Source: Burkholderiaceae bacterium (GTDB lineage Bacteria > Pseudomonadota > Gammaproteobacteria > Burkholderiales > Burkholderiaceae_E). Taken from it: DNA of 64,000 bases. Location: contig JAHDXY010000001.1 of NCBI GenBank assembly GCA_023384005.1, positions 20,042 to 84,041 on the forward strand. Direction: 5' to 3'. The translations under genes and the position numbers were made by a program. The notes under the pieces were generated by a model, which was not told the origin of the DNA, made no database searches, and worked only from the letters and a program-made list of their open reading frames with translations. Positions 1 to 64,000 of this stretch are shown piece by piece. Every line of letters starts with the position of its first letter. Within the stretch, counting starts at the first letter, position 1.

Positions 1-52
1 CACTCAGTCACTCAGACTTGAACAAAACCTTGAAATCGTGCAGTAAGCAATT

Positions 53-676
53 GTGTTGCAGACACTATTCATACCGCCCTGCCTCCCCAGGTCTTCGTCC
101 AGCCTGCCTTCCGGGCCTGGCTGGCTGCACGAGCCTAAGATCGACGGCTGGCGTGTCCAGCTCATCAAGGCCGGCGGCGAGGTCTTTCTGTTCACCCGAG
201 GCGGACACGACATTGCCTCCCGCCTCACCAGGTTGCTCGAGGACCTGCGCGAGCTCCCGGTTGAATCATTCGTGATCGACGGCGAGCTCGTAGCCGACGA
301 GGCGGACAGGATCGGCAACGTCTTCTCGGTGCAGCGTGCGCTGGGTGCAGGCCGGCTCGACCAGATCGGCATCATGGCCTTCGACCTCCTCACCTGCGAG
401 GGCGAGGACGTGAGAACCATGCCGCTCATCGACCGCAAGGCGCTCCTCGACTCCTTCGTCGAACGAGCGTCCCTGCCGTGGCTGAGCTTTGTTGCCGGTC
501 ACCTCGACGGTGGAGCGCTCTTTGCCACCATGGACGGGCTTGGTCTCGAAGGCGTGGTCTCCAAGCGGATCAACTCGCCCTACCGCTCAGGCCGCCGCGA
601 CGAGTGGCGTAAGGTCAAGTGCCCGACCTGGCGTGAGCGTAACAAGGATCGGTGGCATATGTTCAGCAAAGGGTGA
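53..676 (+). CDS. ATP-dependent DNA ligase-like protein, adenylation domain only (short form)
   Basis: 207-aa ORF. KxDG motif in WLHEPKIDGWR, then FVIDGELV, LEGVVSKR and SPYRSGRRDEWRKVK, as in LigC/LigD-type ligases. Stops before a full OB domain. Confidence 0.7.
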   Translation: MLQTLFIPPCLPRSSSSLPSGPGWLHEPKIDGWRVQLIKAGGEVFLFTRGGHDIASRLTRLLEDLRELPVESFVIDGELVADEADRIGNVFSVQRALGAGRLDQIGIMAFDLLTCEGEDVRTMPLIDRKALLDSFVERASLPWLSFVAGHLDGGALFATMDGLGLEGVVSKRINSPYRSGRRDEWRKVKCPTWRERNKDRWHMFSKG

Positions 677-789
677 ATGTGCTGGTCTAGCTTAGGCTGG
701 TCTACCCACACCACCTTACTGCATCCCTGCGGCGGCCCGGTGCTGACACTAGGATCTGTGCTAAACACTCGCGCAACAGGCGGATCAAA

Positions 790-1473
790 TTGCGGGTAGG
801 GGGCAACTACATGACTGAGCTTCCGCTTTGGGCGCAGAACTTGGACCGTTGGCGGCTTCTGAGGGGAATGACAACCGAGGAGCTATCCGATGCGGCCGAT
901 GTCAACCTCAAGTCCCTCTACGGCTATCTCAAGGGTGAGGTCCATAATCCTCGCGGCGACACCTTGCAACGCTTGGCCGACGCACTCGGCACCACCGAAG
1001 AAGAGCTTCGGTTCGGCTCGCCCCAGCCTTCCGCACTCAAGCCCAACGGAATACACGCGGATAGCATTTCATCGGATGAGCGAGGCACGTCAGTAGGAGC
1101 GAGAATACACGCCGAGCGGAAGCGACTTGGGTTGAAGCAGGCTGAACTGGCGCGGCTTGTCGGAGTAACTCGACAATCAGTACACGCTTGGGAGAAGGGT
1201 ATGCAGATACCAGCGCGCACGTTGGTGTCGCTGCTATGTACGACACTCCAACTACCTCCATCCGCCCTGGACCCCTACTACGTCGCTATGGAGCAGGCGG
1301 AGGAGCGTAAGACCCTTCGGACTAACGAATGCGCATTAGAGCGTATCCAGGCGATCCTCGGGCTCTCCCCCTTGCACGACGTGGTAGAGTCGGTGCGTCT
1401 ACTTTATGAGCACGGCCGCGAAGCCTTCGAGGCGCAGCGCGGACCCAGATATCCGCACAACCCTACGAGATAG
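790..1473 (+). CDS. XRE-family regulator with two tandem HTH domains
   Basis: 227-aa ORF with two Cro/C1-type HTH segments: LRGMTTEELSDAADVNLKSLYGYLKG and RKRLGLKQAELARLVGVTRQSVHAWEKG. Confidence 0.7.
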   Translation: MRVGGNYMTELPLWAQNLDRWRLLRGMTTEELSDAADVNLKSLYGYLKGEVHNPRGDTLQRLADALGTTEEELRFGSPQPSALKPNGIHADSISSDERGTSVGARIHAERKRLGLKQAELARLVGVTRQSVHAWEKGMQIPARTLVSLLCTTLQLPPSALDPYYVAMEQAEERKTLRTNECALERIQAILGLSPLHDVVESVRLLYEHGREAFEAQRGPRYPHNPTR

Positions 1474-1477
1474 CGGC

Positions 1478-1537
1478 CAGTGCCCGACCTGGCGTGAGTG
1501 AAACAAGGATCGCTGGCGGGTTTTCGGCAAAGGCTGA
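1478..1537 (+). pseudogene. relic copy of the ligase 3' end with an in-frame TGA
   Basis: 60 nt align codon for codon with 617-676 (49/60 identical by hand). CPTWRE*NKDRWRVFGKG* versus CPTWRERNKDRWHMFSKG*. Confidence 0.6.
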
Positions 1538-1615
1538 ATCGGATCTAGCAGACGCAAATTGGTCTCGGCTACTCTGCTGGTTGTTCTGCCAACAGCGTGA
1601 AGCACTGGCTTAGCG

Positions 1616-2119
1616 TTATGTGCTGCGCGTGGTTGTCTGGAACGCAAAGCTGATCACTGCGAGCTCGGGTAGTTGCCGTGCATCCCAGTGCCACTCGGTC
1701 TGCTTGTATTCGGCACCCGCGACGGAGAGTTCGATCTCATTCGGCATTGGTGCACCGTTCCGATGACGTTGGAGAAGATCGTTGCGAATGTCGCTGCCGA
1801 CGTAAATGACGCAATCCATGCTGTCGTAGTCAGGAACGCAAGTTATTACACCGAGTGGTCGCGGGTCATGTTCCATCGGGCTGTTTGAAACTGGAGCGCT
1901 TATGGGATGACCTCCGATCATCAATTGCTTGGGCGTGGAATAGCTATCTTCCACGAACAAATTGATGAAAGGACCATTCAGCCGGTTTCCAGAAACTACG
2001 ATCGTCCCAGTATCACGGCTTGCTAGGCACGACGTGCTCAGTAAAAAAATCGGGGCATGGCCTACCTGTGCAGACGCACGTACGGTCCAACTCGTAGCGT
2101 GGAGTCTCAGTAGCAGCAC
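1616..2119 (-). CDS. hypothetical protein, possible GIY-YIG-like core
   Basis: 167-aa ORF in a lower-GC patch. GVITCVPDYDSMDCVIYVGSDIRNDLLQRHRNG loosely resembles the UvrC-type GIY..YxG..R..H motif. Its GTG start abuts the stop of 2120-2398. Confidence 0.4.
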   Translation of the reverse strand: MLLLRLHATSWTVRASAQVGHAPIFLLSTSCLASRDTGTIVVSGNRLNGPFINLFVEDSYSTPKQLMIGGHPISAPVSNSPMEHDPRPLGVITCVPDYDSMDCVIYVGSDIRNDLLQRHRNGAPMPNEIELSVAGAEYKQTEWHWDARQLPELAVISFAFQTTTRST

Positions 2120-2398
2120 TTACCAGCCTCCGCGACCTATGCTGAAGACGATGAACATGAAGGCTAGGAGAAGTATAAGAGCGAGAAGTGGCCAAATGGC
2201 TCCAGCGACAGCGGCAACAATCAGCGATGGGAGCCAGCCTAGCCCCACTCCGAGTAGAAATCCGTACGTCACAATACAGTAGATATAGCTAACGACAAAA
2301 GTCAGGGCTGCTGTGATCGCGAACCCGGTTGCATAAGAGTTTTCGTTTTTACTCAAACGCCTCGTTCCCCCAGATAGATCAGCTGAGTTAAAGGTCAA
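2120..2398 (-). CDS. small integral membrane protein
   Basis: 92-aa ORF with hydrophobic spans FAITAALTFVVSYIYCIVTYGFLLGVGLGWL and VAAVAGAIWPLLALILLLAFMFIVF. Lower GC than surroundings. Confidence 0.55.
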   Translation of the reverse strand: MTFNSADLSGGTRRLSKNENSYATGFAITAALTFVVSYIYCIVTYGFLLGVGLGWLPSLIVAAVAGAIWPLLALILLLAFMFIVFSIGRGGW

Positions 2399-2686
2399 TG
2401 CGCTTCGTTGGCAAGCGTGAAAGTGAGCCGTCTATGCACGCGGAAGCAGATGGGACACCCCGAACTGGCCCCCGCGCCCCCGCCCAGGCTCCACAATCGC
2501 CCTCCCCTGGTCTGACCCCTCGTGATCCGAAATGCCCCGGTCTCCTACTACGACGACGTGACCGACTCCGAACTGTCCCAACCACCTACGACTACAACGA
2601 CGGCGTGCAATGGGGCGGCCTTACATCGCCGGAGGCTTGGCAGGCGAGATTTGCGGCAGCCCAGGGCAGCGCGCTCGGAGCTACCG

Positions 2687-2700
2687 TGCAATTAACTGCA
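2687..2700. repeat. palindrome-family copy
   Basis: TGCAATTAACTGCA (1 mismatch). In the decayed left region, outside the contiguous gene block. Confidence 0.8.
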
Positions 2701-3263
2701 TCTCCTCATCTGCAGGCCGGTCTCCACCTTGGCGAACGAGCGTCTCCTAGCGACGCGCTGTCTAGGGGTTCGTCTTCGTCACCTGTCCCCCCACACATCA
2801 AGATGTGACCTCGAGGCTGCCGTGCGGCATTTTCCTAATCCGGGCCAGGAGCGGCAGTGCTCCCGCTTCGGCACGCTGCGACGCAGCGGCACGCCGAACT
2901 TCCCCTTCGGCTTTGCTATGCTCAGTTGACCGCACTCATCACGCCATCCGGCATGACGTTCATTGGCAGCGCAACGGGCCCGCGCTACCAAGCGACGCTC
3001 AATGGCGTGATCAGCGTCAATGGAGCCGGCGCGCGACCTACTTCCCAGGCGATAGCGGCGGCGTGCTGGCGAGCGGCGCTCAGTACAGCTAGCAGTCTGT
3101 CGACGACAGTCGAGTCAGATTGCTGTTGATACGTCAACGCCTTGCCTCGAATTTTGATCTTTGTCAACGCAGGGCGCTCACATGAGCTTAATGCGAAGCA
3201 CGCACAACTTACGGCAGTGCGGCCTTGTTTGCACGGTCTTCGGTGTAGTAGAGCCACTAGTAC

Positions 3264-3740
3264 TTGAGTAAGCAAGTTTCACACAAGGTCGCTCGCATGA
3301 TCGATCACCACGGACTGCAGCCCAAGAGTGCTTCGATCGATGCGCACGTAGGCCTTCGGGTGAAGCAGCGGCGTGTTGAACTCGGGATGAGCCAGGAAGA
3401 CCTTGCCCGAAAACTCGACACCACGTGGCAGCAGGTACTGAAGCACGAGACCGGCGACATCCGTCTCACGTGCGGGCGACTGTACGAACTGTCGCGAGTG
3501 CTGAAGGTGCCGATGGAGTGGTTCTTCATTGGCGCGCCCGGGGTAGATCTGACCCTTGATCACGAGCGACTTCGAGCCGATGCTGATGATGCGCTCATAG
3601 GCGAGCTCGTTGAAACCTTGCGCGAGATCCGCAGCCCCTCGGTAACAGCGAAGGCGATCAACATGATCAAGCTGCTGATCGACCTCCATCGAGAGAGCAG
3701 CCCAGCTCCAGACCACAGTCGGTCGGCAGAGTGCCCCTAG
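3264..3740 (+). CDS. XRE-family HTH regulator
   Basis: 158-aa ORF with HTH LGMSQEDLARKLDTTWQQVLKHETGD. The ATG at 3297 may be the true start. Confidence 0.7.
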   Translation: MSKQVSHKVARMIDHHGLQPKSASIDAHVGLRVKQRRVELGMSQEDLARKLDTTWQQVLKHETGDIRLTCGRLYELSRVLKVPMEWFFIGAPGVDLTLDHERLRADADDALIGELVETLREIRSPSVTAKAINMIKLLIDLHRESSPAPDHSRSAECP

Positions 3741-3941
3741 CCAGCCACGTGCTCGCCAGCCCATGGAGGACCCAGCGCCCCAGACAGACCTGCCATGATC
3801 GGACCGCATGCCTTTACTGAACGTTGTTTTTTCAACCCGTTGCTGATGTTGCTTCACGTTGGCCGCACAGTTGCCAATCCACCCAATCCGGCTAAACTTT
3901 GCACCGTCGGGAGCATTTTTGTGGCGTAGTGGCGGGGTTGG

Positions 3942-4352
3942 GTGCAAATGGGTGACAATGCTAACGCAGTCGAAGCTGAGCGGAGAGGGCTCGACGATCA
4001 GCCAGCAGATGCTCTGGGGAATGGAACGCTTGAGAAAGTTGAACTGATCGAGATCGGCGCAGAATTTCTAAGCCTGCAGCTTCGACTTGGAACGATGCTG
4101 GATACCCAGCAAAAGGCGTGGCCAGGTGCTGCGTGGACTGAGGAATTGGAGCAGCAGTGGGCTCGAAGAGTCACCCCCATCTATGATCGAATCGCGGAGC
4201 TGAGATGGGCGGCCGTCCGTTGCCCCGCGAACTCGCTCGCTGAGCTCAGGACCAAGGCAACTATCCTGATGGACGTCGTCGAGGACGACTCGGGTGACGT
4301 CACCTCTCAATTGACCATGTCCCTGTGCAGGGATCTTGTCGGGGCGGACTGA
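3942..4352 (+). CDS. hypothetical protein
   Basis: 136-aa ORF with balanced composition; no recognisable motif. Confidence 0.4.
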   Translation: MQMGDNANAVEAERRGLDDQPADALGNGTLEKVELIEIGAEFLSLQLRLGTMLDTQQKAWPGAAWTEELEQQWARRVTPIYDRIAELRWAAVRCPANSLAELRTKATILMDVVEDDSGDVTSQLTMSLCRDLVGAD

Positions 4353-4397
4353 CCGAAGTCGCGTCCCAGCCTGTGGAGCTGACGATCACCGCAGGAT

Positions 4398-4760
4398 CTA
4401 ATCTGCGCCCGCGCGACAGCGAGTGGGCGCTCTAGCCACAATTATCCGCTTGGCCCCCCCGATGTAGGGGTTGTCGACAGATGCGGGGCTGCCGGGCGCG
4501 CCGCAGTGCCGACAGTCCCTCTTGCCGGGCGAAACCGGCATCTCGCGCGCCATCCGGATCTCATGACGGGCGACATTCAGTGCCGTTCGCGCGACGGGAT
4601 TCAACCAGCGCTGATACCAGCGGCGCGCCTGATCGGCCTTGTCGGCAACCGCGAACCGCGCCAGCAGTTTGGGCATGGTGCGCTCGAGGCGGTGGGCCCT
4701 GCGTGCATAGTAGGCATAGCGGGCTTGGGCTACCCGCTGGTGTCTATAGGCTCGTCTCAT
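4398..4760 (-). CDS. hypothetical basic protein
   Basis: 120-aa ORF with AGGAGG about 8 nt upstream of the ATG. Arg-rich; no family recognised. Confidence 0.4.
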   Translation of the reverse strand: MRRAYRHQRVAQARYAYYARRAHRLERTMPKLLARFAVADKADQARRWYQRWLNPVARTALNVARHEIRMAREMPVSPGKRDCRHCGAPGSPASVDNPYIGGAKRIIVARAPTRCRAGAD

Positions 4761-4789
4761 GACTGCGTCCTCCTGTTGGGAAGGATTCG

Positions 4790-4882
4790 TCAGTTTAGCA
4801 AAACCGTCGTGCCCACATAGGCGAGGGCGAAAGCGATCATCCCAGCTACGATGTACAGCACTGCGTAGCGATACCTGAGCAT
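4790..4882 (-). CDS. candidate 30-aa single-pass membrane peptide
   Basis: Hand translation MLRYRYAVLYIVAGMIAFALAYVGTTVLLN, with GAGGG upstream. Below the ORF-track size cutoff. Confidence 0.2.
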   Translation of the reverse strand: MLRYRYAVLYIVAGMIAFALAYVGTTVLLN

Positions 4883-5046
4883 GTAACCCTCAAGACTTCT
4901 TGACTGGTGGAGCGCCCAGGACGCCCCGACCCCTATTTGAGGGGTAGCCCTACGAGCACCCAGACTGATTAGCTAGTTGACGATCCGACCAAGGACGGTA
5001 TGCTCACGGGCGGCTGATTTTCAGCCGTCTTAGAGTGAGGTCTGAT

Positions 5047-5187
5047 ATGCGTATATTCTTTGCGATTGCGCTAACTCTCGCGACTGTCTCAGGGGCGTTT
5101 GCCCATGGCGGTGGCTGCCGAAAGAGCTCGCCGCTAGGTCAGTGCTGCCACATGGACAACTCGACAGGGTCTGTTCACTGCCACTGA
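5047..5187 (+). CDS. candidate 46-aa secreted Cys/His-rich peptide
   Basis: Hand translation MRIFFAIALTLATVSGAFA/HGGGCRKSSPLGQCCHMDNSTGSVHCH. GAGG about 8 nt upstream; signal-peptide-like N-terminus with an AxA site. Confidence 0.4.
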   Translation: MRIFFAIALTLATVSGAFAHGGGCRKSSPLGQCCHMDNSTGSVHCH

Positions 5188-5216
5188 TCTGAGCCCCCAA
5201 ACTTGATGCCGGTAGC

Positions 5217-5384
5217 CTATGTGCGGCCGGCTTCTCCCGCGATGGTGGGCATCTGTAGGTTACTCCTGTCGTTCTGTTGCAATTGATTGCACGCACTTCT
5301 GATCTCCTGCTCGTTGAGGAACTGGCCGCATGGGCAGAGCAGCGTGTCGTAAAAGTAGCCGGCCGGGTGATACTGCCTGGTCAC
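5217..5384 (-). CDS. candidate 55-aa protein
   Basis: Hand translation from GTG: TRQYHPAGYFYDTLLCPCGQFLNEQEIRSACNQLQQNDRSNLQMPTIAGEAGRT. GGGAAG upstream. Starts 39 nt after motif copy 5424, like several other genes. Confidence 0.3.
   Translation of the reverse strand: MTRQYHPAGYFYDTLLCPCGQFLNEQEIRSACNQLQQNDRSNLQMPTIAGEAGRT
5278..5291. repeat. palindrome-family copy
   Basis: TGCAATTGATTGCA (1 mismatch). Inside candidate ORF 5217-5384. Confidence 0.8.
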
Positions 5385-5423
5385 ATCGGGCTTCCCGTGA
5401 CGCCGGCATTGCCCGCACTAAAT

Positions 5424-5437
5424 TGCAATTAACTGCA
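5424..5437. repeat. palindrome-family copy
   Basis: TGCAATTAACTGCA (1 mismatch). Between stop 5478 and candidate start 5384. Confidence 0.8.
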
Positions 5438-5477
5438 CGGACAGCTCGCGAACTTCCTGACCGGTTGACATCGGGGT

Positions 5478-5732
5478 CTATGCCTTTCCACCTGCAAGAG
5501 CCTCGTGGATGGCCGCGAGGAGCTTGTTCGAGGGGACCTTATGGGTATGGGAGCTTTGCAGCAGTTGGTCGCGGGCGGCCTTTGCCGTGGCTTTGTCGGG
5601 GTAGTCGAGCTTGATGATCCCCGAGGATGGCTGCAGCACCATGAAGCTGTGGCTGGGGACTTGCTCCCCAGCCTCTGCTGACGTGATCGGGCCGATGAAG
5701 GTCATCGGTGATGGCCTGGCCCGCCTGCTCAT
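5478..5732 (-). CDS. hypothetical protein
   Basis: ORF track 5478..5756. The internal ATG at 5732 has GGAGCGAGAGG upstream. Confidence 0.5.
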   Translation of the reverse strand: MSRRARPSPMTFIGPITSAEAGEQVPSHSFMVLQPSSGIIKLDYPDKATAKAARDQLLQSSHTHKVPSNKLLAAIHEALAGGKA

Positions 5733-5751
5733 GAAACCTCTCGCTCCAACA

Positions 5752-5765
5752 TGCAATTAATTGCG
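5752..5765. repeat. palindrome-family copy
   Basis: TGCAATTAATTGCG (1 mismatch). 19 nt upstream of the ATG at 5732. Confidence 0.8.
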
Positions 5766-5796
5766 TCTACACTGTTGCGAAAAGGACCATCGACCG

Positions 5797-6324
5797 TCAT
5801 GTGTTGTCCTTCTTCATCTTGAGGACGTATTTGACCATGTTCATGATCGCCTCTTCCTTGTTGACGATGCCCTTCCCCGACTTCTGCCCCTTGAACATCA
5901 GGAGCGCCTTCTCAAGCAGGGCGTAATCCTCCGGCGGGAAGTAGGCGAGGACGGCACGGGCGTTCGTCATCGGCTCCTCGCCCCTCAACAGCTGCTCCAG
6001 CTCCTTCGCCGTATAGTTCTCGGCATGTTTCAGGAGCTCGGCATAGTTCGTCTTGTTGATGTGCCGGGAGAGAATGTTCAGCTTCGTCCAGCCGATCCGC
6101 TTCAGGCGATCCTTCTTGACCGGGATCTTGCTGAACGTGCGGTCGATCGTGACGAGGTAGTACGCCTTTCGCTGGCCCAGCGCCGGACTCTGAACGGCCA
6201 AGCGGAACTTCTCGGGGTCAGTATCCTGAAGCTCGCGTAGCATCCTGCCGAGCTCGAGGAAGTTCTCGTCGACGGACTTCGAAAGACCTACAACTTGATG
6301 ATACAAATCTGGCACCTTGTCCAC
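5797..6324 (-). CDS. putative DNA-binding protein, paralog of the C-terminal half of 9539-10729
   Basis: ORF track 5797..6399. GTG at 6324 is preceded by AAGGAGGAG. Shares the block FLELG..L, R.AYY..I and RIGWTKL with 9539-10729. Confidence 0.5.
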   Translation of the reverse strand: MDKVPDLYHQVVGLSKSVDENFLELGRMLRELQDTDPEKFRLAVQSPALGQRKAYYLVTIDRTFSKIPVKKDRLKRIGWTKLNILSRHINKTNYAELLKHAENYTAKELEQLLRGEEPMTNARAVLAYFPPEDYALLEKALLMFKGQKSGKGIVNKEEAIMNMVKYVLKMKKDNT

Positions 6325-6456
6325 CTCACTCCTCCTTGAGTTATGTCTTGGTGCATGCCGATAGCTATAGTAGCGCTCTACAAAACGTCTTGTTCTCAAG
6401 ACAAGGAAAATCTCTGATTCTCTGACGGAAACTTACGATTCTCCTAAGCAGAACGC

Positions 6457-6810
6457 TCAGCGTTGATCGATTAATTCGCGGTGGCGCACCTCCGTGAAGT
6501 CTGGCACCAACAGGTCCAGGTCGACCTTGCTGGTGTAAGGGTTGACCTCACCTCCCTCTGCAATCTCGGTGCCGCGGAGGTACGTCCCAATGAATTGTGG
6601 GTAGGTCATGACGGTGAGTCCACGCTCTGTGGCTCGCGCCGCCTTGGCTGTGTCTATCCTGCTTGCAACGAGGACAGTCGTGTCTGCCCGGACACCACAG
6701 TGGACCTCCATGCCCGCTTGCTCGCATGCCTTGATCAGGTTGGCTCGCAGGATCGAGCGTCCATAGCCGTCAACTGCGGGTCCTGTAAAGACGATCCTCA
6801 TGTTACTCAC
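6457..6810 (-). CDS. BRCT-domain protein
   Basis: 117 aa. IVFTGPAVDGYGRSILRANLIKACEQAGMEV...TTVLVAS...KAARATERGLTVMTYPQF fits the BRCT pattern. Confidence 0.6.
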   Translation of the reverse strand: MSNMRIVFTGPAVDGYGRSILRANLIKACEQAGMEVHCGVRADTTVLVASRIDTAKAARATERGLTVMTYPQFIGTYLRGTEIAEGGEVNPYTSKVDLDLLVPDFTEVRHRELIDQR

Positions 6811-7046
6811 CTAGCCCTCCATAGCTTACATGGCATTAACTGCGCGCTTGCGGGTACGATGACCTTGCTGGGCTGCAGCCACTTAACTCTTTGATATTAC
6901 ACGTTATTTCGTGGCTCTCCAAGGGCCAGGCACAGATTATCGAACGGCAACCGAACAGATGGGTTCTGCCAGCCCTGGTAACGCCCTTGCCTCGGGGGGT
7001 GCAGAGGGGGCTGGTCATGCACGTCACCCCCTCGACCCTCACGGAA

Positions 7047-7436
7047 CTAGCCCTTCAACAACCCGAACTTGATGGCGGTCTTCTTGGCGAGGACCATGCG
7101 GAGCATGTTGTCCTTGATCTCGACGGAGATGGGATGGGACTTGTGGAGGAACTGGACTTCCCCGCCATCGAAGTACCACCACGACTTCGTCTGACGATTA
7201 AACGGGAACTCCAGGGTGACGGTGTCCTCGGCCTGGACATCCTTGGCGACCTTGGCGACCGGAGCCGGTATGGCAGGTGGCATGCCGCTCTTGCAGATGG
7301 TGACGGGCACGACCTGGAAGCCGGTGGTCACCTTGTAGACGGCGTATTTCGTATCCTTAGTCTGCATCAGCTTGTTCGCGATCTGATTCGCGATGCCTTC
7401 CTGCGGGTAGATCATCTTGGTGGTTTCGGTATGCAT
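7047..7436 (-). CDS. hypothetical protein
   Basis: 129-aa ORF; CCAGGAGGGAAAG immediately upstream of the ATG. Confidence 0.6.
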   Translation of the reverse strand: MHTETTKMIYPQEGIANQIANKLMQTKDTKYAVYKVTTGFQVVPVTICKSGMPPAIPAPVAKVAKDVQAEDTVTLEFPFNRQTKSWWYFDGGEVQFLHKSHPISVEIKDNMLRMVLAKKTAIKFGLLKG

Positions 7437-7477
7437 CTTTCCCTCCTGGACTAAGCGGTGGTTGCCTGTACTGTTCC

Positions 7478-7491
7478 TGCACTTAATTGCA
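7478..7491. repeat. palindrome-family copy
   Basis: TGCACTTAATTGCA (1 mismatch). The central TAA is the stop of 7483-7890. 41 nt before start 7436. Confidence 0.85.
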
Positions 7492-7890
7492 CGTCTCGAA
7501 GCGGGCCGCCCAGCTCAGCTTCACAGCCGACGCATCGGAATGCTTCACCGCGACGTATCCCCAACGGTTGGCCCGAGGCAGATGGCAGATCACTGTCACC
7601 TTCTGCCCGTTCCAGAGCTTCTGCACGACACGATCACGCGAGACCCGGTAAGACCGGCAGAGCTCATTGATTTGCTCTTCGATCTTCTTCTCCAGATTGC
7701 GGGCCGGGTCCATCACAACGGCCATCATGCGGAGCCCCTCGACCGTCCAGCCGCTCTCCTCCCACTTGCGGGCGAGCAGCTTCGGGTTCAGCTCGTACTC
7801 GGCTGCGATGCTGGCGAACAGAGCGTCGGTCAGCTCCTTGCCGCCGACCACTTCGTCTTTCACGTCTTTCAGTGCATCTGCGAGGCTCAT
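7483..7890 (-). CDS. hypothetical protein
   Basis: 135-aa ORF; GGAGGGAAGAG upstream of the ATG. Ends Cys-Asn-TAA inside a motif copy. Confidence 0.6.
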   Translation of the reverse strand: MSLADALKDVKDEVVGGKELTDALFASIAAEYELNPKLLARKWEESGWTVEGLRMMAVVMDPARNLEKKIEEQINELCRSYRVSRDRVVQKLWNGQKVTVICHLPRANRWGYVAVKHSDASAVKLSWAARFETCN

Positions 7891-7965
7891 CTCTTCCCTC
7901 CGTGGATTGGATGAATTTCGATGCTTCTACAATATCTTAGGTCGGCATCCCTGTATATTTGAAAA

Positions 7966-7979
7966 CGCAATTAATTGCA
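7966..7979. repeat. palindrome-family copy
   Basis: CGCAATTAATTGCA (1 mismatch). The central TAA is the stop of 7971-8273. Confidence 0.85.
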
Positions 7980-8273
7980 TCGCTCAATTGGCGACGCCTT
8001 GTTAGCTACCGCGAGCGCCTCGCCGTGCCTGTAGTGCCTGCGAGCATCCGTGAGGCGGGTAAACGTCTCCCAGAACCTTCGCTCGTGCTTCGCGAAATCG
8101 TAAGCCCTGACGTGGTACAGCCCGGCTCCGGGGGACGGCATATCCAGCGTGATCTGGACGGATCCGTGCTCCTTCCTCTCGATGTAGCCGCAGGCCAGTG
8201 CGTAGGGCGTCAGCCAGCCTTCCTTCGTGTAGAACTTCGGGTGCCGGATATGACGGGGGTCAGCCTTTGTCAT
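7971..8273 (-). CDS. hypothetical protein
   Basis: 100-aa ORF that overlaps the upstream gene by 14 nt. Ends Cys-Asn-TAA inside a motif copy. Confidence 0.55.
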   Translation of the reverse strand: MTKADPRHIRHPKFYTKEGWLTPYALACGYIERKEHGSVQITLDMPSPGAGLYHVRAYDFAKHERRFWETFTRLTDARRHYRHGEALAVANKASPIERCN

Positions 8274-8469
8274 TCCAGCTCCTGTTCATCTTGATCTGCT
8301 TCAAGACGTAGTAGGCAAACCTCTCGCATGGCGTCGGTTCCGCAAGGCCGGACGCCCACACAGGCACTTTGGAGAGCAGGTCATGTTCGACGCTCTTCAG
8401 GAATTCCTTGTCATAGTAGTCCCCGTTCACGCCCAAATACGGGTAAGGACTGCCCGCCTTGTCCGTCAT
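8260..8469 (-). CDS. hypothetical protein
   Basis: 69-aa ORF with GGGGGG upstream of the ATG. Confidence 0.5.
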   Translation of the reverse strand: MTDKAGSPYPYLGVNGDYYDKEFLKSVEHDLLSKVPVWASGLAEPTPCERFAYYVLKQIKMNRSWNDKG

Positions 8470-8510
8470 CTCACGCCCCCCTTTCTCTCATTATTCGACA
8501 TCACCCCACA

Positions 8511-8524
8511 TGCACTTAATTGCA
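8511..8524. repeat. palindrome-family copy
   Basis: TGCACTTAATTGCA (1 mismatch). The central TAA is the stop of 8516-9154. 41 nt before start 8469. Confidence 0.85.
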
Positions 8525-9154
8525 CGAACTGTTTTTGCCGCCCCAAGGCAGGCCGTAGCGATGGGCACAGACCTTGCCGTAGCCGACCGCCGTGCTCTTG
8601 GGATCGGTGAGCGGCAGGCTGCAGAAGCAGCACCGGCCGGTCAGTTTGCCGTACTCCGCAGCAGTCTCAGCGGGGTGGCGGGACATCTTCTTGAGCAGTG
8701 TTGCGAGCTCGGTCTTGAGCGGCTCCTTGACGTCCTTGGGGAAATACTGCCCGTCTGGGTCGACCTTGCCCGCATACCCGACCGAGGCCGGCACCTTGAC
8801 GTAGACGTAGCCTGAATTCTTGCTCTCCTTCCCTGCGCGAGACAAGCGGACCTCGTTGCCGTCAGGGAGCTGCAGGGCGATCGCCGGATACTTGAGCTTC
8901 TCGGCCGCCTTGTTGAACATGGCAATCAGGCCGGTGAGAGCGCCCACCGTGATCTTCTCGGGCTCGGGCTGCGTGAAGTCGGGGATGCCCTGGGCCATGT
9001 CGGCCAGCTTGTCGACCCAGAACCACTGCTTCTCGGAGAGCTGGCCCTTGCGCTCGAGCTGCTTGATGAGCGAGCTGGCGAAGTCGATCTTCGAATGGGG
9101 GAGCCCACTCAGGTGCTGCTTGAGGATTTGCGCTCTCTGGTGAAGTTCCGTCAT
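8516..9154 (-). CDS. hypothetical protein with C-terminal Cys-rich motif
   Basis: 212-aa ORF; GGAGGGAAGAG upstream. C-terminus GRCCFCSLPLTDPKSTAVGYGKVCAHRYGLPW. Confidence 0.6.
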   Translation of the reverse strand: MTELHQRAQILKQHLSGLPHSKIDFASSLIKQLERKGQLSEKQWFWVDKLADMAQGIPDFTQPEPEKITVGALTGLIAMFNKAAEKLKYPAIALQLPDGNEVRLSRAGKESKNSGYVYVKVPASVGYAGKVDPDGQYFPKDVKEPLKTELATLLKKMSRHPAETAAEYGKLTGRCCFCSLPLTDPKSTAVGYGKVCAHRYGLPWGGKNSSCN

Positions 9155-9184
9155 CTCTTCCCTCCTGGACTGGATAAACAGTTG

Positions 9185-9388
9185 TCAGACGCCGGCCAGG
9201 CGCTCGATCTGGCTGCGAACCGGCTTGACGATCTCTTGTGCCTCCTCCTGCAGCTCCGGGGGCAGCTTGGCGATCTCCCGTTCAGCAGCCTGTACCATTC
9301 CAGGGAGCCAGTCGTGCGGGGCAAACGCCCATCCCTTGACCGCCAATCGGACCTGAGTCAGGGCCTTCATCTTCTGGATTTTCCTCAT
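9185..9388 (-). CDS. hypothetical protein
   Basis: 67-aa ORF with TCCAGGAGGGAAGAG upstream of the ATG. Confidence 0.5.
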   Translation of the reverse strand: MRKIQKMKALTQVRLAVKGWAFAPHDWLPGMVQAAEREIAKLPPELQEEAQEIVKPVRSQIERLAGV

Positions 9389-9424
9389 CTCTTCCCTCCT
9401 GGACCGGATGAAATCTGTACTTTC

Positions 9425-9453
9425 TTTCTAACTTAAACCGCTTGCCCGCACAA
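9425..9453 (-). promoter_or_regulatory. sigma70-like promoter candidate
   Basis: Minus strand: motif, 7 nt, TTGTGC, 17 nt, TAGAAA. An SD-bearing leader runs to the ATG at 9388. Confidence 0.4.
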
Positions 9454-9460
9454 TAATATT

Positions 9461-9474
9461 TGCAATTGATTGCA
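9461..9474. repeat. palindrome-family copy
   Basis: TGCAATTGATTGCA (1 mismatch). Between hairpin 9476-9509 and the promoter candidate. Confidence 0.85.
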
Positions 9475-9475
9475 C

Positions 9476-9509
9476 GAAAAAGGCCCCCGGCAGAGCTGCC
9501 AAGGGCCTT
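9476..9509 (-). terminator. candidate intrinsic terminator after 9539-10729
   Basis: Minus strand: AAGGCCC-(16-nt structured loop)-GGGCCTT followed by TTTCG. Lies just upstream of motif copy 9461. Confidence 0.4.
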
Positions 9510-9538
9510 CACGACAACTGCCCAAACGGACAGCCGGT

Positions 9539-10729
9539 CTACTCGTCCGACTCTTCGATCTCGACGGAGATGTTGGTCGTCGGAAACGCCTTCTCCAGCG
9601 CCTCCAGGGCGGCTTCCAGGCCCATCTTCTGCAACCGCTGGGTCATCGTCTGGCCGCCGAGGAAGTCGAGGCAGACGAACTCCAGAGCCGCCGTGTCGAC
9701 CGACGTGCCGCTCTGCTCCTTGGCCTTGGCGATGGCGGCCTCGATCGTCGCCTTCTGGTCCTCGTGCACCTTGAAGGTCTTGGTCGTGACCGTCTTCGCA
9801 CTCTGATCCTCGAGGGCCTTCGGGGCGTCCTTGGCCTTATGCCCCTTGACGGTCTCGATCAACTGCAGGGTCGTCTGCGAGTTCGCAAGCGAGACCCACT
9901 CGTCGACGTTCTCGATCGTCAGGACCTCGGCGATCTCCTTGAGCTTGGTCCAGCCAAGGTCCTTGACCTTCTCCCAGGGCACCTTGCTTTCGGCGAGGTG
10001 ATTGTAGATCGACACCCAATAGGCCGCCCGGCGGTAGTGCATGCCGAGCTCCTTCTCGACATACTCGCGGAACGACGCATAGGGCTCGTACCAGCCGTTG
10101 GCCTGGATCACGGAGAGCACGCCGCCGAGCTTGAACAACGTCATCTCGGTTTCGTTGTTCAGGGCCGTGACGACCGCGCGGGCCTCGTTCTCCTTCATGT
10201 TCTCGATCTCATGCACGAGATCGGAGAGCACGTCATCGCCTGGCGTCTCGATCGTACCCGTCTTGGCAGTCTTGCCAGTCTTGGCCACCGCCTTGCCGGG
10301 TTTCTTGGACTTGGCCGGCTTCTCAGCCTTCGACACCAGTGCCTTCCCTGCTTGCTCTGGAGCCTTCATCTCCGGGGCAGGCTCCGGCTCCGCCGCCGTC
10401 GTGTCAGACGCGGCTTCCTCGGCTTGTTCAGGGGCCTGTTCAGTCTCGCCGTCGTCGGCCTCAGCGAACTGCTCATTGAGCCACGCCCGCTTTTCGTCGA
10501 CCTTCATCTTCGCCCAGCCTTCGGGCACCTCGATCTCGTGCTCCGCGACGAGAGCATCGAGCTCCTTGCTGGACATCTTGTCGACGTCGACCACGACGGC
10601 CTCACCGTCATCCTTCTCCGCGGCCGGCTGCTCAGCCACTTCCGCGGCATCGGGCTTCTTCTCCAATTCCTCTTCGAGAGCGGCTGTCTTGCCACCTTTG
10701 AGAAGAGAAAGACTTGCTGCGCTTGACAT
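9539..10729 (-). CDS. acidic protein with C-terminal DNA-binding-like domain (paralog of 5797-6324)
   Basis: 396-aa ORF with GGAGGG upstream. The N-terminal half is Glu/Asp/Ala/Lys-rich. The C-terminal block contains RRAAYWVSIY and DLGWTKLKEI. Confidence 0.65.
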   Translation of the reverse strand: MSSAASLSLLKGGKTAALEEELEKKPDAAEVAEQPAAEKDDGEAVVVDVDKMSSKELDALVAEHEIEVPEGWAKMKVDEKRAWLNEQFAEADDGETEQAPEQAEEAASDTTAAEPEPAPEMKAPEQAGKALVSKAEKPAKSKKPGKAVAKTGKTAKTGTIETPGDDVLSDLVHEIENMKENEARAVVTALNNETEMTLFKLGGVLSVIQANGWYEPYASFREYVEKELGMHYRRAAYWVSIYNHLAESKVPWEKVKDLGWTKLKEIAEVLTIENVDEWVSLANSQTTLQLIETVKGHKAKDAPKALEDQSAKTVTTKTFKVHEDQKATIEAAIAKAKEQSGTSVDTAALEFVCLDFLGGQTMTQRLQKMGLEAALEALEKAFPTTNISVEIEESDE

Positions 10730-10817
10730 TCGTTGACACCCTCCTGGTCTTGTGGGTCGGGATTTCCCGGCGAGACATGCCGGGCGGGCTTATGCTGAAA
10801 TACCAGTCTACCTTCTG

Positions 10818-10831
10818 TGCACTTAATTGCA
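10818..10831. repeat. palindrome-family copy
   Basis: TGCACTTAATTGCA (1 mismatch). Between stop 10844 and start 10729. Confidence 0.85.
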
Positions 10832-10843
10832 AATCTCTTTTCG

Positions 10844-11383
10844 TCAGTTTTTCCGCAAAGGCAACGAGCCTGCGATCTTCCGCATCTCCATCGTGATTCC
10901 AGGCAACCTGTTCGCCTGAGCCAACCCGAGAGCGGCCAGAGCGAAGGCATCGGCCGTGTTGTCCGACTTGCTCTCATGGCCCCAGCGCTTCAGCACGTGC
11001 ATCATCATCTGGGCCTTGGTTGTATTGCCCTTGCCGGTGGCGAACTTCTTCACCTCGGCTGCGCGAGGGTCGTACCAGGCAAACCCGTCGAGGTGCAGCA
11101 TGAAGCGCAGGAGACCGCCGACCTCGACAAGCGGGATGACGCTCGAAGCCTTCTTCATGTTGAGCGAGTAGCCCTCGATCATGATCTTGTCGGGCTTCCT
11201 GCCGTGGATCAGCTCCATGACGTGAGCGACGATGAATCTCGAACGCTCGACACCGGTCACCTTGTCGGGCTTGATCTCCTCTTCGTGCAGGAGATCGGGG
11301 CGCGGGGCACCATTCTCGCGCAGCAGCACCAGACCCGTGGCTGACGTCGACAGGTCGATACCCAGCGAGCTGATCGGGGTCAT
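10844..11383 (-). CDS. RuvC-like Holliday junction resolvase
   Basis: 179 aa. GIDLSTSATG, IEGYS and NTADAFALAALG match the RuvC-fold acidic motifs. Confidence 0.75.
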   Translation of the reverse strand: MTPISSLGIDLSTSATGLVLLRENGAPRPDLLHEEEIKPDKVTGVERSRFIVAHVMELIHGRKPDKIMIEGYSLNMKKASSVIPLVEVGGLLRFMLHLDGFAWYDPRAAEVKKFATGKGNTTKAQMMMHVLKRWGHESKSDNTADAFALAALGLAQANRLPGITMEMRKIAGSLPLRKN

Positions 11384-11601
11384 CCTTTGATACTCCCAAA
11401 CGTGATCTTGAACATCTCGTCCATCGTGTCGAGGTTGACGTCGATGTACGTGTGCAGCTCGTCGCGGAGCCTCGCTTTCTCAGCTTCGTCTCCAATGAAG
11501 CAGGCGGCGAGGTAACCGTTCGTGGCGGCCGTCACCTTGAACTCGAGGGATTTCATGCGGAGGGTCAGCTTCTTCACCCGATCGTCCTGGTCAGTCGCCA
11601 T
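11380..11601 (-). CDS. hypothetical protein
   Basis: 73-aa ORF with start/stop overlaps to both neighbours. Confidence 0.5.
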   Translation of the reverse strand: MATDQDDRVKKLTLRMKSLEFKVTAATNGYLAACFIGDEAEKARLRDELHTYIDVNLDTMDEMFKITFGSIKG

Positions 11602-12508
11602 CTTTCATCCAATCGTAGTTGGGAGGGTGGTCACCGGAAAAGCAGGCTGATTTCAGGGCGCACATCGAAGCGCGCTTTACCATGGCGGTGGGACAGATCC
11701 CGCAAGGCATGCCGACCTTGCCCTCCCTGAAGTCCTTGATCGCCTTCGCCCGCCTCGTGATGTCGTCGGTCTGGCTATCGTCCCGCTTGATCTCGAATTC
11801 CTTGAAGGGGCTGAATTGCTCGGTCAGGCCCCACTTCTTCAACTCGAGATCCTGGCAGCCGAAGCCGCCTTTGCTGACGTAGAGGACCGTCGCGACCTCT
11901 GTAGAGACCATGTTGGACCAGCTGTGATCGCTCTCTGCGATAAGGCGGAGGTAGAGGTTGGTCCGCCACCGATGCTCCGCAAGGGGGGCTTTGAGGGCTT
12001 TGAACTCGTCCTTGTCGATGGTTTTGAGCTCGATCGGACGCAGCTTCGTCTCGCCCACGGCCACCAGCATGTCGACGCCGCAGCTTGCGCCATTAACTGC
12101 ACTGACGAACCTGACTTCCTTCGGGTCGAACCGGCTGACACCGCATTGCTGGCATTTCAGCGGGCGGGTCTGAAACTCGTGCAGGGTGCCACAGGCAATG
12201 CACTTCCAGTGGCACACCGCCTTGCCCATGTCCGCAAACCAATTGACGACGTTCCACTCCAGATCGCGCCCCATCTGAAAGGTGACTGCGCTCGAGGTCG
12301 TCAGCCATTCGTCCTTCGACTTGATACCGGTGACGTCGTGCAGGGCATACATACGCGGGCACAGTCCCTCGGGCTTGGTCAGACTGGACGCATGGATCGT
12401 CTTCAGGGAGCGAGCCTTGTCATAACCGGACAAATGCCGGTGCAGCAGATACTTCACGCTCCGCTGCGGCATGTACTCCTTTGCTTTCTTGAGGAAGCTG
12501 ATTGCCAT
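11591..12508 (-). CDS. Cas4/RecB-like PD-(D/E)XK exonuclease
   Basis: 305 aa. N-terminal Cys (GLCPRMYAL), DMLVAVGE...IELKT (D..ExK) and a C-terminal Cys cluster CGICPTAMVKRASMCALKSAC. Confidence 0.7.
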   Translation of the reverse strand: MAISFLKKAKEYMPQRSVKYLLHRHLSGYDKARSLKTIHASSLTKPEGLCPRMYALHDVTGIKSKDEWLTTSSAVTFQMGRDLEWNVVNWFADMGKAVCHWKCIACGTLHEFQTRPLKCQQCGVSRFDPKEVRFVSAVNGASCGVDMLVAVGETKLRPIELKTIDKDEFKALKAPLAEHRWRTNLYLRLIAESDHSWSNMVSTEVATVLYVSKGGFGCQDLELKKWGLTEQFSPFKEFEIKRDDSQTDDITRRAKAIKDFREGKVGMPCGICPTAMVKRASMCALKSACFSGDHPPNYDWMKDGD

Positions 12509-12883
12509 CTACCAACCCTTGACTTTCGAGAAAAACCAATCGTTCAGGCTGGAGAGGACCTCCTTGCCAGTTTTCGACTCGATCAGGATCGTCATCGAAA
12601 GGTCGAACTCAATTGCCTCGTAACTGTAGCTTGTATTCTGGGTCAAGTTCTTGATCATGATGCCTTGGGCTGTCAGCGCCTCAAGTGCGAGCTTGACCGG
12701 AATATCCTTCGGCTCGGGAAGTGGTGGCGGTCCAGAATCTATGACGTCAATACAGGCTGTATCGGATATCAGCCCCAGCAATGCATTCTTATCGAGCGGG
12801 ATATCGCTAATCGCAAATTGACCTGGGGGATGGTGGCCTTCGATTTTTACGGGTGGATTCTTGACGAGCTTGAGCCATTTCAT
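12509..12883 (-). CDS. hypothetical protein (lower-GC gene)
   Basis: ORF track 12509..12916. The ATG at 12883 overlaps the methyltransferase stop (ATGA). Noticeably AT-richer than its neighbours. Confidence 0.5.
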   Translation of the reverse strand: MKWLKLVKNPPVKIEGHHPPGQFAISDIPLDKNALLGLISDTACIDVIDSGPPPLPEPKDIPVKLALEALTAQGIMIKNLTQNTSYSYEAIEFDLSMTILIESKTGKEVLSSLNDWFFSKVKGW

Positions 12884-13602
12884 GTCTGCACCGCCACATA
12901 CTTGCTGCCGTCCCACACCTTCTCGAATTTCACCGCTTCCGCGGGAGTTGGTTGGTCACCCGGAGAACCATCCGGCTTGGTGGATCCGTACAAGTACGTG
13001 ACGAAGGCGCTCTCGTTCTGAGGGTCTGATGCCCAATCCCAGACGAACCAGCTGTAGTTATGCCGGGGACCGCTATCGCCCTTCGATTTCTCGATCCACC
13101 GGGGGCGCTTGGTCAGCACATACTTGTCGGAGAACGGGTAGCCACCGAACAGATCGCGGCGGCCATTAGCGCAGTCGAATTCATTGCGCAGGAGCATGAT
13201 GACCTGGCCGTTGACAGGCTTCATGATCTCCAGAGCGCGGCGGACGAACTTCTCGGCCGTGATGGCGGGCACGCCCTCGACGCCTTCGATGTCGTATGGC
13301 GGGTTCGTCATGATCACGCGGACGCGGGGGTCGACCTCCTCGATCGAGAGGAAGTCCACCACACCTTGCATCTTCTCGTAGCCGTAATCCTTGATGTCGG
13401 TGGATAGAACGTTGAAGCCATGCTCCAGCAGCACGTCGCTGATCCATCCCGCACCACAAGCTGACTCCCAGATCACGTCGTCGTACCCGAGACCAGAAAG
13501 TGGCGTCGGCACGGCCAACAGCCACTCCGTCACCCACTTCTCGGTCCAGTACGCGTCGAGCTCCTTGCGCGCGTAGCCGCTCTCTCCGACGATCGTGTTC
13601 AA
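12880..13602 (-). CDS. N6-adenine DNA methyltransferase
   Basis: ORF track 12880..13644. SAM motif WESACGAGW and catalytic TNPPY. The TTG at 13602 overlaps the TGA of the upstream nuclease and follows AAGGAG. Confidence 0.8.
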   Translation of the reverse strand: MNTIVGESGYARKELDAYWTEKWVTEWLLAVPTPLSGLGYDDVIWESACGAGWISDVLLEHGFNVLSTDIKDYGYEKMQGVVDFLSIEEVDPRVRVIMTNPPYDIEGVEGVPAITAEKFVRRALEIMKPVNGQVIMLLRNEFDCANGRRDLFGGYPFSDKYVLTKRPRWIEKSKGDSGPRHNYSWFVWDWASDPQNESAFVTYLYGSTKPDGSPGDQPTPAEAVKFEKVWDGSKYVAVQT

Positions 13603-13955
13603 GGGAGCATCTCCTTGAACTTGTGGAGAGGCACCATCACCCATTCACCATCGAGGAGCGGGGTGCCGTCCGGCTTGACGAACGACACGGACAGAGCAGG
13701 CATCTTGCCTTCGGAGCGGGCCTCCTTGCTGATCTTGGCAAGCCAGTCGAGCTTCACCGCCATGCTGACCTGGGTCGTACTCTTGGCCTCGAGCAGGACA
13801 GTGCCGAGGTCCATATCGCCTTTCGCGCCCTCCATGGCACCCGATGCCGGCCGGGGCCTGGTGGCGAGCTGATGGGCGAGACGCCTCTCCGACTTTCTGC
13901 CGGACTTGCCGATGCGGTGCTGCGTGCGGCGCTTGACCCACGGGTTCTCAATCAT
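13599..13955 (-). CDS. small PD-(D/E)XK-type nuclease (possible junction resolvase)
   Basis: 118 aa. GDMDLGTVLLEAKST gives a D..ExK arrangement; basic N-terminus. Confidence 0.5.
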   Translation of the reverse strand: MIENPWVKRRTQHRIGKSGRKSERRLAHQLATRPRPASGAMEGAKGDMDLGTVLLEAKSTTQVSMAVKLDWLAKISKEARSEGKMPALSVSFVKPDGTPLLDGEWVMVPLHKFKEMLP

Positions 13956-15072
13956 GTGGCGACCCGCCTTCCTCGATCAGCTCTCCCTCCTTCATCAGGC
14001 GCTCGATGATGGCCTGCCGGATTTCGTTGCCGAACTTCTCGTCGGCGTAGAACTTGTCCTTGAACTCCTGCTGCGTGTCGTAGTGGTCACCGACGACGGT
14101 CCAGCCCTTGCCCTTCTCAGCCTTTTCGAACATGCCAAAGGTCTTGAGGTATTCCGCCACCGTGCCGACGTCATCGGACTGGCCGACCGTGAAGCCATCG
14201 TGCGGGTGCGTGACCATCGTGAACTTGCCGGAAGCAGAGAGGATCGGCACCTTCCACTTGTTCACGACGAAGGCCGTCTCCTTCCGCACCGGCATGACCG
14301 ACGACACCTTGTTGTCGATGATGTTCTTGCCGTAGACGCGGAGGCGGATGGCAGCCTGATAGTTCGGAGCATTGCCGCCCGGAGTCGTCTCCGGGTTGCC
14401 GAACATGACGCCGATCTTGTGCCTGATCTGGTTGACGTAGAACAGCGTCGGGAAGCGGCCCGCCTTTTCGGCCGCGCCCAGCGCCCTGGTGGTCTTGCGC
14501 ACGAGCTTCCCGGTGACGAGACCTGTGCCGCCCACATTCGCCTTCTCTGCGCTGCTATCGCTCTCCTGCGTGGTAACGAGCGCAGCGAGGCTGTCGATCA
14601 CAACGATTCCGCAGTCGTCAGTGTAAATCAGGCTCTCGGCCATATCGACGAGCTGCTCGGCATAGTCCGGGCGAATGACGATCAGCTTGGCAGTATCGAC
14701 GCCCATCTTCTCGGCCCAGCCAGGGTCGAAGCTGTTCTCCACGTCGAAGAACACATTCGTCTTGTCGGGCCAGAGCATCTGATGCTTGGCGATGGCGAGC
14801 AGGACGATGTTCGTCTTGCCCGAACTCTCAGGCCCGTAAATGATCGAACACTTCCCTCGCGGGAAGCCGCCGGCAAGAGCCAGGTCGAGCTCGAACATTC
14901 CGGTCGGGATACGGTCGGCATTGGCCAGTTGCCCACCGAATGAGCCGATGCTCTCCCCATACTCCTTCTGGAATCCAGCCAGGAGGTCCGCGGCGGACGT
15001 TGAAGCCGTCTTTGCTTTCTTAAGGCTGACTACCACATAACCCCCGTTGCCTACGCGGCGATCGTTGAACAC
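13948..15072 (-). CDS. RecA-family recombinase
   Basis: 374 aa. Walker A IIYGPESSGKTN and Walker B VVIDSLAALV. An in-frame GTG near 15036 with GGGGG upstream may be the true start. Confidence 0.8.
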   Translation of the reverse strand: MFNDRRVGNGGYVVVSLKKAKTASTSAADLLAGFQKEYGESIGSFGGQLANADRIPTGMFELDLALAGGFPRGKCSIIYGPESSGKTNIVLLAIAKHQMLWPDKTNVFFDVENSFDPGWAEKMGVDTAKLIVIRPDYAEQLVDMAESLIYTDDCGIVVIDSLAALVTTQESDSSAEKANVGGTGLVTGKLVRKTTRALGAAEKAGRFPTLFYVNQIRHKIGVMFGNPETTPGGNAPNYQAAIRLRVYGKNIIDNKVSSVMPVRKETAFVVNKWKVPILSASGKFTMVTHPHDGFTVGQSDDVGTVAEYLKTFGMFEKAEKGKGWTVVGDHYDTQQEFKDKFYADEKFGNEIRQAIIERLMKEGELIEEGGSPHD

Positions 15073-15083
15073 AGCACCACTTG

Positions 15084-15097
15084 TGCAGTTAATTTCA
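15084..15097. repeat. palindrome-family copy
   Basis: TGCAGTTAATTTCA (2 mismatches). Overlaps the stop of 15095-15412. Confidence 0.7.
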
Positions 15098-15412
15098 CTC
15101 CGACTGCAGCTCTTCGATCATGCTCTGCAGCTTCGTGTCGACCCATTCCTTCGAGTAGTCGAACACACTATCGATCTCGGAGTGCTGGCATGGCACCTTC
15201 AGGGAGATGCCGATCTTCGCGGACTGGTAGTTGCCGAGGTTGTGCGTGTAGCTCATGTCCACGCCGACTTCGCACCAGGGTCCGGAATGAGCCTTGGCGG
15301 CAGGTATATCGACCTTATCCTCGGTGGTCTCCTCGGCCACCACGGTGCCCTTGTCCTTGACCTGCATCATGGTCGATGCGGTGCCTGTCTTCTTCGCGAT
15401 CTTGAGAGCCAT
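15095..15412 (-). CDS. hypothetical acidic protein
   Basis: 105-aa ORF in an operon context. Confidence 0.55.
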   Translation of the reverse strand: MALKIAKKTGTASTMMQVKDKGTVVAEETTEDKVDIPAAKAHSGPWCEVGVDMSYTHNLGNYQSAKIGISLKVPCQHSEIDSVFDYSKEWVDTKLQSMIEELQSE

Positions 15413-15425
15413 TGATTTCTCCTAG

Positions 15426-16796
15426 CTAGTTCATCTCTTTGAGTTCACATCCGATTGACTTGTACCATTTTAGCCGAGAACCGGCGTAACCGGAAAAGAC
15501 CGGGCTGTCGTGGTCCTGCACGTCCATGACGACGGGCGTGCCTTTGTCAGGATACTCGCGCCGGATACGCCCTACGGGCTGCGTTACGTTCGCCCTCGGC
15601 ATTGCAAGAAGACAGGTGTCGATCCAGTCGATCGAGGTCCCTTCTCCCATCATCGTGTAAGTCGTAAACAGGATCGGCTTCACTTTCTCCCGCTCGCGCG
15701 CCTCTCTCTCGGCCTTCCCCTGAGCGCCGATGTAGAAGCCCATCTTGCGCCCTGAGATGCCGAACGTCTGATGGCAGGCCCGGTGCATCGCCCGCAGATG
15801 ATCATGGAGCGTCGAGAACACGACGAGCTGCCGGTTCTTCTCATAGGCGGCGTAGATCAGATCGGCGAGCAGATGGTTCCTGGCCGGATCGGCGGCGATG
15901 ATCTTCTCCAGGTGCGCCGTCTTACCGGGCTCGTGCGGCAGCCGTACCACACGGCGCTTTCCGCTCTCGGGATCAGAACGCAGCACGCGCGGGCATTCCC
16001 ATGCCGACCGAAAGAGCAGCACTTTCGGGACCATGAGCTGCGCTTCGGTCTTGGCGCGGATCGGGCCGATGTGCGCGAGCACCAGGAGCTCCTTGCCGTC
16101 AGAGCGCTCGGGCGTGGCGGACAGGCCAAGGCGCAGCTTCGCCGGAAACATGGTGACGACGTTGGAGAACTGGTCTGCCGGCACACGGTGGCACTCGTCG
16201 AAGATCACCAGGCCGAAGTCCTGGGCGATCCAGTCGGGATACTTGCCGTCCTTCGACAGCGAATGGATCATGGCAACGACGAACTTCGTCCCCACGACCT
16301 CGCACTTGTCGCCCCGGATCTCGCCGACCTCGTGCGGCTTGAGGCCGAGGAACTTGATGGCACCGTCGATCCACTGCTTGTAGATGTCATCCTTGGTCGT
16401 GATGACGATCGTCTTACGCCCCACTACGTAGGCGGCGTGATAGCCAAGGACCGTCTTCCCCCATCCGGTATAGGCACTGACGATGCCGGACAGCCCCTGC
16501 TTGAGAAACGAGACCGTCTCGTCGAACAGCTTGACCTGATGCGGGCGAGGCGTGGGATCATTCGGGTATTGTACGACCTCGCCATCCACCCGGTCATCGA
16601 CCGCGCCGACAGGGCACAAACCTCGAGGCAGGTGAATGAGACGCTTTTCATCGTCGACACTGTGCAGCAGCACTTCCTCACCGAAGCGCGACGTGAAGCG
16701 GTACTTGCTCTCCAAGCTCGGCTTGAACGCGTAAGTGGCCACCGCGTCAGTGCGGAGCGGTATGTCGTGCCTGATCAGCTCAGACAGAATGGCCAT
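15426..16796 (-). CDS. SF2 (DEAD/DEAH-like) helicase
   Basis: ORF track 15426..16925. Start taken at MAILSEL (16796). Motifs AYTGWGKT (motif I), IFDECH (motif II) and SATP. Confidence 0.8.
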   Translation of the reverse strand: MAILSELIRHDIPLRTDAVATYAFKPSLESKYRFTSRFGEEVLLHSVDDEKRLIHLPRGLCPVGAVDDRVDGEVVQYPNDPTPRPHQVKLFDETVSFLKQGLSGIVSAYTGWGKTVLGYHAAYVVGRKTIVITTKDDIYKQWIDGAIKFLGLKPHEVGEIRGDKCEVVGTKFVVAMIHSLSKDGKYPDWIAQDFGLVIFDECHRVPADQFSNVVTMFPAKLRLGLSATPERSDGKELLVLAHIGPIRAKTEAQLMVPKVLLFRSAWECPRVLRSDPESGKRRVVRLPHEPGKTAHLEKIIAADPARNHLLADLIYAAYEKNRQLVVFSTLHDHLRAMHRACHQTFGISGRKMGFYIGAQGKAEREAREREKVKPILFTTYTMMGEGTSIDWIDTCLLAMPRANVTQPVGRIRREYPDKGTPVVMDVQDHDSPVFSGYAGSRLKWYKSIGCELKEMN

Positions 16797-16920
16797 CGGT
16801 CCTCCATGACCAGGAAGTGTTGCGGGGGAAGGTCCATCGCTGAAGGGGGCCAGCGTAGGGGCATGGACCCTCCCCCGCATCCCGCCGCAAGATGCACTAC
16901 CGGACGTGCGGCGGAAGCCT

Positions 16921-16934
16921 TGCAATTAATTGCT
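16921..16934. repeat. palindrome-family copy
   Basis: TGCAATTAATTGCT (1 mismatch). 2 nt after stop 16937. Confidence 0.85.
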
Positions 16935-16936
16935 CG

Positions 16937-17761
16937 TCACAGCTCGTCTTTGACGTTCGAGGCTCCCTTCTCGAAGCCAGGGCCACCGAGTGCCTTTCCG
17001 ACGCCGAGCTCGATCAGCTCTTCGGGCGAGCGGAAGCGGATCTCCTCCGCATAATTGGCAGGATGCACATCCTCGACCTTCATTCCGTACTTCGCAGCGA
17101 TCTCCTCGTAGGAATCGAACTTCTGCACGAAGTCGTACTGGTTGCCGACACCGGGCTCCTTGTCTCCCGTACGGGAGACGTCGAAGGTGCATCCAGCTAA
17201 TCCGCCACGCTTGGCCGCGAGCTTGGTCAGATGCTTGATCGTACCCTGCTTGGCGACGAACAGCTTGCGCTGATTGGCGACCTTCTTGCCGGCGTTCGGC
17301 CCCTTCTTGATGACGTACTCGCTGTGATCGATGATCGTCATCACTCCGACGAAGCTGCTCCGCTCACCCTTCTCGCAGATCGGGCAAGGCTGGGTCTGGT
17401 CCACGTCCGAAGTGCAGACGAACTGTTGCCAGTCTCCGTTCACCCGCACGTTGTGCTCGTAGAACATGAAGATGTCGAGCATACCCTCGGCATCGAGCTC
17501 GCCGTCGAGGAACGTGATTTGACGGTCCTCGCCCTCCTTCAGATAGAAGCGCCACATCCTGCCCTGCTCCTGCTTGCGCAGCTCGGCCTGGGCTTCCTCG
17601 TGGGCGAGAGCTTTCTTCGCCGCTGCACCCTTCTTGAGAAAACTAGGTGCTCCCGAACTATGAGAAGCGAAGGATGACTTCGTGGGGGTCTGAGTCGACG
17701 GCGGTGCATTCGTCGTGGCCCCGCCCGGAGTAGCAGCTTTCTTTGCGAATTTCAGAGCCAT
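16937..17761 (-). CDS. putative ssDNA-binding protein with CxxC element
   Basis: 274 aa in the replication module. Contains PCPICEKG and an acidic C-terminus. The assignment rests mainly on position and overall pattern. Confidence 0.35.
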   Translation of the reverse strand: MALKFAKKAATPGGATTNAPPSTQTPTKSSFASHSSGAPSFLKKGAAAKKALAHEEAQAELRKQEQGRMWRFYLKEGEDRQITFLDGELDAEGMLDIFMFYEHNVRVNGDWQQFVCTSDVDQTQPCPICEKGERSSFVGVMTIIDHSEYVIKKGPNAGKKVANQRKLFVAKQGTIKHLTKLAAKRGGLAGCTFDVSRTGDKEPGVGNQYDFVQKFDSYEEIAAKYGMKVEDVHPANYAEEIRFRSPEELIELGVGKALGGPGFEKGASNVKDEL

Positions 17762-17775
17762 TTAGCTCTCCCAAT

Positions 17776-17793
17776 GTTTTCCCAAGTTTTCCC
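17776..17793. repeat. two GTTTTCCC units 10 nt apart in the leader of 16937-17761
   Basis: Plus strand GTTTTCCCAAGTTTTCCC. On the mRNA strand this reads GGGAAAACTTGGGAAAAC, followed by ATTGGGAGAG and the ATG. Confidence 0.6.
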
Positions 17794-17811
17794 GATCTTG
17801 CCGGCATGCCG

Positions 17812-17825
17812 TGCAATTAATTGCC
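17812..17825. repeat. palindrome-family copy
   Basis: TGCAATTAATTGCC (1 mismatch). 50 nt before start 17761. Confidence 0.85.
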
Positions 17826-17845
17826 AGTATGCCTTCCGGGCTGAA

Positions 17846-18856
17846 TTAGTCAAGCAGGAGATCATCGAGTTTTACAATTCCCGAGAGCAATTCCGCAATT
17901 TCCTCCGGAGAACAAACACCAGGGTCCTTTCGGCCCTTCGGCGGCTGCAAATGATGGATTACGTGATCTTCCTGCAGGAACTTGTCCACCTTTGATCGGC
18001 CGGCGTCACCGCCCTTTCCACGATCGAGGAATGTGATCCATTCCAAAGCATCGGCCATACGGCGCAGCTTCTCGAAACTCGGATTGGAGAACAAGGGGCT
18101 GACCACATTCCGGTAGACGCGATACGCCGAGGCAAGGTCGAACGGGCCTTCCACCACCAGGATCGGCTTCGTCAGGTCGACCCAGCTCTCTCCCAGCCAA
18201 TACAACGGGTTGTTCTTACCGGCCTGCGTGTACATGCGGTATCTGGGGTCGACCCCACTTTGGATCGCGCGACCGTGCAGTCCGACCAGGCGTTCATTGA
18301 AGTCGCGAACGGGGAAACAGACCCGCTTCTCCTTCGTGTCCGCATGTAAGTCGAGAGCGTTCGCTACGGCGGCGGGGACCTTGCGCTCGGCCAGATAGTC
18401 CACCGCCCAGCCAATCTCATGCCAGACCGGGAAGCTGTCGAGCCACCATTCGGGGAAGTAGTGCCGCCCTTCTTTAGGGCCGAACAGCATCTCCTCGATG
18501 CCGGGACTGTCGAAGTCGAACTCTATCGCCTTCTCGGCTTCGTCGACGAGCTCCAGCGCCTGGCCCCACTTCGCGTCGACATGGCAAGCCTGCTTGTTCA
18601 TGTGGCGCATGGCAATGATCAGGGAGCCCAAGGTGCCGTGCCAGCCGCACGCGAAGCAGTTCACTGCAGGGTCACCTGCCTCGATCCTGACGCCGAAGAC
18701 CTCGGGTCCGCTATGGCCGTTTTCATGCCGCCAATGCTCGAGAGGACAGCGGCTGATGACCCAGCCGGTTCGCTTGTGCGCCTGAATGTTCTGGGTCCCG
18801 AGCAGCTTGAGGCATTCCACGATCTTCTCGAGCTTCATGCGTAATCCTTGTGGCAC
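17846..18856 (-). CDS. DNA primase (zinc finger + Toprim)
   Basis: 336 aa. Zinc-finger-like CPLEHWRH...CFACGWHG; Toprim motifs VVEGPFD and FLDRGKGGDAG. Confidence 0.7.
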   Translation of the reverse strand: MPQGLRMKLEKIVECLKLLGTQNIQAHKRTGWVISRCPLEHWRHENGHSGPEVFGVRIEAGDPAVNCFACGWHGTLGSLIIAMRHMNKQACHVDAKWGQALELVDEAEKAIEFDFDSPGIEEMLFGPKEGRHYFPEWWLDSFPVWHEIGWAVDYLAERKVPAAVANALDLHADTKEKRVCFPVRDFNERLVGLHGRAIQSGVDPRYRMYTQAGKNNPLYWLGESWVDLTKPILVVEGPFDLASAYRVYRNVVSPLFSNPSFEKLRRMADALEWITFLDRGKGGDAGRSKVDKFLQEDHVIHHLQPPKGRKDPGVCSPEEIAELLSGIVKLDDLLLD

Positions 18857-19479
18857 GCCTCGTCGATATCGGTCCCTGCAAGGAAGTTCTTGTGCGCGTT
18901 GGTCATGGCGGCCGTGCAGAGCTTGTCCACGCGCTCATTCTGCGGATGGCCACTGTGCCCCTTGACGTGCTCGAACGTCACCGCGTGGAGCTGATAGAGT
19001 TGCAGCAGCGGCTCCCAGAGGTCCTTGTTGATGACCGGCTTGCCCTCGCGCGTCCTCCAGCCGTTGCGGACCCAATTGCGGCTCCACTGCGTGACCCCCT
19101 TGATCACGTACTCGCTGTCACTGAAGACCTTGACGGGTGGACCGAACTCCAGGCTTTCCAGCGCCTTGATCACCGCCATCAGCTCCATCCGGTTATTCGT
19201 GGTGCCGAGCATCGGCTCGCACTGCTCCACAACGTGACCGTCGGGGAACTCCGCCAGATAGGCCCAGGCACCGATGCCGTCCTTCCTCAAGTCACACCCG
19301 CCATCCGTGTAGACAGTGATGACCGACTGATCGGCAGCTTCGACAACGGGTCCTGCCGTGGCTTTGATGCCGTCCACGGCGAGAGAGCCGAGCATGGAGC
19401 TGACGATGTGCTTGCCGGCGACCTTGTCAGCCGCAAGGAAGGTCAGCGTAACCTGCAGCTTCTTGACGGTGCTCCTCAC
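18835..19479 (-). CDS. RNase HI with about 50-aa N-terminal extension
   Basis: 214 aa. VYTDGGC, TNNRMELMAVIKAL, FSDSEYV and KGHSGHPQNERVDKL are canonical RNase H1 motifs. Confidence 0.85.
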   Translation of the reverse strand: MRSTVKKLQVTLTFLAADKVAGKHIVSSMLGSLAVDGIKATAGPVVEAADQSVITVYTDGGCDLRKDGIGAWAYLAEFPDGHVVEQCEPMLGTTNNRMELMAVIKALESLEFGPPVKVFSDSEYVIKGVTQWSRNWVRNGWRTREGKPVINKDLWEPLLQLYQLHAVTFEHVKGHSGHPQNERVDKLCTAAMTNAHKNFLAGTDIDEACHKDYA

Positions 19480-19480
19480 G

Positions 19481-19960
19481 TCAGGCCCTCTCGACCACCT
19501 TGAAGCTGCGGGTTGTACGGTTCTCCTTGATGACCTCCCCGCGTTGCGGGAGCGTCAGGTAGGCGTCGATGTCCTTCAAGGCCACCTTGGCGCACTTGTA
19601 GAACAGGTCATTGCCCATGAGCTTCTGGACCTTCTTCAGGTCCTTGATCTCGCGGGACGTGCCCCTCTTGCCGATCTCCAGACGGAAGGATGCACCAAGC
19701 TCCTCGCGCTCCGCGTCGTCACCAGCCTCGATCTCCTCGATCTTGGCTTTCAGCTTCGCCACGGCGTCGTTGTACGGCTTCAGCTGCTCCTGGAGCGTCT
19801 TGATCTGTTTGTTGATCTTCTCGGCTTCCTGGCCGAGCGTTCCGACATTGTCGATCAGCTCTGCGAAGTCGCTCAACATCTCGTCGGGCTCGGGCTTGAC
19901 GAGTGTGGGCTTCTTTTTGGTCAGGACGATTGCCATGTCACCCTCCGTGGTTTCCGACAT
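19481..19960 (-). CDS. hypothetical coiled-coil protein
   Basis: 159-aa ORF. The alternative ATG at 19936 has GGAGGG upstream. Confidence 0.55.
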   Translation of the reverse strand: MSETTEGDMAIVLTKKKPTLVKPEPDEMLSDFAELIDNVGTLGQEAEKINKQIKTLQEQLKPYNDAVAKLKAKIEEIEAGDDAEREELGASFRLEIGKRGTSREIKDLKKVQKLMGNDLFYKCAKVALKDIDAYLTLPQRGEVIKENRTTRSFKVVERA

Positions 19961-19966
19961 ACTTTG

Positions 19967-19994
19967 AGGCTATCTGAATGCCGGTGAGTTGCAA
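19967..19994 (-). promoter_or_regulatory. sigma70-like promoter candidate
   Basis: Minus strand: motif, 7 nt, TTGCAA, 16 nt, TAGCCT. Confidence 0.4.
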
Positions 19995-20001
19995 GATGTT
20001 T

Positions 20002-20015
20002 TGCATTTAATTGCA
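20002..20015. repeat. palindrome-family copy
   Basis: TGCATTTAATTGCA (1 mismatch). 4 nt after the DnaB-like stop; a promoter candidate follows. Confidence 0.85.
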
Positions 20016-20019
20016 CGTC

Positions 20020-21306
20020 TTAGACGAATTGCAAATCAGCTACGCTCTCCTCCTCGACCTCCGAGAAGTCCATCGAGCCCCAACTCCATCTGGTCGTGAA
20101 TGAGCCCACTTCGCCGGCCCGTCCCTTGAGGATCTCGATCTTGCGATGCTTGAGGGTCTCGACGCTCTCGTCCTCGAACAGACCCAGCACGATCGAGGCG
20201 ACCTGGGCGATGGCGTCGGAGTAGCCGATGTCTTCGAGCCCGGCCTTTTCGCCCTTCTTGGTGTTCTTCTTGCTGGCTGAGCGGGCAAATTGCCAACTGC
20301 AGACGACGGGGGCAAGGGCGGAGAGCTCCGACTTGATCAGCTCGGCGTTCTCGGCCACCCGGCGATAGCGATCACGCTCGGTCGGGTGCTTCACGAGGTA
20401 GGCTCCGTCGAGGAAGATGGCGGCCGGCTTCAGCTGCCGGGCTATCATCCAGATGTCCTCCACCGTGGCCGCCAGATTGCCATCCACCACGTAGAACGGG
20501 AACGAGTAGCCCTTGATCTCGGTGAGCCCCTGCTTGAGCTTGGCGAGCCCTTTGGAGCTCAAGGCGGCGTGCTTGAGCTGCGAAGCGGAGACGTGGACCT
20601 GCATGGCAGCGAGCCGCTGCTGGATCGCAAGGACGTCCATCTCCATGGAGACAAACATGCGGGATTGGTCGTGCTCGGCCTTCTTACCGGTCGCGAGGGA
20701 TTCCTCACCGGCCTTGCGCCATCCGTGCAGTGCCCCGTAGAGCAGCATGAGGCTCTTGCCTGCCGCTGGGCGGCCGATCATGCTCAGCACGTCTCCGCGT
20801 TCCATACCGCCAGACATCCTGTCGAGGGTCGGCCATCCGAGCTGCAGCCCGTACTCGTCGACGGCGTTGAACTTCGAGGCATAGGTCGACATCAACGTGC
20901 CATAGGCTTCGCGGAAGTCGACGATCTGCTTGATGTGTCGCTGTGAAATTAATTGCATTGCCGTTTCAGTAATGACGCGCAGCGCTTCCTGCGGGTCCTT
21001 GTTCTCCGGCAGCAGCAGATCGCTCACCTGCTTCATGCCCTTCTTGAGCGATAGCTCGACGTGCCGGGCTTGCATCAGGTCGAAGTAGTAGCCTGACGGC
21101 TCCTTGTGTTGGACCAGCGTCTCCCCGGTGTGCTTCTCGATCGTTTCCTCGGACGGCAACGCCTGGTACTGCTTGGCGAAATCTCGGACGAACTCGTAGA
21201 GCTCAACCTCCGTCCCCTTGAACAGGTGGTCGATCTTTCCGTGCTGAAGGAGGTTCGCGACCGAGTTCTCAGCCAGGACAGCCGACACGAACATCTTGCC
21301 GATCAA
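20020..21306 (-). CDS. DnaB-like replicative helicase
   Basis: 428 aa. DnaB-type N-terminal domain, Walker A GRPAAGKSLM, and FVSMEM. Confidence 0.85.
   Translation of the reverse strand: MIGKMFVSAVLAENSVANLLQHGKIDHLFKGTEVELYEFVRDFAKQYQALPSEETIEKHTGETLVQHKEPSGYYFDLMQARHVELSLKKGMKQVSDLLLPENKDPQEALRVITETAMQLISQRHIKQIVDFREAYGTLMSTYASKFNAVDEYGLQLGWPTLDRMSGGMERGDVLSMIGRPAAGKSLMLLYGALHGWRKAGEESLATGKKAEHDQSRMFVSMEMDVLAIQQRLAAMQVHVSASQLKHAALSSKGLAKLKQGLTEIKGYSFPFYVVDGNLAATVEDIWMIARQLKPAAIFLDGAYLVKHPTERDRYRRVAENAELIKSELSALAPVVCSWQFARSASKKNTKKGEKAGLEDIGYSDAIAQVASIVLGLFEDESVETLKHRKIEILKGRAGEVGSFTTRWSWGSMDFSEVEEESVADLQFV
20944..20957. repeat. palindrome-family copy (intragenic)
   Basis: TGAAATTAATTGCA (1 mismatch). 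Inside the DnaB-like CDS, coding MQLISQ. Confidence 0.75.
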
Positions 21307-21878
21307 TGGGAGCCTCCCACCTTTACGAAGCTCTGATCAATCAGGTTCTTCATCGGCATGCCGTACTCCTTGCCGAGCGCTGCCAGGTCCGGCGCGTAGA
21401 CGATCGTTTGCTGGCCGGCGATCTGGCGGGACAGCAGCAGGTCGTAGAGGGCCGACACCTGCCAGGCAGCAATGTGTCCGCCGTCGCTGGCCGGGTGAAA
21501 GAAATTCGGGATCAGCAGGCAAGTCAGCTGGGGCATCGACTGCCCTGCTACCGTATCCAGCACCGACCCGAGCGTCATCACGCGAGCCCGGATGAAGTTG
21601 CGGACGAGACAGCCGGCGATAGCCGCCATTCGCTGGTCGATGGCGTCCACGCCGGACTTCTTCGTGTAGCAGAGGCCAGAGACCTTCCCGTGGCTGGCCA
21701 TATGCTGGCGGAACTTTCGGAGGTAGCCGATCTCGCTCTTCGTCACGTCAGGCGGCAGCGGAGAGCAAATCCAGTGCGGCTGCACGCCGGCATCACGGGC
21801 GAAATTGTCGATGTCGGCAACAAGGCGGTCGTGCACGTTCTTGTCGAGCACGCCGGAGGCGTAGGGGTCGAGAGGCAT
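21303..21878 (-). CDS. hypothetical protein (positional helicase-loader candidate)
   Basis: 191-aa ORF, translationally coupled between the initiator and DnaB. No P-loop seen. Confidence 0.45.
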   Translation of the reverse strand: MPLDPYASGVLDKNVHDRLVADIDNFARDAGVQPHWICSPLPPDVTKSEIGYLRKFRQHMASHGKVSGLCYTKKSGVDAIDQRMAAIAGCLVRNFIRARVMTLGSVLDTVAGQSMPQLTCLLIPNFFHPASDGGHIAAWQVSALYDLLLSRQIAGQQTIVYAPDLAALGKEYGMPMKNLIDQSFVKVGGSH

Positions 21879-22906
21879 CAGAATTTGTCCTCACCGAGAA
21901 TGTTCATCAGCTCCGCGTGGGTCTGAGGCACGTAGTCGTCATCACCGGGTTTCGGCTTCGGCTTCTGTGAAATTAATTGCACGGACTTGGCAACAACCTT
22001 TTTCGGCGACGACGCCTCCTGCGGAGCCTTCTTGGGTTGGGATGCGAGGAACAGATTTACAGCAATGCCGGCGTGTTTCAAGAGGAAATCTACATTAGGA
22101 TCCAACGGCGTCGTCTTGACCCCTGCAGCCGACTCCACCTCCTTCGTGAACTCCAACCAGTTCATCAGCACATGGCGGAGAACAGTCTCTGCCTTGCCTG
22201 CGGGACACTTGGCGCGGAACAGCTTCAGCTGGCCGTATTGCTTCGAGGTCAGCTGGGGAACGTACTTCTCGAGCTCCTGCGCTATCGTGGTCTTCCAGAC
22301 GTACTCCAGAGCCTTCACGGAGTCGGGCTGGTGTAGCTTCCCGCCAGCTTTGAATTTGTTCAGTGCATCCGCAACTGTCGCGGCGTTTTTCTCTTGGTCT
22401 TTGTTTACCATTCCCTCTTTCCCGCCTTCTTGTTTCTCCGCGGGAGACACACTGGCATGCGTCAGCATGCTAACTCCCTGTGATTCTCCCTGTGATTCTC
22501 CCTGCATATACGAAGTATATGAAGCCGTGCTTGGAGACACGCATTGGGCGGTGTCGTTTGACACCTCCTGCCCAGGGTCTTCTCCGTCTTCTCGAGCCGC
22601 CGTTTTCAGGGCTTCTGTGCACTTGTTCGTGACCAGGACGTGCATGACATTCTTGCCGTGGAACAGGTGCTGGCTTGTTTGAATCAGCCCCTGCTGCCGG
22701 AGCTTGGACAGCCCGTCCTTCACCTGTTGATGTGACAGCCCCGTCTCGAACTTGATCTCAGAGTAGGGCTTCGCGATCCAAAGGCGGCCGTTGAACTCTC
22801 GGGTCGGCTTCCAGAAGCTCAGCCTGTAGAGAATGATACCCGACACGGGCGATCCGGCGACGTGCACACACCGCCCGATGTGCGGGCGCTCCATCTTCTT
22901 TGACAC
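21878..22906 (-). CDS. putative replication initiator (winged-helix N-terminus)
   Basis: ORF track 21878..22969. GTG at 22906 follows GGAGG. wHTH-like LSHQQVKDGLSKLRQQGLIQT. Contains the iteron/AT-rich cluster at 22440-22570. Confidence 0.55.
   Translation of the reverse strand: MSKKMERPHIGRCVHVAGSPVSGIILYRLSFWKPTREFNGRLWIAKPYSEIKFETGLSHQQVKDGLSKLRQQGLIQTSQHLFHGKNVMHVLVTNKCTEALKTAAREDGEDPGQEVSNDTAQCVSPSTASYTSYMQGESQGESQGVSMLTHASVSPAEKQEGGKEGMVNKDQEKNAATVADALNKFKAGGKLHQPDSVKALEYVWKTTIAQELEKYVPQLTSKQYGQLKLFRAKCPAGKAETVLRHVLMNWLEFTKEVESAAGVKTTPLDPNVDFLLKHAGIAVNLFLASQPKKAPQEASSPKKVVAKSVQLISQKPKPKPGDDDYVPQTHAELMNILGEDKF
21968..21981. repeat. palindrome-family copy (intragenic)
   Basis: TGAAATTAATTGCA (1 mismatch). 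Inside the initiator CDS, coding VQLISQ. Confidence 0.75.
22475..22521. repeat. 2.5 x 12-bp direct repeats plus AT-rich inverted repeat (origin candidate core)
   Basis: TCCCTGTGATTC TCCCTGTGATTC TCCCTG, then CATATAC-GAA-GTATATG. Lies inside the initiator gene linker (codes GESQGESQG). Confidence 0.6.
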
Positions 22907-22925
22907 CGCAATAAGCCTCCGCAGC

Positions 22926-22952
22926 AGAAAAAGCACGGGCCGAAGCCCGTGC
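22926..22952 (-). terminator. rho-independent terminator after 22973-23683
   Basis: Minus strand: GCACGGGC-TTCG-GCCCGTGC followed by TTTTTCTGC. Confidence 0.75.
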
Positions 22953-22954
22953 CG

Positions 22955-22968
22955 TGCAATCAATTGCA
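22955..22968. repeat. palindrome-family copy
   Basis: TGCAATCAATTGCA (1 mismatch). 4 nt after stop 22973, then the terminator. Confidence 0.85.
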
Positions 22969-22972
22969 CCGA

Positions 22973-23683
22973 TCAGTCGTGATCGTCGGGATCGTCGTCG
23001 AACTCCTCCTCGTCGAGATCATCGGCTGCATCCGGATCCTCACTCTCGGCTTGGACCTCCTCGTACGCCTTCTTGAGGATCGCCGCCTGCATGCCGAAGT
23101 GACCGATGTTCGCCTCCATCTCCTTCTCGACGATCATTTTGGCCTTGAGGCTCTTCTCGATCTGGCCGGCGACCTTGCCGTAGACGTTCTCGGTGAGCCA
23201 CTTGGCGATCTCTGCCGGCGACAGGATCATGTGCTCGGGGCCGATGATCTCGTACAGGTAGTCAGCCATCTTGCTCGACAGTTTGCCGTCCTTCATCTCG
23301 GCGAGCAGGGCTTCGGCCTCGGTCCGCGTGCCGTCGAGGGAGCCCCGCAGCAGGACTCCGATCGTGGTCGAGGCTCGCATATTGTCCTGAAGCTCCCACA
23401 CGACGTTCGGCCAGGCGTCCCAAAAGTTCTCGGGCTTCTTCTCCAGCTTGACGACTTTGCTTTCCTCCACCTCCTCGAACATGCCCTGGGCGGAGGCCGA
23501 ACGGAGGCGGGTTCCGAACCAGACGGTGCCTGGGTGCCCGAAAGCCTTGCCGTTCATAATGCTGTTCGGCTTGATGCCGAGCGCGATGTCGCCCCGTCTG
23601 GCGATCACCAGATAGTCGTAGGCACCTCCGGTTCCGCGCATCATCTTCTGCCCGGTGGTCACTTTGTCAGCTGCTGCAGTCAT
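22973..23683 (-). CDS. hypothetical protein with strongly acidic C-terminal tail
   Basis: ORF track 22973..23962. Start taken at MTAAADKV. Ends DPDAADDLDEEEFDDDPDDHD and is followed by a strong terminator. Confidence 0.6.
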   Translation of the reverse strand: MTAAADKVTTGQKMMRGTGGAYDYLVIARRGDIALGIKPNSIMNGKAFGHPGTVWFGTRLRSASAQGMFEEVEESKVVKLEKKPENFWDAWPNVVWELQDNMRASTTIGVLLRGSLDGTRTEAEALLAEMKDGKLSSKMADYLYEIIGPEHMILSPAEIAKWLTENVYGKVAGQIEKSLKAKMIVEKEMEANIGHFGMQAAILKKAYEEVQAESEDPDAADDLDEEEFDDDPDDHD

Positions 23684-23721
23684 CTCACACTCCTTGTGAT
23701 GTTGCCTTCCTATCCTGCTTC

Positions 23722-24945
23722 CTAACCGCCCGAAGGCAAACTTTTGGCGGTCAGTCTCTTGACGAACGAGTAGACGCCCTTGGTCAGCGCTGCCTGCGAG
23801 ACGGTGGGCGGATTGGTCCCCTCGATGTTCGAAGTCGCCATGGCATCGGCGACGATCTTCTTGATGGCGGGATGGTTGTCCGGGAACGCCTCTGAATCGA
23901 AGGTCTTGAGCACCGAATGAACGAACGCCGGGGCCTGGCTCTCGTCGAGCCCTCCGAACCACATCACCTGATCGATGCGTCCCTCGCGATAGAGCTCCCT
24001 GGGCAGGCTTTTCGCCTTGTTGGTTGTCATGACCACGAGCACACGGGAACGCCTCTCAGCGAGCCACCAGAGCAGCTGGGACAGCATCGTGGACGTGGTC
24101 CCCGAGGTATCGTTCTGCGTGGTGGCGAATACCTTCTCGACCTCGTCCAGCAGCGCGATGCAGGGTTCCTCGTGGTCGAGGCGGGACAGGTTCGTCAGCA
24201 GGTTCTGCTCGGACTGGCCGACATACTTGTTCTTCGTCCCGCCGATGTCGACGCGGTAGAGCGGCACCCCGATCTGCTCGGCCATCCATTTCGAGGCGGC
24301 CGTCTTGCCGACGCCGGGCGGCCCGTCCAAGAGCAATCCTCTCGGGAGCAGTCGAGCGTCCTTGCCGGTCAGGAAGAACTGCTTCTCCTTCCCGACCCAC
24401 TTCACAAGGCTCGGAGGCGGCTGGTAGAAGCTCTGCTTCGTGTCGACCTGGGTCAGGCCGCTGGACGCCTGGAAGCTCGATTTGCGAGTCTCCATGAGGC
24501 CCTGCACGGTGAGGCTCTTGTCCCGTGCCATCGTCAGGCGAGCGAGCTCGGCGGCCTCCTTGATCGTGCATCCCCCGAGGCCGCGCAGCAGCTCCTCCGC
24601 CTTCTTCGCATCGTCCACGACCTCGGTCATGAACTTCATCATCAGGGATCGCGGGACCGGGACCTCGCCGGCATCGAACATCGGTTCGACCATGGCTGGC
24701 GGATTGACGACCACGAGGGTGCTCTCGTGCGACACCATTTTCTCGTAGAGCGGGAACAAGGGCAGCTCCACCTTCTTCGATGTGCATACGAAGGTGTAGA
24801 GCTGCTTCTTGGCCAAGGGCGTGTTCGGCTGCCACGCGATCGGCGTTCGCTTCGTGATCTCCTTCAGAACCTCGTGCAGGTTCATGCTGTCGCGCGTGGT
24901 GACCGCGACAACGGGCAACTGGGCTTGGATGGCGAGTTTTAGCAC
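23722..24945 (-). CDS. AAA+ ATPase (classical FtsH/Cdc48-type module)
   Basis: 407 aa. Walker A LLDGPPGVGKT, Walker B ALLDEVE, and the second region of homology MTTNKAKSLPRELYREGRID. Confidence 0.8.
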   Translation of the reverse strand: MLKLAIQAQLPVVAVTTRDSMNLHEVLKEITKRTPIAWQPNTPLAKKQLYTFVCTSKKVELPLFPLYEKMVSHESTLVVVNPPAMVEPMFDAGEVPVPRSLMMKFMTEVVDDAKKAEELLRGLGGCTIKEAAELARLTMARDKSLTVQGLMETRKSSFQASSGLTQVDTKQSFYQPPPSLVKWVGKEKQFFLTGKDARLLPRGLLLDGPPGVGKTAASKWMAEQIGVPLYRVDIGGTKNKYVGQSEQNLLTNLSRLDHEEPCIALLDEVEKVFATTQNDTSGTTSTMLSQLLWWLAERRSRVLVVMTTNKAKSLPRELYREGRIDQVMWFGGLDESQAPAFVHSVLKTFDSEAFPDNHPAIKKIVADAMATSNIEGTNPPTVSQAALTKGVYSFVKRLTAKSLPSGG

Positions 24946-24977
24946 GTCAGGTGTTCCCCTCCTGGGTTCGTCCTCTG

Positions 24978-25005
24978 ACTATGCCAGTGATACTTGCCGG
25001 ATCAA
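24978..25005 (-). promoter_or_regulatory. sigma70-like promoter candidate
   Basis: Minus strand: motif, 8 nt, TTGATC, 16 nt, CATAGT. Upstream of the AAA+ gene. Confidence 0.35.
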
Positions 25006-25013
25006 GAGGAATT

Positions 25014-25027
25014 TGCAATTAATTGCG
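25014..25027. repeat. palindrome-family copy
   Basis: TGCAATTAATTGCG (1 mismatch). 5 nt after stop 25033; a promoter candidate follows. Confidence 0.85.
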
Positions 25028-25032
25028 CGGCG

Positions 25033-25380
25033 CTAACGAAAGTGACTCAACAACGAATCCCACCAGGACGTGATGGCGACACCCAGCGCGCCGCCGCCCA
25101 TGCCGGCCATGGCAAGCGCGCCGATGCCACGCTGCTTCCATGCCTTCACCTCGTCGATGACGGGCATCACATCCTCACCGACATCCTTCTTCACGGAAGC
25201 TATGCCGAGCTCCACCTTTTCGGTGCGATGCGAGAGCTCGGCCAGTTTGGGTTCCAGAGATTCGAGTCGCTTCTCGATCTTGACATTCACCTGGGAGATG
25301 TCTTGCCGAAGATTCTTGACCTCCGCCTTGAGGCTCCCCAGCACTTCATAGATGTCATTCAGGTCACCGGCCATACCCAT
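25033..25380 (-). CDS. coiled-coil protein with C-terminal hydrophobic segment (lysis-region accessory)
   Basis: ORF track 25033..25605. Start taken at MGMAGDL. C-terminal GIGALAMAGMGGGALGVAI. Confidence 0.45.
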   Translation of the reverse strand: MGMAGDLNDIYEVLGSLKAEVKNLRQDISQVNVKIEKRLESLEPKLAELSHRTEKVELGIASVKKDVGEDVMPVIDEVKAWKQRGIGALAMAGMGGGALGVAITSWWDSLLSHFR

Positions 25381-25394
25381 CTCCGCTGTCTCGA

Positions 25395-25802
25395 TCACTT
25401 CCGCCGCGTGGCTATGATGCTCGCGATCTTCTCGATCGAGCGCCCGCCGACATAGGTCGTCACGATGACACCGGCCCACTCGGCGACGATGCCCCGAACC
25501 GGATCGGTCGTCCCCAGCCCGAGGACGATGTCCCAGACGATCACCTTCCAGAGATAGATGATGACTGGCAGAGCCAGCAGCGGCCGTATGATGGCCGTGT
25601 ACCATCGACCCTGCTCGGCAATCACGATGTCGCGCCCGGCCTGCTGGGCTGCCACCTCAGCCCTGATTGCTTCAATCGTGATCTGCGTACGCAGCTGTTC
25701 CCGCGCGGTCTGGTTATCCATGACTTTCGTCAGGATACCGAGAACCTTGTTGACGAAGCCTCCGGAGAGGAACGACAGGACCCAACCGACAACGCTGAGC
25801 AT
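25395..25802 (-). CDS. holin-like membrane protein
   Basis: 135 aa with hydrophobic segments, immediately downstream of the endolysin. Confidence 0.55.
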   Translation of the reverse strand: MLSVVGWVLSFLSGGFVNKVLGILTKVMDNQTAREQLRTQITIEAIRAEVAAQQAGRDIVIAEQGRWYTAIIRPLLALPVIIYLWKVIVWDIVLGLGTTDPVRGIVAEWAGVIVTTYVGGRSIEKIASIIATRRK

Positions 25803-25812
25803 CTGGCCCTCT

Positions 25813-26967
25813 CTATTGCGGGACGGGGGGTCGACGGGAGAAGAGCGATGAACCGAACTGACGCCATAGCCCGTAGATGATCAGCCCGGTTGAGACCACA
25901 GCGAGGATCGCCGCCCCGGTCTTGATAATCGGGATCACGTCAACATAAGGCGCGAGCTGATTGACCTGCTCCTGAATCGACTCGGCAGCCCTGTTCACCG
26001 TCTGGGAAACGACGTTGCCGCCAACGCCGACCGCCGTCGGTTTTGCACCATCGGGTACGCCATCCGCCGCGGTCTCGGGGGCCTCGGCATAAGCCGGAGC
26101 CGCGAGACGCACCTTGATTGCCTCGAGCGTGATCGGACCAGGAATGCCGTCCTTCACGAGCCCGTTGCGGGCCTGGAAATCGCGCACAGCGCCGGCGGTC
26201 TTCGGGCCGAAGCGGCCATCCACCTTGAGCTCATAACCGAGTTTGACCAGGTTGCGCTGCAGCGTCTTCGTGGCCGGGTCGACCTTCGCAGCCTTCCAGC
26301 TCTCAGCGGGCTTGCGCTTGTCGCGAAGCAAGGGCCAGAGTTTGTTGAACTGCGCCACGCGATCCTTGTACCCGTTATAGCCGCCGTTGATCGCCTTCGT
26401 GATGGCCCGGATGTCATTCCGATCGGCCATCGCGTTGCAGCCCGCTTCTTTCCACTCAGCGAGCGCGGGCAGAAGAGCGTACTTGAAGTACGTCACCCTG
26501 GTTGGATCCCGCTCGAACATATCGCCGAGACCGACACTCTTCCCGAGCCTCCGGTGAGCGCCGCGCCCCGTCGTTTGCATCAGGCCGTTGCCGCGATACT
26601 TCCACCCATCGCCAGGTCGCGTGTTCCCGAGCTCGCGGGCCTTGCGCGGATTACCGAGGCCATAGACGCGCTCGGCGAGCGATTCGGGTTTCCCGGCCAA
26701 CGCCTTGGCCTCGGCTTGTGTCACGCGCGCCGAGTGTCTGCCGACGCCGAAGATCTGCATCATCCGCGAGGTGCGATAGCGCATGTCCTCGCGGACAACC
26801 GTCAAACGTCCACTCTCGTGCATCACTTGCGCAAGGAAATGTGCGAGCCGAAGCGGGGTCGTTACGCCGTAGCGCTCGAAGAGCTCCTGGCCGTTCTCAA
26901 ACGCCTCTATGTATTCGGGACGCGCTCTAGGTGCGCAGCGGCGCACCACGTCAATGAGCTGAGTCAT
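25813..26967 (-). CDS. endolysin: GH19/chitinase-like domain + PG-binding domain + C-terminal TM segment
   Basis: ORF track 25813..27051. Start taken at MTQLIDVV. AHFLAQVMHESG and WKYRGNGLMQTTG (lysozyme/chitinase-like); LQRNLVKLGYELKVDGRFGPKTAGAVRDFQ (PG_binding_1-like); C-terminal AAILAVVSTGLIIYGLW. Confidence 0.75.
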   Translation of the reverse strand: MTQLIDVVRRCAPRARPEYIEAFENGQELFERYGVTTPLRLAHFLAQVMHESGRLTVVREDMRYRTSRMMQIFGVGRHSARVTQAEAKALAGKPESLAERVYGLGNPRKARELGNTRPGDGWKYRGNGLMQTTGRGAHRRLGKSVGLGDMFERDPTRVTYFKYALLPALAEWKEAGCNAMADRNDIRAITKAINGGYNGYKDRVAQFNKLWPLLRDKRKPAESWKAAKVDPATKTLQRNLVKLGYELKVDGRFGPKTAGAVRDFQARNGLVKDGIPGPITLEAIKVRLAAPAYAEAPETAADGVPDGAKPTAVGVGGNVVSQTVNRAAESIQEQVNQLAPYVDVIPIIKTGAAILAVVSTGLIIYGLWRQFGSSLFSRRPPVPQ

Positions 26968-26991
26968 GACTCGACTGGCCTCGGACAAGTC

Positions 26992-27005
26992 TGCAATTAA
27001 CTGCA
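26992..27005. repeat. palindrome-family copy
   Basis: TGCAATTAACTGCA (1 mismatch). 24 nt before the endolysin ATG at 26967. Confidence 0.85.
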
Positions 27006-27153
27006 TGACGAACAATAGTGCAAACGTCCCGCGGGAGCGACAGCAACTCACTCGGGTGGCCCAAGGCGTAATCCGGAGCGTCTAACAACTAGGCGATGAA
27101 GCCACCGCGGAAATGAGGGCCGGTGCCAGTATCAACCCAGCACCCCGCCGTCT

Positions 27154-27167
27154 TGCAGTTAACTGCA
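27154..27167. repeat. palindrome-family copy
   Basis: TGCAGTTAACTGCA (2 symmetric mismatches, still a perfect palindrome). The central TAA is the stop of 27159-27380. Confidence 0.8.
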
Positions 27168-27380
27168 CGTCACAGCTTCAGGTTTTGGTGGATCAGGCTC
27201 CTTGTATTTGACCTCCTGCTGCAACCTGGACAGCTCTTCATTCGCTTTCACGAGCTTGTCCTGGGCGTCCCTGAGAGCTCCTGCCAAACCAGCTGCCCGG
27301 TCGGACAGATCCGAAATCTGGGTCTTGTATTCCTCCAGCAGCCCTCGCAGGGCGGGAGATAGTTGTGACGTGTCAAGCAA
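27159..27380 (-). CDS. small coiled-coil protein
   Basis: 73-aa ORF overlapping the tail-fibre stop. Confidence 0.5.
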   Translation of the reverse strand: MLDTSQLSPALRGLLEEYKTQISDLSDRAAGLAGALRDAQDKLVKANEELSRLQQEVKYKEPDPPKPEAVTCS

Positions 27381-28701
27381 TGCGGCACCCCCAGAAGTAG
27401 TTTTCGTTGTCGAGAATGTAGCCGTCCTGCCCTGTGAAATGGGTCAGAACGTACACCTTGTCTCCTGTATTCAGCTTCAGAAGCCCTGTCAGCTGGAGGA
27501 CAGTCTGAGACGGGGCGAGGGCTGGATTGACATCAGCCATGTTATCCAGCGTAGGGACTCCGAAGTTTACCGACAACCCCATCTGGATACGGGTCGGGTC
27601 AGTTGTGTCAGACCGGAACCGGGCCTTGGCCCCGAACAGGTAGTAGCCGTCTGCCGGCGCAACGAACGCGTAATCTGCGCCATCATATGCGCTCTGGTCA
27701 TTGTGCCTGGTGTTGTTGAACCCGACCTTCGTCCAGCCATCCGCCCCGATGTACTGATCCGGGCCGTTCCAGAACATGTAGGCAGAGAACTTGCTGCCCT
27801 GCGGGAACGACACTTGTCCATTGTCCTTATTGATCACCATAGCGCTGTGGAAATTGGATGAATCCGGCGAGACCTTGAACGTGAAGTTGTCATCGCCCAG
27901 CAAGCCGATGAGCGCTCTGGCCGAGAAATTGGATTGGAACGTCAGGGCCGCATCATTGGAGGTTGCTCCCTTGTTGAAGACGAACCGCAGATCGCCGTTG
28001 TTCGTGAACAGCATATTCTCGCCGCTCACCAGCAGCTTGTTATTGGCGTCCGAGCCTGCACCGATAGCGATGTTGCCGGTGTCCTTATCAACGGTCAGGG
28101 CCTGGTGGAACGTCAAGCCATCGGGTGAGACTTTGATGCTGATGTCGTCATCCCCGAGCAGACCAAACAGAGCTCGCGTCGAGAACCCGTCCTGGAACGT
28201 GAACCCGGCATCCTTGGCAGCAGCGCTCTTGTTCAGTGTGACGCGCACGTCCCCCGTGCCGGGGGTCACGTCATCGTGGGAGAACAGTACGGCATCCGAT
28301 TTGACGGCCATCTTATTGGTCGCGTCAGCGGTCGTGTTGACACCGAGCAGTGCCAAGGTGGACGGGAGGGCGGACACCCACTCCGACCCGTCGAACCTGA
28401 GCAGCGTGGACGTCGCGTTGTTGAACGCGGTCCACCCCTGCTTGGGCATGTAGAACACCCACGCACCATTCTGAAAGGCAGCGATGTTCCCGGCCTGACC
28501 GGACCAATCGCCTGTCGCGCCTGACGGCACGATCCACCTCTGCCCGTCGGTCGGGGAAGCGGGCGGTGCTGTCACTGCTGCCGAGACGACACCGAGCTGA
28601 ACGATGGCGTCCAGAATATCCAGGGACTCGTTGACTGGCACATGCTTCTGAGACTGGGCAGCCTCAACGATGGACAGCCCGAGGTTCGTGGTCTGCGGCA
28701 T
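27373..28701 (-). CDS. tail fibre protein
   Basis: 442 aa. The N-terminus MPQTTNLGLSIVEAAQSQKHVPVNESLDILDA is of the type seen in GTA/alphaproteobacterial phage fibres (recalled as DUF2793). Repetitive beta-rich body. Confidence 0.65.
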   Translation of the reverse strand: MPQTTNLGLSIVEAAQSQKHVPVNESLDILDAIVQLGVVSAAVTAPPASPTDGQRWIVPSGATGDWSGQAGNIAAFQNGAWVFYMPKQGWTAFNNATSTLLRFDGSEWVSALPSTLALLGVNTTADATNKMAVKSDAVLFSHDDVTPGTGDVRVTLNKSAAAKDAGFTFQDGFSTRALFGLLGDDDISIKVSPDGLTFHQALTVDKDTGNIAIGAGSDANNKLLVSGENMLFTNNGDLRFVFNKGATSNDAALTFQSNFSARALIGLLGDDNFTFKVSPDSSNFHSAMVINKDNGQVSFPQGSKFSAYMFWNGPDQYIGADGWTKVGFNNTRHNDQSAYDGADYAFVAPADGYYLFGAKARFRSDTTDPTRIQMGLSVNFGVPTLDNMADVNPALAPSQTVLQLTGLLKLNTGDKVYVLTHFTGQDGYILDNENYFWGCRIA

Positions 28702-28711
28702 TACCGCCTCC

Positions 28712-31700
28712 TTAGAAGTTCAATACGCCGGTGCGCGGCGCACCTCGCCCGAATACCGTCGACATCTGATAGACCTTCACTGTGAGCGGACCCGAAACGG
28801 GACCGCCCCAGTCATCCGTCTGCATGGCTGTCGTGTAGACGGCGCTTTGCGTCGTTGTGTCTATCGTTCTCTTGACGGTGCTGCCGTCCATGACGTCCAA
28901 CTCGTAGCGCTCGTCGTCTTCGTTGAGAGGCACGTCGGGAAGGTCCCAGCGATCCCCGTCCCTCCTGGTTCTCCTGATCCAGTTGATCGTGATGTCGTCG
29001 GAGCTATCCTTCGACCCACGGACATGGCAGGGCGAATAGGGTCGATAACCAACACCGGAGAACGACTTGACGGTCTCCTGGTAGTTGGCGTCCGAAAGGT
29101 CGTAGTTGGACGGACCCCACCGCCAGTAGAAGTCCAGGTTCAGGTTGTTGGTCGAAAGCGTAGCCTGCAGAACGGAGGCCGCATCGAGAAGCACGACCCT
29201 GGCCCCGATATCGACAGGATCACGCATCTCGAGCTCCGTACCGGCCTGGCCACGAAGCAGCCGGCTCAGCTCATAGGTCCGGGTATCGACGAGCTCCGCA
29301 TTGGCAAACTGGAGCACCTCCCAACCGCCGTTTGCGTTCTCTACAAACAGGGTGTTCCCTCCATCCAGGACGAAGTCGTCATCCGCTGACAGAAGCTGGT
29401 CATCACCAAACATTTGGACCCGGAACCTGTTGGCCCGGTCCCATCGGTGAGTGACGCCTGAATAAAGCGGGTCGACCAGCACCCCCATTGCTGCCGGAGT
29501 GAGAATGGACGTGTTCAGCGAGTAGCCACTCCCGCTGGGCGACCTGTACAGCAGCTGAGCCGTCCAGGGCTTGGCATAGGCTGCAACGTGCGGGGCTGCC
29601 GGGTCTTCGTTACCCGTCAACAGCGGCAGGTCCATCATGGCCAGGGCGGACGGTCCAAAAACATTGGGCGTGCCCCCAGGACCAACCAGAGGCGGCGAGA
29701 GTGTACCATCCGAGGACTGTGGTGCCCCGGTGTACGACCGCACAGGGCCGGCGTGAATCTTATAGGCCGACCTGTCAGCGCGATGAGCATCGACCTCGCG
29801 AACATGAGCATCGGCCACGGACGCCAAGCGCAAGCGCCACTCCTTGTTGGCCAGCATGACGTCGATGATATCGCCTGGTTCGACGCCCAAAGCCGTAGGT
29901 GGCAGCACGAACTTCGCGCTTTCGCGCTTGCCCCATGTCTCGATCAGCGTTGCTTCGGCCAGGCCCACCGCTTCAGCCTGCTCCATCACGAACGGTGCTG
30001 TGATTGTCGCGTCCTTCTGCGAGGTGGTCGTCAGACGCTTGCTGGGCGCTGTCGCCGTCCTGTAATCGGCTGCGGAGTCGGTATAGGTCACCCTGACGGA
30101 ACGGGGCAACTCGCTCTCCTGCCCTCGCGTCAGCTCGAAGGGCGAGTTGTTTTCGCCGGCATTGTTCGGGACAATCAGATCGCTGTCAGAGATCGAGAAC
30201 ACGGACGGGCGGTCCCTGTGCCGGAAAACAATCTTCCCGTCGCTCTCCACCCCGTCGAAGAAGAAAACACCGCCCAGCGGCTCAATGGCTGCCCTGGCGC
30301 TCATTGGCTGATCGATCTTGTAACCGGCGACCAGGCCCTGGAGCTCGCTCACATCGTAGTCAGTGAACCCCTGGCGCTGCATGAGGTCCCTGATGACATG
30401 ATCGACCGAAACGAGTCCTGCCCGCCCATTTAGCCAATGGCCAAAGGTCCAGTTGTCAGCGTCCGACCATTTCGCAGCTGTCTTCGGGAAATACGGGAAC
30501 GGACGGGCATCCCAGCACCAGACGAGGATGTCGGCCTCGGAGACCATCCGGCCCGAATAAACCGTCGACGTCGGATTGTTGTTGCTGTCGTTCCAGAACT
30601 GCATATGCGCCTCGATAAAGGCGCGCTGTATCAGGTCGTCCCGCCAGCCATGCGAGAAATACGGTACGAAGCTCTCGGACGACTCCGGGTCGAAGAAGAC
30701 GTTCGGCTGGTTCGAGCCCTTGTCGATTGCAGGGCATCCGAGCTCGGTAAACCAGATGCGCTTGCTCTGCGGCGTCCAGTCGGTCTCGAGCCGAGGCGTC
30801 GTGATGCTCCCGGTGTCCGCTGTGGAGAAGGTCGGGTCGGCAACGCGGTTCGATCCGCCATTGATCGTCAGGGTAGGCACGCTCAGCTCGAATACGACCG
30901 AGCCGATGGTGCCTGGGCTGACGCGGACCGTCATAGCCCAGCTAGTCTTGGCTGTGCCGGGGGCATTGATCGTATGCGAGAGTGAGTGCGTCCCCTCTAC
31001 GTTCGTCGCAGTCGGGGGATTGACATAGCTGCCGCCGAGGTAGCCGTTGGAGGCGTCGAACTGCTCGATGGCCCAATACTCGTACGCTGCCCCGCCGCTC
31101 CGGGTGATCTTGCCGGTAAAAGAGGCGGTCACCGAGTCGCCGTCTGCCGCTGGCGTGCCCGGAACGGGGATGATGCGCAGAACGGCCTCGGCATCTGAGG
31201 CACCCGCAGTGTTGTCACAAGATGCCTCGATGCGGAGCCGCGTGTTGCCGTTCTCGTCGATGTACTTGTCCGTCACGACTAAGCTGGTGAAGTTATGGCT
31301 CAAGTCGGTCGGAAGCATACCGCCCTTCGTTCCACCGGGGCGGTCGACGTGCTTATTGCTCCACCAGTTGCGGAGGTCCTTCTGGCGGAACACCCAGTCA
31401 TCCCCATAGCCGCCGTCGACAATGGGGGTACGCACCTGGTTCTGGCGGTCGCTGTCGCTGGCGTAATACCAGTCGTAATACTCCCCGCCGAAGATGTTGG
31501 ACTGCAGATAGCCCTTATCGTAGATGCGGCGGCTTGGCTCGAAATCGAGGTGATCCTCTCCGTCACGCCAGTCGCTGATCGGCATGTAGTTATCAATGCC
31601 GATGAAATCGATTGCGGAGTGCGACCACAGGCGGTCCATGTTGAAGATCACGTCGCCCGATCCATCGCTGGGCCGGTGCGAGTGATATTCGTCCCAATTG

Positions 31701-33223
31701 GCCGCGTAACCAACCTTGCAGCTGCTGCCGACGATCCCCTTCACGGTGCTGGCAAGGGAGCGCAGCTTCTCCACGGCGGGATAAGGGCCTGTGCCTGGAC
31801 CGCTGCGTATCGTGGTCAGCCCGACGAGCTCGGATCCGATCAGGATGGCATCGACGCCACCGGCTTGAACCGCCAGGTTGGCATAGTGCCCGATGAACGG
31901 GATGTATTCGTTGTCAAAGAAGCCATTGACCTCAGTCCCCGCCGTCGCCGTTTTGTCAGAGGACCCAGCGTAGCCAGGAGCAACCGATGTCGTGATCCGG
32001 CCCCGCCAAGGGTGGATAGGCTGACCCATCTGGCTGGCATTAACCGAGTACGGATTCGGAAGCTCGTTGCCGCTGGGGACGTCCATGAAGACGAACGGGT
32101 ACAGGATCACCTTGTACCCGCGCGATTTGAGCCCCGCTATTGCCTGCTTCACGGCATTGTCTGACGGGGTGCCTCCGTAATTCACCCTGCCGTTCGTCTT
32201 GGAAATGAGGTGAGCGGAACTCCGGCTATACCCGGCCACGCTCCAGGACAGAGGCTTCGTGTCCCTCTTGCGCAGCTCTACGCCCGGCCTGATCAGGCAC
32301 TGATTGCACCTCAAGTCAGTCCCGAACCACCCAACAACCAGTGCTACCGTGCTGCACTCCGGGAGCAAGACCCCGAGCTGGTCCATCGACACGCTGAAGT
32401 CGACCCTCGGTTCCACCGTGGTCTTGTTGTCAGAAGAGGTTTCCTGAGCGTCCGAGGTGTAGGTCACCTTGTCGGTGGCATAGATGAATTCGCCAGAGCC
32501 GGGGATCATGCACACGCCTTTGACCAGGCGCTCCATGGAGTCCTCATAGTCGGACCCGAGGTTGCGGATGACCTCGAACTGAAGCTGGGGAATTCGGTTA
32601 CCGAACTGCTTCAGAGGCAAGTCCTCGAAAACGATGTAGGCAATGCCCCGATAGGCAGGGTTGTTGCCCGCGCCTTCCTTCGCCTCCATCAGCGGATCGA
32701 CGGGCTGGTCCTCGCTGCCGTAGTAGATGCGATACCGGATCGGCTCGCCATCCGTGTCGCCGCCACTGCTGAGGTCGAACAGATTGCCGTCTGCCCAGAG
32801 GCGCTCGATGCGGTGGATCGGGCCTTCGCAAATGGCGACAGCAAACGAGCACGAGTACAGGTATTCCGTCGTGGTGCCACTCCCACCGCCACCCAAGCCC
32901 TTCCCACCGCCTTGCTTCTTGGTGCTGACGGTTTCCTTGAACTTGGTCGCCCAGATCAGCTGCCCCGCTACCCGATGGCGTCCATAAAGACGCGGGATCG
33001 GAGCACCCTCGGTCGATTCCTGGATGTTGAACTCGAGGAGCCGTGGCCCCTTCTGATTGATGTCCTGGGCGAAGAGCTGGCTGTCGATGTACGAACCAAT
33101 CGTGGACCCGATCATGCCGCCAATGGTAGCGCCAGAGATCGTCGCCCCGAGCAGCGTGACGCCGGCAGGCAGCACAGCACTGCCGATAGCCGCACCTGCT
33201 ACACCAAGTACAAGAGAAGCCAT
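28712..33223 (-). CDS. host-specificity / RcGTA g15 (megatron)-like tail tip protein
   Basis: ORF track 28712..33271. ATG at 33223 follows GGAGG. Gly-rich N-terminus, then LEFNIQESTEGAPIPRLYGRHRVAGQLIWAT, typical of GTA g15-like proteins. Confidence 0.85.
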   Translation of the reverse strand: MASLVLGVAGAAIGSAVLPAGVTLLGATISGATIGGMIGSTIGSYIDSQLFAQDINQKGPRLLEFNIQESTEGAPIPRLYGRHRVAGQLIWATKFKETVSTKKQGGGKGLGGGGSGTTTEYLYSCSFAVAICEGPIHRIERLWADGNLFDLSSGGDTDGEPIRYRIYYGSEDQPVDPLMEAKEGAGNNPAYRGIAYIVFEDLPLKQFGNRIPQLQFEVIRNLGSDYEDSMERLVKGVCMIPGSGEFIYATDKVTYTSDAQETSSDNKTTVEPRVDFSVSMDQLGVLLPECSTVALVVGWFGTDLRCNQCLIRPGVELRKRDTKPLSWSVAGYSRSSAHLISKTNGRVNYGGTPSDNAVKQAIAGLKSRGYKVILYPFVFMDVPSGNELPNPYSVNASQMGQPIHPWRGRITTSVAPGYAGSSDKTATAGTEVNGFFDNEYIPFIGHYANLAVQAGGVDAILIGSELVGLTTIRSGPGTGPYPAVEKLRSLASTVKGIVGSSCKVGYAANWDEYHSHRPSDGSGDVIFNMDRLWSHSAIDFIGIDNYMPISDWRDGEDHLDFEPSRRIYDKGYLQSNIFGGEYYDWYYASDSDRQNQVRTPIVDGGYGDDWVFRQKDLRNWWSNKHVDRPGGTKGGMLPTDLSHNFTSLVVTDKYIDENGNTRLRIEASCDNTAGASDAEAVLRIIPVPGTPAADGDSVTASFTGKITRSGGAAYEYWAIEQFDASNGYLGGSYVNPPTATNVEGTHSLSHTINAPGTAKTSWAMTVRVSPGTIGSVVFELSVPTLTINGGSNRVADPTFSTADTGSITTPRLETDWTPQSKRIWFTELGCPAIDKGSNQPNVFFDPESSESFVPYFSHGWRDDLIQRAFIEAHMQFWNDSNNNPTSTVYSGRMVSEADILVWCWDARPFPYFPKTAAKWSDADNWTFGHWLNGRAGLVSVDHVIRDLMQRQGFTDYDVSELQGLVAGYKIDQPMSARAAIEPLGGVFFFDGVESDGKIVFRHRDRPSVFSISDSDLIVPNNAGENNSPFELTRGQESELPRSVRVTYTDSAADYRTATAPSKRLTTTSQKDATITAPFVMEQAEAVGLAEATLIETWGKRESAKFVLPPTALGVEPGDIIDVMLANKEWRLRLASVADAHVREVDAHRADRSAYKIHAGPVRSYTGAPQSSDGTLSPPLVGPGGTPNVFGPSALAMMDLPLLTGNEDPAAPHVAAYAKPWTAQLLYRSPSGSGYSLNTSILTPAAMGVLVDPLYSGVTHRWDRANRFRVQMFGDDQLLSADDDFVLDGGNTLFVENANGGWEVLQFANAELVDTRTYELSRLLRGQAGTELEMRDPVDIGARVVLLDAASVLQATLSTNNLNLDFYWRWGPSNYDLSDANYQETVKSFSGVGYRPYSPCHVRGSKDSSDDITINWIRRTRRDGDRWDLPDVPLNEDDERYELDVMDGSTVKRTIDTTTQSAVYTTAMQTDDWGGPVSGPLTVKVYQMSTVFGRGAPRTGVLNF

Positions 33224-33224
33224 A

Positions 33225-33743
33225 TCAAGCCTCCGCCATTGAGGTGACCGGCTGAGGCTTGGGTTCGACACCCGGCAACCGGAATGCGTAGGCCAGCCTC
33301 AAAGACCACGCGAAATCGAACGGCACCTCGGAAACGGGATAGCTGGTGGCGGCATGGATTAGCGTGCGCTCTCCGTTCTTGAACGCCACGAAACCACAGT
33401 GCTTAGCGATGCCGTTCTGCTTCATTCGGAACAGCACCACGTCCCCCTCCTGGCTTCGTGTGATCCGCTCGGAACGAATGGGGTGCGTCAGGTCCACTTC
33501 GAGCAGATACTTGGCAGCTCCCTCGTACAGGGTCTCACGGCTTCTGACCTCGCCCCAATCGGGCGAGTACGGCGGCAGCTTCTCATGATCCTCCCCTGTC
33601 ACCTCCCGCCACACACCGCGCACGAGCCCGAGGCAATCACAGCCTACGCCCTTCAGCGAAGCCTGATGATGGTATGGCGTCCCGATCCAGGAGCGGGCCA
33701 CCTCCACAATTTGATTTGCAATTACTTGCACGACCATGATCAC
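33225..33743 (-). CDS. NlpC/P60 cell-wall peptidase (RcGTA g14-like)
   Basis: 172 aa. Catalytic-Cys context GVGCDCLGLVRGVW, and His in HCGF. Confidence 0.8.
   Translation of the reverse strand: MIMVVQVIANQIVEVARSWIGTPYHHQASLKGVGCDCLGLVRGVWREVTGEDHEKLPPYSPDWGEVRSRETLYEGAAKYLLEVDLTHPIRSERITRSQEGDVVLFRMKQNGIAKHCGFVAFKNGERTLIHAATSYPVSEVPFDFAWSLRLAYAFRLPGVEPKPQPVTSMAEA
33717..33730. repeat. palindrome-family copy (intragenic)
   Basis: TGCAATTACTTGCA (1 mismatch). In the first codons of the NlpC/P60 gene (VQVIAN). Confidence 0.7.
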
Positions 33744-34639
33744 GAATTCCCGAACAGGCTCCCGCCGTCGTGGTTCACACCGCGACTCGGCGGTGCAATG
33801 ACCCTGTCATTTGACGGCATCCAGGGAAAGCCTCTGAAATTAATTGCATTATTGAAAACGTAACGGCAAGTTCCTAACTGCTTGTCGCAGCCTGCTGTCA
33901 CCTCGAACGTATCACCCACTTCGACTCTAGAGCCTGTGGGGACCCATAGCTCGATCTGCACACCCCCGGTGCGTCTCGCGTGCAGCCTGACCTCAGAGCT
34001 ATGACCCTCATTCGCCCCGCTTGTCCAGGTCAGCTTTCCTCCGGTGAACAGCTTTGCCCGGTAACTATCGAGACCAGTCACCTGGAACCACCGATCAGTT
34101 GAGAGCACCTGCAGGACCGCGCCAGAACCTTTCAGATTCGGGTCGTTCAGGTTCACCTTGCAGCGCCAATCCCCGAGATCGGCATCACACGAATAGCTGT
34201 AGAGGCGACCCATCTCCTGGTTGAGTTCGTGGGCAAGGCCACGCAGCTCGGCCATGAACGTGAAGTTGCCCCGGCGCACCTCGCCAACGGTCCCCTTGCG
34301 CATCAGGACGCGCTGACTGGTATCCTGCCAGTTGACCCGGTAGAGCTCGACGACGGCGTTGTCCCAGAGGCCGGCAGCCAGCTCCTCCTCGGTCAGCTGA
34401 TCCGATCTGAGGGCACCCTGCACGTCCATGTTCGGGACGTTGAGGCCGAGGTCGGTTTGCACTGCAGTGCCCGTGAAGCCGGTGACTGCTTCATAGGCTA
34501 CCCCATCGAACGTGACGGGCTCGTCGTGATCAGTGAACCCGAGTACGACGCCATCGGCTCTCACCAGCTTCCAGCACCAGCACAGCGTGGTGACACCGCT
34601 GTCGAGGTGTTCCTGTAGTCCGGGCGGCAAAGTTTTCAT
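33740..34639 (-). CDS. tail hub protein (RcGTA g13-like)
   Basis: 299 aa. The MKTLPPGLQEHLDSGVTTLCWCWKL N-terminus is typical of the DUF2163/BR0599 family, as I recall it. Confidence 0.75.
   Translation of the reverse strand: MKTLPPGLQEHLDSGVTTLCWCWKLVRADGVVLGFTDHDEPVTFDGVAYEAVTGFTGTAVQTDLGLNVPNMDVQGALRSDQLTEEELAAGLWDNAVVELYRVNWQDTSQRVLMRKGTVGEVRRGNFTFMAELRGLAHELNQEMGRLYSYSCDADLGDWRCKVNLNDPNLKGSGAVLQVLSTDRWFQVTGLDSYRAKLFTGGKLTWTSGANEGHSSEVRLHARRTGGVQIELWVPTGSRVEVGDTFEVTAGCDKQLGTCRYVFNNAINFRGFPWMPSNDRVIAPPSRGVNHDGGSLFGNS
33835..33848. repeat. palindrome-family copy (intragenic)
   Basis: TGAAATTAATTGCA (1 mismatch). Inside the hub CDS (NAINF). Confidence 0.75.
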
Positions 34640-34654
34640 CGCATGATCCTCGGT

Positions 34655-35281
34655 TCACACCCTGATCTCCACGAGAGGGATCGACGCCCACGTGTGGACG
34701 TTGAACTGCTCGATGGTGGTCAGGCACTTGTCGGTATCGAAACGCACGGGGACGTCGAATTCGTACCCAGCCGTGACCTCGAGGCCGTTAGCCGGTGCCA
34801 CGGTGAAGGTGACGATGCCTGTGGTCGTGTCGACCGACCAGCCGGACAGCGCCTCTACGCCAGCAACTGCGATCCTCACAGACCCAGAGACGGGCTTCTT
34901 GATCTCCCGCACATAGGACGTCGACCCGTTCGTGTAGGTCTTAGTGAGCTGAAACTGCCTCTTCACCCCGTCACCCACGGCAATGACCTGGTCCGTGGGG
35001 CTCAGCGCCTGAGTAGCGACACAGCTCCTGTAATCGGCCCAATCCCGGAATCTGAACCCGTACGCTCTGCCACGCCGCGCATAGAAAAACGCCAGCAATT
35101 GGTCGAGCTCTGCCTGGTTCTTGATGCCATGCGACACCTCATAGCGAGAACGCGGCGTCTCCCATTCGCTCTGGCGATCATCGAACCCTGACGCGCGGGA
35201 AAGCACCGAGGTCTTGAACCCAGGTCCTCCAACTGCGCCGTAGGAGATGCCGCGCGGAAAATGAACCTCATGGAAAGACAT
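34655..35281 (-). CDS. distal tail protein-like (RcGTA g12-like), copy B
   Basis: 208 aa; MSFHEVHFPRGISYGAVGGPGFKT. Tandem paralog of 35291-35917. Confidence 0.75.
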   Translation of the reverse strand: MSFHEVHFPRGISYGAVGGPGFKTSVLSRASGFDDRQSEWETPRSRYEVSHGIKNQAELDQLLAFFYARRGRAYGFRFRDWADYRSCVATQALSPTDQVIAVGDGVKRQFQLTKTYTNGSTSYVREIKKPVSGSVRIAVAGVEALSGWSVDTTTGIVTFTVAPANGLEVTAGYEFDVPVRFDTDKCLTTIEQFNVHTWASIPLVEIRV

Positions 35282-35290
35282 GCCGCTTCT

Positions 35291-35917
35291 CTACATCCGT
35301 ACTTCCACCAAGGGGATTTGCCCCCAGGTGTGGGCGTTGTAATCGTCGATCATCGTCATGCACTCGTCAGTGTCGAAACGTACCGGGACATCAAACTCGT
35401 AACCGGCAGTCAATACGGCACCCGAACCCGGCGCACTTGCAAACGTCACGACCCCAGTCGTGGTATCGGCCGACCAGCCATTTCCCTGTTCAGTGCCATT
35501 AATTGCAATGCGCACGGTGCCGGCGACCGGCTTTTTGATCTGGCGTACGAAATCCACGCCACCGCTCGAATACGCTTTCGTCAGCTGGAACGTGGTTTTC
35601 GTGCCGTCCCCGGTTCCGATGACCTGATCCGTGGCGGCAGGCTTCTTTGTGGCCGGGCAGCTTTTGTAGTCCGTCCAGTCCTTGAACCTGAACCCGTGCT
35701 TCCGCCCCAGGCGGGCGTAGAAGAATGCAAGGACCTGGTCCAGCTCCTTCTGGCTTTTGACGCCATAAGCCACATCGTACTCGTAGCGGGGCCGGGACCA
35801 TTCGATGTTGCGGTCCTCGGCACCATTAGCGCGCGTGTACACGGTCGTCTTGAAGGCAGGCCCTCCGACAGCACCGTAGGAAATCTTGGGCGGGAATTGC
35901 AGCTCGTGGAAATCCAT
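35291..35917 (-). CDS. distal tail protein-like (RcGTA g12-like), copy A
   Basis: 208 aa; MDFHELQFPPKISYGAVGGPAFKT. Same length as copy B and roughly 60 percent identical by eye. Confidence 0.75.
   Translation of the reverse strand: MDFHELQFPPKISYGAVGGPAFKTTVYTRANGAEDRNIEWSRPRYEYDVAYGVKSQKELDQVLAFFYARLGRKHGFRFKDWTDYKSCPATKKPAATDQVIGTGDGTKTTFQLTKAYSSGGVDFVRQIKKPVAGTVRIAINGTEQGNGWSADTTTGVVTFASAPGSGAVLTAGYEFDVPVRFDTDECMTMIDDYNAHTWGQIPLVEVRM
35494..35507. repeat. palindrome-family copy (intragenic)
   Basis: TGCCATTAATTGCA (1 mismatch). Inside Dit-like copy A (IAING); absent from copy B. Confidence 0.75.
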
Positions 35918-38900
35918 CAGCCATTCCTCGCCCTGGCCCGTGTCATGGCACCCTGCAACCTGGTCAGGATTTGGCTCTGCGAGCGCTGGAACGACGAGGC
36001 GTCCTGAACCCCATTGACGTTCATGATCACCGTGGGTGTATTGCCACCCCTACTGCCCTCGCGACTGCGGTCAGACTCGGCAATCGTTCTCAGGACGTTC
36101 TCGACACGCCTGTTGTCGTTCGCGGTCAGCACACGCTCGCCACGCTGCAGGATCGCCGGGAATTCGTCTCGCCTGAACAAGCCTTCGTGGAAGCGCGGAG
36201 CGCCTGCGAAGGCCGTGGCGGGAACACGACGGGTCGGGTTGCGTACCTTCCCAACCACGCCACCGGTATGGAACAGCATGCCCAGCATACCGCCCATGCC
36301 ACCCATGCCGTTGCCCATGCCTCCCATGAGCGACTGCAGGAGCTGCATGATCATGTTGGTGAACTGACCCATTCCGGGGATCGCCTGATTGAGCGGGCCG
36401 AGTAGGCCGCTGATGCCAGCTCCGAGGCCGCCCATGCCGGGTGTCGCCATGGAGGCTTGCTGCCCGGCCATGGATGCCTGTTGCCCGGCCTGCTGGATCG
36501 AGGTGCCGGCCTGCTGGAACTGCGGAGCCGCCGCTCCGGCTTGCGTACCGGCCTGCTGAATCTGGTTGCCGGCGTTCTGCGTTTGCCACGCATTGTTCTG
36601 GCTCGCAAAGCTCAGCTGATCCTTAGCAGCCTTCTCCTGCTGCGTGCTCATGATCGTCTGTTGAGACGACATCTTCTCGGCCTGCGCGGCCTGGTCTGTG
36701 GCCATCTTGGCCTGGTTTAGCGCCTGGCTCGCAGACTGGCCTGCCTGCCCGAGCTCGTTGAGCTTCTGCGTGGCGGCGTCGAGGCCCATCGACTGGTCCT
36801 GACGCCAGGGCTCGACGATGCCCGTACCCTCGTCACCCTGCTTGTGCGGGTTCACCTCGCCGTGACCAAAGACGTTCGTTCCGATACCGGGATACTTGGC
36901 CCGCATTTCCTCGATCCACTGCTTACCAGCAGCGATCTGGGCAGGCGTAAGATCCTGGTTGTTTCGGGCGATCACCTCCATGCCGATAGTGTTTGAATTT
37001 GACAGTCCCGCACCAACCCCCTGACCTGGCCTCATGTGAGACAAGCGGGCGTTGTCCGGTGCCATCTGGAAGATGTTGCCGTCGCGGTCCATTATGTAAT
37101 GGGCACCAAAGCCGCGCTTGTTCAGCACATCCGCCACGTCCGAGGGATCACCGCGGCCAGCCGTATGGTGCATGATCAGACCTTCGGTCGCCTCACGCAT
37201 TCGGCCGTCCAAATTGAGGCCCCCGAGCTTCTCGACATTACTCTGAAATTCGCTCACCGCTTCGTTGAAGCTCTGAGCTGTAGACGACGTGAGATTTTCA
37301 GTGGCGGCCGTCACGCTTTGTTCGAACTGGTTGCTCCAGGATTTGGCCCCCTGCTCGACGGCGCTCACCGTCAGCGCCTGAGAATCGCTCCACGCCTTTG
37401 CAGCGCTTGCCACGGCATCCACGCTGATCTTGCTGGCCTGGGTCGAAACGTCCTGCAAGGCACTCTGAACCGGAGCGGTGATGGCTTGCTCCACCACACT
37501 CTGGGTGGCGGCCGCCGCGGCAGCTCCCATCACGTTGTCATTGGCGGCCAAGGACGGCAAGCCGGGGATCGCGCCGCCAAGCGGTGTGCCATTAATTGCA
37601 ACGGACCCCGCATTGATGATCGCCTGCGGGGTGTTGATTCCTTTGACGCCGAGTTGCTCGACCTTGTTCAGCGCCTGGCTCGCCCGATCAAGAGCAGCCT
37701 GCCTCCTGTCGGGGAACATGCCCGATAGCAGGTCCTTCAGCATGTGATTGATGGCCAGCCTGACCATCTGCTTGCCGAGGTTGGCAGCCCACTGCTGCAT
37801 CGAGTTGCCGGTGCCTGTGAACAGATCGGCCAAGGCATCAGACAGGCCGCCGATCGCATCCTGTTCCAGCCGACGCAAGCCGTCCTCGAAGGTGCCGAGG
37901 CTGTCCATCCACGCATTGATGCCTGACCGGGACTCGGCGTTCACGTCGGCCATCGCCGTCGCATACTCACGCACAGCCGCGGCAAGTTTGCTGGTGATCA
38001 TCACGCCCTTTTCGCGCAGAGCGTTGATCTCCTGGAGAACCGTCTGCTCAATCTCCCGCTCGCGGCCGATGAGACCCTGCAAATGGAGCTCTTCACGGAG
38101 TTCGCGAACGCGATCCGCAACCGGGTTGCGCCCGGCAAGCGTCGACTGGTTGAGCTGCTCGAGGAGCTGCAGATAACGCTGGGCGTCGATCGCCCCGGAC
38201 TGGAAGGCCCGGCCGAGTGTCCGCACATCCTGCTCATAGGACCGGATCGCAGATCTGATCGGGTCCAGGCGACCCTCCAGATCCTTGAACAGCTCAAGTT
38301 GCTTGGTCTGCGCGATCAGGCGAGCGATCTCGGCTCGGCGCTGGGCCGTCAGCGTGCCAATCTCCCGTTCCGCGTCTGCCAGGCGGTTGGCAATCTCCAA
38401 TTCGACCTTGCGCTCTTCGGTCAGGGCACGGGCCTGCTCAAGCCCCCGGCGAAGCTCGCGCACCATCTCCTCGTAGGCGGTGGTCTTCTCGATCTCGTGG
38501 AGTGCGCGCATCCGGTCCTGGATGGCTCTGTTCTGCTCGTCAGTGAGCTTGCCGTGCTCCTCCTCGATCTCCCGGATGCGCTCACGGATTGCGAGCTCGT
38601 TCTCCTTTGCCTTAGTGAGTGCCCGTGCAGCCTCGATCTCGCGGTCGAGGCTCTTGACCTCAACCGAAATCGGATCGAGCTCCTGCTCGGCTTTGCGGAT
38701 CAGGGCCTTCAGCTTCTCGATGTCCTGCGGCAGGTATCCGGCATTGATGCGTGCTTCGGGGCTGAGAGACAGCAGTTCTTCGAGAGCCTTCTTCTGGGCC
38801 TCAATCTCCCGCCGATCGGCCTTCGGGTAATAGAACTCACGCAGCAGATCGGCTGACTTGCCGGACAGACCCTTACCGATGTTCGTGTTCTTCAGCTCGC

Positions 38901-40686
38901 CAATGATGCCGAAACCGCCTACCTTGGAAAGTCTCTCGGCTTCCTCCTTCGCTTTCCTGGCGGTATCTTCGAGCGCCTTATACTCGTCGCCGACGGCACT
39001 GCCCATCCAGGAGACGAACTGGGTCCATTTCTCGTACAGCCAGTTGAGCGCACGGCCGAATGCACCCGTCACCGCGTCCCAGATTTGCTGACCGATATCC
39101 GACCAGCTCTGCGAGAAGAACGCCGTGACCTTGTCCCAGTTGGCAATGATTGCCGCCGCGGCAGCGATCATCGCACCACTGATGAGAACCGGCCATCCAA
39201 GCAGACCCGCCATTGCTGTACTCACGGCCAGGACTGCAGCCCGGACGGCGGCGAACACGGCTCCGAGGCGGGCGAAGCCCATGAGCGCCGTCACGGCACG
39301 GACTGCCAAGCCGATCAGGCTCTTTGCCCAGCCCAGTATCGCGCCCATCGCACTGGTCACACCGACAGCCTTCAGGGCCTTGGACAGGATGGAGAATGCC
39401 GCGACTGCACCAGCGACTGCCGGAGCGAGCGTGACGACGAGAGCTATTATGCTCTGGATCGGACCCGGCAGAGCGCTGAGCGCCGCATTAGCGCCGTTGA
39501 CGAGCATGCGGAAGCCCGCAATTCCGACTTCCGCTATCGGGGCAAGAGTGCTTCCGATGGTCTTACCAAAAAGCGTCAGACTCGCTTTCAATCCCTCCCA
39601 TTGCGCCCACAGTGCTTGGACGGCCTGAGCGAACTCTTTGCTACGAGCGCTACCTTGCTCTTGCTCCCGCGAGGACTGAGCCAGCTTCTGGCGGAAAAGA
39701 TCCAGGTTCTGCGAGGACGCACCAAGGATCGACTGCATCTCGACGGCCTGGAGGTTGAAAGACTCCAGGAAGGTCGACAACGACTGGCCGTCGTCACGCA
39801 TCTCCTTTAGCACCTGCAGGAACACCAGCATGGCATTCTCTGGCTTGGTCTTAAGCATCTCCAGGAACTGGTCGCGCGACATTCCTGTCATCTCGGAGAG
39901 CCGGTGCATGCCTTCCGTGGCATTGATCGCCGCGTCGTTCAGCTCCTGGAACAGGCGACCCATGCTCGTGCCGAAAAGCTCAGGCCGGAAGTCGAGCTGA
40001 GCAGCTGCCGCCGACAATCCGAGAATGGCTGTCGAACCAAGTTTGAACTGGGCAGTCGCCTGCCCGACGCGGGAGGCCACTCGCAGGATCTCGCGCTCGG
40101 TGGCCGCCGTGGTGTTACCCAGATAGACGAGGACGTTTGTGAACTGGTCGGCGGCCTCGATGCCTTCCTTCGTAATGGTCAAGAGGCGGGCGATACTCTT
40201 GGCCCCCTGCTCACCCACAACGTCAGTCGCCAGGGCAAGCTCAGCCATGATACGAGAGAAGTCCTGGATCTCCTTGCCGCCAGAGATACCGAGCTGTCCG
40301 GCCGCAGCAGCAATCTCGAGCATGGAATCCACTGAGACGCCGTTCATGCTCATCATCATGCTATCGAACTGCGCCTGGAAGCTCTCCATCTCTCGTGAGG
40401 TCATGTTCGTGGTCTTCTGGACCATGATCATGCCACGCTCGTAATAGGCGAACGCGCCCAGGGTGCTGCGCAGCAAACGGGTGGATGCGAATGCGCCGGC
40501 CATAGCCGCGCCGGCTGCCTTGGCCGCCTTGGCGAGCGTATCCATGGCGCTGGCGGCCTTCTTGCCGTCGTCCGCCAAGCCTTTGGCGTCCTTACCGGCC
40601 TTCTTCAGGCCGACCCCGTGCTGACGAAGGATACGGGTCGCCTCGTCGCGCATGCGGAGAATGAACTGGAGCTCTTGCTGGTTCAT
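35917..40686 (-). CDS. tape measure protein with embedded amidase_2/PGRP-like domain
   Basis: 1589 aa. Long helical Ala/Leu/Gln-rich body. MHHTAGRGD...NSNTIGMEVIARN...GHGEVNP resembles N-acetylmuramoyl-L-alanine amidase. Gly/Met-rich C-terminal tract. Confidence 0.9.
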   Translation of the reverse strand: MNQQELQFILRMRDEATRILRQHGVGLKKAGKDAKGLADDGKKAASAMDTLAKAAKAAGAAMAGAFASTRLLRSTLGAFAYYERGMIMVQKTTNMTSREMESFQAQFDSMMMSMNGVSVDSMLEIAAAAGQLGISGGKEIQDFSRIMAELALATDVVGEQGAKSIARLLTITKEGIEAADQFTNVLVYLGNTTAATEREILRVASRVGQATAQFKLGSTAILGLSAAAAQLDFRPELFGTSMGRLFQELNDAAINATEGMHRLSEMTGMSRDQFLEMLKTKPENAMLVFLQVLKEMRDDGQSLSTFLESFNLQAVEMQSILGASSQNLDLFRQKLAQSSREQEQGSARSKEFAQAVQALWAQWEGLKASLTLFGKTIGSTLAPIAEVGIAGFRMLVNGANAALSALPGPIQSIIALVVTLAPAVAGAVAAFSILSKALKAVGVTSAMGAILGWAKSLIGLAVRAVTALMGFARLGAVFAAVRAAVLAVSTAMAGLLGWPVLISGAMIAAAAAIIANWDKVTAFFSQSWSDIGQQIWDAVTGAFGRALNWLYEKWTQFVSWMGSAVGDEYKALEDTARKAKEEAERLSKVGGFGIIGELKNTNIGKGLSGKSADLLREFYYPKADRREIEAQKKALEELLSLSPEARINAGYLPQDIEKLKALIRKAEQELDPISVEVKSLDREIEAARALTKAKENELAIRERIREIEEEHGKLTDEQNRAIQDRMRALHEIEKTTAYEEMVRELRRGLEQARALTEERKVELEIANRLADAEREIGTLTAQRRAEIARLIAQTKQLELFKDLEGRLDPIRSAIRSYEQDVRTLGRAFQSGAIDAQRYLQLLEQLNQSTLAGRNPVADRVRELREELHLQGLIGREREIEQTVLQEINALREKGVMITSKLAAAVREYATAMADVNAESRSGINAWMDSLGTFEDGLRRLEQDAIGGLSDALADLFTGTGNSMQQWAANLGKQMVRLAINHMLKDLLSGMFPDRRQAALDRASQALNKVEQLGVKGINTPQAIINAGSVAINGTPLGGAIPGLPSLAANDNVMGAAAAAATQSVVEQAITAPVQSALQDVSTQASKISVDAVASAAKAWSDSQALTVSAVEQGAKSWSNQFEQSVTAATENLTSSTAQSFNEAVSEFQSNVEKLGGLNLDGRMREATEGLIMHHTAGRGDPSDVADVLNKRGFGAHYIMDRDGNIFQMAPDNARLSHMRPGQGVGAGLSNSNTIGMEVIARNNQDLTPAQIAAGKQWIEEMRAKYPGIGTNVFGHGEVNPHKQGDEGTGIVEPWRQDQSMGLDAATQKLNELGQAGQSASQALNQAKMATDQAAQAEKMSSQQTIMSTQQEKAAKDQLSFASQNNAWQTQNAGNQIQQAGTQAGAAAPQFQQAGTSIQQAGQQASMAGQQASMATPGMGGLGAGISGLLGPLNQAIPGMGQFTNMIMQLLQSLMGGMGNGMGGMGGMLGMLFHTGGVVGKVRNPTRRVPATAFAGAPRFHEGLFRRDEFPAILQRGERVLTANDNRRVENVLRTIAESDRSREGSRGGNTPTVIMNVNGVQDASSFQRSQSQILTRLQGAMTRARARNG
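37587..37600. repeat. palindrome-family copy (intragenic)
   Basis: TGCCATTAATTGCA (1 mismatch). Inside the tape measure CDS (VAING). Confidence 0.75.
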
Positions 40687-41078
40687 CGCCTGCCTCGCCG
40701 AGGTGCCCTGCTCTCACGGTTCCGCCGTTGCTTCTCCCGTGTATTTTCTTCCCGCTCACACGCGTCGTTCGCGTCGTCGAGAATTCGGAAGATCTCTACG
40801 GCCTTATTCGACTGGTCGGCGATCGCCCCCGGATCGGGAAGGAAGCCCTTCCGGTACATCCCATAAAACTTCAGAAGCCTCGCCCAATAGAACGGGTTCT
40901 GACGGATGTGTTGCCGTGGGCAGGCCCACGTCTCCTCACCCAGCAAGGTGATGGGGAGGTTTGCCGGCTCTATCCATGCCTCGACCTCCTCCCCATCCTC
41001 AGTCACCTTCTTGTAAGGGCGGGCGTGGCAACCCCAGTCCTGCTGTCGCTTGCAGCCCTCACAAGATCGCTCAGGCAT
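40683..41078 (-). CDS. Cys-containing protein at the second chaperone position
   Basis: 131 aa. Its own ATG overlaps the upstream stop (ATGA). Assignment is positional, directly before the tape measure. Confidence 0.45.
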   Translation of the reverse strand: MPERSCEGCKRQQDWGCHARPYKKVTEDGEEVEAWIEPANLPITLLGEETWACPRQHIRQNPFYWARLLKFYGMYRKGFLPDPGAIADQSNKAVEIFRILDDANDACEREENTREKQRRNRESRAPRRGRR

Positions 41079-41593
41079 CAGCCGGATGGCGGCAACGCCT
41101 TTTCGGAGTTTTTTTCCTCGTCCTTGCTGACCTCGCTGACGTCCTTGATCTTCTGCGCCAGCTCAGCGATCAGCCTGACGCCGAACATGTTCATGATCTC
41201 GTCGCTCACAACCTGGTACTCGCGACCGTTGACGACCGCTTTCTGGGTCCTGTGCCGGATCTGGTTGCCGTGCTTGTCACAGAAGTTTCTGAAGCCGGCG
41301 AGCCCGTGCCTGACAGCGTCGATGTTCGTCTGGTTGACGCGGGTCTGGATCCCGACCATGTCGTCGCCCTGGCGGCCGCTCAGCACCGAAGCGTTGTCGT
41401 AGATGTAACCCATCAGGAACACGTCCAGCGGGCGAAGCAGGAAGACGGTCGCCCCCTCACCGATGTCGTCGGTGATGATCTCGCCCTTGGACGGGTCATT
41501 GGAGTCGAGGGGAACGGACTTCTGCCCCTTGGCGGGGTCAAGATCGGATACGTATTCGACCGTGTCGGACACGGTCAGCGCAACAAGTGCCAT
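41078..41593 (-). CDS. putative tail assembly chaperone
   Basis: ORF track 41078..41659. ATG at 41593 follows GGAGGCAGAAT. Acidic C-terminus; assignment is positional. Confidence 0.45.
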   Translation of the reverse strand: MALVALTVSDTVEYVSDLDPAKGQKSVPLDSNDPSKGEIITDDIGEGATVFLLRPLDVFLMGYIYDNASVLSGRQGDDMVGIQTRVNQTNIDAVRHGLAGFRNFCDKHGNQIRHRTQKAVVNGREYQVVSDEIMNMFGVRLIAELAQKIKDVSEVSKDEEKNSEKALPPSG

Positions 41594-41654
41594 ATTCTGC
41601 CTCCGGGCTGCATGGCGGTTCTCACGCCGCCAGATTACGCAGCCGGCGCTGAAT

Positions 41655-41668
41655 TGCAATTAATTGCA
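41655..41668. repeat. palindrome-family copy, perfect
   Basis: TGCAATTAATTGCA. 1 nt after stop 41670 and 61 nt before the ATG at 41593. Confidence 0.9.
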
Positions 41669-41669
41669 T

Positions 41670-41885
41670 CTATGCCTGGATCGCAGCATGTTCCGGACCG
41701 TTCAGGAACGGTGTCTTGTCTGCTACGACGCATGTCACCTTGGCGGGGGCATGGGCCTTGGCGATCTCATGTGCCGCCTGTTGAGTGAGCTTGACGGCCA
41801 GGACCTCTCCGTGCAGGCGACCCTTCCGATCGGCCTGTTGGACGATGTAGACCTTGCAGGTGAACCTGCTACCTGATGCGTGCAT
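41670..41885 (-). CDS. hypothetical protein
   Basis: ORF track 41670..42056. Start taken at MHASGSRF after terminator 41972-42000. Confidence 0.4.
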   Translation of the reverse strand: MHASGSRFTCKVYIVQQADRKGRLHGEVLAVKLTQQAAHEIAKAHAPAKVTCVVADKTPFLNGPEHAAIQA

Positions 41886-41971
41886 GCGAACACCGCCCAC
41901 CTTATGGCTCTGTGCAACTGATCGCACACGGACGTCGGATCGAGAAGCGGGGCGGGTCAGAGCACGAGCCA

Positions 41972-42000
41972 CAAAAAGAGCCGGTCCTTTCGGAACCGGC
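41972..42000 (-). terminator. rho-independent terminator after moron gene 42016-42429
   Basis: Minus strand: GCCGGTTCC-GAAA-GGACCGGC (one bulge) followed by TCTTTTTGTGG. Confidence 0.65.
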
Positions 42001-42015
42001 AGTCTTCGTGGGAGC

Positions 42016-42429
42016 TCACGTAGAAACATCGTAGAGCCGGTTTCCGCGAAGCACAATCCGATGTTTGCAACTGGAGCAGGAGCACGCGGTGTCCTCCTGA
42101 TTGGCTAGGCGGATTTTGCTACCACAATGCGGGCATGGCCCTTCCCGGAGGAAGTTTGGAACTCCGGCAACCACTATAAAGAGGGAGATTATTCCGCAGA
42201 GAATGACAACCCCTGCGGCAATCCAAGCGGAAACTTGCATGATCGTCTGGCCCGCAAGCGATCCAACAATCGCGAACACCATGAATGCGATAATCCCTAC
42301 GAACCACACTGTGAGGCTACCCGCTATCCGACCACCGCGCCTCCCAACGGTATCTGTTGATGGAAATTTGGATCGCCAATCGGGTATAAGTGAATCAATA
42401 CCGGTCATAGTCCGCCCCCTGTACAGCAA
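42016..42429 (-). CDS. membrane protein with C-terminal zinc ribbon (moron gene 2)
   Basis: 137 aa. Hydrophobic spans LTVWFVGIIAFMVFAIVGSL and WIAAGVVILCGIISLFIVVAGV, then CPHCGSKIRLANQEDTACSCSSCKH. Confidence 0.55.
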   Translation of the reverse strand: MLYRGRTMTGIDSLIPDWRSKFPSTDTVGRRGGRIAGSLTVWFVGIIAFMVFAIVGSLAGQTIMQVSAWIAAGVVILCGIISLFIVVAGVPNFLREGPCPHCGSKIRLANQEDTACSCSSCKHRIVLRGNRLYDVST

Positions 42430-42476
42430 CCGAAAACTACGCAGCGGGTTTCAATGAGGCGTTAACGTGAACGGGG

Positions 42477-42851
42477 CTAGTTGCAGCCCTCACCTTCGCA
42501 GCTGCCGTTGCGCATGAACTCGACGTAGGCGACCGGAATCAGGACGGGGTCCGGAAAGCCGTGTTTTCGGCCGCGATAGAAATTTTTCGAGTATCGCTCG
42601 ATGATGGTGATCTTGTCGTCGCGATCGATGAGAAGGCACCCGTTACCCATCATGCCACGCAGTAACATTATCCTGGCAGCAGTGTTATCCTTGTCCTCCA
42701 CAACAATCTGCCGGAACTGGGACACCTGACTCTCTGTTGTGCAGCCGTACATGAACTGATCGCTCTTGTTCGTTACCACCTCCCCAGCGAACGTTGCTCC
42801 GGTGGACAGCAGTCCAGATAGCAATGCAACAGCAATTCGCAACATCGCCAC
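42477..42851 (-). CDS. secreted protein (moron gene 1)
   Basis: 124 aa. Signal-peptide-like MAMLRIAVALLSGLLSTGATFAGE. Lower-GC DNA. Confidence 0.6.
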   Translation of the reverse strand: MAMLRIAVALLSGLLSTGATFAGEVVTNKSDQFMYGCTTESQVSQFRQIVVEDKDNTAARIMLLRGMMGNGCLLIDRDDKITIIERYSKNFYRGRKHGFPDPVLIPVAYVEFMRNGSCEGEGCN

Positions 42852-42874
42852 TCCCCTTTACGAACGGACATGAC

Positions 42875-42903
42875 CCGATACGCGACGGGCATAGGCGGGT
42901 CAA
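42875..42903 (-). promoter_or_regulatory. moron promoter candidate (no motif copy attached)
   Basis: Minus strand: TTGACC, 17 nt, TATCGG. The leader has AGGGGAG before the ATG at 42851. Lies between two terminators. Confidence 0.45.
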
Positions 42904-42956
42904 CTTGCATCGACCACCCCCTACCCTTTCATCCTGGCTGGAAGTCGAAGTAGGGC

Positions 42957-42984
42957 AAAAAAGAAAGCGGCCCCGAAGGGCCGC
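42957..42984 (-). terminator. rho-independent terminator after the major tail gene
   Basis: Minus strand: GCGGCCC-TTCG-GGGCCGC followed by TTTCTTTTTTG. Confidence 0.8.
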
Positions 42985-42993
42985 CCACCGTCA

Positions 42994-43007
42994 TGCAATT
43001 AATTGCG
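42994..43007. repeat. palindrome-family copy
   Basis: TGCAATTAATTGCG (1 mismatch). 5 nt after the major tail stop, then the terminator. Confidence 0.85.
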
Positions 43008-43012
43008 TCTCA

Positions 43013-44251
43013 TCAGCAAAGGAAGAAGCTGATCTCGTCGTCCGAGTCGTAGGCCGGGAACCGCAAGCCCGCGTCGTAGGCGAGGATGCCATCGCGGTCC
43101 TGGTAGGTCAGGCCGGTGTACTGCACACCCGGCGCGGTCATCCAGATGGTGTTGCCGGGCAAGTAGCCGACACGCATCTGGAACGGCATCCGATCGGCAT
43201 TGGCGAGCTGAGACCAGAAATCGTTGCTCGCCACCAGGTCTGCTTCCGGGTTGATCCCGCCTTCCGGGGCACGGGAAACGAGGCGGGTGCCGATGTAGCC
43301 TTCGTCCGAGGACACGTCGGGCCGGACCTGGATGTCGTTGGCCTGATCGAACGTGAACTCCTCCACGACAGCATAGAAGCCACCCACCCGAAGCCGAGCG
43401 AGCTCGACCTGCGCGGGAAGGGTGCGCTCATAGCTCGGTGTGGGCATGACCTCGTCGACGGGCTGCTGCCAGAGACCGGTGAACGTCCATGCGACCGTGG
43501 CAAACTCGCCAGCTGTCGCTGTGATCTCGAACGTACCGAAGCAACCCGGCATCACGTGCTTCACGCCGTCCTTGTACATCACGAGCGTGATGCTCTCGAA
43601 GTTGTCCGAGACGGGGTCCAGGCTGAGACCGGGCGGCATCAGCCAGACCACCCATTTCTGACCAACAGCAAGATCCCCTGTGAAGGTCGGGGTCAGAATC
43701 AGGCCGTGCGTACCGACGTCCAAAGCCATGTCGGTCGTGATGACCTGGGCAGCGGAGTTCTCCGATGGCGTATCGGAGGTGATGGTCACCTCGGCCATGC
43801 CGGAGGCCCCGGCCGTAGTCACCTCAATGTAGTAGCAGATAGCATCCGTGTTGTCGGCGGCAGTGACATCAGGCACCCAGGCAACCCGAGTGGCGTGGTC
43901 TCCGACATCGAACACGCCCTTCACGGACGGTTCGGCGTGCGGCGTCAGCTTGTACCCGCATGCCTGAAACAGGCGGGCAATGATGGGGGCATCCAGCGCA
44001 ACGCCCGAATTCTGTTTGCCGTTGCCGCGGAGCTCTGTCGTGAACTCCATGCTCGAGAGCTTCCGGCCGACAATGTGCGGCGTCTGCGAGAGGCTGTCCC
44101 GCGTGAAATTCCGCTCCAGAACATTCGGGTCGATGCTGTACGTGGGTTCGGAGACGAGAACGCCATCATCCGGCGTCATCGCCTCGGGGTCACCGTAAGT
44201 TGCTTCAATAGCCGCCTGGACGACGGCACGACGTGTGAGAAGAACGTTCAT
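43013..44251 (-). CDS. putative major tail protein
   Basis: 412 aa. Lies between the neck genes and the chaperones and is followed by the strongest terminator in the window. Confidence 0.55.
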   Translation of the reverse strand: MNVLLTRRAVVQAAIEATYGDPEAMTPDDGVLVSEPTYSIDPNVLERNFTRDSLSQTPHIVGRKLSSMEFTTELRGNGKQNSGVALDAPIIARLFQACGYKLTPHAEPSVKGVFDVGDHATRVAWVPDVTAADNTDAICYYIEVTTAGASGMAEVTITSDTPSENSAAQVITTDMALDVGTHGLILTPTFTGDLAVGQKWVVWLMPPGLSLDPVSDNFESITLVMYKDGVKHVMPGCFGTFEITATAGEFATVAWTFTGLWQQPVDEVMPTPSYERTLPAQVELARLRVGGFYAVVEEFTFDQANDIQVRPDVSSDEGYIGTRLVSRAPEGGINPEADLVASNDFWSQLANADRMPFQMRVGYLPGNTIWMTAPGVQYTGLTYQDRDGILAYDAGLRFPAYDSDDEISFFLC

Positions 44252-44287
44252 GACAAGCTCCTTCCTCCTAACTGCGGTGTGGGTCGA

Positions 44288-44497
44288 TTACGCGGCAGGA
44301 GGTGTCTTCAACGCCGTCAGAATCTCATTCAGCTTGGTTGCCACGTCCTCGGCAGATGCCGTGGCGGGGTCCGCAATCGGGGTGATCGTGTCGAAGGTTT
44401 CATGGTCGGGCTTGGTGTTGAGCACCTCAGCCAGGTTCTTTCCCTTCTCACCGAAGATCTTACCGAGACCCGAGAAGTGGTTGCGCTTGAGCTTCAT
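44288..44497 (-). CDS. hypothetical protein
   Basis: ORF track 44288..44563. Start taken at MKLKRNHF. Confidence 0.5.
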   Translation of the reverse strand: MKLKRNHFSGLGKIFGEKGKNLAEVLNTKPDHETFDTITPIADPATASAEDVATKLNEILTALKTPPAA

Positions 44498-44558
44498 TGG
44501 AGCACCTTTCCTGATGCGCCGGGAGCTAACCCGGCTCCAAGGTCTGGAATAGTAGTGC

Positions 44559-44572
44559 TGCAATTAATTGCA
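44559..44572. repeat. palindrome-family copy, perfect
   Basis: TGCAATTAATTGCA. 61 nt before the ATG at 44497. Confidence 0.9.
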
Positions 44573-44633
44573 TCGCGATGCCACAGGGTCAACGACGGAC
44601 ACCACCAGTGGATTACTTGCGAGCCCAGCTCAG

Positions 44634-45098
44634 CTAAGGACTAGGGTTCGGATTGTGTGGGTCTGCGTGGTGATGACGGTACTGCACCTCGACCCAAAGC
44701 ACGCCCACAACGGTGCGGTCCTCGTAGGTTGTCATGTCGGTCTCGTTGTTCTGCAATCCTGTGTCGATCGCCAACCCTCCCCATTTTGTGTTGGCAAGCA
44801 CGACATGCTCGATCACCGACAGCACCTGCTCAGCAAGGTTTCCCGGCGCAGGATCGCCACGATTGACTGTGACCCTGAACTCAATAGCGACCCGCAGGAA
44901 GCGGACGATGAGCGGGAAATTGTGCGCATAGCGTTCAGGCCCCGGCACGATGCCGATCGAGTAACGCTTGCGGTTGTCCTCAGCACCCAGCGGCCCGAGC
45001 TCGACCACCGAGAACTGGATCGGCCAGTCAGGAGGCTCGACCTGGCGGAACGTGTCGACCATCTGGGCGAGAATCTGGTGGCGAAGACTTTCCGGCAT
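44634..45098 (-). CDS. putative tail completion / neck protein
   Basis: ORF track 44634..45197. ATG at 45098 follows GAGGA. Assignment is positional. Confidence 0.45.
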   Translation of the reverse strand: MPESLRHQILAQMVDTFRQVEPPDWPIQFSVVELGPLGAEDNRKRYSIGIVPGPERYAHNFPLIVRFLRVAIEFRVTVNRGDPAPGNLAEQVLSVIEHVVLANTKWGGLAIDTGLQNNETDMTTYEDRTVVGVLWVEVQYRHHHADPHNPNPSP

Positions 45099-45108
45099 TC
45101 TGCTGTCC

Positions 45109-45759
45109 TCACTGCACCAGGATGTCCTTGACGAGCTGATCCATGACGCGATCGACGAAGTACGGCAACCCTGCCTGCAGGGTGGCGCGCATACCAAGCC
45201 GGGGCGGGATCGTCACGCTGCTCTTGAGCACGTAAAGCGGCACGATCTGAGAACCGCGGCGCTGGAAGATAAGGAGGTTCCCGGCCTTGCTACGGGCGAC
45301 GAATGTGTTGTTCCAGTCCCTGGCCTTCTTCTTGAGCGGCACTCCCTTTGAATCGAGCGCTGCAGGTAACGGGACTGTCAGAAACTTCGCAGTCCTTGGC
45401 TTTATGGTCGCTCCGAATTCATGCACGATGCCAGGGAAGGCGGCGCTGATGTAGCCTGTCAGATTATCGAACGTCCCGCCCTTCACCCGCACGCTCTTTT
45501 CGATCGAGGCGACCAGCTCGCCAGAGCGTCGGGACAGGGTCTTCTCCCCGGTTCCTCCCGGCCAAGGGTTAGTGTGGCGGCGGGAGAGTGCGGTCGCTAC
45601 ACTGTTGAGAAAGCTGCGCAGCTCACGTCCCAGAACCTTGGCTGCCCCGTCCCAATCCTGCCGGACATGCCGGGCGAACGCCTCAAGACCCTTCTGGGCG
45701 TCCCTGTAGCGCTGGTTCCTGAACTCAAATTCGAGCGTGTACTGGGTCGACATGCTCAA
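45109..45759 (-). CDS. HK97 gp10-like head-tail adaptor
   Basis: 216 aa. GELVASIEKSV...AAFPGIVHEFG pattern, and position. Confidence 0.5.
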   Translation of the reverse strand: MSMSTQYTLEFEFRNQRYRDAQKGLEAFARHVRQDWDGAAKVLGRELRSFLNSVATALSRRHTNPWPGGTGEKTLSRRSGELVASIEKSVRVKGGTFDNLTGYISAAFPGIVHEFGATIKPRTAKFLTVPLPAALDSKGVPLKKKARDWNNTFVARSKAGNLLIFQRRGSQIVPLYVLKSSVTIPPRLGMRATLQAGLPYFVDRVMDQLVKDILVQ

Positions 45760-45760
45760 C

Positions 45761-46375
45761 TCACAATGGCAGCAGGGCCGTTGGCGCGTACCGGATGTGC
45801 TTGTTGATCAGTGCGGTGTACTGCGCTTCGAGAACCTTCTTGTCGAGATCGATCCCGGCCTCGGTGACTGACGGACTGCTCGCCATGTGCAGGAGGCATT
45901 TCAGCTTGGCGGCTTCCTGTAGCCATCTCGGCACCTGGTCGAGCTTGTAAGACTCAGCGTTGTCGGCGTCGGGCTCGAAACCGGCCGTGTACGAGAACGT
46001 GACGTACTGGCGATTGAAGACGGTCGACCAGTCCCTGGCGACACCCTTCTCCAGGTCGAACTTCATGTCCGCCGACAGATCGATCGAAGCGCTCGGGTTG
46101 ACGAGCGATACCCGTTCCGTTGCGGTGACCGACGGAGCCGAGGCAAGCAGACCCCGGCTCAGTCGAAATTCAGTCCTGACGTGCTCCATCTGGCTGAAGC
46201 CTGGCCGCTGGACCCAGAACACATCAGTCACGTCTCCCCGCTCAAAGCTCGTGTCGAGGAGGGCTGCAAGCTGCGGCTCAGCAGCGTGCAGCGCCATCTC
46301 TATGGCGGCATTGATGTCCGTCATATCGTCGAAGCCCAGCGCTTCGCGTATGCCTTGAACGGAAGCGAGAAGCAT
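45761..46375 (-). CDS. gp6-like head-tail connector
   Basis: ORF track 45761..46441. ATG at 46375 follows GGAGG. N-terminus MLLASVQGIREALGFDDMTDINAAIEMALHAAE. Confidence 0.55.
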   Translation of the reverse strand: MLLASVQGIREALGFDDMTDINAAIEMALHAAEPQLAALLDTSFERGDVTDVFWVQRPGFSQMEHVRTEFRLSRGLLASAPSVTATERVSLVNPSASIDLSADMKFDLEKGVARDWSTVFNRQYVTFSYTAGFEPDADNAESYKLDQVPRWLQEAAKLKCLLHMASSPSVTEAGIDLDKKVLEAQYTALINKHIRYAPTALLPL

Positions 46376-46376
46376 T

Positions 46377-46895
46377 TTAGACCTCCACGGCCCCAGAAGT
46401 GGTGGGGTCAGCGCCTGCCTCGGCCTTGGCGTCCTCGCCATCCGGTACGGCCGGCTTTTGACTGCTCACCTTCTTGATGACCACGCCGCCCTTCTTGCCG
46501 CCCTTGTCCTCGCCGGTATCGACCTGCCCCTTGGAGGCACCAGTCTTCAGGGCCTCGTCGCGCTCCTGGGCCGAAATGCCATAGCCGAGGATCTTCTCGA
46601 TAGCCTGCACCTGCGGCTTGCCGGTCGCCGTGAAGTTCGACTCGTCATCAACGTCGAGCTTATCGGAAGCCTCTCGAATGGCTGCATACAGCGCTCCCTT
46701 GGAGCTCGGCCGATCGTTGCTGTTCTCGGAGCCTTTAGGGATGGTCTCCAGCCCCAGTCCTCGCACCTCGAAGCGCGGGTCAGCGTCAAGTTTGCGGGCG
46801 GTATCGGCGTCGACATCCTCCACCACGACTCCGCGTTCCCAGATGCGACCCAGGGTGCTCAAGCGGGCGGGCTTCAACAGTTTGACTGTAGGCAT
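46377..46895 (-). CDS. hypothetical head-module protein
   Basis: 172-aa ORF with AGGAGAG upstream, directly downstream of the capsid gene. Confidence 0.55.
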   Translation of the reverse strand: MPTVKLLKPARLSTLGRIWERGVVVEDVDADTARKLDADPRFEVRGLGLETIPKGSENSNDRPSSKGALYAAIREASDKLDVDDESNFTATGKPQVQAIEKILGYGISAQERDEALKTGASKGQVDTGEDKGGKKGGVVIKKVSSQKPAVPDGEDAKAEAGADPTTSGAVEV

Positions 46896-46915
46896 TGCGC
46901 TCTCCTAGCGTCCTT

Positions 46916-46951
46916 CAACAAAAACAGGGCCAGAGTATTTCATCCGGCCCC
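46916..46951 (-). terminator. weak terminator-like hairpin after the major capsid gene
   Basis: Minus strand: GGGCC-(14-nt loop)-GGCCC followed by TGTTTTTGTTG. Confidence 0.35.
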
Positions 46952-46955
46952 GTCA

Positions 46956-46969
46956 TGCAATTAATTGCA
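46956..46969. repeat. palindrome-family copy, perfect
   Basis: ATGCAATTAATTGCAT (16-bp palindrome). 8 nt after the capsid stop, then a hairpin and T-run. Confidence 0.9.
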
Positions 46970-46977
46970 TCTCACGC

Positions 46978-47955
46978 TTACGCGGTGCCGATGTTCTCGT
47001 AGACCACCAGCGCCTCGGGCTCCTCGATCTGGAAGTCGATGCGGGCCGTCAGCACGATGATGTACACGCGTGCCGTGATGTCCTTGTCGAACTCCATCGA
47101 GACCTGGCGCTGGATACCGAAGATGAGGTTCAGCGCGTCGGTGTAGAGGCCACTGTCCTCGGGCATCAGGGCGACACCCTGAACCGGCGATCCGTACGCA
47201 AACGCCGGGCTCTGACCCTGGGTCATCTGGTCACCAAGGGCCGTACCGCGATCAGACAGCGTGTCACGGTACTCGGTCTCGTTGTTCACCGAGACGTAGT
47301 GGGTCAGCGCCGCCTTGTTGCGCTGATACTGCGACGGCATCGTCTTCAGGCCGTTCTTGAACACGTCCTTGGAGATTGTCGCATTGGCTGCGTCGTGGAC
47401 GTTACCATCTTCCGTGCCACGCTTCAGCCAGCCGTCCAGCTGCGAGAGGTAAGCCTCGTCATCCGCATCGCCGGCATTGACGTAATCAACATCGGCCAGC
47501 AGAGCGAGCTCTTCCATGTCGAGAGCGGCACGCTCGGCGATGAGGTCGATGATGGTCTGCCGCAGGCCGCCCGGACCCGCGTTGGCCGCCTCGTTGTTCG
47601 CCGCCGTCGCCCGCTCGATGTTGTCCTCGAGCACATCGTACGGAAGGCGGATCTCAGCGATCTGCTCTTTGGTGTCGAGCTCGATCTGCTCAGTCGTGGG
47701 CTTGGAACGCTGGGCCTCGGTCAGAGCCGTGCCCGACGTCGCCTTGCGCAGGATACGCGAGCCGAAGCCGATCTTGTTGATCTTGCGCTTCGGGGCCGTC
47801 ATCTCCACAACGCGGCACTGACGGATCAGCGTCGGCTGCTTGATGAGCTTGCGGATGAACGCCGCGCCCTGCTCGGGCGAGAGCTCGCCGCCGTTGGCTT
47901 GAAGGTCCGCAATCGCGATATCGGCCTTGCGGAGTAGGCTGCTGTTCGTAGTCAT
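46978..47955 (-). CDS. major capsid protein (HK97 fold)
   Basis: ORF track 46978..48078. Start taken at MTTNSSLL. Sequence pattern and position after the scaffold. Confidence 0.8.
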   Translation of the reverse strand: MTTNSSLLRKADIAIADLQANGGELSPEQGAAFIRKLIKQPTLIRQCRVVEMTAPKRKINKIGFGSRILRKATSGTALTEAQRSKPTTEQIELDTKEQIAEIRLPYDVLEDNIERATAANNEAANAGPGGLRQTIIDLIAERAALDMEELALLADVDYVNAGDADDEAYLSQLDGWLKRGTEDGNVHDAANATISKDVFKNGLKTMPSQYQRNKAALTHYVSVNNETEYRDTLSDRGTALGDQMTQGQSPAFAYGSPVQGVALMPEDSGLYTDALNLIFGIQRQVSMEFDKDITARVYIIVLTARIDFQIEEPEALVVYENIGTA

Positions 47956-48001
47956 TGCTTCAGTTCCTTCTCGGTTCAGAATAGTGGTCTGATCTCCGCA
48001 C

Positions 48002-49561
48002 TCACGCGACTGCGCGTCGGGAGTAGGCGGTGTCCAGGAGGGGCGGGGTGGACGATTCGGTCTTCTTGACCGAAGCACCGTCGCCGCCCGCGTCGTTGAA
48101 CACGGTTCCGTTCAGCGCTTCGTCGGCCTTGCGGACCAAAGTGTCCACCCGGTCGACCCGCTCACTGAGCGCACCCACCTCCTTCTTCACCTCAAGGACA
48201 GCTCCCTCGAATGATTTCTGGAGAGCTGCAATCGCGGTCACGACGTCCGAGTAGTCTGTCTTGGTCACATCCTTGAGGTCCTTCTCCTGCCCGGCAGCCT
48301 GTTGGGCTCCCGCGCCGGATTGGTTGTCGGGCAGCTTGTTGCCCTTACCCTTCTTGCCGACGTCGCCGTCACCTTCCTTACGAACGCCGCCGAGTTGGCC
48401 GAGGCCGGAATCACCGTCGGGAATGGAGCTTCCCGTAGTGCCACCGTTCTGCGTGGAGTTCGCGGCATCATCTGCCGAAGCACGGGCTGTCGCCTGCTGG
48501 CTGTCGGTCGGTGCAGCTGCGAAGCCATCTCCGTCACCAGGCTCGAAGCCATCCGGGTCAGGCAGGCCGGCGACCGCCTCCTTGCGAGCCTCGACCGGGC
48601 CTTCGCTCGGATTGCCTGTCGTAGACTCTCCGGGCACGGCATTGACGGCGGTGTTCGCCAAGTCGTCAGCGGTCGCCCTCGGATCGGTCCCGGTGCCATC
48701 GCCGAGCTCGAACCCAGCACCGGTGCCGTTCTTGCCGGCGTCAGCCTTCTGGGTCTCGGTGACAGGCGGCTCGTCACCGGGCGGTGTCGGAGCAGCTTCG
48801 GACGTGGCCTCATCCTTCGCAGACCGGGCCTTACCCTTCCCGGCCTCCTTATCGTCCTCCTCGTCCATTTCCTTCTCCGAGGCACCCGCCTTGCCCTTGG
48901 AGCCCGTCGCGGCCTTTTCGACGCCCTGGGCGACAGCGATGTCTGCCTTGAACGCCTGCACCGGCACGGAGCCGAGCAGCATGGTCATGTAATCCTTGAA
49001 GGCATCGATTGCGGAGGCAACCTGCTGGGACGCTTCAGCGGGGGACGCTGCCTTGTAGAGGATGTTCCCGATGGTCGTGCCGAGCGCCTCCTTGGCGACG
49101 CACATGGACGGGTAGACGCCCTCGGTGGCCATCACCACGCTGAAGTCCGTCGAGCTGTAGGCGTAGCTATCGAAGGTCTTCTTGAGATGGCTGATGACCA
49201 GGCCCACCTCGTCGGAAACCTTGAAGACAACCGTGTCCTCGGCCTTCTCGGCATCTGCCTTGGCAACCGTGACGATCCCGTCCTTCTCGGACTTGACGAA
49301 TTCCTTCGGCTCGAGACCTGCCGACTTGAAGATCGCGGCGACCTGATTGAGATCGGCTCCCTTCTTGATGACGGCAGCGACGATTGCAGGCTTGGGGTCG
49401 GTCTTCTTGAAGAGAGTCCGGCCAATCTTGTGCAGGTCCAGCATTGGTTCATCCTCTTTCGTGATCCGAAACGGGATACGGTTCGCCCCCCGCTTGACCA
49501 GCGAGACAAAATTCACGTCCGTGTTGACCAGCTCGGTTGCCTTAATTTGCAATTTGGGCAC
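48002..49561 (-). CDS. scaffold-like protein
   Basis: ORF track 48002..49603. GTG at 49561 follows GAGGGAG. N-terminal VSLVKRGANRIPF, then a long Ala/Gly/Asp/Glu/Lys-rich region. Confidence 0.6.
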   Translation of the reverse strand: MPKLQIKATELVNTDVNFVSLVKRGANRIPFRITKEDEPMLDLHKIGRTLFKKTDPKPAIVAAVIKKGADLNQVAAIFKSAGLEPKEFVKSEKDGIVTVAKADAEKAEDTVVFKVSDEVGLVISHLKKTFDSYAYSSTDFSVVMATEGVYPSMCVAKEALGTTIGNILYKAASPAEASQQVASAIDAFKDYMTMLLGSVPVQAFKADIAVAQGVEKAATGSKGKAGASEKEMDEEDDKEAGKGKARSAKDEATSEAAPTPPGDEPPVTETQKADAGKNGTGAGFELGDGTGTDPRATADDLANTAVNAVPGESTTGNPSEGPVEARKEAVAGLPDPDGFEPGDGDGFAAAPTDSQQATARASADDAANSTQNGGTTGSSIPDGDSGLGQLGGVRKEGDGDVGKKGKGNKLPDNQSGAGAQQAAGQEKDLKDVTKTDYSDVVTAIAALQKSFEGAVLEVKKEVGALSERVDRVDTLVRKADEALNGTVFNDAGGDGASVKKTESSTPPLLDTAYSRRAVA

Positions 49562-50246
49562 TGAGCACTCCCTCGACGAACGAGAAGCGATGCGCATGGT
49601 CATCGGTCACTTCGGTGACTGTCCCACGCAGTATCTTGTGAACATGCCCGTCAGGACCCGGACCCGTCAGACCACCCAGAAACCGCCCGTCCTCGTCATA
49701 CTTGACGTAGAACGTATGCTTGTGGCCGCCGACCTCATCGGTCTCCCCATCGATAGCTTGCGGCAGATCGATCTCGATCACTTTCTCGACGCGAACACCG
49801 ATGCCATCGAAGGAGAAACCGTTGAGCTCTCCCGTCTTCACCAACTCCCACGTGACGAGATCCGGTACTTTCACACCGAGGACCCAGCTACCTGGGATGA
49901 AGATCGAGTCGTCATCACGAGCGATGAAGCTCTCGACGACGTAGCAACCAGATACCTCCTGCGAATGGTTCAGGTCGATCTTGTCAACCAGGCCCTTGCG
50001 CATGAACGCGTAGGCCATCTCCTGGATGGACTCTCGCGTCATGAAGTCTCCCTGGCTGTCAGGGAAACCGGGAGCATAAACCTCGCCGAAGACAAGCTGC
50101 TGTTCGTCGTCGGTCTTCTTGATCGAGACGCTGTGGGGATCGTTGGAGACAACCGACGCAGCGAAGGGATCGGAAGCGAAAGCCTCCGTCACTGCACCAC
50201 CGCCTGTTGCTTCCCTGAACACCGCTCCGCCTCGATCTGAACGCAC
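49542..50246 (-). CDS. XkdF-like prohead protease
   Basis: 234 aa. QQLVFGEVYAPGFPDSQGDFMTRESIQEMAYAFMRKG...DLNHS. The C-terminus carries three HxH motifs. Confidence 0.6.
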   Translation of the reverse strand: MRSDRGGAVFREATGGGAVTEAFASDPFAASVVSNDPHSVSIKKTDDEQQLVFGEVYAPGFPDSQGDFMTRESIQEMAYAFMRKGLVDKIDLNHSQEVSGCYVVESFIARDDDSIFIPGSWVLGVKVPDLVTWELVKTGELNGFSFDGIGVRVEKVIEIDLPQAIDGETDEVGGHKHTFYVKYDEDGRFLGGLTGPGPDGHVHKILRGTVTEVTDDHAHRFSFVEGVLSAQIAN

Positions 50247-50260
50247 ATGTCACGAGGCGG

Positions 50261-50288
50261 AGAATACAAATTCAGAAGGCTACATCAA
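50261..50288 (-). promoter_or_regulatory. sigma70-like promoter candidate
   Basis: Minus strand: motif, 8 nt, TTGATG, 16 nt, TATTCT. Confidence 0.4.
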
Positions 50289-50296
50289 TCGGTTTG

Positions 50297-50310
50297 TGCA
50301 ATTAACTGCA
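50297..50310. repeat. palindrome-family copy
   Basis: TGCAATTAACTGCA (1 mismatch). Between stop 50346 and start 50246; a promoter candidate follows. Confidence 0.85.
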
Positions 50311-50345
50311 CAGCACGGGCTAGAAATTGCTCCAGATGCCTGAGC

Positions 50346-51443
50346 TTACTCGTCCGTGACCCCTGCCTGCGCGAGAATCGCGAGAACCTCCTGGATGTCG
50401 TCAGCCGCGTATGCCTGCAGAGCACGTTGCTGCAAGGCAAGATCGTCGAGCAAGGAAATCCTGTCACGCAGGGCTGTGTTCCCGACGATATCGATCGTAA
50501 GCAGTGTCTCGTAGGCAGGAGCGGCAGGAGCAGCAGGAGCGGCAGGAGCTTGCGGCTGCTTGGGAATGACCATTCCACCGAGAGGAATTTCCTCGGTCAC
50601 GCTCCCGACAAGCATCAGTACGCCGCGACAAAGCGGGTGAAACGGCGGCGATCCAAACCCTGAGTTCTGCAGCTCATCCCTGCTCATGCCATTGAGCGTC
50701 TGCAGCCCGGCCCTCGATTGACTCGGCCACGGCGCGATGCTCTTGAGCTCCTTCGGGTCCATGGTGCCCAGCGCCATCAGGACGCGGCTGTACTCCTTGT
50801 GCACATCAAAGGTCTTGCCGTGCATGTACCGGCAGACGGCACAGGTCCGGCCATCAAGCACCTCGCTGATCTGGTACACCTCGATCTTCTTGTGGATCGC
50901 TTCAGAAAGGAACCCGAGCGTGACCAGCCGGCTGGTGGTGAGATTGGCGGCGATGTCAATGGCTACCTTGCCGTTGCCAAGAACCGCGGCGTTCAGGCGA
51001 TCGGCGAGATCCATGTCAGCCTTCATGACCTCTGCCTTCGTGATCCGCAGCTCCTCCTGGCGGATCATGTCGTGCAATTGATTGCGCACAAAGTCCGCCC
51101 CGCTGTTCTCCACGCTGTCGGTCAACTGGGTCAGCGCCTGCTGCAGAGCATAAGGCAACGTCTGCCGCCCCTCGACGAACGAGGTACTACCGACATTTCC
51201 GGTGACATTATGCGCACCGAAAAGCAGGGAGCCGACAGCCAGCTCCTCCAGCCTCTTACGGTTGGCCTCGACGACGCCGTTCAGCGTAAGCCGGTTCGCG
51301 ATGTCGTGCGCGTCGTCCCAGCGCCCCTTCTCAAGCAGAGGGAGCACCTGTTCCATCAACTTGCGGGCGACCCTTACCCAAGCCGCCTGCATGGTTCTGG
51401 AGATGGACTTCTCCAGGCTGAGGAACGCCTGCACCTTGGCCAT
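50346..51443 (-). CDS. head morphogenesis protein (Mu F / SPP1 gp7-like)
   Basis: 365 aa. DGRTCAVCRYMHGKTF and FGSPPFHPLCRG are typical of this family. Follows the portal. Confidence 0.75.
   Translation of the reverse strand: MAKVQAFLSLEKSISRTMQAAWVRVARKLMEQVLPLLEKGRWDDAHDIANRLTLNGVVEANRKRLEELAVGSLLFGAHNVTGNVGSTSFVEGRQTLPYALQQALTQLTDSVENSGADFVRNQLHDMIRQEELRITKAEVMKADMDLADRLNAAVLGNGKVAIDIAANLTTSRLVTLGFLSEAIHKKIEVYQISEVLDGRTCAVCRYMHGKTFDVHKEYSRVLMALGTMDPKELKSIAPWPSQSRAGLQTLNGMSRDELQNSGFGSPPFHPLCRGVLMLVGSVTEEIPLGGMVIPKQPQAPAAPAAPAAPAYETLLTIDIVGNTALRDRISLLDDLALQQRALQAYAADDIQEVLAILAQAGVTDE
51073..51086. repeat. palindrome-family copy (intragenic)
   Basis: TGCAATTGATTGCG (2 mismatches). Inside the head morphogenesis CDS (RNQLH). 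Confidence 0.65.
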
Positions 51444-51453
51444 GGCGTCCTCC

Positions 51454-53328
51454 TTAATGGGCGTGGTGGTGGCCGTGGTGGTAGTCGCCCTGCATCACGG
51501 CGATGGTGCAGCCCATCAGCTCGCCAAGCCCTTCATGATCATGCGACGGGTCTACGAACTGGAGCGTGGCACACGCCTTCTGGAACTCCTTCCGTCCGTG
51601 GTCATCGAGCGTTGCAATCAATTGCACGTTTCTGCTCAGATCGGTGAAGTTGCGCTCCCGCAAGGCGATCAGGGTATCCTGGGCGAGAGCCAGCACCCCC
51701 TGAGTTGCCCCTTTGTGGATCTTCTGCGCCTTGGACGGTGTCGTCGGCTCCGTCGGGGTGCTTTCTGTATCGCCCGGAGCCTGGCCGCCCTTGTTCCCTT
51801 GAGCAAGCGGAACGACGTTGCCGTTCAAATCCACCGTCATCGTAGCTTCAGGTACTTCCTCGGAGACCTTGATGTTCGTTCCGCAGGCTTCGTTGATCTC
51901 GTAGAGGATGTCTTCCATTTCGACACGATTGGTGCTGATCGCCAATTCGATGCCCTGGAGCTTGAGTTGTGTATCCTCGATCGTAAGAGGCTTCGAGGCG
52001 AGCTTGTACTCGCGGTAGCCCATCGCTGCCAGGAGCTTCATCGTGATGACTTCATCGAACTCGTCACGCTCTGGCTTGAAGATCTGGGCTTCGGCCACGT
52101 TGTAGGACACGTAGGCCGTCGCGAACGAGTAATCGTCAGCCTTTCCGACGAAGATCGGGGGCAGCCGGAACGCGCGTCGAACTCGCTGCTCACACTTGTC
52201 GTCGTATTTCTCGAACATGGAGTCGTTCGTGCGTTCGCCGCCGAAGCGCTCCACCGTGACTCGAGCCTGGGTCGGGTTGTCCATCGAGCCACCTGTCGGC
52301 TCGACCTCCAGGATCTGGACGCGGTTCTTCGAGGCAGCGGTTCCGAGGCCCACCTTCTCCTCGAGAGCCTTGCGGGTCTCCGTCTGCAGCATTCCGCCCT
52401 GCAGTAGGATCAGCACGGGCGGGACGCCACCATTGTCGAAGAACTCCATGTTGAACTCCTCTGCCTTGCGGGAGCCCAGCACGGAGGGCAGCTGACTGAT
52501 CCAACGAGGCACGCCGTAGGGCGTATGCGCGTCGGGCAGGCATCTGAAGTGTATGATCTCGGTCGCACGGTCCTTCGCCGGCAGCCTCATACCTTTGGGT
52601 GCCCACACCGCCGTCGTCTTGTGCAGGTCCCTCTCGACGCCGAAGTCCTTGAAATAAACGAGGCTGACACCGTTCACGAGCTGGCAATAGCGGCGCTGCC
52701 GCTCCATGACCGTGATCTTCACCTCTTTGCCTCTCCGGCGAATGATCTTCTCGACCGGAATGGCATCGTCGAGCTTGACCAGCCGCATCATCTTTGCATC
52801 GACGGGCCGGATGAAGACGACCTCGTCCTGGGCATTGCGCAGAACCTCGAGGTAGGCGTTACCTGTACGCTCCAGATCACGGCGCAGCTTCTGACGGATC
52901 GTGACGAAGGATTCACCGGGCCAAGGCTCGTCGAAGAAGTCCCGGAGCTGCTCGATGTTCTTATCGTCCGCAGCGTCCTCTACCTCCTCATCCTCGCTCG
53001 TGAAGTCGTAGCCGGTCCCGTCGATATTGGTGACCATCGCCTCGATACAGGGCGAGAGCGCGTTGTTCTCCTGGGAAAGGCGGTCGAGCGTACGCAAGCT
53101 GTAGGGCGGCTCCAGGATGCCCTGGTCGCGCTGCGCGCCGAGATAGAGATCCTGGTACTCGTCCTCCGGCTCGAAGGCGTTGCCTCGAACCACATTCTCA
53201 GGAGCGTCGATCCCCTGCCGTCGTAGAAACTTCTGAACAGGCTCTTTGCCGGACCCGGCCGAAACCAGTCGGTACACCTGAGCGGTCGGCTTGCCCGAAT
53301 TCTCGGATTCGTCGACTCCATCCGCCAT
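51454..53328 (-). CDS. portal protein
   Basis: 624 aa. ILEPPYSLRTLDRLSQENNALSPCIEAMVTNIDGTGY resembles PBSX-type portals. Position also fits. Confidence 0.85.
   Translation of the reverse strand: MADGVDESENSGKPTAQVYRLVSAGSGKEPVQKFLRRQGIDAPENVVRGNAFEPEDEYQDLYLGAQRDQGILEPPYSLRTLDRLSQENNALSPCIEAMVTNIDGTGYDFTSEDEEVEDAADDKNIEQLRDFFDEPWPGESFVTIRQKLRRDLERTGNAYLEVLRNAQDEVVFIRPVDAKMMRLVKLDDAIPVEKIIRRRGKEVKITVMERQRRYCQLVNGVSLVYFKDFGVERDLHKTTAVWAPKGMRLPAKDRATEIIHFRCLPDAHTPYGVPRWISQLPSVLGSRKAEEFNMEFFDNGGVPPVLILLQGGMLQTETRKALEEKVGLGTAASKNRVQILEVEPTGGSMDNPTQARVTVERFGGERTNDSMFEKYDDKCEQRVRRAFRLPPIFVGKADDYSFATAYVSYNVAEAQIFKPERDEFDEVITMKLLAAMGYREYKLASKPLTIEDTQLKLQGIELAISTNRVEMEDILYEINEACGTNIKVSEEVPEATMTVDLNGNVVPLAQGNKGGQAPGDTESTPTEPTTPSKAQKIHKGATQGVLALAQDTLIALRERNFTDLSRNVQLIATLDDHGRKEFQKACATLQFVDPSHDHEGLGELMGCTIAVMQGDYHHGHHHAH
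51613..51626. repeat. palindrome-family copy (intragenic)
   Basis: TGCAATCAATTGCA (1 mismatch). Inside the portal CDS near its C-terminus (VQLIAT). Confidence 0.75.
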
Positions 53329-53368
53329 GATGGTCTCCTGTCCGCCTCCGCATCAAGCGCCCCACTGC

Positions 53369-53382
53369 TGCAATTAATTGCA
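53369..53382. repeat. palindrome-family copy, perfect
   Basis: TGCAATTAATTGCA. 8 nt after the polymerase stop and 40 nt before the portal ATG. Confidence 0.9.
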
Positions 53383-53390
53383 TCTTGTGG

Positions 53391-55784
53391 CTACGCGACG
53401 AGCTTCAGCTTCTTGAGTTCTGCGAGGTTCAGCCCGGCTTCCGCGTCCGCAGGGAATCGCAGCTGCGGCTTCCAGCCCACCTCGTGTAGGGGGAGATTTG
53501 ACATAATCTCTTGCGCCCGACCAGCCCACAGGGCTGCGTCTTGTTCCGGCACGTAGGCGATCAGGGCGTCGTGGATCATACCCACCACTTCGATTTCCCC
53601 GTTCGGGTAGGAGGCATCGATCAGGGCAATGGCCCACAGCATCATGTCCGACAGGCACGACTGGATCGGGCTGTTGATGGCCTGGCGCTCCGCTTTCGAG
53701 CGGATGGCCCGATCCCAGCTGCGGATCATCGGCAGGTGCCGGATGCGGCCGAGCGGCGAGCGGACCATCTCGGAGAACCGGACGATCTCACGCTGCTTCT
53801 CGTGGTAATCTGTCAGGCCGCTGTACAGCGTGAAGAAGTCGTTTCTTATCTTCTCGGCCTCCGCATAGCTGAGCTTCAGGCCATAATTCGCCCAGGCGTA
53901 AGCCATGAAGCCTTCGACACCCATGCCGTAGAGCAGGCCGAAGTTGCCCGCCTTCGCCTGCTGGCGCAGGTCCTCGAACATCTTGGCGAACTTGGCATCC
54001 TCGGTTTCCTTCCACGAGACGAACTCGTCGTAGGGCACCCCGCCGAGCTGAGCCCCGGTCACCGCATGCAGGTCCAGACCCTGCTCGTAGGCGGCGATCA
54101 TATTCTTCTCGTTCGCCACGCAGGCGACCACGCGGAGCTCCCCCTGACTGTAGTCGAGGGAGATCACGACCTTGCCGGGCGGGGCCGGGAAACAGGCCCT
54201 GATCTTCTTCGCCCACTTCGTCTTCTTCGGAAGGATCTGGAACGCCGGGTCCTTGGCCGACAGACGTCCGGTGACGGTGCCAGACTGGTCGTCCTCCTCG
54301 TCGTACAACCCGCCGTGAAAGAGCATGTATGTCGGATGCAGCCGGCCGTCAGGGCGCAAGTGATTGAGGAAGCCTACGATGAACGTCGACAGCGTCTTGG
54401 ACGCCGTGTCCATTTCGGTCAGGGCTTCGACCATGGCCATGGCTTCCGGCACATCAGCAAACTGGAGCAGATGGGATTTGGCCATCGAGGGTTCCCCCGT
54501 TTTGGCCGTGAGCTCTCTTGGTTTCAGGCTTAGACCGTGGGGGGTGAAGAAGTATTCCTTGAGAATTGAGGGCAGTAGAGGGCTTTTCCCGGCCTTTAGC
54601 TGGCTCTCGATCCGCTCCCGGTACTTGATGCGCATCTTGTTCGGGAGAAGGCTCATCGCCTTGTCCTGGCTCTCCTGGATGACGCCCCGAACCTCATCGG
54701 CCAGCTGCTCGTATTTCTCCTTGTCGACGAGGACGCCCCGCCGCTCGATCTTCTCGAACGCGCGAGCGGCCGGATGCAGGATCTTGATGTAGAAGGTCGC
54801 CAGCTTCGGGTCCTCGGCGAGCTCGTCGCGCATGATGTCAGCCACCTGCTGGCAGGCGTCCGTGTCGCCACCCGCGTAAGTCAGAAAATCTTCGGGCGGG
54901 ATCTTCTCCATCGCGCTCTTGTCGTAAGTCGCGTTCAGGTAGTCGTCATAGCCGCCGATCGGCGTGAAAATCTTGGCATGCAGGTTCAGGCTGTTCGAGC
55001 GGTTCTCGTTCAGGAGCGTGCCGACCAGCATGGTGTCGAACTTGAAGTTCGTGCACTCGATACCCCACTTCACCGCAATCCAGATCAGGTCGTATTTCAG
55101 GTTCGCGCCGCGCAGCTTGACCTTGGGAGAGGTCAGGAGCCACTTGATCTGGTCGAACAAAGGGACGGAGGGATTGAAGGGGACGGGCGGCTTGTGCGGG
55201 CCTAGATAGAGCACTTCCGCAGTATTGGGGCGGGCAGTGAAGCTGATCGAGACAATGTCGCGATCGGGATACCACGGATAGAACGTCATCGTCTCCGTAT
55301 CCATCGACACGTCGACGGGCTTGCCGGTCTTGGCGTAGCGTTCCTCGATCCAGTCGATCATCGGCTGGTAGTCATTGACGTAGCGATAGTCTCCGATCTC
55401 CGGCTCCAGTGATCCGGTGCGCATCAACCGGACGGCCAGGCGGACGTCCCAATCAATGATCTCCGACTTGTCCGGTTCACTGCTCGTCAACGTAGGGTCG
55501 AACGTGACGAGGTAGTAGCCACCGTGGCTGCTCTTGATCGGCTTCTCTCGCAGAGACGTGACGGTTCTGTTCTTCGGTGCGAGGCCAGCGCGGCGCAGCA
55601 CGTCCAGGGGCTTGTTGCCGCAAACGAGAACGATTTCACCCGCTTCAGCTTCCGGGGGCGGGTTGTCGTCAATCAGCGGCAGGAATTGATGAGGCGGGAT
55701 GTCAGGCCGGTGGTTCTTGAGCGATACCCCGAACGTCTTCTTGATCAACGGCGCATCGGCCGTGGTCCAAATCTTCAAGGTCAT
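53391..55784 (-). CDS. family A DNA polymerase with 3'-5' exonuclease domain and N-terminal extension
   Basis: 797 aa. Exo I MDTET; TVTGRLSAKDPAFQILPK; motif A LDYSQGELRV; motif B RQQAKAGNFGLLYGMG; motif C MIHDA. Confidence 0.9.
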   Translation of the reverse strand: MTLKIWTTADAPLIKKTFGVSLKNHRPDIPPHQFLPLIDDNPPPEAEAGEIVLVCGNKPLDVLRRAGLAPKNRTVTSLREKPIKSSHGGYYLVTFDPTLTSSEPDKSEIIDWDVRLAVRLMRTGSLEPEIGDYRYVNDYQPMIDWIEERYAKTGKPVDVSMDTETMTFYPWYPDRDIVSISFTARPNTAEVLYLGPHKPPVPFNPSVPLFDQIKWLLTSPKVKLRGANLKYDLIWIAVKWGIECTNFKFDTMLVGTLLNENRSNSLNLHAKIFTPIGGYDDYLNATYDKSAMEKIPPEDFLTYAGGDTDACQQVADIMRDELAEDPKLATFYIKILHPAARAFEKIERRGVLVDKEKYEQLADEVRGVIQESQDKAMSLLPNKMRIKYRERIESQLKAGKSPLLPSILKEYFFTPHGLSLKPRELTAKTGEPSMAKSHLLQFADVPEAMAMVEALTEMDTASKTLSTFIVGFLNHLRPDGRLHPTYMLFHGGLYDEEDDQSGTVTGRLSAKDPAFQILPKKTKWAKKIRACFPAPPGKVVISLDYSQGELRVVACVANEKNMIAAYEQGLDLHAVTGAQLGGVPYDEFVSWKETEDAKFAKMFEDLRQQAKAGNFGLLYGMGVEGFMAYAWANYGLKLSYAEAEKIRNDFFTLYSGLTDYHEKQREIVRFSEMVRSPLGRIRHLPMIRSWDRAIRSKAERQAINSPIQSCLSDMMLWAIALIDASYPNGEIEVVGMIHDALIAYVPEQDAALWAGRAQEIMSNLPLHEVGWKPQLRFPADAEAGLNLAELKKLKLVA

Positions 55785-55802
55785 GCGGCCAACCTACCTG
55801 TC

Positions 55803-56222
55803 TCACGCTGCAGCGGTCCATTTCGCCTTCCCCCGCCGGTCAAAAGATTTCACGATCGCCTTGTCCAGAAGAGACCGTGCACCTGCCGAGGTCGCCGACT
55901 GGTTTCTCTCCAGCCAACCCTTGACCTGCCCCATTTTTGCGAGGTTAAGGACATGCACCTCGATCTGAGTCTTGAGGTTCCTGTCGTTGCCGGCAATCAT
56001 CAGCAAGGCTAGGTTTCCCATCACCTTGACGATGATCATGTGATTTGAATTGTTCAGGAGGGCGCTGACGATCTTCACCTTGATCGGAACTGAAAGACCA
56101 CCGATCTCGAGATTGAATTGCTTCTCGCCCCGCAGCTGCGGCTCCGCACTCTGCAATTCGATCTTCATGTTGAGGCTGTCGGCCAGGGCGTAGACCAGCG
56201 ACTCTCTCACTCCGTTTCCCAC
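55803..56222 (-). CDS. hypothetical protein
   Basis: 139-aa ORF overlapping the upstream gene by 16 nt. Confidence 0.5.
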   Translation of the reverse strand: MGNGVRESLVYALADSLNMKIELQSAEPQLRGEKQFNLEIGGLSVPIKVKIVSALLNNSNHMIIVKVMGNLALLMIAGNDRNLKTQIEVHVLNLAKMGQVKGWLERNQSATSAGARSLLDKAIVKSFDRRGKAKWTAAA

Positions 56223-56431
56223 ACCAGCTCTCCATTCTTACGTGTGCAGGCCCATCTCCCGAGCGTCACGCCGAAATATGTGACGACGAACTCCAGCCGG
56301 TCAGTCTTCTCGTCGCGCACGACGGTGTGCAGAACGACCGTCTCGTCGGACAAGGCACAGAAGACCGGAGAGGTCTCGATCAGATCGCCGACCTCGAGTG
56401 CTTCGAATTGCTCGACTGTCAGCATCGTCAT
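56207..56431 (-). CDS. hypothetical protein
   Basis: 74-aa ORF with ATGA overlap to the upstream gene. Confidence 0.45.
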   Translation of the reverse strand: MTMLTVEQFEALEVGDLIETSPVFCALSDETVVLHTVVRDEKTDRLEFVVTYFGVTLGRWACTRKNGELVWETE

Positions 56432-57252
56432 GACTTGATCACCTTCATCTCGGGGAGAGGCGTTTCGAGCGGGACCCCGAGGCCCATCAGGATCGCACCC
56501 ATCGTCTTGCTGGCAACGACCATGTCATGGCCGACGTCGAGGTGCAGGCTCGCGTAATCCATGGCCTTGTCGACGTTACCGAACCCGCATGACGCGATGT
56601 TCTCCGTGTAATTCTGCCACGATGGGCCTTCGATCCTGACCGATAGCTTTCCGTTTTGGAAACGAGCCGCGATCCGGACGTCCTTGTTCGCCCCAACGAC
56701 GAAGTAGCGCGATCCTACCGACGTACCTTGCACCGGCTGATACATCATGCTCGCATCACGGAGCTTGACCGGTGCGGCCGACTTCAACTGGGTCAGATCG
56801 AACATGGGCCAGAGCCCCTGCGGCTTGGGCTTCTCAGGTGCCGACTTGATCGGCGGCAGCTTGTTCAGTGCGCTCAGCTGCTGTTCCCATTGCCCCGGCG
56901 TATACATGCTCGCTTCAACGGCGCTGGTCAGCTTCTCGGCCGTCTTGTCCTCGAGCTTGGCTCCGTAAGCCGCTATGAGACCGGAGATTGTGCTACCCAG
57001 GGCGTGGCGTAGGGCCGTCTTCTGAGTTGGAGGAAGCGTCCCAGCATTCAGCTTCTGCAGCTGATCCAGCGTGACTGGCACCTCATGTTGGACAGGCTCA
57101 CCAACGAGCTCGGCGGGGATCGAGAACGTGAACTTGGTCGCCCCCAGCGAGACTTGCACGGGCTTGGACTTCAGCCAGTCATAGAGATCCTGCGGAATGC
57201 CGATCTTCTTGAGGGCTGCCAGCCCGTTCATCGATTTGATGCTAATAGCCAC
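56428..57252 (-). CDS. hypothetical protein
   Basis: ORF track 56428..57270. GTG at 57252 is preceded by AGGAGG. Confidence 0.55.
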   Translation of the reverse strand: MAISIKSMNGLAALKKIGIPQDLYDWLKSKPVQVSLGATKFTFSIPAELVGEPVQHEVPVTLDQLQKLNAGTLPPTQKTALRHALGSTISGLIAAYGAKLEDKTAEKLTSAVEASMYTPGQWEQQLSALNKLPPIKSAPEKPKPQGLWPMFDLTQLKSAAPVKLRDASMMYQPVQGTSVGSRYFVVGANKDVRIAARFQNGKLSVRIEGPSWQNYTENIASCGFGNVDKAMDYASLHLDVGHDMVVASKTMGAILMGLGVPLETPLPEMKVIKS

Positions 57253-57284
57253 TCTATCCTCCTGATCCAAATGGCCTTATCGAC

Positions 57285-57312
57285 ATTCTAACTTGGCCCG
57301 CCGTGAAGACAA
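57285..57312 (-). promoter_or_regulatory. sigma70-like promoter candidate
   Basis: Minus strand: motif, 9 nt, TTGTCT, 16 nt, TAGAAT. The leader has AGGAGG before the GTG at 57252. Confidence 0.45.
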
Positions 57313-57321
57313 GATGAATTA

Positions 57322-57335
57322 TGCACTTAATTGCA
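57322..57335. repeat. palindrome-family copy
   Basis: TGCACTTAATTGCA (1 mismatch). The central TAA is the stop of 57327-57611; a promoter candidate follows. Confidence 0.85.
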
Positions 57336-57611
57336 CTGACACGACCGTAGGGCAAGCTGTCTGCACTCAATCCGTCGTCGCTCGGATCGCATAAAGCTCT
57401 CCTGCAAGGTTCGCGGCGGATCGCACTCGAACAGGTACGTATGCAGGGCAAATTCAATCCCATCGTAGGCGTCGGCGTTGCGGCGGCCGTACCAAGCCTC
57501 CAGACAACACTCTTTGCAGAGCTTGTAGCGCTCATCGTCCGTCCGCTTATTGGGATAGAACTCCTCAAGCGGTTTTGACTTTGCGCAGCGACCGCACGTC
57601 TTCATCCCCAT
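57327..57611 (-). CDS. zinc-ribbon protein
   Basis: 94 aa with CGRC...CKEC pairs. Ends Cys-Asn-TAA inside a motif copy. Confidence 0.5.
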   Translation of the reverse strand: MGMKTCGRCAKSKPLEEFYPNKRTDDERYKLCKECCLEAWYGRRNADAYDGIEFALHTYLFECDPPRTLQESFMRSERRRIECRQLALRSCQCN

Positions 57612-58303
57612 ATACTCCCCTCATTCGGTAGAGGATAGAACACCTTGGTTCGTTTGCTCGAGGATGAGCTCAACCCACCGGTGACACTCGTATACGACTC
57701 CTTCGTCGGCTTGGAGCTGCTGATCCCGAAGTGCGCCATCAGGAACTTGACCTGTTCGGAACTTTCCACGGCCTTCTGGCAATAGTGCTGGCGGACATAC
57801 GATATTGCGTCCTTCTCCCCGAACTCGGATACGAGGGCAGCGAGGAAGGTTCCCGTCCGCCCATGGCCGCCAATGCACCCGCAGTGCACCTTCATCCCGG
57901 ATTCGAGCTGCTTGCGCGTCCACGCGATCAGCTTCTTGAACTCCTCCGGCTTGTCCGGGGCTCGCATATCCGTGATCTTGAAGAAAACCTCCGTGCCCTT
58001 CTTCCAGGGCCAGCTCCTCTCCGAAAAGCGCATTCCCGAGTCGAAGCCGATGTAGACGTCGGCATCGAGCACAACGGGGGACGAGCAGGAGCCTCCATAG
58101 ATCACCAGATCGGTGCCAGGCAACTTCAGGGGAGGGTGCTTCTCATAGCAGCGAACGTACGAGCTCCCCGTCGACTTGTAGCTGGAGGAGCCATAATCAT
58201 AATCAGGCTTCGAACTCCCAAACGTCTTAGTGTTCTTCTGATTGCCCCTGACCTGGGCGCGGTCACCGTGAATCACGTCGTTCAAGTTCTTTCTTTTGGA
58301 CAT
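57602..58303 (-). CDS. dual-specificity (CX5R) phosphatase-like protein, paralog 2
   Basis: ORF track 57602..58504. ATG at 58303 follows GGAGGGAG. ITDMRAP (Asp loop), HCGCIGGHGRTG (P-loop) and AVESSEQVKF (Q motif). Confidence 0.7.
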   Translation of the reverse strand: MSKRKNLNDVIHGDRAQVRGNQKNTKTFGSSKPDYDYGSSSYKSTGSSYVRCYEKHPPLKLPGTDLVIYGGSCSSPVVLDADVYIGFDSGMRFSERSWPWKKGTEVFFKITDMRAPDKPEEFKKLIAWTRKQLESGMKVHCGCIGGHGRTGTFLAALVSEFGEKDAISYVRQHYCQKAVESSEQVKFLMAHFGISSSKPTKESYTSVTGGLSSSSSKRTKVFYPLPNEGSIWG

Positions 58304-58323
58304 CCGCCTTCTCCCTCCTGGAT

Positions 58324-59418
58324 TTACGCGGCTTCGCTGCGGATAATTTGGATCTTCTTCACTTCCAGGCCCGGCATGACCTGGAACCAATTCTTGGCGT
58401 GCTCCTCGGCGGCCTTCTTGGCGGCCTCCTCCTGGGCTTTCTTCTTCGCCTCGGCGGCTTTCAAAGCAGCCTGGGCAGCCGGCGACATGCCGTGCTTGCT
58501 CCATTGCTGCTGCTTATCCTGCTGGTACTTCTTGACAGAGCCCAGCGCCTCGACGACCTCCCAATCCACATAGTCGCCAATCTTATCCGGGAAGCGGTCC
58601 TTGACTTGCTGCATCCAAGCAACTAGCTCCGGGTTGATGTATTTCTTGACGATGCCGTCAAATAATACGGCCTGCGGTATCTGTCCCGAGCGCTGGATAT
58701 CGAGTATTCTTATAATCGCAGCATGGTTATACATGCCGTAAAACAGCGATTTGTTAAATATGGGGCCATTATTGTGGCTCAAAGTCCACACTGTATCAAG
58801 CATCATCTCCGCTGAATACTCTCCCTTAACAAACCGGACCAAGCAATCGGCAATGGAGCCCCACGCGGGTCCGCCGTAGCCGCCAGCCCATTTCGAATTG
58901 TAGAACTGCCACTGCATGCACTCGCAATAGGCCCCGATCGAAGCGTCGGGCGGGTTCTTCAGGAACTCCTGGTGGATGCTGGCTTCACCCCCCTTGATCA
59001 TCTTGAAGAAGTCGGCCACCGGCGTCCCGAACTTCTCCACCATCTTCGCATAGTTGGCCGACAAAGACTTATTGTGCCGGGCCTCGCGGGTGCAGATCAG
59101 CAGGAGATAGTAGAACGCCCTAATGGCCCGTGGAGCGAGCTCCTTGTGATACGCCTCAACGAACTCCAGCTCCCAATCATTGAGCGGCTCCAGAGGATCA
59201 CGCTGGCTGCCAATTAGCGCCATCCCGTGGTTCATCCCATAGAACCAAAGGGCTTGCGTCTCCGGAACGCTGTAGCCGTCGCTGGCGTTGTTGGCTTGCT
59301 GGTAGATAGCCACCCGATCCGCGACGCTCTTGCAAAGCACCGCGCTCATATCGCGCTTGGCGCACAGCACCCGCGACGAGTGATAAGCCAACGTGTCCTG
59401 GGGATCGGTCAAGGCCAT
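58324..59418 (-). CDS. conserved-looking hypothetical protein with Lys/Ala/Glu-rich C-terminal tail
   Basis: 364 aa. Blocks CTREARHNK and WAGGYGGPAWGS. Tail AAQAALKAAEAKKKAQEEAAKKAAEEHAK. No family recognised. Confidence 0.6.
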   Translation of the reverse strand: MALTDPQDTLAYHSSRVLCAKRDMSAVLCKSVADRVAIYQQANNASDGYSVPETQALWFYGMNHGMALIGSQRDPLEPLNDWELEFVEAYHKELAPRAIRAFYYLLLICTREARHNKSLSANYAKMVEKFGTPVADFFKMIKGGEASIHQEFLKNPPDASIGAYCECMQWQFYNSKWAGGYGGPAWGSIADCLVRFVKGEYSAEMMLDTVWTLSHNNGPIFNKSLFYGMYNHAAIIRILDIQRSGQIPQAVLFDGIVKKYINPELVAWMQQVKDRFPDKIGDYVDWEVVEALGSVKKYQQDKQQQWSKHGMSPAAQAALKAAEAKKKAQEEAAKKAAEEHAKNWFQVMPGLEVKKIQIIRSEAA

Positions 59419-59468
59419 CTAACACCCTCCATGGTTTCCAAATGGCGTTGTACTCATACTAATAAATT

Positions 59469-59499
59469 GACGTGTGCAATCAATGAGATAACACACGTC
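59469..59499. repeat. 8-bp inverted repeat in the AT-rich leader of 58324-59418
   Basis: GACGTGTG-(15 nt)-CACACGTC. The loop contains a motif half-site. Confidence 0.6.
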
Positions 59500-59502
59500 T
59501 CC

Positions 59503-59516
59503 TGCATTTAATTGCA
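59503..59516. repeat. palindrome-family copy
   Basis: TGCATTTAATTGCA (1 mismatch). 6 nt after stop 59523. A half-site TGCAATCAAT lies at 59475. Confidence 0.85.
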
Positions 59517-59522
59517 CGTCAA

Positions 59523-60035
59523 TCAGCTGTAAATCATCCTGAGAAACGGCACCCGCTGCGTCCAGGCGAAGAGATGCAGCCACTTCTGCAGTTCTCGGGC
59601 ATCGAAACTCTCCACGAAGCGGGCTTGAGGCTTCGTCTCGACCGCCCGAGGATGGTAATACTCGCGCACATAATCGACCGGGTCGGTTACACCTGCGGTC
59701 TTCGCGAGCAGGGCAAGGAACAAGCCTGTGCGCCCCCATCCGCCCATGCAACCGACGTAGACGTCCCTGCCTCGGATCGCCGCCCGGAACGTATCCCGGA
59801 TCGCCATGTCCAACGCCAGCCGATCATTTGGAATGCTGAAGTCGTGGATCGGAACATGAGCATCGAAACCGCCCTCCGGGACGCGCTCGGCTCGCACGCA
59901 AACCCCGAACGCCTGATCCCGGCCGGGGAAGTTGTCGTAGGGTCCACCCGCGATCGACAAGGTGTAGAAGCCACCGCGCCAGCCCAGATCGAGCGGTAGG
60001 TAGCCATTCGGCTCGAGTTGATGTTGGGTATCCAT
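59523..60035 (-). CDS. dual-specificity (CX5R) phosphatase-like protein, paralog 1
   Basis: 170 aa. IHDFSIP (Asp loop), VGCMGGWGRTG (P-loop) and AVETKPQARF (Q motif). Confidence 0.75.
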   Translation of the reverse strand: MDTQHQLEPNGYLPLDLGWRGGFYTLSIAGGPYDNFPGRDQAFGVCVRAERVPEGGFDAHVPIHDFSIPNDRLALDMAIRDTFRAAIRGRDVYVGCMGGWGRTGLFLALLAKTAGVTDPVDYVREYYHPRAVETKPQARFVESFDARELQKWLHLFAWTQRVPFLRMIYS

Positions 60036-60076
60036 GCTTTATCGACCCTCCTTGGTCATCCGTTTGCAGTCGGTTG

Positions 60077-60301
60077 TCAGGATAGTTTGATGCGGCTCAC
60101 GTCAAGAACTCGGCCGTCCTCGATCAGCAGAATGAAATCGTTGAACCTCCAGTTGCCTCGCTCGTGGGTGATGGGTGCAGACCGTCGCGCCATCCTGGCT
60201 ATCCGCTTGACCGTGTCGCCGTACAGGCCCGCGTAGCGAGCCTTCTGCACAGCCTCTTCCGTCACCTGGAACTCCCGGAACCTCGTCCCTTTGCCACTCA
60301 T
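60077..60301 (-). CDS. hypothetical protein
   Basis: 74-aa ORF with ATGA-type overlap to the upstream gene. Confidence 0.45.
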   Translation of the reverse strand: MSGKGTRFREFQVTEEAVQKARYAGLYGDTVKRIARMARRSAPITHERGNWRFNDFILLIEDGRVLDVSRIKLS

Positions 60302-60585
60302 GGGCCACTCTTGCTCCGTTTTCGGTAACGATCTCCACGAAGGATTTCGATCTCTTGCGGCGCTTCGATCGCAATACGTATCGCCCCGTATTTGTAGAAG
60401 TCGCCGGCAGATACGAAAACGTCGTCCATGATCTCCTTCGCTTCCGTATCGGTTATCTCAATCTCCTTCTGCTCTCCGGCAAGCCGGACCCAGAACCTCG
60501 CACCGGATTCGATCCTCGTGATGACCACCTGGCGATCCTCCACCCAGAAGTCATCACTCTCCTTCATGCTCAGTACCAAAGGCAT
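60298..60585 (-). CDS. CsrA-like RNA-binding protein with internal insertion/duplication
   Basis: 95 aa. MPLVLSMKESDDFWVEDRQVVITRI and IRIAIEAPQEIEILRGDRY parallel E. coli CsrA [23 protein letters not shown] and VRIGVNAPKEVSVHREEIY. About 35 extra residues lie between them. Confidence 0.5.
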   Translation of the reverse strand: MPLVLSMKESDDFWVEDRQVVITRIESGARFWVRLAGEQKEIEITDTEAKEIMDDVFVSAGDFYKYGAIRIAIEAPQEIEILRGDRYRKRSKSGP

Positions 60586-60596
60586 CTCCGCCTCCT

Positions 60597-60610
60597 TGCA
60601 ACTGGTTGCA
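60597..60610. repeat. palindrome-family variant with GC centre
   Basis: TGCAACTGGTTGCA. The outer arms are kept and the TTAA core is replaced. Between stop 60621 and start 60585. Confidence 0.5.
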
Positions 60611-60620
60611 TCTCATTACC

Positions 60621-62582
60621 TCAATCGGTGAGAACGGAGAAGGCTGCGTAGTCAGCCGGGACGATGACCGGGTCTTCGCTAGAGCCAGTCTCGTGGACCA
60701 CCTTCAACCCCTTCAGCTCCGGCATTTGTGACGCGCGGTCCAGCAGCACCGACACAAAGTTGTCGGGCTCCGTCCCGAAGGCATCGATCAGGTCCAGATC
60801 GGCATCCCGGCACAGGCTAAGCGGAGAACGAATGTCCAGGATCACGTGCTCCAGGCTGGGCAGCGCAGCCAACCCGTTCAGAACCGTCCCCAGCACTTCC
60901 TCAGACCCCCACCAGTAGGCGGCCTGGACCGCGTGCCGCCGATGATCCGCTCCGAGGTCTACGGGGGACGACTCATAAGCCTGCATCTTGTCCAGGCACC
61001 AGCCCACCACCTTCTTGACCTCGGGGCTGCCAGAGCTGTCGATCACCGGCACATCGATCTCGAACCAGACGTTCCCCGTGTTGCCGTCGATCGTAACCTT
61101 CTTGCACTTCTTGGCGGCTTCCATGTCGAGCGCAGTGCAGCCGACCACGCAGGTCTTGTCCATCGCTCGCGCGACTACGGCGGCGTGGCTGGTCGCCCCG
61201 CCTGTCTGGGTCAGGATGCCGATCGCCGCGTTCATGCCGGCGATGTCATCGGGCGTCGTTTCGTGCGTGACGAGGATGCAGGGCTCCATGCAATTAATTG
61301 CGTCGCCCGACGAAAACACCGGCTTCCCGGTCACCACGCCGGGGCTCGCCGGGAGCCCGACCACCTTCGGGTCCGCCTTGAACGACGGATCCAGCATCGG
61401 CCGGCGCACGGCCTTGAACTGCGCCTTAGTCAGCCTCTTGAGCGCCGTTTCCCGGTCAATCACATCTCCCCACACGAGGTCGATTGCGATCTTGAAGGCA
61501 GCCCGGGCCGAACGCTTGCCTACCCGGCTCTGCAGGATGAACAGCTGGCCCTGCTGCACGGTGAACTCCACATCCACCATGTCCTTGTACATATCCTCCA
61601 GTTTGTGGCAGGTCTGAATGATCTCGTCGGCCATCTTCGGCCACTCGCCACCGAGAGACTGCATCTCCTTGAGCGGGCGGGGCGTCCTGATCCCAGCCAC
61701 CACGTCCTCCCCCTGGGCGTTCTGCAGGAACTCGCCCATGATCGAGTCATTGCCTGTCGACGGGTCTCGCGTGAACAGCACGCCCGTCCCCGAGTCGTCG
61801 CCCATGTTGCCGAACACCATGGCCTGCACGTTCACGGCGGTGCCCATGCCCTCGTCGATCTTGTTCAGCTTGCGGTACTCGATTGCCCGAGGATTCATCC
61901 AGCTGTCGAACACCGCCCTGATCGCGGCGCGGAGCTGCTCCTGGGCATCGTTGTCGGGGAACGGGAAGCCCTTGTTCTCCTTGAACGCCTTCCGGTAACG
62001 AGCCACCAGCGAAGACAGGTCTATGAAATCGAGTTCCGTATCATCGACCTTCCCAAGCTCCTTCTTTAGCTTGGCCAGCTGGAACTCGAACACCGCGTGC
62101 GGGACGCCGTAGGCCGTGGAGCCCAGCATCTGGATCAGACGACGCTGGCTGTCCATTGCAGCCCGCTGACCGATGCGATCAGCCCACGCACCGAAGTTGT
62201 CCTCGGTCAGGCCGACATTCAGGATCGTGTCCATCATGCCGGGCATCGAGACCGGAGCGCCCGAGCGAACCGAGACGAGCGGCGTGTACCCGAACTGCTT
62301 GGTCAGCCACTGCATGCCCGCGAAGGCATCGCCCACCACGTCCTTGATGAACTCGTCGCGCTCCTTGCCTTCCAGCTGCATGTAAGCGAGACACAGGTCA
62401 GTCGGAATCGTGAAGCCGGGCGGGACGGGCATGCCGGCCTGGGCCATCATGACGAGAGCCGCGCCTTTGCCTCCCAGATGCTTCTTGGCGAGCTTCTGGT
62501 CAGTTTCTGTCCAATCACAATGACCGGCAGAGAACCTGTAGATCTTGCTTCCCACGTTACCCTCCATGGTTTCTGTGGACAC
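60621..62582 (-). CDS. pyruvate phosphate dikinase-like phosphotransferase lacking the PEP/pyruvate domain
   Basis: 653 aa. PPDK N-terminal ATP-grasp blocks (LGGKGAAL, PLVSVRSGAPVSMPGMMDTILNVGL, NAQGEDVVAGIRTP) and the phosphohistidine domain GGATSHAAVVARAMDKTCVVGC. These are followed by only about 150-170 unrelated residues. Confidence 0.85.
   Translation of the reverse strand: MSTETMEGNVGSKIYRFSAGHCDWTETDQKLAKKHLGGKGAALVMMAQAGMPVPPGFTIPTDLCLAYMQLEGKERDEFIKDVVGDAFAGMQWLTKQFGYTPLVSVRSGAPVSMPGMMDTILNVGLTEDNFGAWADRIGQRAAMDSQRRLIQMLGSTAYGVPHAVFEFQLAKLKKELGKVDDTELDFIDLSSLVARYRKAFKENKGFPFPDNDAQEQLRAAIRAVFDSWMNPRAIEYRKLNKIDEGMGTAVNVQAMVFGNMGDDSGTGVLFTRDPSTGNDSIMGEFLQNAQGEDVVAGIRTPRPLKEMQSLGGEWPKMADEIIQTCHKLEDMYKDMVDVEFTVQQGQLFILQSRVGKRSARAAFKIAIDLVWGDVIDRETALKRLTKAQFKAVRRPMLDPSFKADPKVVGLPASPGVVTGKPVFSSGDAINCMEPCILVTHETTPDDIAGMNAAIGILTQTGGATSHAAVVARAMDKTCVVGCTALDMEAAKKCKKVTIDGNTGNVWFEIDVPVIDSSGSPEVKKVVGWCLDKMQAYESSPVDLGADHRRHAVQAAYWWGSEEVLGTVLNGLAALPSLEHVILDIRSPLSLCRDADLDLIDAFGTEPDNFVSVLLDRASQMPELKGLKVVHETGSSEDPVIVPADYAAFSVLTD
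61289..61302. repeat. palindrome-family copy (intragenic)
   Basis: TGCAATTAATTGCG (1 mismatch). Inside the PPDK-like CDS (DAINC). Confidence 0.75.
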
Positions 62583-62587
62583 GATTC

Positions 62588-62615
62588 ATTCTAGCTTTGG
62601 ACCCGTGAGGCGCAA
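62588..62615 (-). promoter_or_regulatory. sigma70-like promoter candidate
   Basis: Minus strand: motif, 8 nt, TTGCGC, 16 nt, TAGAAT. The GTG at 62582 is only 5 nt past the -10, so the mRNA could be leaderless or use a later start. Confidence 0.45.
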
Positions 62616-62623
62616 GAAGTTTT

Positions 62624-62637
62624 TGCAATTAATTTCG
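62624..62637. repeat. palindrome-family copy
   Basis: TGCAATTAATTTCG (2 mismatches). The central TAA is the stop of 62629-63138; a promoter candidate follows. Confidence 0.75.
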
Positions 62638-63138
62638 CATTGAGCTCGTGTAGAAGCCTAGCGTCATCGCCCTGCGGAGGATTTTCCTTGCCGCCTTCTG
62701 CCATTTCCGCTCCTCCAGACGCCAGACCGCCCCCTCACCTTTCACGTCCTTACGATCATCCTTGACGTCATCCATGAGCAGGAGAGCGACGAGCACCGCC
62801 TGGTTGCGGGCATCCAGCCACCGGCCTTCATCGACAAGCGTCAGGATGAACTGCGCACAGCAATAGAGCCCGTGGCGGGGGTCGTCCGGCGACAGGTCGC
62901 GCAAGAGTGCCGTGGCGGCCTCATCGACCCTTTTCGAGAGCCTTGCGATGCTCAGCATATCGATCTGCGATAGGGGTGCGACTGCCGCGAGGTTTAGATG
63001 GTGCATCACGTCGGCCCGGAGCTCGAACCCCGCTTTCTTGCACTCCTCCATCATCAGGAAGAGCATGTGCGCGGGAAGACACTGCTCGATGATCGTCAAA
63101 TCCCGCGCCAACAAGTCCACTTGTGCCAGTGCCTTCAT
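62629..63138 (-). CDS. hypothetical helical protein
   Basis: 169-aa ORF with GGAGG 10 nt upstream of the ATG and an in-frame TGA three codons upstream. Confidence 0.55.
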   Translation of the reverse strand: MKALAQVDLLARDLTIIEQCLPAHMLFLMMEECKKAGFELRADVMHHLNLAAVAPLSQIDMLSIARLSKRVDEAATALLRDLSPDDPRHGLYCCAQFILTLVDEGRWLDARNQAVLVALLLMDDVKDDRKDVKGEGAVWRLEERKWQKAARKILRRAMTLGFYTSSMRN

Positions 63139-63212
63139 CGTCCTTCAGCCTCCGTGCACCCCACATACGGGCGAGCTCGTCCAAGATCGGGTCTTCGCGG
63201 TCAACAACAACA

Positions 63213-64000
63213 TCATAGCGCTCGATGCGAGCTGGCAGTCCTTGCTCGACCAGAGCCTGCTCGAAGCCCTGCTGGTTCGTGTCGCTGTAAACCCGAAACC
63301 GTGGCATGCCGATGCTCCTTTCCATGCTCCCCCTGGGTGCGTTCAATATGAGTTAGGCTGTGCTTGCTCTGCGGCTTGGCTTCGATCAGCGAGCGCGGCA
63401 TGCGATGGGTCGGAATCTGATGACGAGACCAGATTTCACGCCTCAAGGTCAGCCCGAAAACGACACCCGCCATACTGTCAGAGACGTCTTTCGATCCGTG
63501 CGGCGGGTGATCGATCTTGTTCTTCTTCGTGTCGATCTCGAGAGTCCGCATCTCCTGCATCGCCTTGGCATGCGTGGGCGCAAGGATGCGGCCATCGTAG
63601 AATGCCTGCTTCGTCACGTCATAGGCATAGGTGTCCGTGTCCATGGATTGGTAGCCGGTCATGAAGCCTTGCCGGTGCATGATCTGAATCGAGTCTTTGG
63701 ATTGGAAGCTGTCGAAGCTCACCCATTTGACCGGCAGATTCATCGTATCGCGGAGCGTGTAGATCAGCTTGCGAATGTTCTCAAACTCGATCTCCCCGCC
63801 TCGCGGCGGCCGGATCTCGAGGATCATGTCGAACTGAATCACCGGCATCGTCTCAATAAAGTCACCCCGACTGACGGCGACAAAATTCGGCACATGCCCT
63901 ATGCTGACGCCTGCGCTGTCTTTCGAGATCGCAAGATCTATGTGCACGAACCGAGGCTCGTTCGGGTTCACGATGCGCTTCGGGTACAGCTGCAGCTTCG
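63213..64000 (-). CDS. terminase large subunit, C-terminal (nuclease) part; 5' end outside window
   Basis: The reading frame stays open to the window edge. FVHIDLAISKDSAG and IDHPPHGSKDVSDSMAG resemble terminase RNase-H-fold nuclease motifs. The last 40-50 residues look low quality. Confidence 0.7.
   Translation of the reverse strand, partial: KLQLYPKRIVNPNEPRFVHIDLAISKDSAGVSIGHVPNFVAVSRGDFIETMPVIQFDMILEIRPPRGGEIEFENIRKLIYTLRDTMNLPVKWVSFDSFQSKDSIQIMHRQGFMTGYQSMDTDTYAYDVTKQAFYDGRILAPTHAKAMQEMRTLEIDTKKNKIDHPPHGSKDVSDSMAGVVFGLTLRREIWSRHQIPTHRMPRSLIEAKPQSKHSLTHIERTQGEHGKEHRHATVSGLQRHEPAGLRAGSGRARTASSHRAL

What the first reader, a model, noticed from the sequence alone, without database searches (positions are those of the whole stretch)
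55803..63138. Accessory cluster between terminase and DNA polymerase: truncated dikinase, two DSP phosphatases, a CsrA-like protein and unknowns
Eleven co-directional genes encode: a helical unknown, a PPDK-like His-phosphotransferase without its substrate barrel, a CsrA-like protein, a 74-aa unknown, CX5R phosphatase 1, a 364-aa unknown, CX5R phosphatase 2, a zinc ribbon protein, and three more unknowns. It is established that dikinase plus dual-specificity phosphatase is the enzyme logic of reversible glucan phosphorylation (plant glucan-water dikinase with SEX4/LSF2; laforin in animals). It is also established that CsrA is the classical regulator of glycogen metabolism in E. coli. My inference is that the phage may phosphorylate and dephosphorylate a polymer (glycogen or another glucan, exopolysaccharide, or nucleic acid) or a host protein, coupled to post-transcriptional rewiring. 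I do not recognise a described phage system of this composition, but I cannot search databases.
Basis: partly seen in the sequence, partly recalled or inferred. Interest (0 to 1): 0.85.

Follow-up and report, generated by a model that had tools for sequence, protein, structure and literature searches.

The report
Conserved phage dikinase–phosphatase module, function unknown
A large group of bacteriophages carries, next to its DNA polymerase gene, a fixed set of genes for an ATP-driven phosphate-transferring enzyme, a new-fold partner protein, two phosphatases and an RNA-binding-type regulator; no one has described it as a system, and the published labels for its parts are wrong.

Summary
On the minus strand, 63138-55803, lie eleven tightly packed genes. 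They include a PPDK-like dikinase with the ATP-grasp and catalytic-His domains but no PEP/pyruvate barrel, a CsrA-like protein, two CX5R phosphatases and a 364-aa unknown ("g364").

The set is not chance. The same gene order, dikinase–CsrA-like–PTP–g364–PTP–g280–PolA–portal, recurs in about 100 related phage loci, down to about 30% identity. These include phages of Rhodobacter, Stenotrophomonas, Rhizobium and Vibrio. Only the zinc-ribbon gene is private to this phage.

g364 gives a confident all-alpha model with no PDB match. Its family has 1,663 clusters at 50% identity.

Two links tie the parts together:
- In one unrelated phage, g364 is fused to the C-terminus of a dikinase, where PPDK carries its substrate barrel.
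- g364 sits beside a PTP in four separate contexts.

Best reading: ATP → His → acceptor held by g364, with two phosphatases working on the same substrate class. The substrate is probably a nucleic acid end or a nucleotide; this step is inferred and weak.

The glucan reading has no support, because no carbohydrate-binding module is present. The published "glycolytic PPDK" label fails on domain content.

The parts
62629..63138 (-). g169: helical protein of unknown function, first gene after the terminase
   Evidence: No Pfam, PHROG, NCBIfam or PADLOC hit. 38% identical to RcZahn gp5 and 60% to the Brucella-contig homologue. Found in 27 of the related loci, all closer relatives.
60621..62582 (-). 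Truncated PPDK-like dikinase (653 aa): ATP-grasp domain, swivel catalytic-His domain and a ~120-aa lineage-specific C-terminal domain in place of the PEP/pyruvate TIM barrel
   Evidence: Pfam PPDK_N E 3.8e-46 and PEP-utilizers E 8e-24, with no PEP-utilizers_C. phrog_18609 'kinase' E 4e-156. PDB PPDKs align to residues 14-533 only, with the GGKG, SVRSGA, DVEF..Q.R and TSH motifs kept. Closest NCBIfam model is the short PRK05878 type, 447 bits against a cut-off of 456. The C-terminal domain is found only in these dikinases.
60298..60585 (-). CsrA-like small protein (95 aa) with a ~35-residue insertion between the N-terminal and C-terminal CsrA strands
   Evidence: Pfam CsrA E 3e-5, 24.3 bits, below the cut-off of 27. 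19 of 26 family members hit CsrA, best E 4.9e-7. The family profile's 10 best PDB hits are all CsrA/RsmE/RsmF/RsmN, and both termini align. Present in 62 related ORF sets.
60077..60301 (-). g74a: 74-aa protein, start overlaps the stop of the CsrA-like gene
   Evidence: 56% identical to RcZahn gp8. Found in 50 loci. Fused to the CsrA-like protein in one ORF of locus L047. The DLP3 homologue is annotated 'transcriptional repressor'.
59523..60035 (-). PTP1: minimal dual-specificity/PTP-fold phosphatase (170 aa)
   Evidence: Pfam Tc-R-P and PTP-SAK E 1e-4, below cut-off. PDB hits to ShufPTP, SsoPTP and DUSP23, E 2.5e-4 to 6e-3. The P-loop GC(M)GGxGRTG is kept in 65 of 66 orthologues. The I-x-D-F-x-x-P general-acid motif was detected in about 40 of 66 by a strict pattern.
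58324..59418 (-). g364: all-alpha protein of new fold with invariant ExRH, YGGxxWxxIA and LxHNxGxxFxK motifs; proposed acceptor-site partner of the dikinase
   Evidence: No Pfam hit; phrog_20946, function unknown. AF2 model pLDDT 87.9, pTM 0.80. Best PDB Foldseek E 0.7. BFVD returns only its own family. 1,663 clusters at 50% identity with E<=1e-3. Fused C-terminal to a PPDK-like ATP-grasp+His protein in L076. Adjacent to a PTP in L074, L075 and L076.
57602..58303 (-). PTP2: second PTP-fold phosphatase (233 aa from the ATG at 58303) with a basic Ser/Gly-rich N-terminal region
   Evidence: Pfam PTP-SAK E 2.7e-7, 31.2 bits, above the cut-off of 27. The P-loop GCIGGHGRTG is kept in 65 of 66 orthologues and I-x-D-M-x-x-P in most. 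50% identical to RcZahn gp11. Homologues are mis-annotated 'thymidylate synthase' in DLP3, SIO-2 and PHROG 17568.
57327..57611 (-). Zinc-ribbon protein (94 aa): private insertion, not part of the conserved module
   Evidence: PHROG hits only to the N-terminal Zn-ribbons of endonuclease VII, HNH and Lar-like proteins. No homologue in RcZahn or in 71 related loci.
56428..57252 (-). g280: two-domain protein (residues 10-100, disordered linker, alpha/beta domain 150-274)
   Evidence: phrog_25950, function unknown. AF2 pLDDT 88.2. No confident PDB fold match: best E 0.07 to T3S chaperone Spa15, and MotA DNA-binding domain at probability 0.72. 3 of 40 family members hit Pfam Ribosomal_L12 C-terminal domain, E 4.6e-7. 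Present in 61 loci.
56207..56431 (-). g74b: 74-aa protein, start overlaps the g280 stop
   Evidence: 40% identical to RcZahn gp13. Found in 47 loci. No family hit.
55803..56222 (-). g139: 139-aa protein immediately upstream of the DNA polymerase
   Evidence: 27% identical to RcZahn gp14. Found in 46 loci. No significant family hit.
53391..55784 (-). DNA polymerase I (family A), invariably the next gene after the module; context, not a member
   Evidence: 63% identical to RcZahn gp15. PolA follows the module in every locus that reaches that far.
62624..62637 (.). Copy of the 14-bp palindrome TGCAATTAATTGCA upstream of the dikinase gene. Further copies lie at 59503-59516 (upstream of g364), 57322-57335 (upstream of g280), 53369-53382 (upstream of portal) and 61289-61302 (inside the dikinase gene)
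   Evidence: 39 sites in the window against about 1 expected. The motif and its junction positions are conserved across the lineage. Likely promoter or operator; function not tested.

Best explanation
The cluster is a conserved phage phosphoryl-transfer module aimed at a nucleic acid end or a nucleotide. It is not aimed at pyruvate or a glucan.

Proposed mechanism:
1. The truncated dikinase uses ATP to load its swivelling histidine. This is the chemistry of the PPDK/PEP-synthase family.
2. g364, a new all-alpha domain, supplies the acceptor site that the missing TIM barrel supplies in PPDK.
3. The two distinct Cys-phosphatases, PTP1 and PTP2, remove phosphomonoesters from the same substrate class.
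4. The CsrA-like protein, with g74a, binds RNA to control or target the system.
5. g280 is an adaptor.

In function this would be a 'kinase plus phosphatase' end-healing or nucleotide-processing unit, analogous to T4 polynucleotide kinase-phosphatase but built from unrelated folds. It would serve replication or the repair of nuclease damage.

What is shown: domain content, intact catalytic motifs, conserved linkage, the dikinase-g364 fusion, and g364-PTP adjacency.

What is inferred: that g364 is the acceptor domain, and that the substrate is a nucleic acid or nucleotide.
For: - Catalytic competence and lack of the barrel in the dikinase.
- Fixed gene order with PolA in about 100 loci.
- L076: a single 692-aa ORF reads PPDK-like ATP-grasp, then His motif, then g364 domain, followed directly by a PTP. 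It lies among an SNF2 helicase, a ThyA-like gene and a primase-helicase.
- g364-domain proteins sit next to a PTP in L074 and L075 as well.
- Both PTP paralogues keep the P-loop in 65 of 66 orthologues. The general-acid motif is detected in most PTP2 orthologues and about 40 of 66 PTP1 orthologues.
- Nucleic-acid flavour of the contexts:
  - The CsrA-like protein is a core member.
  - g364 is fused to KOW repeats and an L12-CTD-like domain in L073 and L111.
  - Neighbours are a cREC cyclic-phosphate domain plus an R2K ATP-grasp in L074.
  - AlkB-like oxygenases lie nearby in L073 and L111. A 2H tRNA-ligase phosphodiesterase domain, NT5C and a metallophosphoesterase lie nearby in L111.
- PTP2's best Pfam family is the DSP-PTPase domain of 'Swiss Army Knife' proteins. 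PMC7824862 treats that family as an RNA-end phosphatase family.
- None of the DLP3 homologues (gp135-144) is in the virion proteome, which fits intracellular enzymes.
Against: - No substrate was identified. g364 and g280 match no solved fold, so the acceptor is a guess.
- The dikinase-g364 fusion was seen in one contig only.
- The main lineage is one clade, so its roughly 100 loci count as one evolutionary observation.
- No ligase is part of the module.
- The RNA-repair-type neighbours occur in only two or three distant loci, some of them several kb away.
- KOW/SH3-like and L12-like domains are not specific for RNA.
- PTP-fold enzymes of this minimal type are mostly protein phosphatases.
- A kinase and phosphatases on one substrate could instead form a regulatory cycle on a protein.
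Confidence: 0.35

Rival explanations
1. Step in a DNA base hypermodification pathway. The dikinase with g364 phosphorylates a hydroxyl on replicated phage DNA (for example 5-hydroxymethyl-pyrimidine or an attached sugar), as the P-loop 5-hmU DNA kinase does in phages M6 and ViI. The PTPs trim or recycle phosphorylated intermediates.
For: - The module always abuts the DNA polymerase.
- In L076 it lies among replication genes next to a ThyA-like, dUMP-type gene.
- DLP3 genomic DNA resists all 15 restriction enzymes tested, modification type unknown (PMC7326821).
- Relatives carry a dCTP deaminase beside the dikinase, plus glycosyltransferase and sugar-nucleotide genes upstream.
- Kinase activation of 5-hmU is established logic for thymidine hypermodification (PMC8989533 and PMC13229309).
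Against: - No P-loop kinase, aGPT-Pplase/AADT, TET/JBP or hydroxymethylase was detected in the module or in the conserved upstream genes.
- The g364 model does not match any viral aGPT-Pplase model in BFVD.
- The glycosyltransferase and dcd genes lie within 10 kb in only about 8-10 loci.
- DLP3's restriction resistance could be due entirely to its glycosyltransferase pathway.
- A CsrA-like core member is unexplained by this reading.
Confidence: 0.2
2. Host-takeover or counter-defence by protein phosphorylation and dephosphorylation. The dikinase with g364 phosphorylates a host or phage protein, for example a translation factor or polymerase. The PTPs erase host kinase marks or reset the target.
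For: - The closest solved relatives of PTP1 are protein phosphatases: SsoPTP, ShufPTP and DUSP23.
- Pfam Tc-R-P and PTP-SAK come from toxin/effector-type proteins.
- The His domain is homologous to PTS enzyme I, which phosphorylates a protein.
- L12-CTD-like domains occur in g280 relatives and in L073; that domain binds translational GTPases on the ribosome.
- An R2K ATP-grasp, a predicted peptide ligase acting on proteins, neighbours the module in L074.
Against: - No known protein-kinase or docking domain is present.
- Known dikinase acceptors are hydroxyls of small molecules or polymers, not proteins (general knowledge of the PPDK/PEPS/GWD/rifampin-phosphotransferase family).
- The strict linkage to PolA and the replication-gene context of L076 are not explained by this reading.
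Confidence: 0.15
3. Metabolism of a small nucleotide-derived molecule. Examples are rebuilding or destroying NAD/ADP-ribose-type or cyclic-nucleotide immune signals, or one-step conversion of dNMP to dNTP by pyrophosphoryl transfer from the His-PP intermediate.
For: - cREC, 2H and NT5C neighbours of distant g364 proteins. PMC9503650 assigns cREC and 2H to NAD-ADPr and cyclic-phosphate networks.
- dCTP deaminase lies directly upstream of the dikinase in VH2_2019.
- The dikinase family forms a pyrophosphoryl-His intermediate (established PPDK mechanism).
Against: - No hit to any PADLOC defence model and no Pfam signal-degrading domain in the module proteins.
- The contexts are few.
- KOW and CsrA-like partners argue for a polymer rather than a small molecule.
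Confidence: 0.1
4. One reading: reversible phosphorylation of glycogen or another glucan, as with plant glucan-water dikinase and SEX4/LSF2 or animal laforin, coupled to CsrA-type control of glycogen metabolism.
For: The formal enzyme logic is the same: a dikinase plus CX5R dual-specificity phosphatases in one conserved cluster.
Against: - No CBM20, CBM45 or CBM48, nor any carbohydrate-binding or glucan-metabolism domain, in any module protein.
- All neighbours are replication and packaging genes.
- Distant g364 contexts are nucleic-acid related.
- Bacterial glycogen is soluble and is not known to need phosphorylation for breakdown (general knowledge).
Confidence: 0.03
5. Published annotation: a genuine pyruvate phosphate dikinase acting as an auxiliary metabolic gene that boosts host glycolysis or gluconeogenesis (PMC9229204, PMC10671443, PMC12038007).
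For: About 50% identity to plant and bacterial PPDK over the first 530 residues, roughly 420 bits.
Against: - The PEP/pyruvate-binding TIM barrel (about 340 residues, Pfam PEP-utilizers_C) is absent. Only about 120 unrelated residues follow the linker.
- The score is far below the NCBIfam PPDK equivalog cut-off: 559 against 843.
- The fixed linkage to PTPs, g364 and PolA is not explained.
Confidence: 0.01

Closest known systems
Pyruvate phosphate dikinase / PEP synthase family, including the short 'PRK05878' PPDK-like proteins of actinobacteria
   Same: ATP-grasp nucleotide domain, swivel domain with catalytic His (TSH motif) and linker helices. About 50% identity to PPDK over 520 residues.
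   Different: Lacks the PEP/pyruvate TIM barrel, so it cannot make or use PEP. It carries a lineage-specific ~120-aa tail, and the acceptor function is probably supplied in trans by g364.
Glucan-water dikinase with SEX4/LSF2, and laforin (reversible glucan phosphorylation)
   Same: Pairing of a His-dikinase with CX5R dual-specificity-type phosphatases in one pathway.
   Different: No carbohydrate-binding modules, no glucan genes, and a phage replication context. The resemblance is one of logic, not of membership.
T4 polynucleotide kinase-phosphatase (Pnkp) and other RNA/DNA end-healing systems
   Same: Proposed work-alike: a kinase activity and phosphatase activities kept together, phage-encoded. 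Distant homologues sit in nucleic-acid-repair-type contexts with cREC, 2H, AlkB and metallophosphoesterase.
   Different: Pnkp uses a P-loop kinase and a HAD phosphatase. Here the folds are a dikinase, a new all-alpha domain and PTP-fold phosphatases. No ligase is linked and no activity is shown.
Thymidine hypermodification clusters (5-hmU DNA kinase plus amino-acid:DNA transferases; phages M6, ViI, SP10)
   Same: A phage kinase near replication genes, and a relative (DLP3) with restriction-resistant DNA.
   Different: No P-loop 5-HMUDK, no aGPT-Pplase/AADT, and no TET/JBP or hydroxymethylase found in the module.
Phosphotransferase system enzyme I phosphorelay
   Same: Homologous mobile His domain. 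The His-then-Cys chemistry is conceivable with PTP-fold partners.
   Different: The donor is ATP through an ATP-grasp domain, not PEP. No HPr, EIIA or EIIB homologues are present.
CsrA/RsmA translational regulators
   Same: The N-terminal strand and the C-terminal 'RVAIEAPREIEILRGD' strands align to CsrA, including the Arg matching CsrA R44.
   Different: A ~35-residue insertion, a score below the Pfam cut-off for this protein, fusion to g74a in one relative, and RNA binding not tested.

Membership tests
Pyruvate phosphate dikinase (EC 2.7.9.1) | N-terminal ATP-grasp nucleotide-binding domain | tested here: met
   Pfam PPDK_N E 3.8e-46. Aligns to PDB PPDKs from residue 14.
Pyruvate phosphate dikinase (EC 2.7.9.1) | Swivel domain with catalytic His in a T-S-H motif | tested here: met
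   Pfam PEP-utilizers E 8e-24. GGATSHAAVVARA aligns to GGMTSHAAVVARG of maize PPDK.
Pyruvate phosphate dikinase (EC 2.7.9.1) | C-terminal PEP/pyruvate-binding TIM barrel (PEP-utilizers_C) | tested here: not met
   No Pfam hit. Alignment to PPDK stops at residue 533 of 653. TIGR01828 scores 559 against a cut-off of 843.
Glucan dikinase / glucan phosphatase system (GWD-SEX4, laforin) | Carbohydrate-binding module on the dikinase and/or phosphatase | tested here: not met
   No CBM or starch-binding domain in any of the proteins in Pfam, PHROGs or NCBIfam.
Glucan dikinase / glucan phosphatase system (GWD-SEX4, laforin) | Dual-specificity phosphatase with a CX5R loop | tested here: met
   GCMGGWGRTG and GCIGGHGRTG.
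Glucan dikinase / glucan phosphatase system (GWD-SEX4, laforin) | Activity on phospho-glucan, or linkage to glucan metabolism genes | tested here: not met
   Neighbours are terminase, PolA, portal, ParB-like and dcd genes. No glucan genes appear in about 100 loci. Enzyme activity cannot be tested here.
PTP/DSP superfamily | C-X5-R(S/T) P-loop and general-acid Asp on a PTP fold | tested here: met
   PTP2: Pfam PTP-SAK 31.2 bits, above the cut-off of 27. PTP1: below cut-off, but PDB hits to SsoPTP, ShufPTP and DUSP23 at E about 3e-4. The P-loop is kept in 65 of 66 orthologues of each paralogue. The general-acid motif was detected in most PTP2 and about 40 of 66 PTP1 orthologues.
CsrA/RsmA family | Sequence match to the CsrA domain over the whole ~53-residue core | tested here: inconclusive
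   The window protein scores 24.3 bits (cut-off 27) and matches only profile positions 27-48. 19 of 26 relatives hit at E<0.01. Profile-to-PDB hits are all CsrA/Rsm, at E 0.0045-0.2, with split N- and C-terminal matches around an insertion.
CsrA/RsmA family | Dimer binding GGA motifs in RNA | not testable with these tools
   Needs RNA-binding assays or CLIP.
Thymidine hypermodification cluster (5-HMUDK plus aGPT-Pplase/AADT) | P-loop 5-hmU DNA kinase and an aGPT-Pplase/AADT transferase | tested here: not met
   No such Pfam domains in the module. The g364 model matches only its own family in BFVD.
Thymidine hypermodification cluster (5-HMUDK plus aGPT-Pplase/AADT) | Source of 5-hmU (TET/JBP dioxygenase with or without ParB, or dUMP hydroxymethylase) in the cluster | tested here: not met
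   The conserved upstream genes (ParB-like, gp2-like and others) give no TET_JBP hit. The remainder of this phage's own genome lies outside the window and was not examined.
T4 Pnkp-type end-healing enzymes | P-loop polynucleotide kinase and HAD (DxDxT) 3'-phosphatase | tested here: not met
   Neither domain was detected. The claim is only that the module may work like Pnkp.

The most novel reading that the evidence does not exclude
g364 is a new catalytic or acceptor domain that turns a barrel-less PPDK-type enzyme into a new class of ATP-driven, phospho-histidine-mediated kinase for nucleic acids. This would be either a new type of polynucleotide-end kinase or an enzyme that writes a phosphate-based modification on phage DNA. 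Dedicated Cys-phosphatases and a CsrA-type RNA-binding regulator would accompany it. The system would be core to a large, globally distributed phage lineage, and its g364 domain is reused in jumbo-phage giant proteins.
Probability: 0.25. Interest if true: 0.85.

Novelty: categorically new. Interest (0 to 1): 0.72.

Why it matters
**Scale.** The module is core to a widespread phage lineage. It occurs in 40 sequenced isolates infecting Vibrio, Stenotrophomonas, Rhizobium and Rhodobacter, and in roughly 100 IMG/VR contigs. Its central protein family has more than 1,600 clusters at 50% identity but no Pfam model, no solved relative and no proposed function.

**Annotation.** Published genome papers label the dikinase a glycolytic auxiliary metabolic gene. 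They label the second phosphatase 'thymidylate synthase' and g280 'transporter'. These labels feed into phage-therapy safety assessments and ecological 'AMG' counts, and they are wrong on domain content.

**Enzymology.** If the proposed mechanism holds, it would add a new acceptor domain to the dikinase family. It would also add either a new polynucleotide kinase-phosphatase chemistry or a new DNA modification route.

**Testability.** Several host-phage pairs are in culture (RcZahn, DLP3/DLP5, many Vibrio phages), so the question can be tested directly.

Tried and rejected
- **Nucleotide similarity to known phages.** No megablast match. Relatives are found only at the protein level.
- **g364 as aGPT-Pplase, HD, Fic, DhaL or any solved fold.** No Pfam hit. 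Profile against PDB sequences gave nothing better than E 0.18. Foldseek against PDB gave a best E of 0.7; the DhaL hits (TM about 0.2) were judged to be noise.
- **g280 fold.** Only marginal similarity to T3S chaperones and the MotA C-terminal domain. Not used as evidence.
- **Dikinase C-terminal domain.** The word-index homology search returned one hit. A local HMM found the domain only in these dikinases. No structure could be predicted for it, because both AF2 jobs went to g364 and g280.
- **This phage's own upstream region** (sugar, dcd or ThyX genes). Exact-protein look-ups of the source contig failed, so only relatives could be inspected.
- **TET/JBP or hydroxymethylase in the conserved upstream genes.** None found.
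- **PADLOC defence models.** No hit.
- **More dikinase-g364 fusions.** Only the one contig was found.
- **'Phage' records from wastewater carrying PPDK-like genes** (L009, L010). No other module gene is present, so they were set aside as uninformative.
- **Giant g364-containing ORFs** (L079, L080, L082). No informative Pfam domains.
- **Burroughs & Aravind 2016 RNA-repair survey.** Could not be read because it is not held.
- **tRNA genes.** None in the window.

Full report
**What is there**

The finding's interval holds eleven co-directional ORFs on the minus strand. They lie between the terminase gene (63213-63971+) and a family-A DNA polymerase (53391-55784), which is followed by the portal gene. 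In transcription order they are:
- g169 (62629-63138)
- a 653-aa PPDK-like protein (60621-62582)
- a 95-aa CsrA-like protein (60298-60585)
- g74a (60077-60301)
- PTP1 (59523-60035)
- g364 (58324-59418)
- PTP2 (57602-58303; the ORF extends to 58504, but the ATG at 58303 fits the homologues)
- a zinc-ribbon protein (57327-57611)
- g280 (56428-57252)
- g74b (56207-56431)
- g139 (55803-56222)

Gaps are 0-104 nt, and several start and stop codons overlap. There is no excess of sigma-70 promoter-like or terminator-like sites.

The dikinase has Pfam PPDK_N (E 3.8e-46) and the mobile PEP-utilizers His domain (E 8e-24), but no PEP-utilizers_C barrel. It aligns to maize and Clostridium PPDK over residues 14-533 only, with the ATP-site motifs and the GGATSHAAVVARA catalytic-His motif intact. 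It scores 559 bits against the PPDK equivalog cut-off of 843. It comes closest to the short 'PRK05878' PPDK-like model, at 447 bits against 456.

PTP1 and PTP2 have CX5R loops and a general-acid Asp. PTP2 passes the Pfam PTP-SAK threshold. PTP1 hits SsoPTP, ShufPTP and DUSP23 in the PDB.

The CsrA call is sub-threshold for this protein. However, 19 of 26 family members hit Pfam CsrA, and the family profile's ten best PDB hits are all CsrA/Rsm proteins. Both the N-terminal strand and the C-terminal strands align, around an insertion of about 35 residues.

g169, g74a, g364, g280, g74b and g139 have no informative family hit in Pfam, PHROGs, NCBIfam or PADLOC.

**Where it comes from, and whether it is more than chance**

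The window is part of a 95,965-bp contig deposited as a Burkholderiaceae MAG. It is collinear with Rhodobacter phage RcZahn, so it is a phage genome. There is no nucleotide-level match to any deposited phage.

Ten of the eleven genes have collinear homologues in RcZahn gp5-gp14, at 27-61% identity. The zinc-ribbon gene does not.

Related clusters occur in:
- Stenotrophomonas phages DLP3, DLP5 and Summit
- Rhizobium phages RHph_Y1_11 and RHph_TM16
- about 33 Vibrio siphophage records (SIO-2, VHS1, VH2_2019 and others)
- a Brucella intermedia contig

.

Scans of IMG/VR with g364 alignments returned about 100 loci. Local HMMs show the order dikinase, CsrA-like, (g74a), PTP, g364, PTP, g280, (g74b), (g139), PolA, portal in essentially every locus long enough to see it. 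This holds down to about 30% g364 identity.

The core is therefore the dikinase, the CsrA-like protein, two PTPs, g364 and g280, always abutting PolA. g169 is confined to closer relatives. The zinc-ribbon gene is private to this phage.

All these loci belong to one phage clade. The synteny proves conservation under selection, but it counts as one evolutionary observation of linkage.

**g364 and g280**

g364 has 415 close homologues, none with a Pfam domain. It has 1,663 clusters at 50% identity with E<=1e-3 among 1.84 billion representatives.

AlphaFold2 gives a confident all-alpha model (pLDDT 87.9, pTM 0.80). Foldseek finds nothing in the PDB (best E 0.7). In BFVD it finds only the same family. 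A profile search of PDB sequences is also empty.

Across very divergent members the invariant residues are E-x-R-H, Y-G-G-x-x-W-x-x-I-A and L-x-H-N-x-x-x-x-F-x-K. This is a polar, phosphate-friendly set that suggests an active or binding site.

g280 models confidently as two domains joined by a disordered linker (pLDDT 88.2). It has no significant fold match either. Three of 40 relatives carry a Ribosomal L7/L12 C-terminal-like segment.

**Independent links between the parts**

Four distant contexts outside the main clade were found.

1. *L076, an AT-rich 95-kb viral contig.* A single 692-aa ORF has an N-terminal PPDK-like ATP-grasp region (Pfam E 5.9e-8; local HMM E 1.5e-15). Its PDB hits are all PPDKs, in three collinear segments that include the His motif aligned to the catalytic His. 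Its C-terminal part is a g364 domain with all three signature motifs.
   - g364 thus occupies the position of the PEP/pyruvate barrel in PPDK.
   - The next gene is a PTP.
   - The neighbours are an SNF2 helicase, a ThyA-like gene and a primase-helicase.
2. *L074.* A cREC (cyclic-phosphate-processing receiver) gene and an R2K ATP-grasp gene precede a 912-aa g364-domain protein, followed by a PTP.
3. *L075.* A 590-aa g364-domain protein is followed by a PTP.
4. *L073 and a 595-kb huge phage (L111).* g364 is fused to KOW repeats, and in L073 also to an L12-CTD-like end.
   - AlkB-like oxygenases lie nearby in both.
   - L111 also has a 2H tRNA-ligase-type phosphodiesterase domain, an NT5C nucleotidase and a metallophosphoesterase within 7 kb.

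g364 domains also occur inside giant ORFs of 2,400-3,100 aa that have no recognisable domains.

Both PTP paralogues keep their P-loops in 65 of 66 orthologues: GC(M)GGxGRTG for PTP1 and GCIGGHGRTG for PTP2. The general-acid motif is found in most PTP2 orthologues and in about 40 of 66 PTP1 orthologues by a strict pattern. So two distinct, active phosphatase functions are maintained.

In L047 the CsrA-like protein and g74a are one ORF.

**How it most likely works**

Shown:
- The dikinase can bind ATP and has its phospho-carrier His, but has no pyruvate/PEP site.
- g364 is its conserved neighbour and, in one lineage, its C-terminal domain.
- PTPs accompany g364 in four contexts.

Inferred:
- g364 supplies the acceptor site for the phospho-His. 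In the main lineage it does so in trans, perhaps docking on the dikinase's private C-terminal domain.
- The two PTPs hydrolyse phosphomonoesters on the same substrate class.

For the substrate, the evidence leans to nucleic acid or nucleotide:
- The invariable position next to PolA, and the replication context of L076.
- RNA-binding-type partners (CsrA-like, KOW).
- Repair-type neighbours (cREC, 2H, AlkB, phosphoesterases).
- PTP2's best family is the DSP domain of 'Swiss Army Knife' proteins. Iyer and colleagues treat that family as RNA-end phosphatases (PMC7824862).

I therefore favour a kinase-plus-phosphatase end-healing or nucleotide-processing module, a work-alike of T4 Pnkp built from unrelated folds. 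My confidence is about 0.35.

DLP3's homologues gp135-144 are absent from the virion proteome, which fits intracellular enzymes.

**Rivals**

- *DNA base hypermodification, about 0.2.* DLP3 DNA resists all 15 restriction enzymes tested (PMC7326821). Relatives carry dcd, ThyX, glycosyltransferase and sugar-nucleotide genes. But none of the defining enzymes of known hypermodification clusters is present, and those accessory genes are only loosely linked.
- *A protein target, about 0.15.* This fits the PTPs' closest solved relatives and the L12-like and R2K hints. It does not explain the linkage to PolA.
- *Small-molecule or immune-signal metabolism, about 0.1.* It rests on a few contexts only.
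- *The published 'glycolytic PPDK' label* (PMC9229204, PMC10671443, PMC12038007). It is contradicted by the missing barrel.

**Comparison with what is known, and novelty**

The parts belong to known superfamilies (dikinase, PTP, CsrA-like), joined by two proteins of unknown fold. No described system has this composition. Ten full-text literature searches found no paper that treats these genes as a unit or tests any of them.

Existing annotations are misleading:
- 'pyruvate phosphate dikinase' as an auxiliary metabolic gene
- 'thymidylate synthase' for PTP2 homologues, including PHROG 17568
- 'transporter' for the g280 homologue in Vibrio phage Virtus

.

I rate it as lying outside known kinds of system, with one caveat: the function is not established, so it could still turn out to be a new implementation of a known function such as end healing or DNA modification.

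**Limits**

- No substrate was identified.
- The dikinase-g364 fusion was seen once.
- The dikinase C-terminal domain could not be modelled.
- The rest of this phage's genome, outside the window, could not be retrieved.

Noticed in passing
window, 39 sites, e.g. 41655-41668, 44559-44572, 46956-46969, 53369-53382 (exact); 62624-62637, 59503-59516, 57322-57335 within the module: A 14-bp AT-rich perfect palindrome, TGCAATTAATTGCA, occurs 39 times (up to 3 mismatches; 31 times with up to 1) against about 1 expected. Several copies lie in short gaps just upstream of minus-strand genes. It is conserved across the whole phage lineage, including a Vibrio phage and a Brucella contig. It recurs at the same junctions: upstream of portal, g364, g280 and the dikinase, and inside the dikinase gene. 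Probably a lineage-specific promoter or operator.
   Followed up: partly
L076:8255-10333 (IMGVR_UViG_3300022188_000008): A single ORF fuses a divergent PPDK-like ATP-grasp+His protein to a g364 domain and is followed by a PTP. It is the only such fusion found.
   Followed up: yes
L079:1488-10571, L080:3888-13187, L082:2442-9767, L133:2085-8513: g364 domains are embedded in giant phage ORFs of about 2,100 to 3,100 aa. Those scanned have almost no recognisable Pfam domains (LRV repeats in one). L133 was not scanned. What these proteins are is unknown.
   Followed up: partly
L111 (LR756511.1, 595-kb uncultured huge phage) 8962-13907; L116:1-4125: Two g364-domain genes sit in tandem. In L111 the first carries KOW-like repeats. 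AlkB-like, NT5C, metallophosphoesterase and 2H (tRNA ligase CPD-like) genes lie nearby.
   Followed up: partly
public annotations of relatives: DLP3 gp141, SIO-2 VPEG_00063, PHROG 17568; Vibrio phage Virtus ORF31: PTP-fold phosphatase homologues are annotated 'thymidylate synthase', and the g280 homologue is annotated 'transporter'. These appear to be propagated errors.
   Followed up: partly
window 34655-35281 and 35291-35917 (minus strand): Two adjacent 208-aa ORFs both match the same RcZahn minor tail protein (gp30), at 58% and 54% identity. This points to a tandem duplication of a tail gene in this phage.
   Followed up: no
L008:17978-19525 (Brucella intermedia contig, gene after the portal): The 515-aa protein downstream of the portal carries a precomputed Pfam Acb1 hit; Acb1 is an anti-CBASS phosphodiesterase family. 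This suggests a head-packaged counter-defence domain in this phage lineage. The corresponding window gene was not checked.
   Followed up: no
window 57327-57611: The zinc-ribbon ORF resembles only the N-terminal Zn-ribbon of endonuclease VII, HNH and Lar-like phage proteins, and is absent from all relatives. It may be a remnant of a homing-endonuclease-type insertion between PTP2 and g280.
   Followed up: partly

Follow-up and report, generated by a model that had tools for sequence, protein, structure and literature searches.

Gene and domain layout

The window (the whole stretch of DNA analysed, 64,000 nucleotides) carries on its minus strand an ORF for a barrel-less relative of pyruvate phosphate dikinase (PPDK), followed by smaller ORFs of the same orientation. 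Features are given below; residue numbers refer to the 653-aa ORF unless stated otherwise.

60621..62582, minus strand: whole ORF, barrel-less PPDK-like dikinase, 653 aa from GTG at 62582; stop codon 60621-60623
61518..62507, minus strand: N-terminal ATP-grasp nucleotide-binding domain, about residues 26-355 (PF01326; PPDK alignment)
61074..61517, minus strand: first linker and swivel phosphohistidine domain, residues 356-503 (PF00391 over 433-503)
61185..61187, minus strand: codon of catalytic His466 within GGATSH (His457 in 644-aa numbering)
60984..61073, minus strand: second PPDK-type linker helix, residues 504-533, TGNVW...VPVIDSS...VVGWCLDKM, homologous to true PPDK
60624..60983, minus strand: unique C-terminal alpha/beta domain, residues 534-653, in place of the TIM barrel (conservation and AF2 fold)
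60298..60585, minus strand: small downstream ORF, 95 aa, weak partial CsrA similarity
59523..60035, minus strand: PTP-fold (atypical DSP-like) protein 1, 170 aa, active-site loop CMGGWGRT
58324..59418, minus strand: orphan all-alpha protein, 364 aa, PHROG 20946, 46 invariant residues
57602..58303, minus strand: PTP-fold protein 2, 233 aa from ATG at 58303, active-site loop CIGGHGRT
62624..62637, no strand assigned: copy of palindrome TGCAATTAATTGCA with 2 mismatches, about 45-70 nt upstream of the dikinase start
61289..61302, no strand assigned: intragenic copy of the same palindrome with 1 mismatch, over codons A428-M432

The ORF originally predicted at 60621-62582 (minus strand) is real, although its start is more likely to lie at GTG 62555 than at 62582; the probable start codon is preceded by GGAGG and gives a product of 644 aa, which is also the length of the window's own copy of this protein in the database (P0001). 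The palindrome was found 35 times across the window (0.04 matches expected by chance), and the motif copy reported earlier at 61289 is a genuine one-mismatch example. A promoter-like pair, TTGCGC-16 nt-TAGAAT, was read by eye upstream of the dikinase, beside the copy at 62624..62637.

ATP-grasp and phosphohistidine core

Pfam matches to the dikinase: PF01326 (PPDK_N), E = 3.8e-46; PF00391 (PEP-utilizers mobile domain), E = 8e-24, residues 433-503. The ATP-grasp motifs of PPDK (GGKGA, VSVRSGAPVSMPGMMDT, NAQGEDVVAGIRTP and DVEFT...LQSR) are all conserved and form invariant columns in the alignment of homologs (A3). The motif GGATSHAAVVARAMDKTCVVGC quoted in the original prediction is present together with its catalytic His; GGATSH comprises residues 461-466, His466 is invariant in the same alignment, and GG-x-TSHAAVVAR was found in about 114 of 120 homologs. 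A missing catalytic His, one of the objections foreseen for the prediction, is thereby disposed of. BLASTP comparison with a genuine 881-aa PPDK gave 41% identity over residues 14-528 and no similarity beyond; 420 bits were obtained against the plant PPDK structures (maize, Flaveria). The strong likeness to PPDK claimed through the swivel domain is thus borne out, and it stops at about residue 530. These alignments show an intact and strongly constrained core of ATP-grasp domain, two linkers and phosphohistidine domain.

Missing PEP/pyruvate barrel and the C-terminal domain in its place

After the catalytic His, 187 residues remain in the dikinase versus about 420 in true PPDKs. TIGR01828 aligned only at positions 4-525 of 865 and gave 559.5 bits against a cutoff of 843.45, so that the equivalog cutoff was missed. 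PF02896 (PEP-utilizers_C) had no match in the dikinase, nor in the window tail or any of 46 aligned tails at E<=10; a stand-alone barrel ORF, which might supply the barrel in trans, was not found within the window. When the tail was compared by hhalign with a profile of 80 PPDK barrels, a probability of 0.14% and a score of 12.5 were obtained, while shuffled controls reached 23. The C-terminus had been allowed to be a decayed PEP/pyruvate domain; this reading is rejected because, once the shared linker is removed, the score falls below the shuffled controls.

Two resemblances to the barrel were noticed by eye: HAVQAAYWWGSEEV...VILDIRSP recalls the beta1-alpha1-beta2 part of the PPDK barrel, and 'LD-R-P--F-P' of the tail recalls 'RLLDPPLHEFLP' of the barrel; both likenesses were paired by greedy hhalign extension and were judged anecdotal.

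The 150-170 unmatched C-terminal residues of the original prediction do contain a novel domain, but the truly unique part comprises only about 120 residues, since some 30 (504-533) of the roughly 150 that follow the swivel domain belong to the conserved second PPDK linker helix. The tail is modelled by AF2 as a compact alpha/beta domain (pLDDT 92.4, pTM 0.82) and is conserved in more than 100 homolog clusters; conserved positions: WWG (557-559), LD (582-583), P587, D595, L598, FG (602-603) and the C-terminal PaDYAaF-vL. Exhaustive HMMER search of 1.84 billion representatives returned the tail in only 149 clusters, almost always at the C-terminus of proteins of 640-740 aa, and essentially never in an architecture other than that of the dikinase and fragments thereof. 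The tails of the Vibrio and Stenotrophomonas members were not recognised by the HMM of the window tail, though cluster profiles connect them, the divergent clusters being mutually homologous at 93% probability.

The profile and structure searches proposed earlier for this region gave no assignment: the tail profile against PDB sequences, nothing below E = 0.3; the window tail and all 46 aligned tails against Pfam at E<=10, nothing relevant; the tail fold against PDB and BFVD (Foldseek), nothing significant, best E = 0.15, TM about 0.3. The weak Foldseek matches were mostly generic alpha/beta or TIM proteins, and the barrel of PPDK itself was absent among them. The fast evolution of the tail and its scarcity of invariant polar residues would also suit a domain for docking or oligomerisation, which the tail could be instead of an acceptor site.

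Homologs and annotation

The proposed search for the same architecture in other phages showed it to be widespread there: homologs of identical full-length architecture form more than 100 clusters at 50-68% identity. The family is already known as PHROG 18609 ('kinase'; E = 4.3e-156, aligned only at profile positions 15-514 of 685) and is routinely labelled 'PPDK' in phage genomes; its members (RcZahn gp6, RHph_TM16, DLP_3/DLP_5, Vibrio phages J26, SIO-2 and VHS1) share both family and synteny with the present gene, RcZahn gp6 showing 51% identity over 95% of the dikinase. A literature search for a characterised phage function of the family turned up genome descriptions only. Gp139 of Bacillus phage G is a mere 365-aa N-terminal fragment in a different context and was uninformative.

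It is scarcely credible that the gene is what is left of a host PPDK, captured, truncated and now decaying without function. Nothing but the missing C-terminal domain speaks for this, and conservation effectively refutes it: the full-length architecture recurs in the clusters just described, the catalytic motif hardly varies, the tail is both conserved and folded with confidence, and synteny extends from Vibrio phages to alphaproteobacterial phages.

Neighbouring genes

The dikinase would stand first in a co-directional module of the order dikinase, CsrA-like small protein, PTP-fold protein 1, orphan all-alpha protein and PTP-fold protein 2; in Vibrio phage J26 a CsrA-annotated gene occupies the position of the 95-aa ORF. 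Both PTP-fold proteins are closest to small protein-phosphatase-type DSPs. The 364-aa orphan protein gave only a weak low-complexity match (DUF2992) in Pfam, no matches among PDB sequences, NCBIfam and PADLOC, and no fold match (AF2 model and Foldseek); PADLOC had no matches for any protein of the module.

For counting, the module was taken to consist of the dikinase and, downstream in the same orientation, a PHROG 20946-like gene together with two or more CX5R PTP-fold genes. It was found in 52 of 52 related barrel-less viral loci with sufficient flank, and the window locus has the same content; downstream of true PPDKs neither a PHROG 20946-like gene nor a CX5R pair was found (0 of 10 loci). 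Gene order is the same in RcZahn, RHph_TM16, DLP_3, J26 and one Nitratireductor record, the module is flanked by terminase and DNA polymerase A, and its synteny is kept from Vibrio phages to alphaproteobacterial phages. All module loci belong to one broad phage lineage (conserved terminase...PolA-portal synteny), and the linkage may therefore partly reflect shared descent and not functional coupling. The lineage consists of widespread siphophages of Proteobacteria of roughly 80-100 kb.

These results bear on the published description of the gene in Vibrio phage J26 as a genuine PPDK auxiliary metabolic gene, for which the tail would have to act as a minimal PEP/pyruvate-binding half-barrel. 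GenBank annotations agree with it, and TIM-barrel proteins are over-represented among the weak Foldseek matches of the tail, though at E>=0.15 and TM about 0.3; at 120 aa the tail is much shorter than the barrel (about 340 aa) and showed no sequence or profile similarity to it, the TIGR01828 cutoff is missed, the module is absent from true PPDK loci, and the J26 claim is based on modelling and docking alone. This reading is regarded as very improbable. The 'PPDK auxiliary metabolic gene' label is very probably wrong, given the missing barrel, the orphan tail and a module linkage not seen at true-PPDK loci; it matters because the gene passes for a PPDK that boosts host carbon metabolism in dozens of phage genomes and in at least one paper devoted to it.

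Proposed function

With moderate confidence, the gene is taken to encode a functional PPDK-derived swivelling-histidine dikinase that no longer acts on pyruvate/PEP and is the first gene of a conserved module. A new acceptor, the preferred reading, is plausible: with the pyruvate-binding part replaced and PTP-like and orphan neighbours constantly present, the dikinase probably phosphorylates something other than pyruvate. By analogy with the chemistry of PPDK and of mycobacterial VadK (see below), the ATP-grasp domain would load His466 with the beta/gamma-pyrophosphoryl group of ATP, Pi or water would take over the gamma-phosphate, and His466~P would swing on the retained two-linker hinge toward the former position of the barrel. 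There it would meet the lineage-specific, fast-evolving alpha/beta tail of 120 residues, which may bind a non-pyruvate acceptor or dock a partner bearing the acceptor site. WWG557-559, D583 and D595, lying near predicted strand ends, are candidate acceptor-site residues on the basis of sequence and secondary structure. Against this explanation counts the encoding of a kinase next to two phosphatases, for which there is no obvious logic unless the substrates are known.

The neighbours suggest a different destination for the phosphoryl group: His466~P may be passed to the catalytic Cys of a PTP-fold protein, or to DNA, RNA or a nucleotide precursor, and so add to the DNA modification of the lineage. 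Two precedents were counted for this alternative, the His-to-Cys phosphotransfer of the PTS and the partnership of glucan water dikinase with DSP-type glucan phosphatases, as was the constant linkage of the dikinase to a pair of CX5R proteins and an enzyme-like orphan beside PolA. The DNA of DLP3 resists all 15 restriction enzymes tested, the nature of its modification not being identified (PMC7326821), which was taken as a further point in favour. The support is purely circumstantial, however; neither the tail nor the neighbours yielded a match to a DNA-binding or nucleotide-binding domain, and the glycosyltransferase, methyltransferase and ParB-like genes of these genomes could explain the restriction resistance. 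A relay or nucleic-acid modification is judged unlikely.

A broader proposal is held equally doubtful, namely that an undescribed ATP-driven phosphotransfer pathway, made up of the dikinase, both Cys-phosphatase-fold proteins and the all-alpha orphan, lies behind the DNA modification or another host-takeover function of the lineage. Such a pathway might be a His-to-Cys relay, or it might phosphorylate a nucleic acid or a nucleotide precursor directly; within it the fast-evolving tail would be the element that recognises acceptor or partner. Knowing the acceptor could bring new phage biochemistry to light, perhaps tied to the restriction-resistant DNA of the lineage, and would show what three widespread orphan families do: the tail domain, PHROG 20946 and PHROG 17568.

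Comparison with known dikinases

PPDK (EC 2.7.9.1, TIGR01828; PDB 1vbg, 1kbl) shares with the phage dikinase the ATP-grasp domain, both linkers and the swivel domain with GG-x-TSHAAV, at 41-47% identity over about 515 residues; the TIM barrel of about 340 aa (PF02896) and all its catalytic residues are gone, and an unrelated 120-aa alpha/beta domain is found instead.

Rifampin phosphotransferase (Rph), PEP synthase and glucan water dikinase (GWD) follow the same logic, an ATP-grasp domain and a swivel His serving a substrate-specific third domain, which in each is unrelated to the tail described here. Scores of the dikinase: RIF_Ptrans_rph, 52 bits (cutoff 999); PEP_synth, 100 bits (cutoff 740); PRK06241 and NF041857, 52-88 bits (cutoffs 883-999), only the swivel domain being aligned, to the C-terminus of the model. 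The analogy originally drawn with Rph and GWD is sound as regards the two-domain logic but not the domain order, their His or nucleotide domain being C-terminal, and VadK is the nearer precedent.

The closest characterised analogue is VadK (Rv1127c) of M. tuberculosis, which derives from PPDK, lacks the barrel and is not a PPDK; given ATP and Mg2+, it phosphorylates itself on the homologous His, and it binds metabolic enzymes, protein partners being proposed as its targets (PMC13400623). VadK (490 aa) is actinobacterial, is linked to methylcitrate-cycle genes and stops after the His domain, whereas the phage dikinase adds the conserved 120-aa domain. Against the VadK-type model NF004531 the dikinase gave 447.1 bits (cutoff 456), a marginal miss; the architecture of that model (nucleotide-binding and His domains only, about 490-534 aa) does not accommodate the extra domain. 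The phage core resembles canonical PPDK (559 bits for TIGR01828) more than it does the VadK model, which suggests that the barrel was lost independently.

From this precedent the phage protein may be a VadK-like regulatory histidine kinase that autophosphorylates on His466 and engages phage or host proteins, its tail standing in for the dimer interface of the barrel, serving for docking or dimerisation only and having no small-molecule acceptor site. The near-cutoff NF004531 score agrees with such a kinase, as do the rapid evolution and few invariant polar residues of the tail, typical of protein-protein interfaces, and the resemblance of the neighbours to protein-phosphatase-type DSPs. The complete lack of a C-terminal domain in VadK and the apparently independent origin of the phage core speak against it, and D583 and WWG, near predicted strand ends, would look more like a ligand site; a purely regulatory kinase is considered a possible but less likely solution.

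If the preferred reading of a dikinase with a new acceptor is true, the phage family would represent a second, independent reuse of the barrel-less PPDK phosphoryl-shuttle after mycobacterial VadK, the new elements being a third domain of orphan fold and an obligate set of partner genes.

Reading frame and core domains

Dikinase ORF: The first in-frame start is GTG 62582; codon 10, a GTG at 62555, has the Shine–Dalgarno sequence GGAGG a few bases 5' of it, and P0001, the window's own database protein, has 644 aa, matching 62555 rather than 62582; the true start is therefore probably 62555. Numbering follows the 653-aa form throughout, as in the original prediction.

Features of the locus (coordinates in the window)
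60621–62582, minus strand: dikinase ORF, 653 aa
60624–60983, minus strand: tail (residues 534–653), the ~120 non-PPDK residues left after the shared linker
60298–60585, minus strand: CsrA-like ORF, 95 aa, partial CsrA-like segment
59523–60035, minus strand: PTP1, loop CMGGWGRT
58324–59418, minus strand: 364-aa protein (PHROG 20946)
57602–58303, minus strand: PTP2, loop CIGGHGRT
57327–57611, minus strand: small Cys-rich ORF in the module, CGRC...CKECC, weak Stc1 zinc-finger similarity
53391–55784: PolA
51454–53328: portal

Pfam gave PPDK_N (3.8e-46) and the PEP-utilizers mobile domain (8e-24, residues 433–503) and no PEP-utilizers_C barrel; BLASTP against a true 881-aa PPDK showed 41% identity over residues 14–528 and zero alignment beyond 528; the nearest solved structures were plant and bacterial PPDKs (~420 bits), whose alignment is confined to query residues ~14–533. 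The predicted PPDK homolog without a barrel was thus recovered, as was its catalytic His, residue 466 (codon 61185–61187), with the motif quoted for it; GG-x-TSHAAVVAR is kept by nearly all homolog clusters. Residues 504–533 are still the second-linker helix of PPDK, and therefore the non-PPDK part is ~120 residues; of the 150–170 unlike residues originally claimed, 534–653 stand and the linker helix falls away. ATP-grasp, both linkers and the phosphohistidine domain are intact, the barrel is absent, and the tail is conserved, folded and orphan.

The tail as a domain

Conservation and fold: The full architecture is common to >100 homolog clusters (50–68% identity, 98% coverage, 640–730 aa) with PF01326 and PF00391 as their only Pfam content; the tail motifs WWG, LD-R-P, D--L--cFG, L-GL and vPaDYAaF-vL are conserved. 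AlphaFold2 (46-sequence alignment) predicted a compact alpha/beta domain (mean pLDDT 92.4, pTM 0.82). The profile and structure searches originally proposed were run: no Pfam match at E ≤ 10; nothing below E = 0.3 in PDB sequences; no significant Foldseek neighbour in PDB (best E = 0.15, TM about 0.3; weak matches to generic alpha/beta and TIM proteins, PPDK absent) or in BFVD. Exhaustive HMMER over 1.84 billion representatives returned only 149 clusters, nearly all of them either 640–740-aa proteins matched C-terminally or obvious fragments; the tail therefore appears confined to this one architecture. The tail is a real domain. In two longer proteins, P0164 (1062 aa, tail 837–995) and P0172 (944 aa, tail 719–838), the match lies farther from the N-terminus; these may be fusions or N-terminal extensions.

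Tail versus barrel: A decayed barrel was weighed by local hhalign against a profile built from 80 genuine PPDK C-domains taken from genomes. With the shared linker kept, the probability was 96%, due wholly to the linker; with the linker removed, it was 0.14% (score 12.5; column-shuffled controls up to 23), and PF02896 matched 0 of 46 aligned homologous tails. The tail is not a decayed barrel within reach of sequence and profile methods. A likeness of tail 'LD-R-P--F-P' to PPDK 'RLLDPPLHEFLP', spotted by eye, was dropped, since linker-free hhalign fell under the shuffled controls. No stand-alone barrel ORF was found elsewhere within the window. Canonical PPDK function is effectively excluded.

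Divergence: The tail diverges at a far greater rate than the core; its HMM picks up 26 loci only and does not recognise the tails of phages DLP3 and J26. A broadened profile of 41 tails matched the DLP3-type cluster of 13 (93% probability, E = 3e-7, 120 columns), and the tails are therefore best read, at profile level, as one fast-evolving homologous domain; both clusters share a strand ending ...lD and an F-G helix start, and neither matches the barrel. That the protein is a dead remnant is likewise effectively excluded.

Neighbouring genes

Synteny: The family (PHROG 18609 'kinase', profile match limited to positions 15–514 of 685) was sought in other phages, as originally proposed, and occurs in Rhodobacter phage RcZahn, Rhizobium RHph_TM16, Stenotrophomonas DLP_3/DLP_5 and about 34 Vibrio siphophages, labelled 'pyruvate phosphate dikinase', as well as in IMG/VR loci. 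The common gene order is terminase, small ORFs, dikinase, small ORFs (one annotated CsrA in J26), PTP-fold protein, ~340–365-aa hypothetical (PHROG 20946), second PTP-fold protein, PolA, portal; the window keeps it. Among 80 IMG/VR loci, a PHROG 20946-like gene and ≥2 CX5R ORFs accompanied 52 of the 52 barrel-less loci with ≥4.5 kb of downstream sequence, always on the same strand and downstream of the dikinase; true full-length PPDK loci (barrel present, ~420 aa after His) had either in 0 of 10. The dikinase is obligately linked to two PTP-fold genes and an orphan all-alpha gene; synteny may overstate their functional coupling, since all module-bearing loci come from one broad phage lineage.

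About 11 IMG/VR 'viral' contigs (L146–L149, L155, L158, L160–L163, L166–L167) carry genuine full-length, barrel-bearing PPDKs without this module; the contigs are either viral, with real metabolic genes aboard, or cellular contaminants. At the very start of what is labelled a 3.98-Mb chromosome (Nitratireductor sp. OM-1 CP029208.1, 1–15431) lies the phage-type module (ParB, terminase, dikinase, PTP), which may stem from a prophage, a phagemid or a join made in assembly; DLP5 is reportedly a phagemid.

Partner proteins: The 364-aa protein (415 homologs; no Pfam domain or PDB-sequence match) has 46 invariant residues, many polar, including E53, N63, H64, R100, E112, R114, H115, D191, C192, E204, D208, H215, N216, K223, D240 and R243; AF2 confidently predicts an all-alpha fold for it (pLDDT 88.5), unmatched by Foldseek. 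It is an orphan, enzyme-like family, strictly dikinase-linked. PTP1 and PTP2 most resemble small atypical DSP and archaeal PTPs (TkPTP, SsoPTP, DUSP23); PADLOC and NCBIfam gave nothing further for the module. PHROG 17568 and DLP_3 gp141 (L002, 11560–12336) are labelled 'thymidylate synthase' yet are CX5R PTP-fold proteins (CIGGHGRT), which looks like propagated mis-annotation. J26 ORF102 (L005, 12055–12909; 284 aa), 'pyruvate decarboxylase', occupies the PTP2 slot without CX5R; its name is doubtful, a ThDP-dependent decarboxylase being far longer.

Palindrome: A perfect AT-rich palindrome of 14 bp, TGCAATTAATTGCA, is matched 35 times in the window (≤2 mismatches) vs 0.04 expected by chance, mostly in short intergenic gaps about 45–85 nt upstream of minus-strand gene starts; it probably serves the phage as an operator or promoter. 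Directly next to the copy that precedes the dikinase, a promoter-like pair (TTGCGC–16 nt–TAGAAT) was read by eye; the copy originally noted inside the ORF lies at 61289–61302.

Example copies
41655–41668
44559–44572
46956–46969
53369–53382
59503–59516
61289–61302
62624–62637

Proposed mechanism and comparison with known systems

The protein is a predicted swivel-His dikinase with an orphan third domain and a conserved partner set (PTP-fold genes, PHROG 20946); in the literature it is very probably mis-annotated as PPDK. In a 2025 paper the J26 homolog was taken as a PPDK auxiliary metabolic gene, its C-terminus described as a four-stranded 'TIM barrel topology' into which PEP was docked without biochemistry (PMC12038007). 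The original interpretation holds for the intact core and for the orphan tail in place of the barrel, and its non-pyruvate acceptor is an inference. By a scheme given slight preference, His466 would be pyrophosphorylated in an ATP-dependent step, the gamma-phosphate would be lost to Pi or water, and His~P would swivel towards the tail, passing its phosphate to a non-pyruvate acceptor bound there or to a docked partner. For the second step, a part in a relay or in the modification of nucleic acid is unlikely. DLP3 genomic DNA resisted 15/15 restriction enzymes tested, its modification being unidentified (PMC7326821). A protein-directed role like that of VadK (Rv1127c, M. tuberculosis) is possible, with a lesser though appreciable chance. 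VadK, a barrel-less PPDK derivative of 490 aa, phosphorylates itself at the homologous His when given ATP/Mg2+; PPDK flux does not run through it, and it has methylcitrate-cycle enzymes as interactors (PMC13400623). Against NF004531, the VadK-type model, the dikinase scored 447 bits (cutoff 456), and against TIGR01828, canonical PPDK, 559 (cutoff 843); barrel loss in the phage protein was therefore probably independent; the two are alike as PPDK derivatives that lack the barrel and keep the homologous His.
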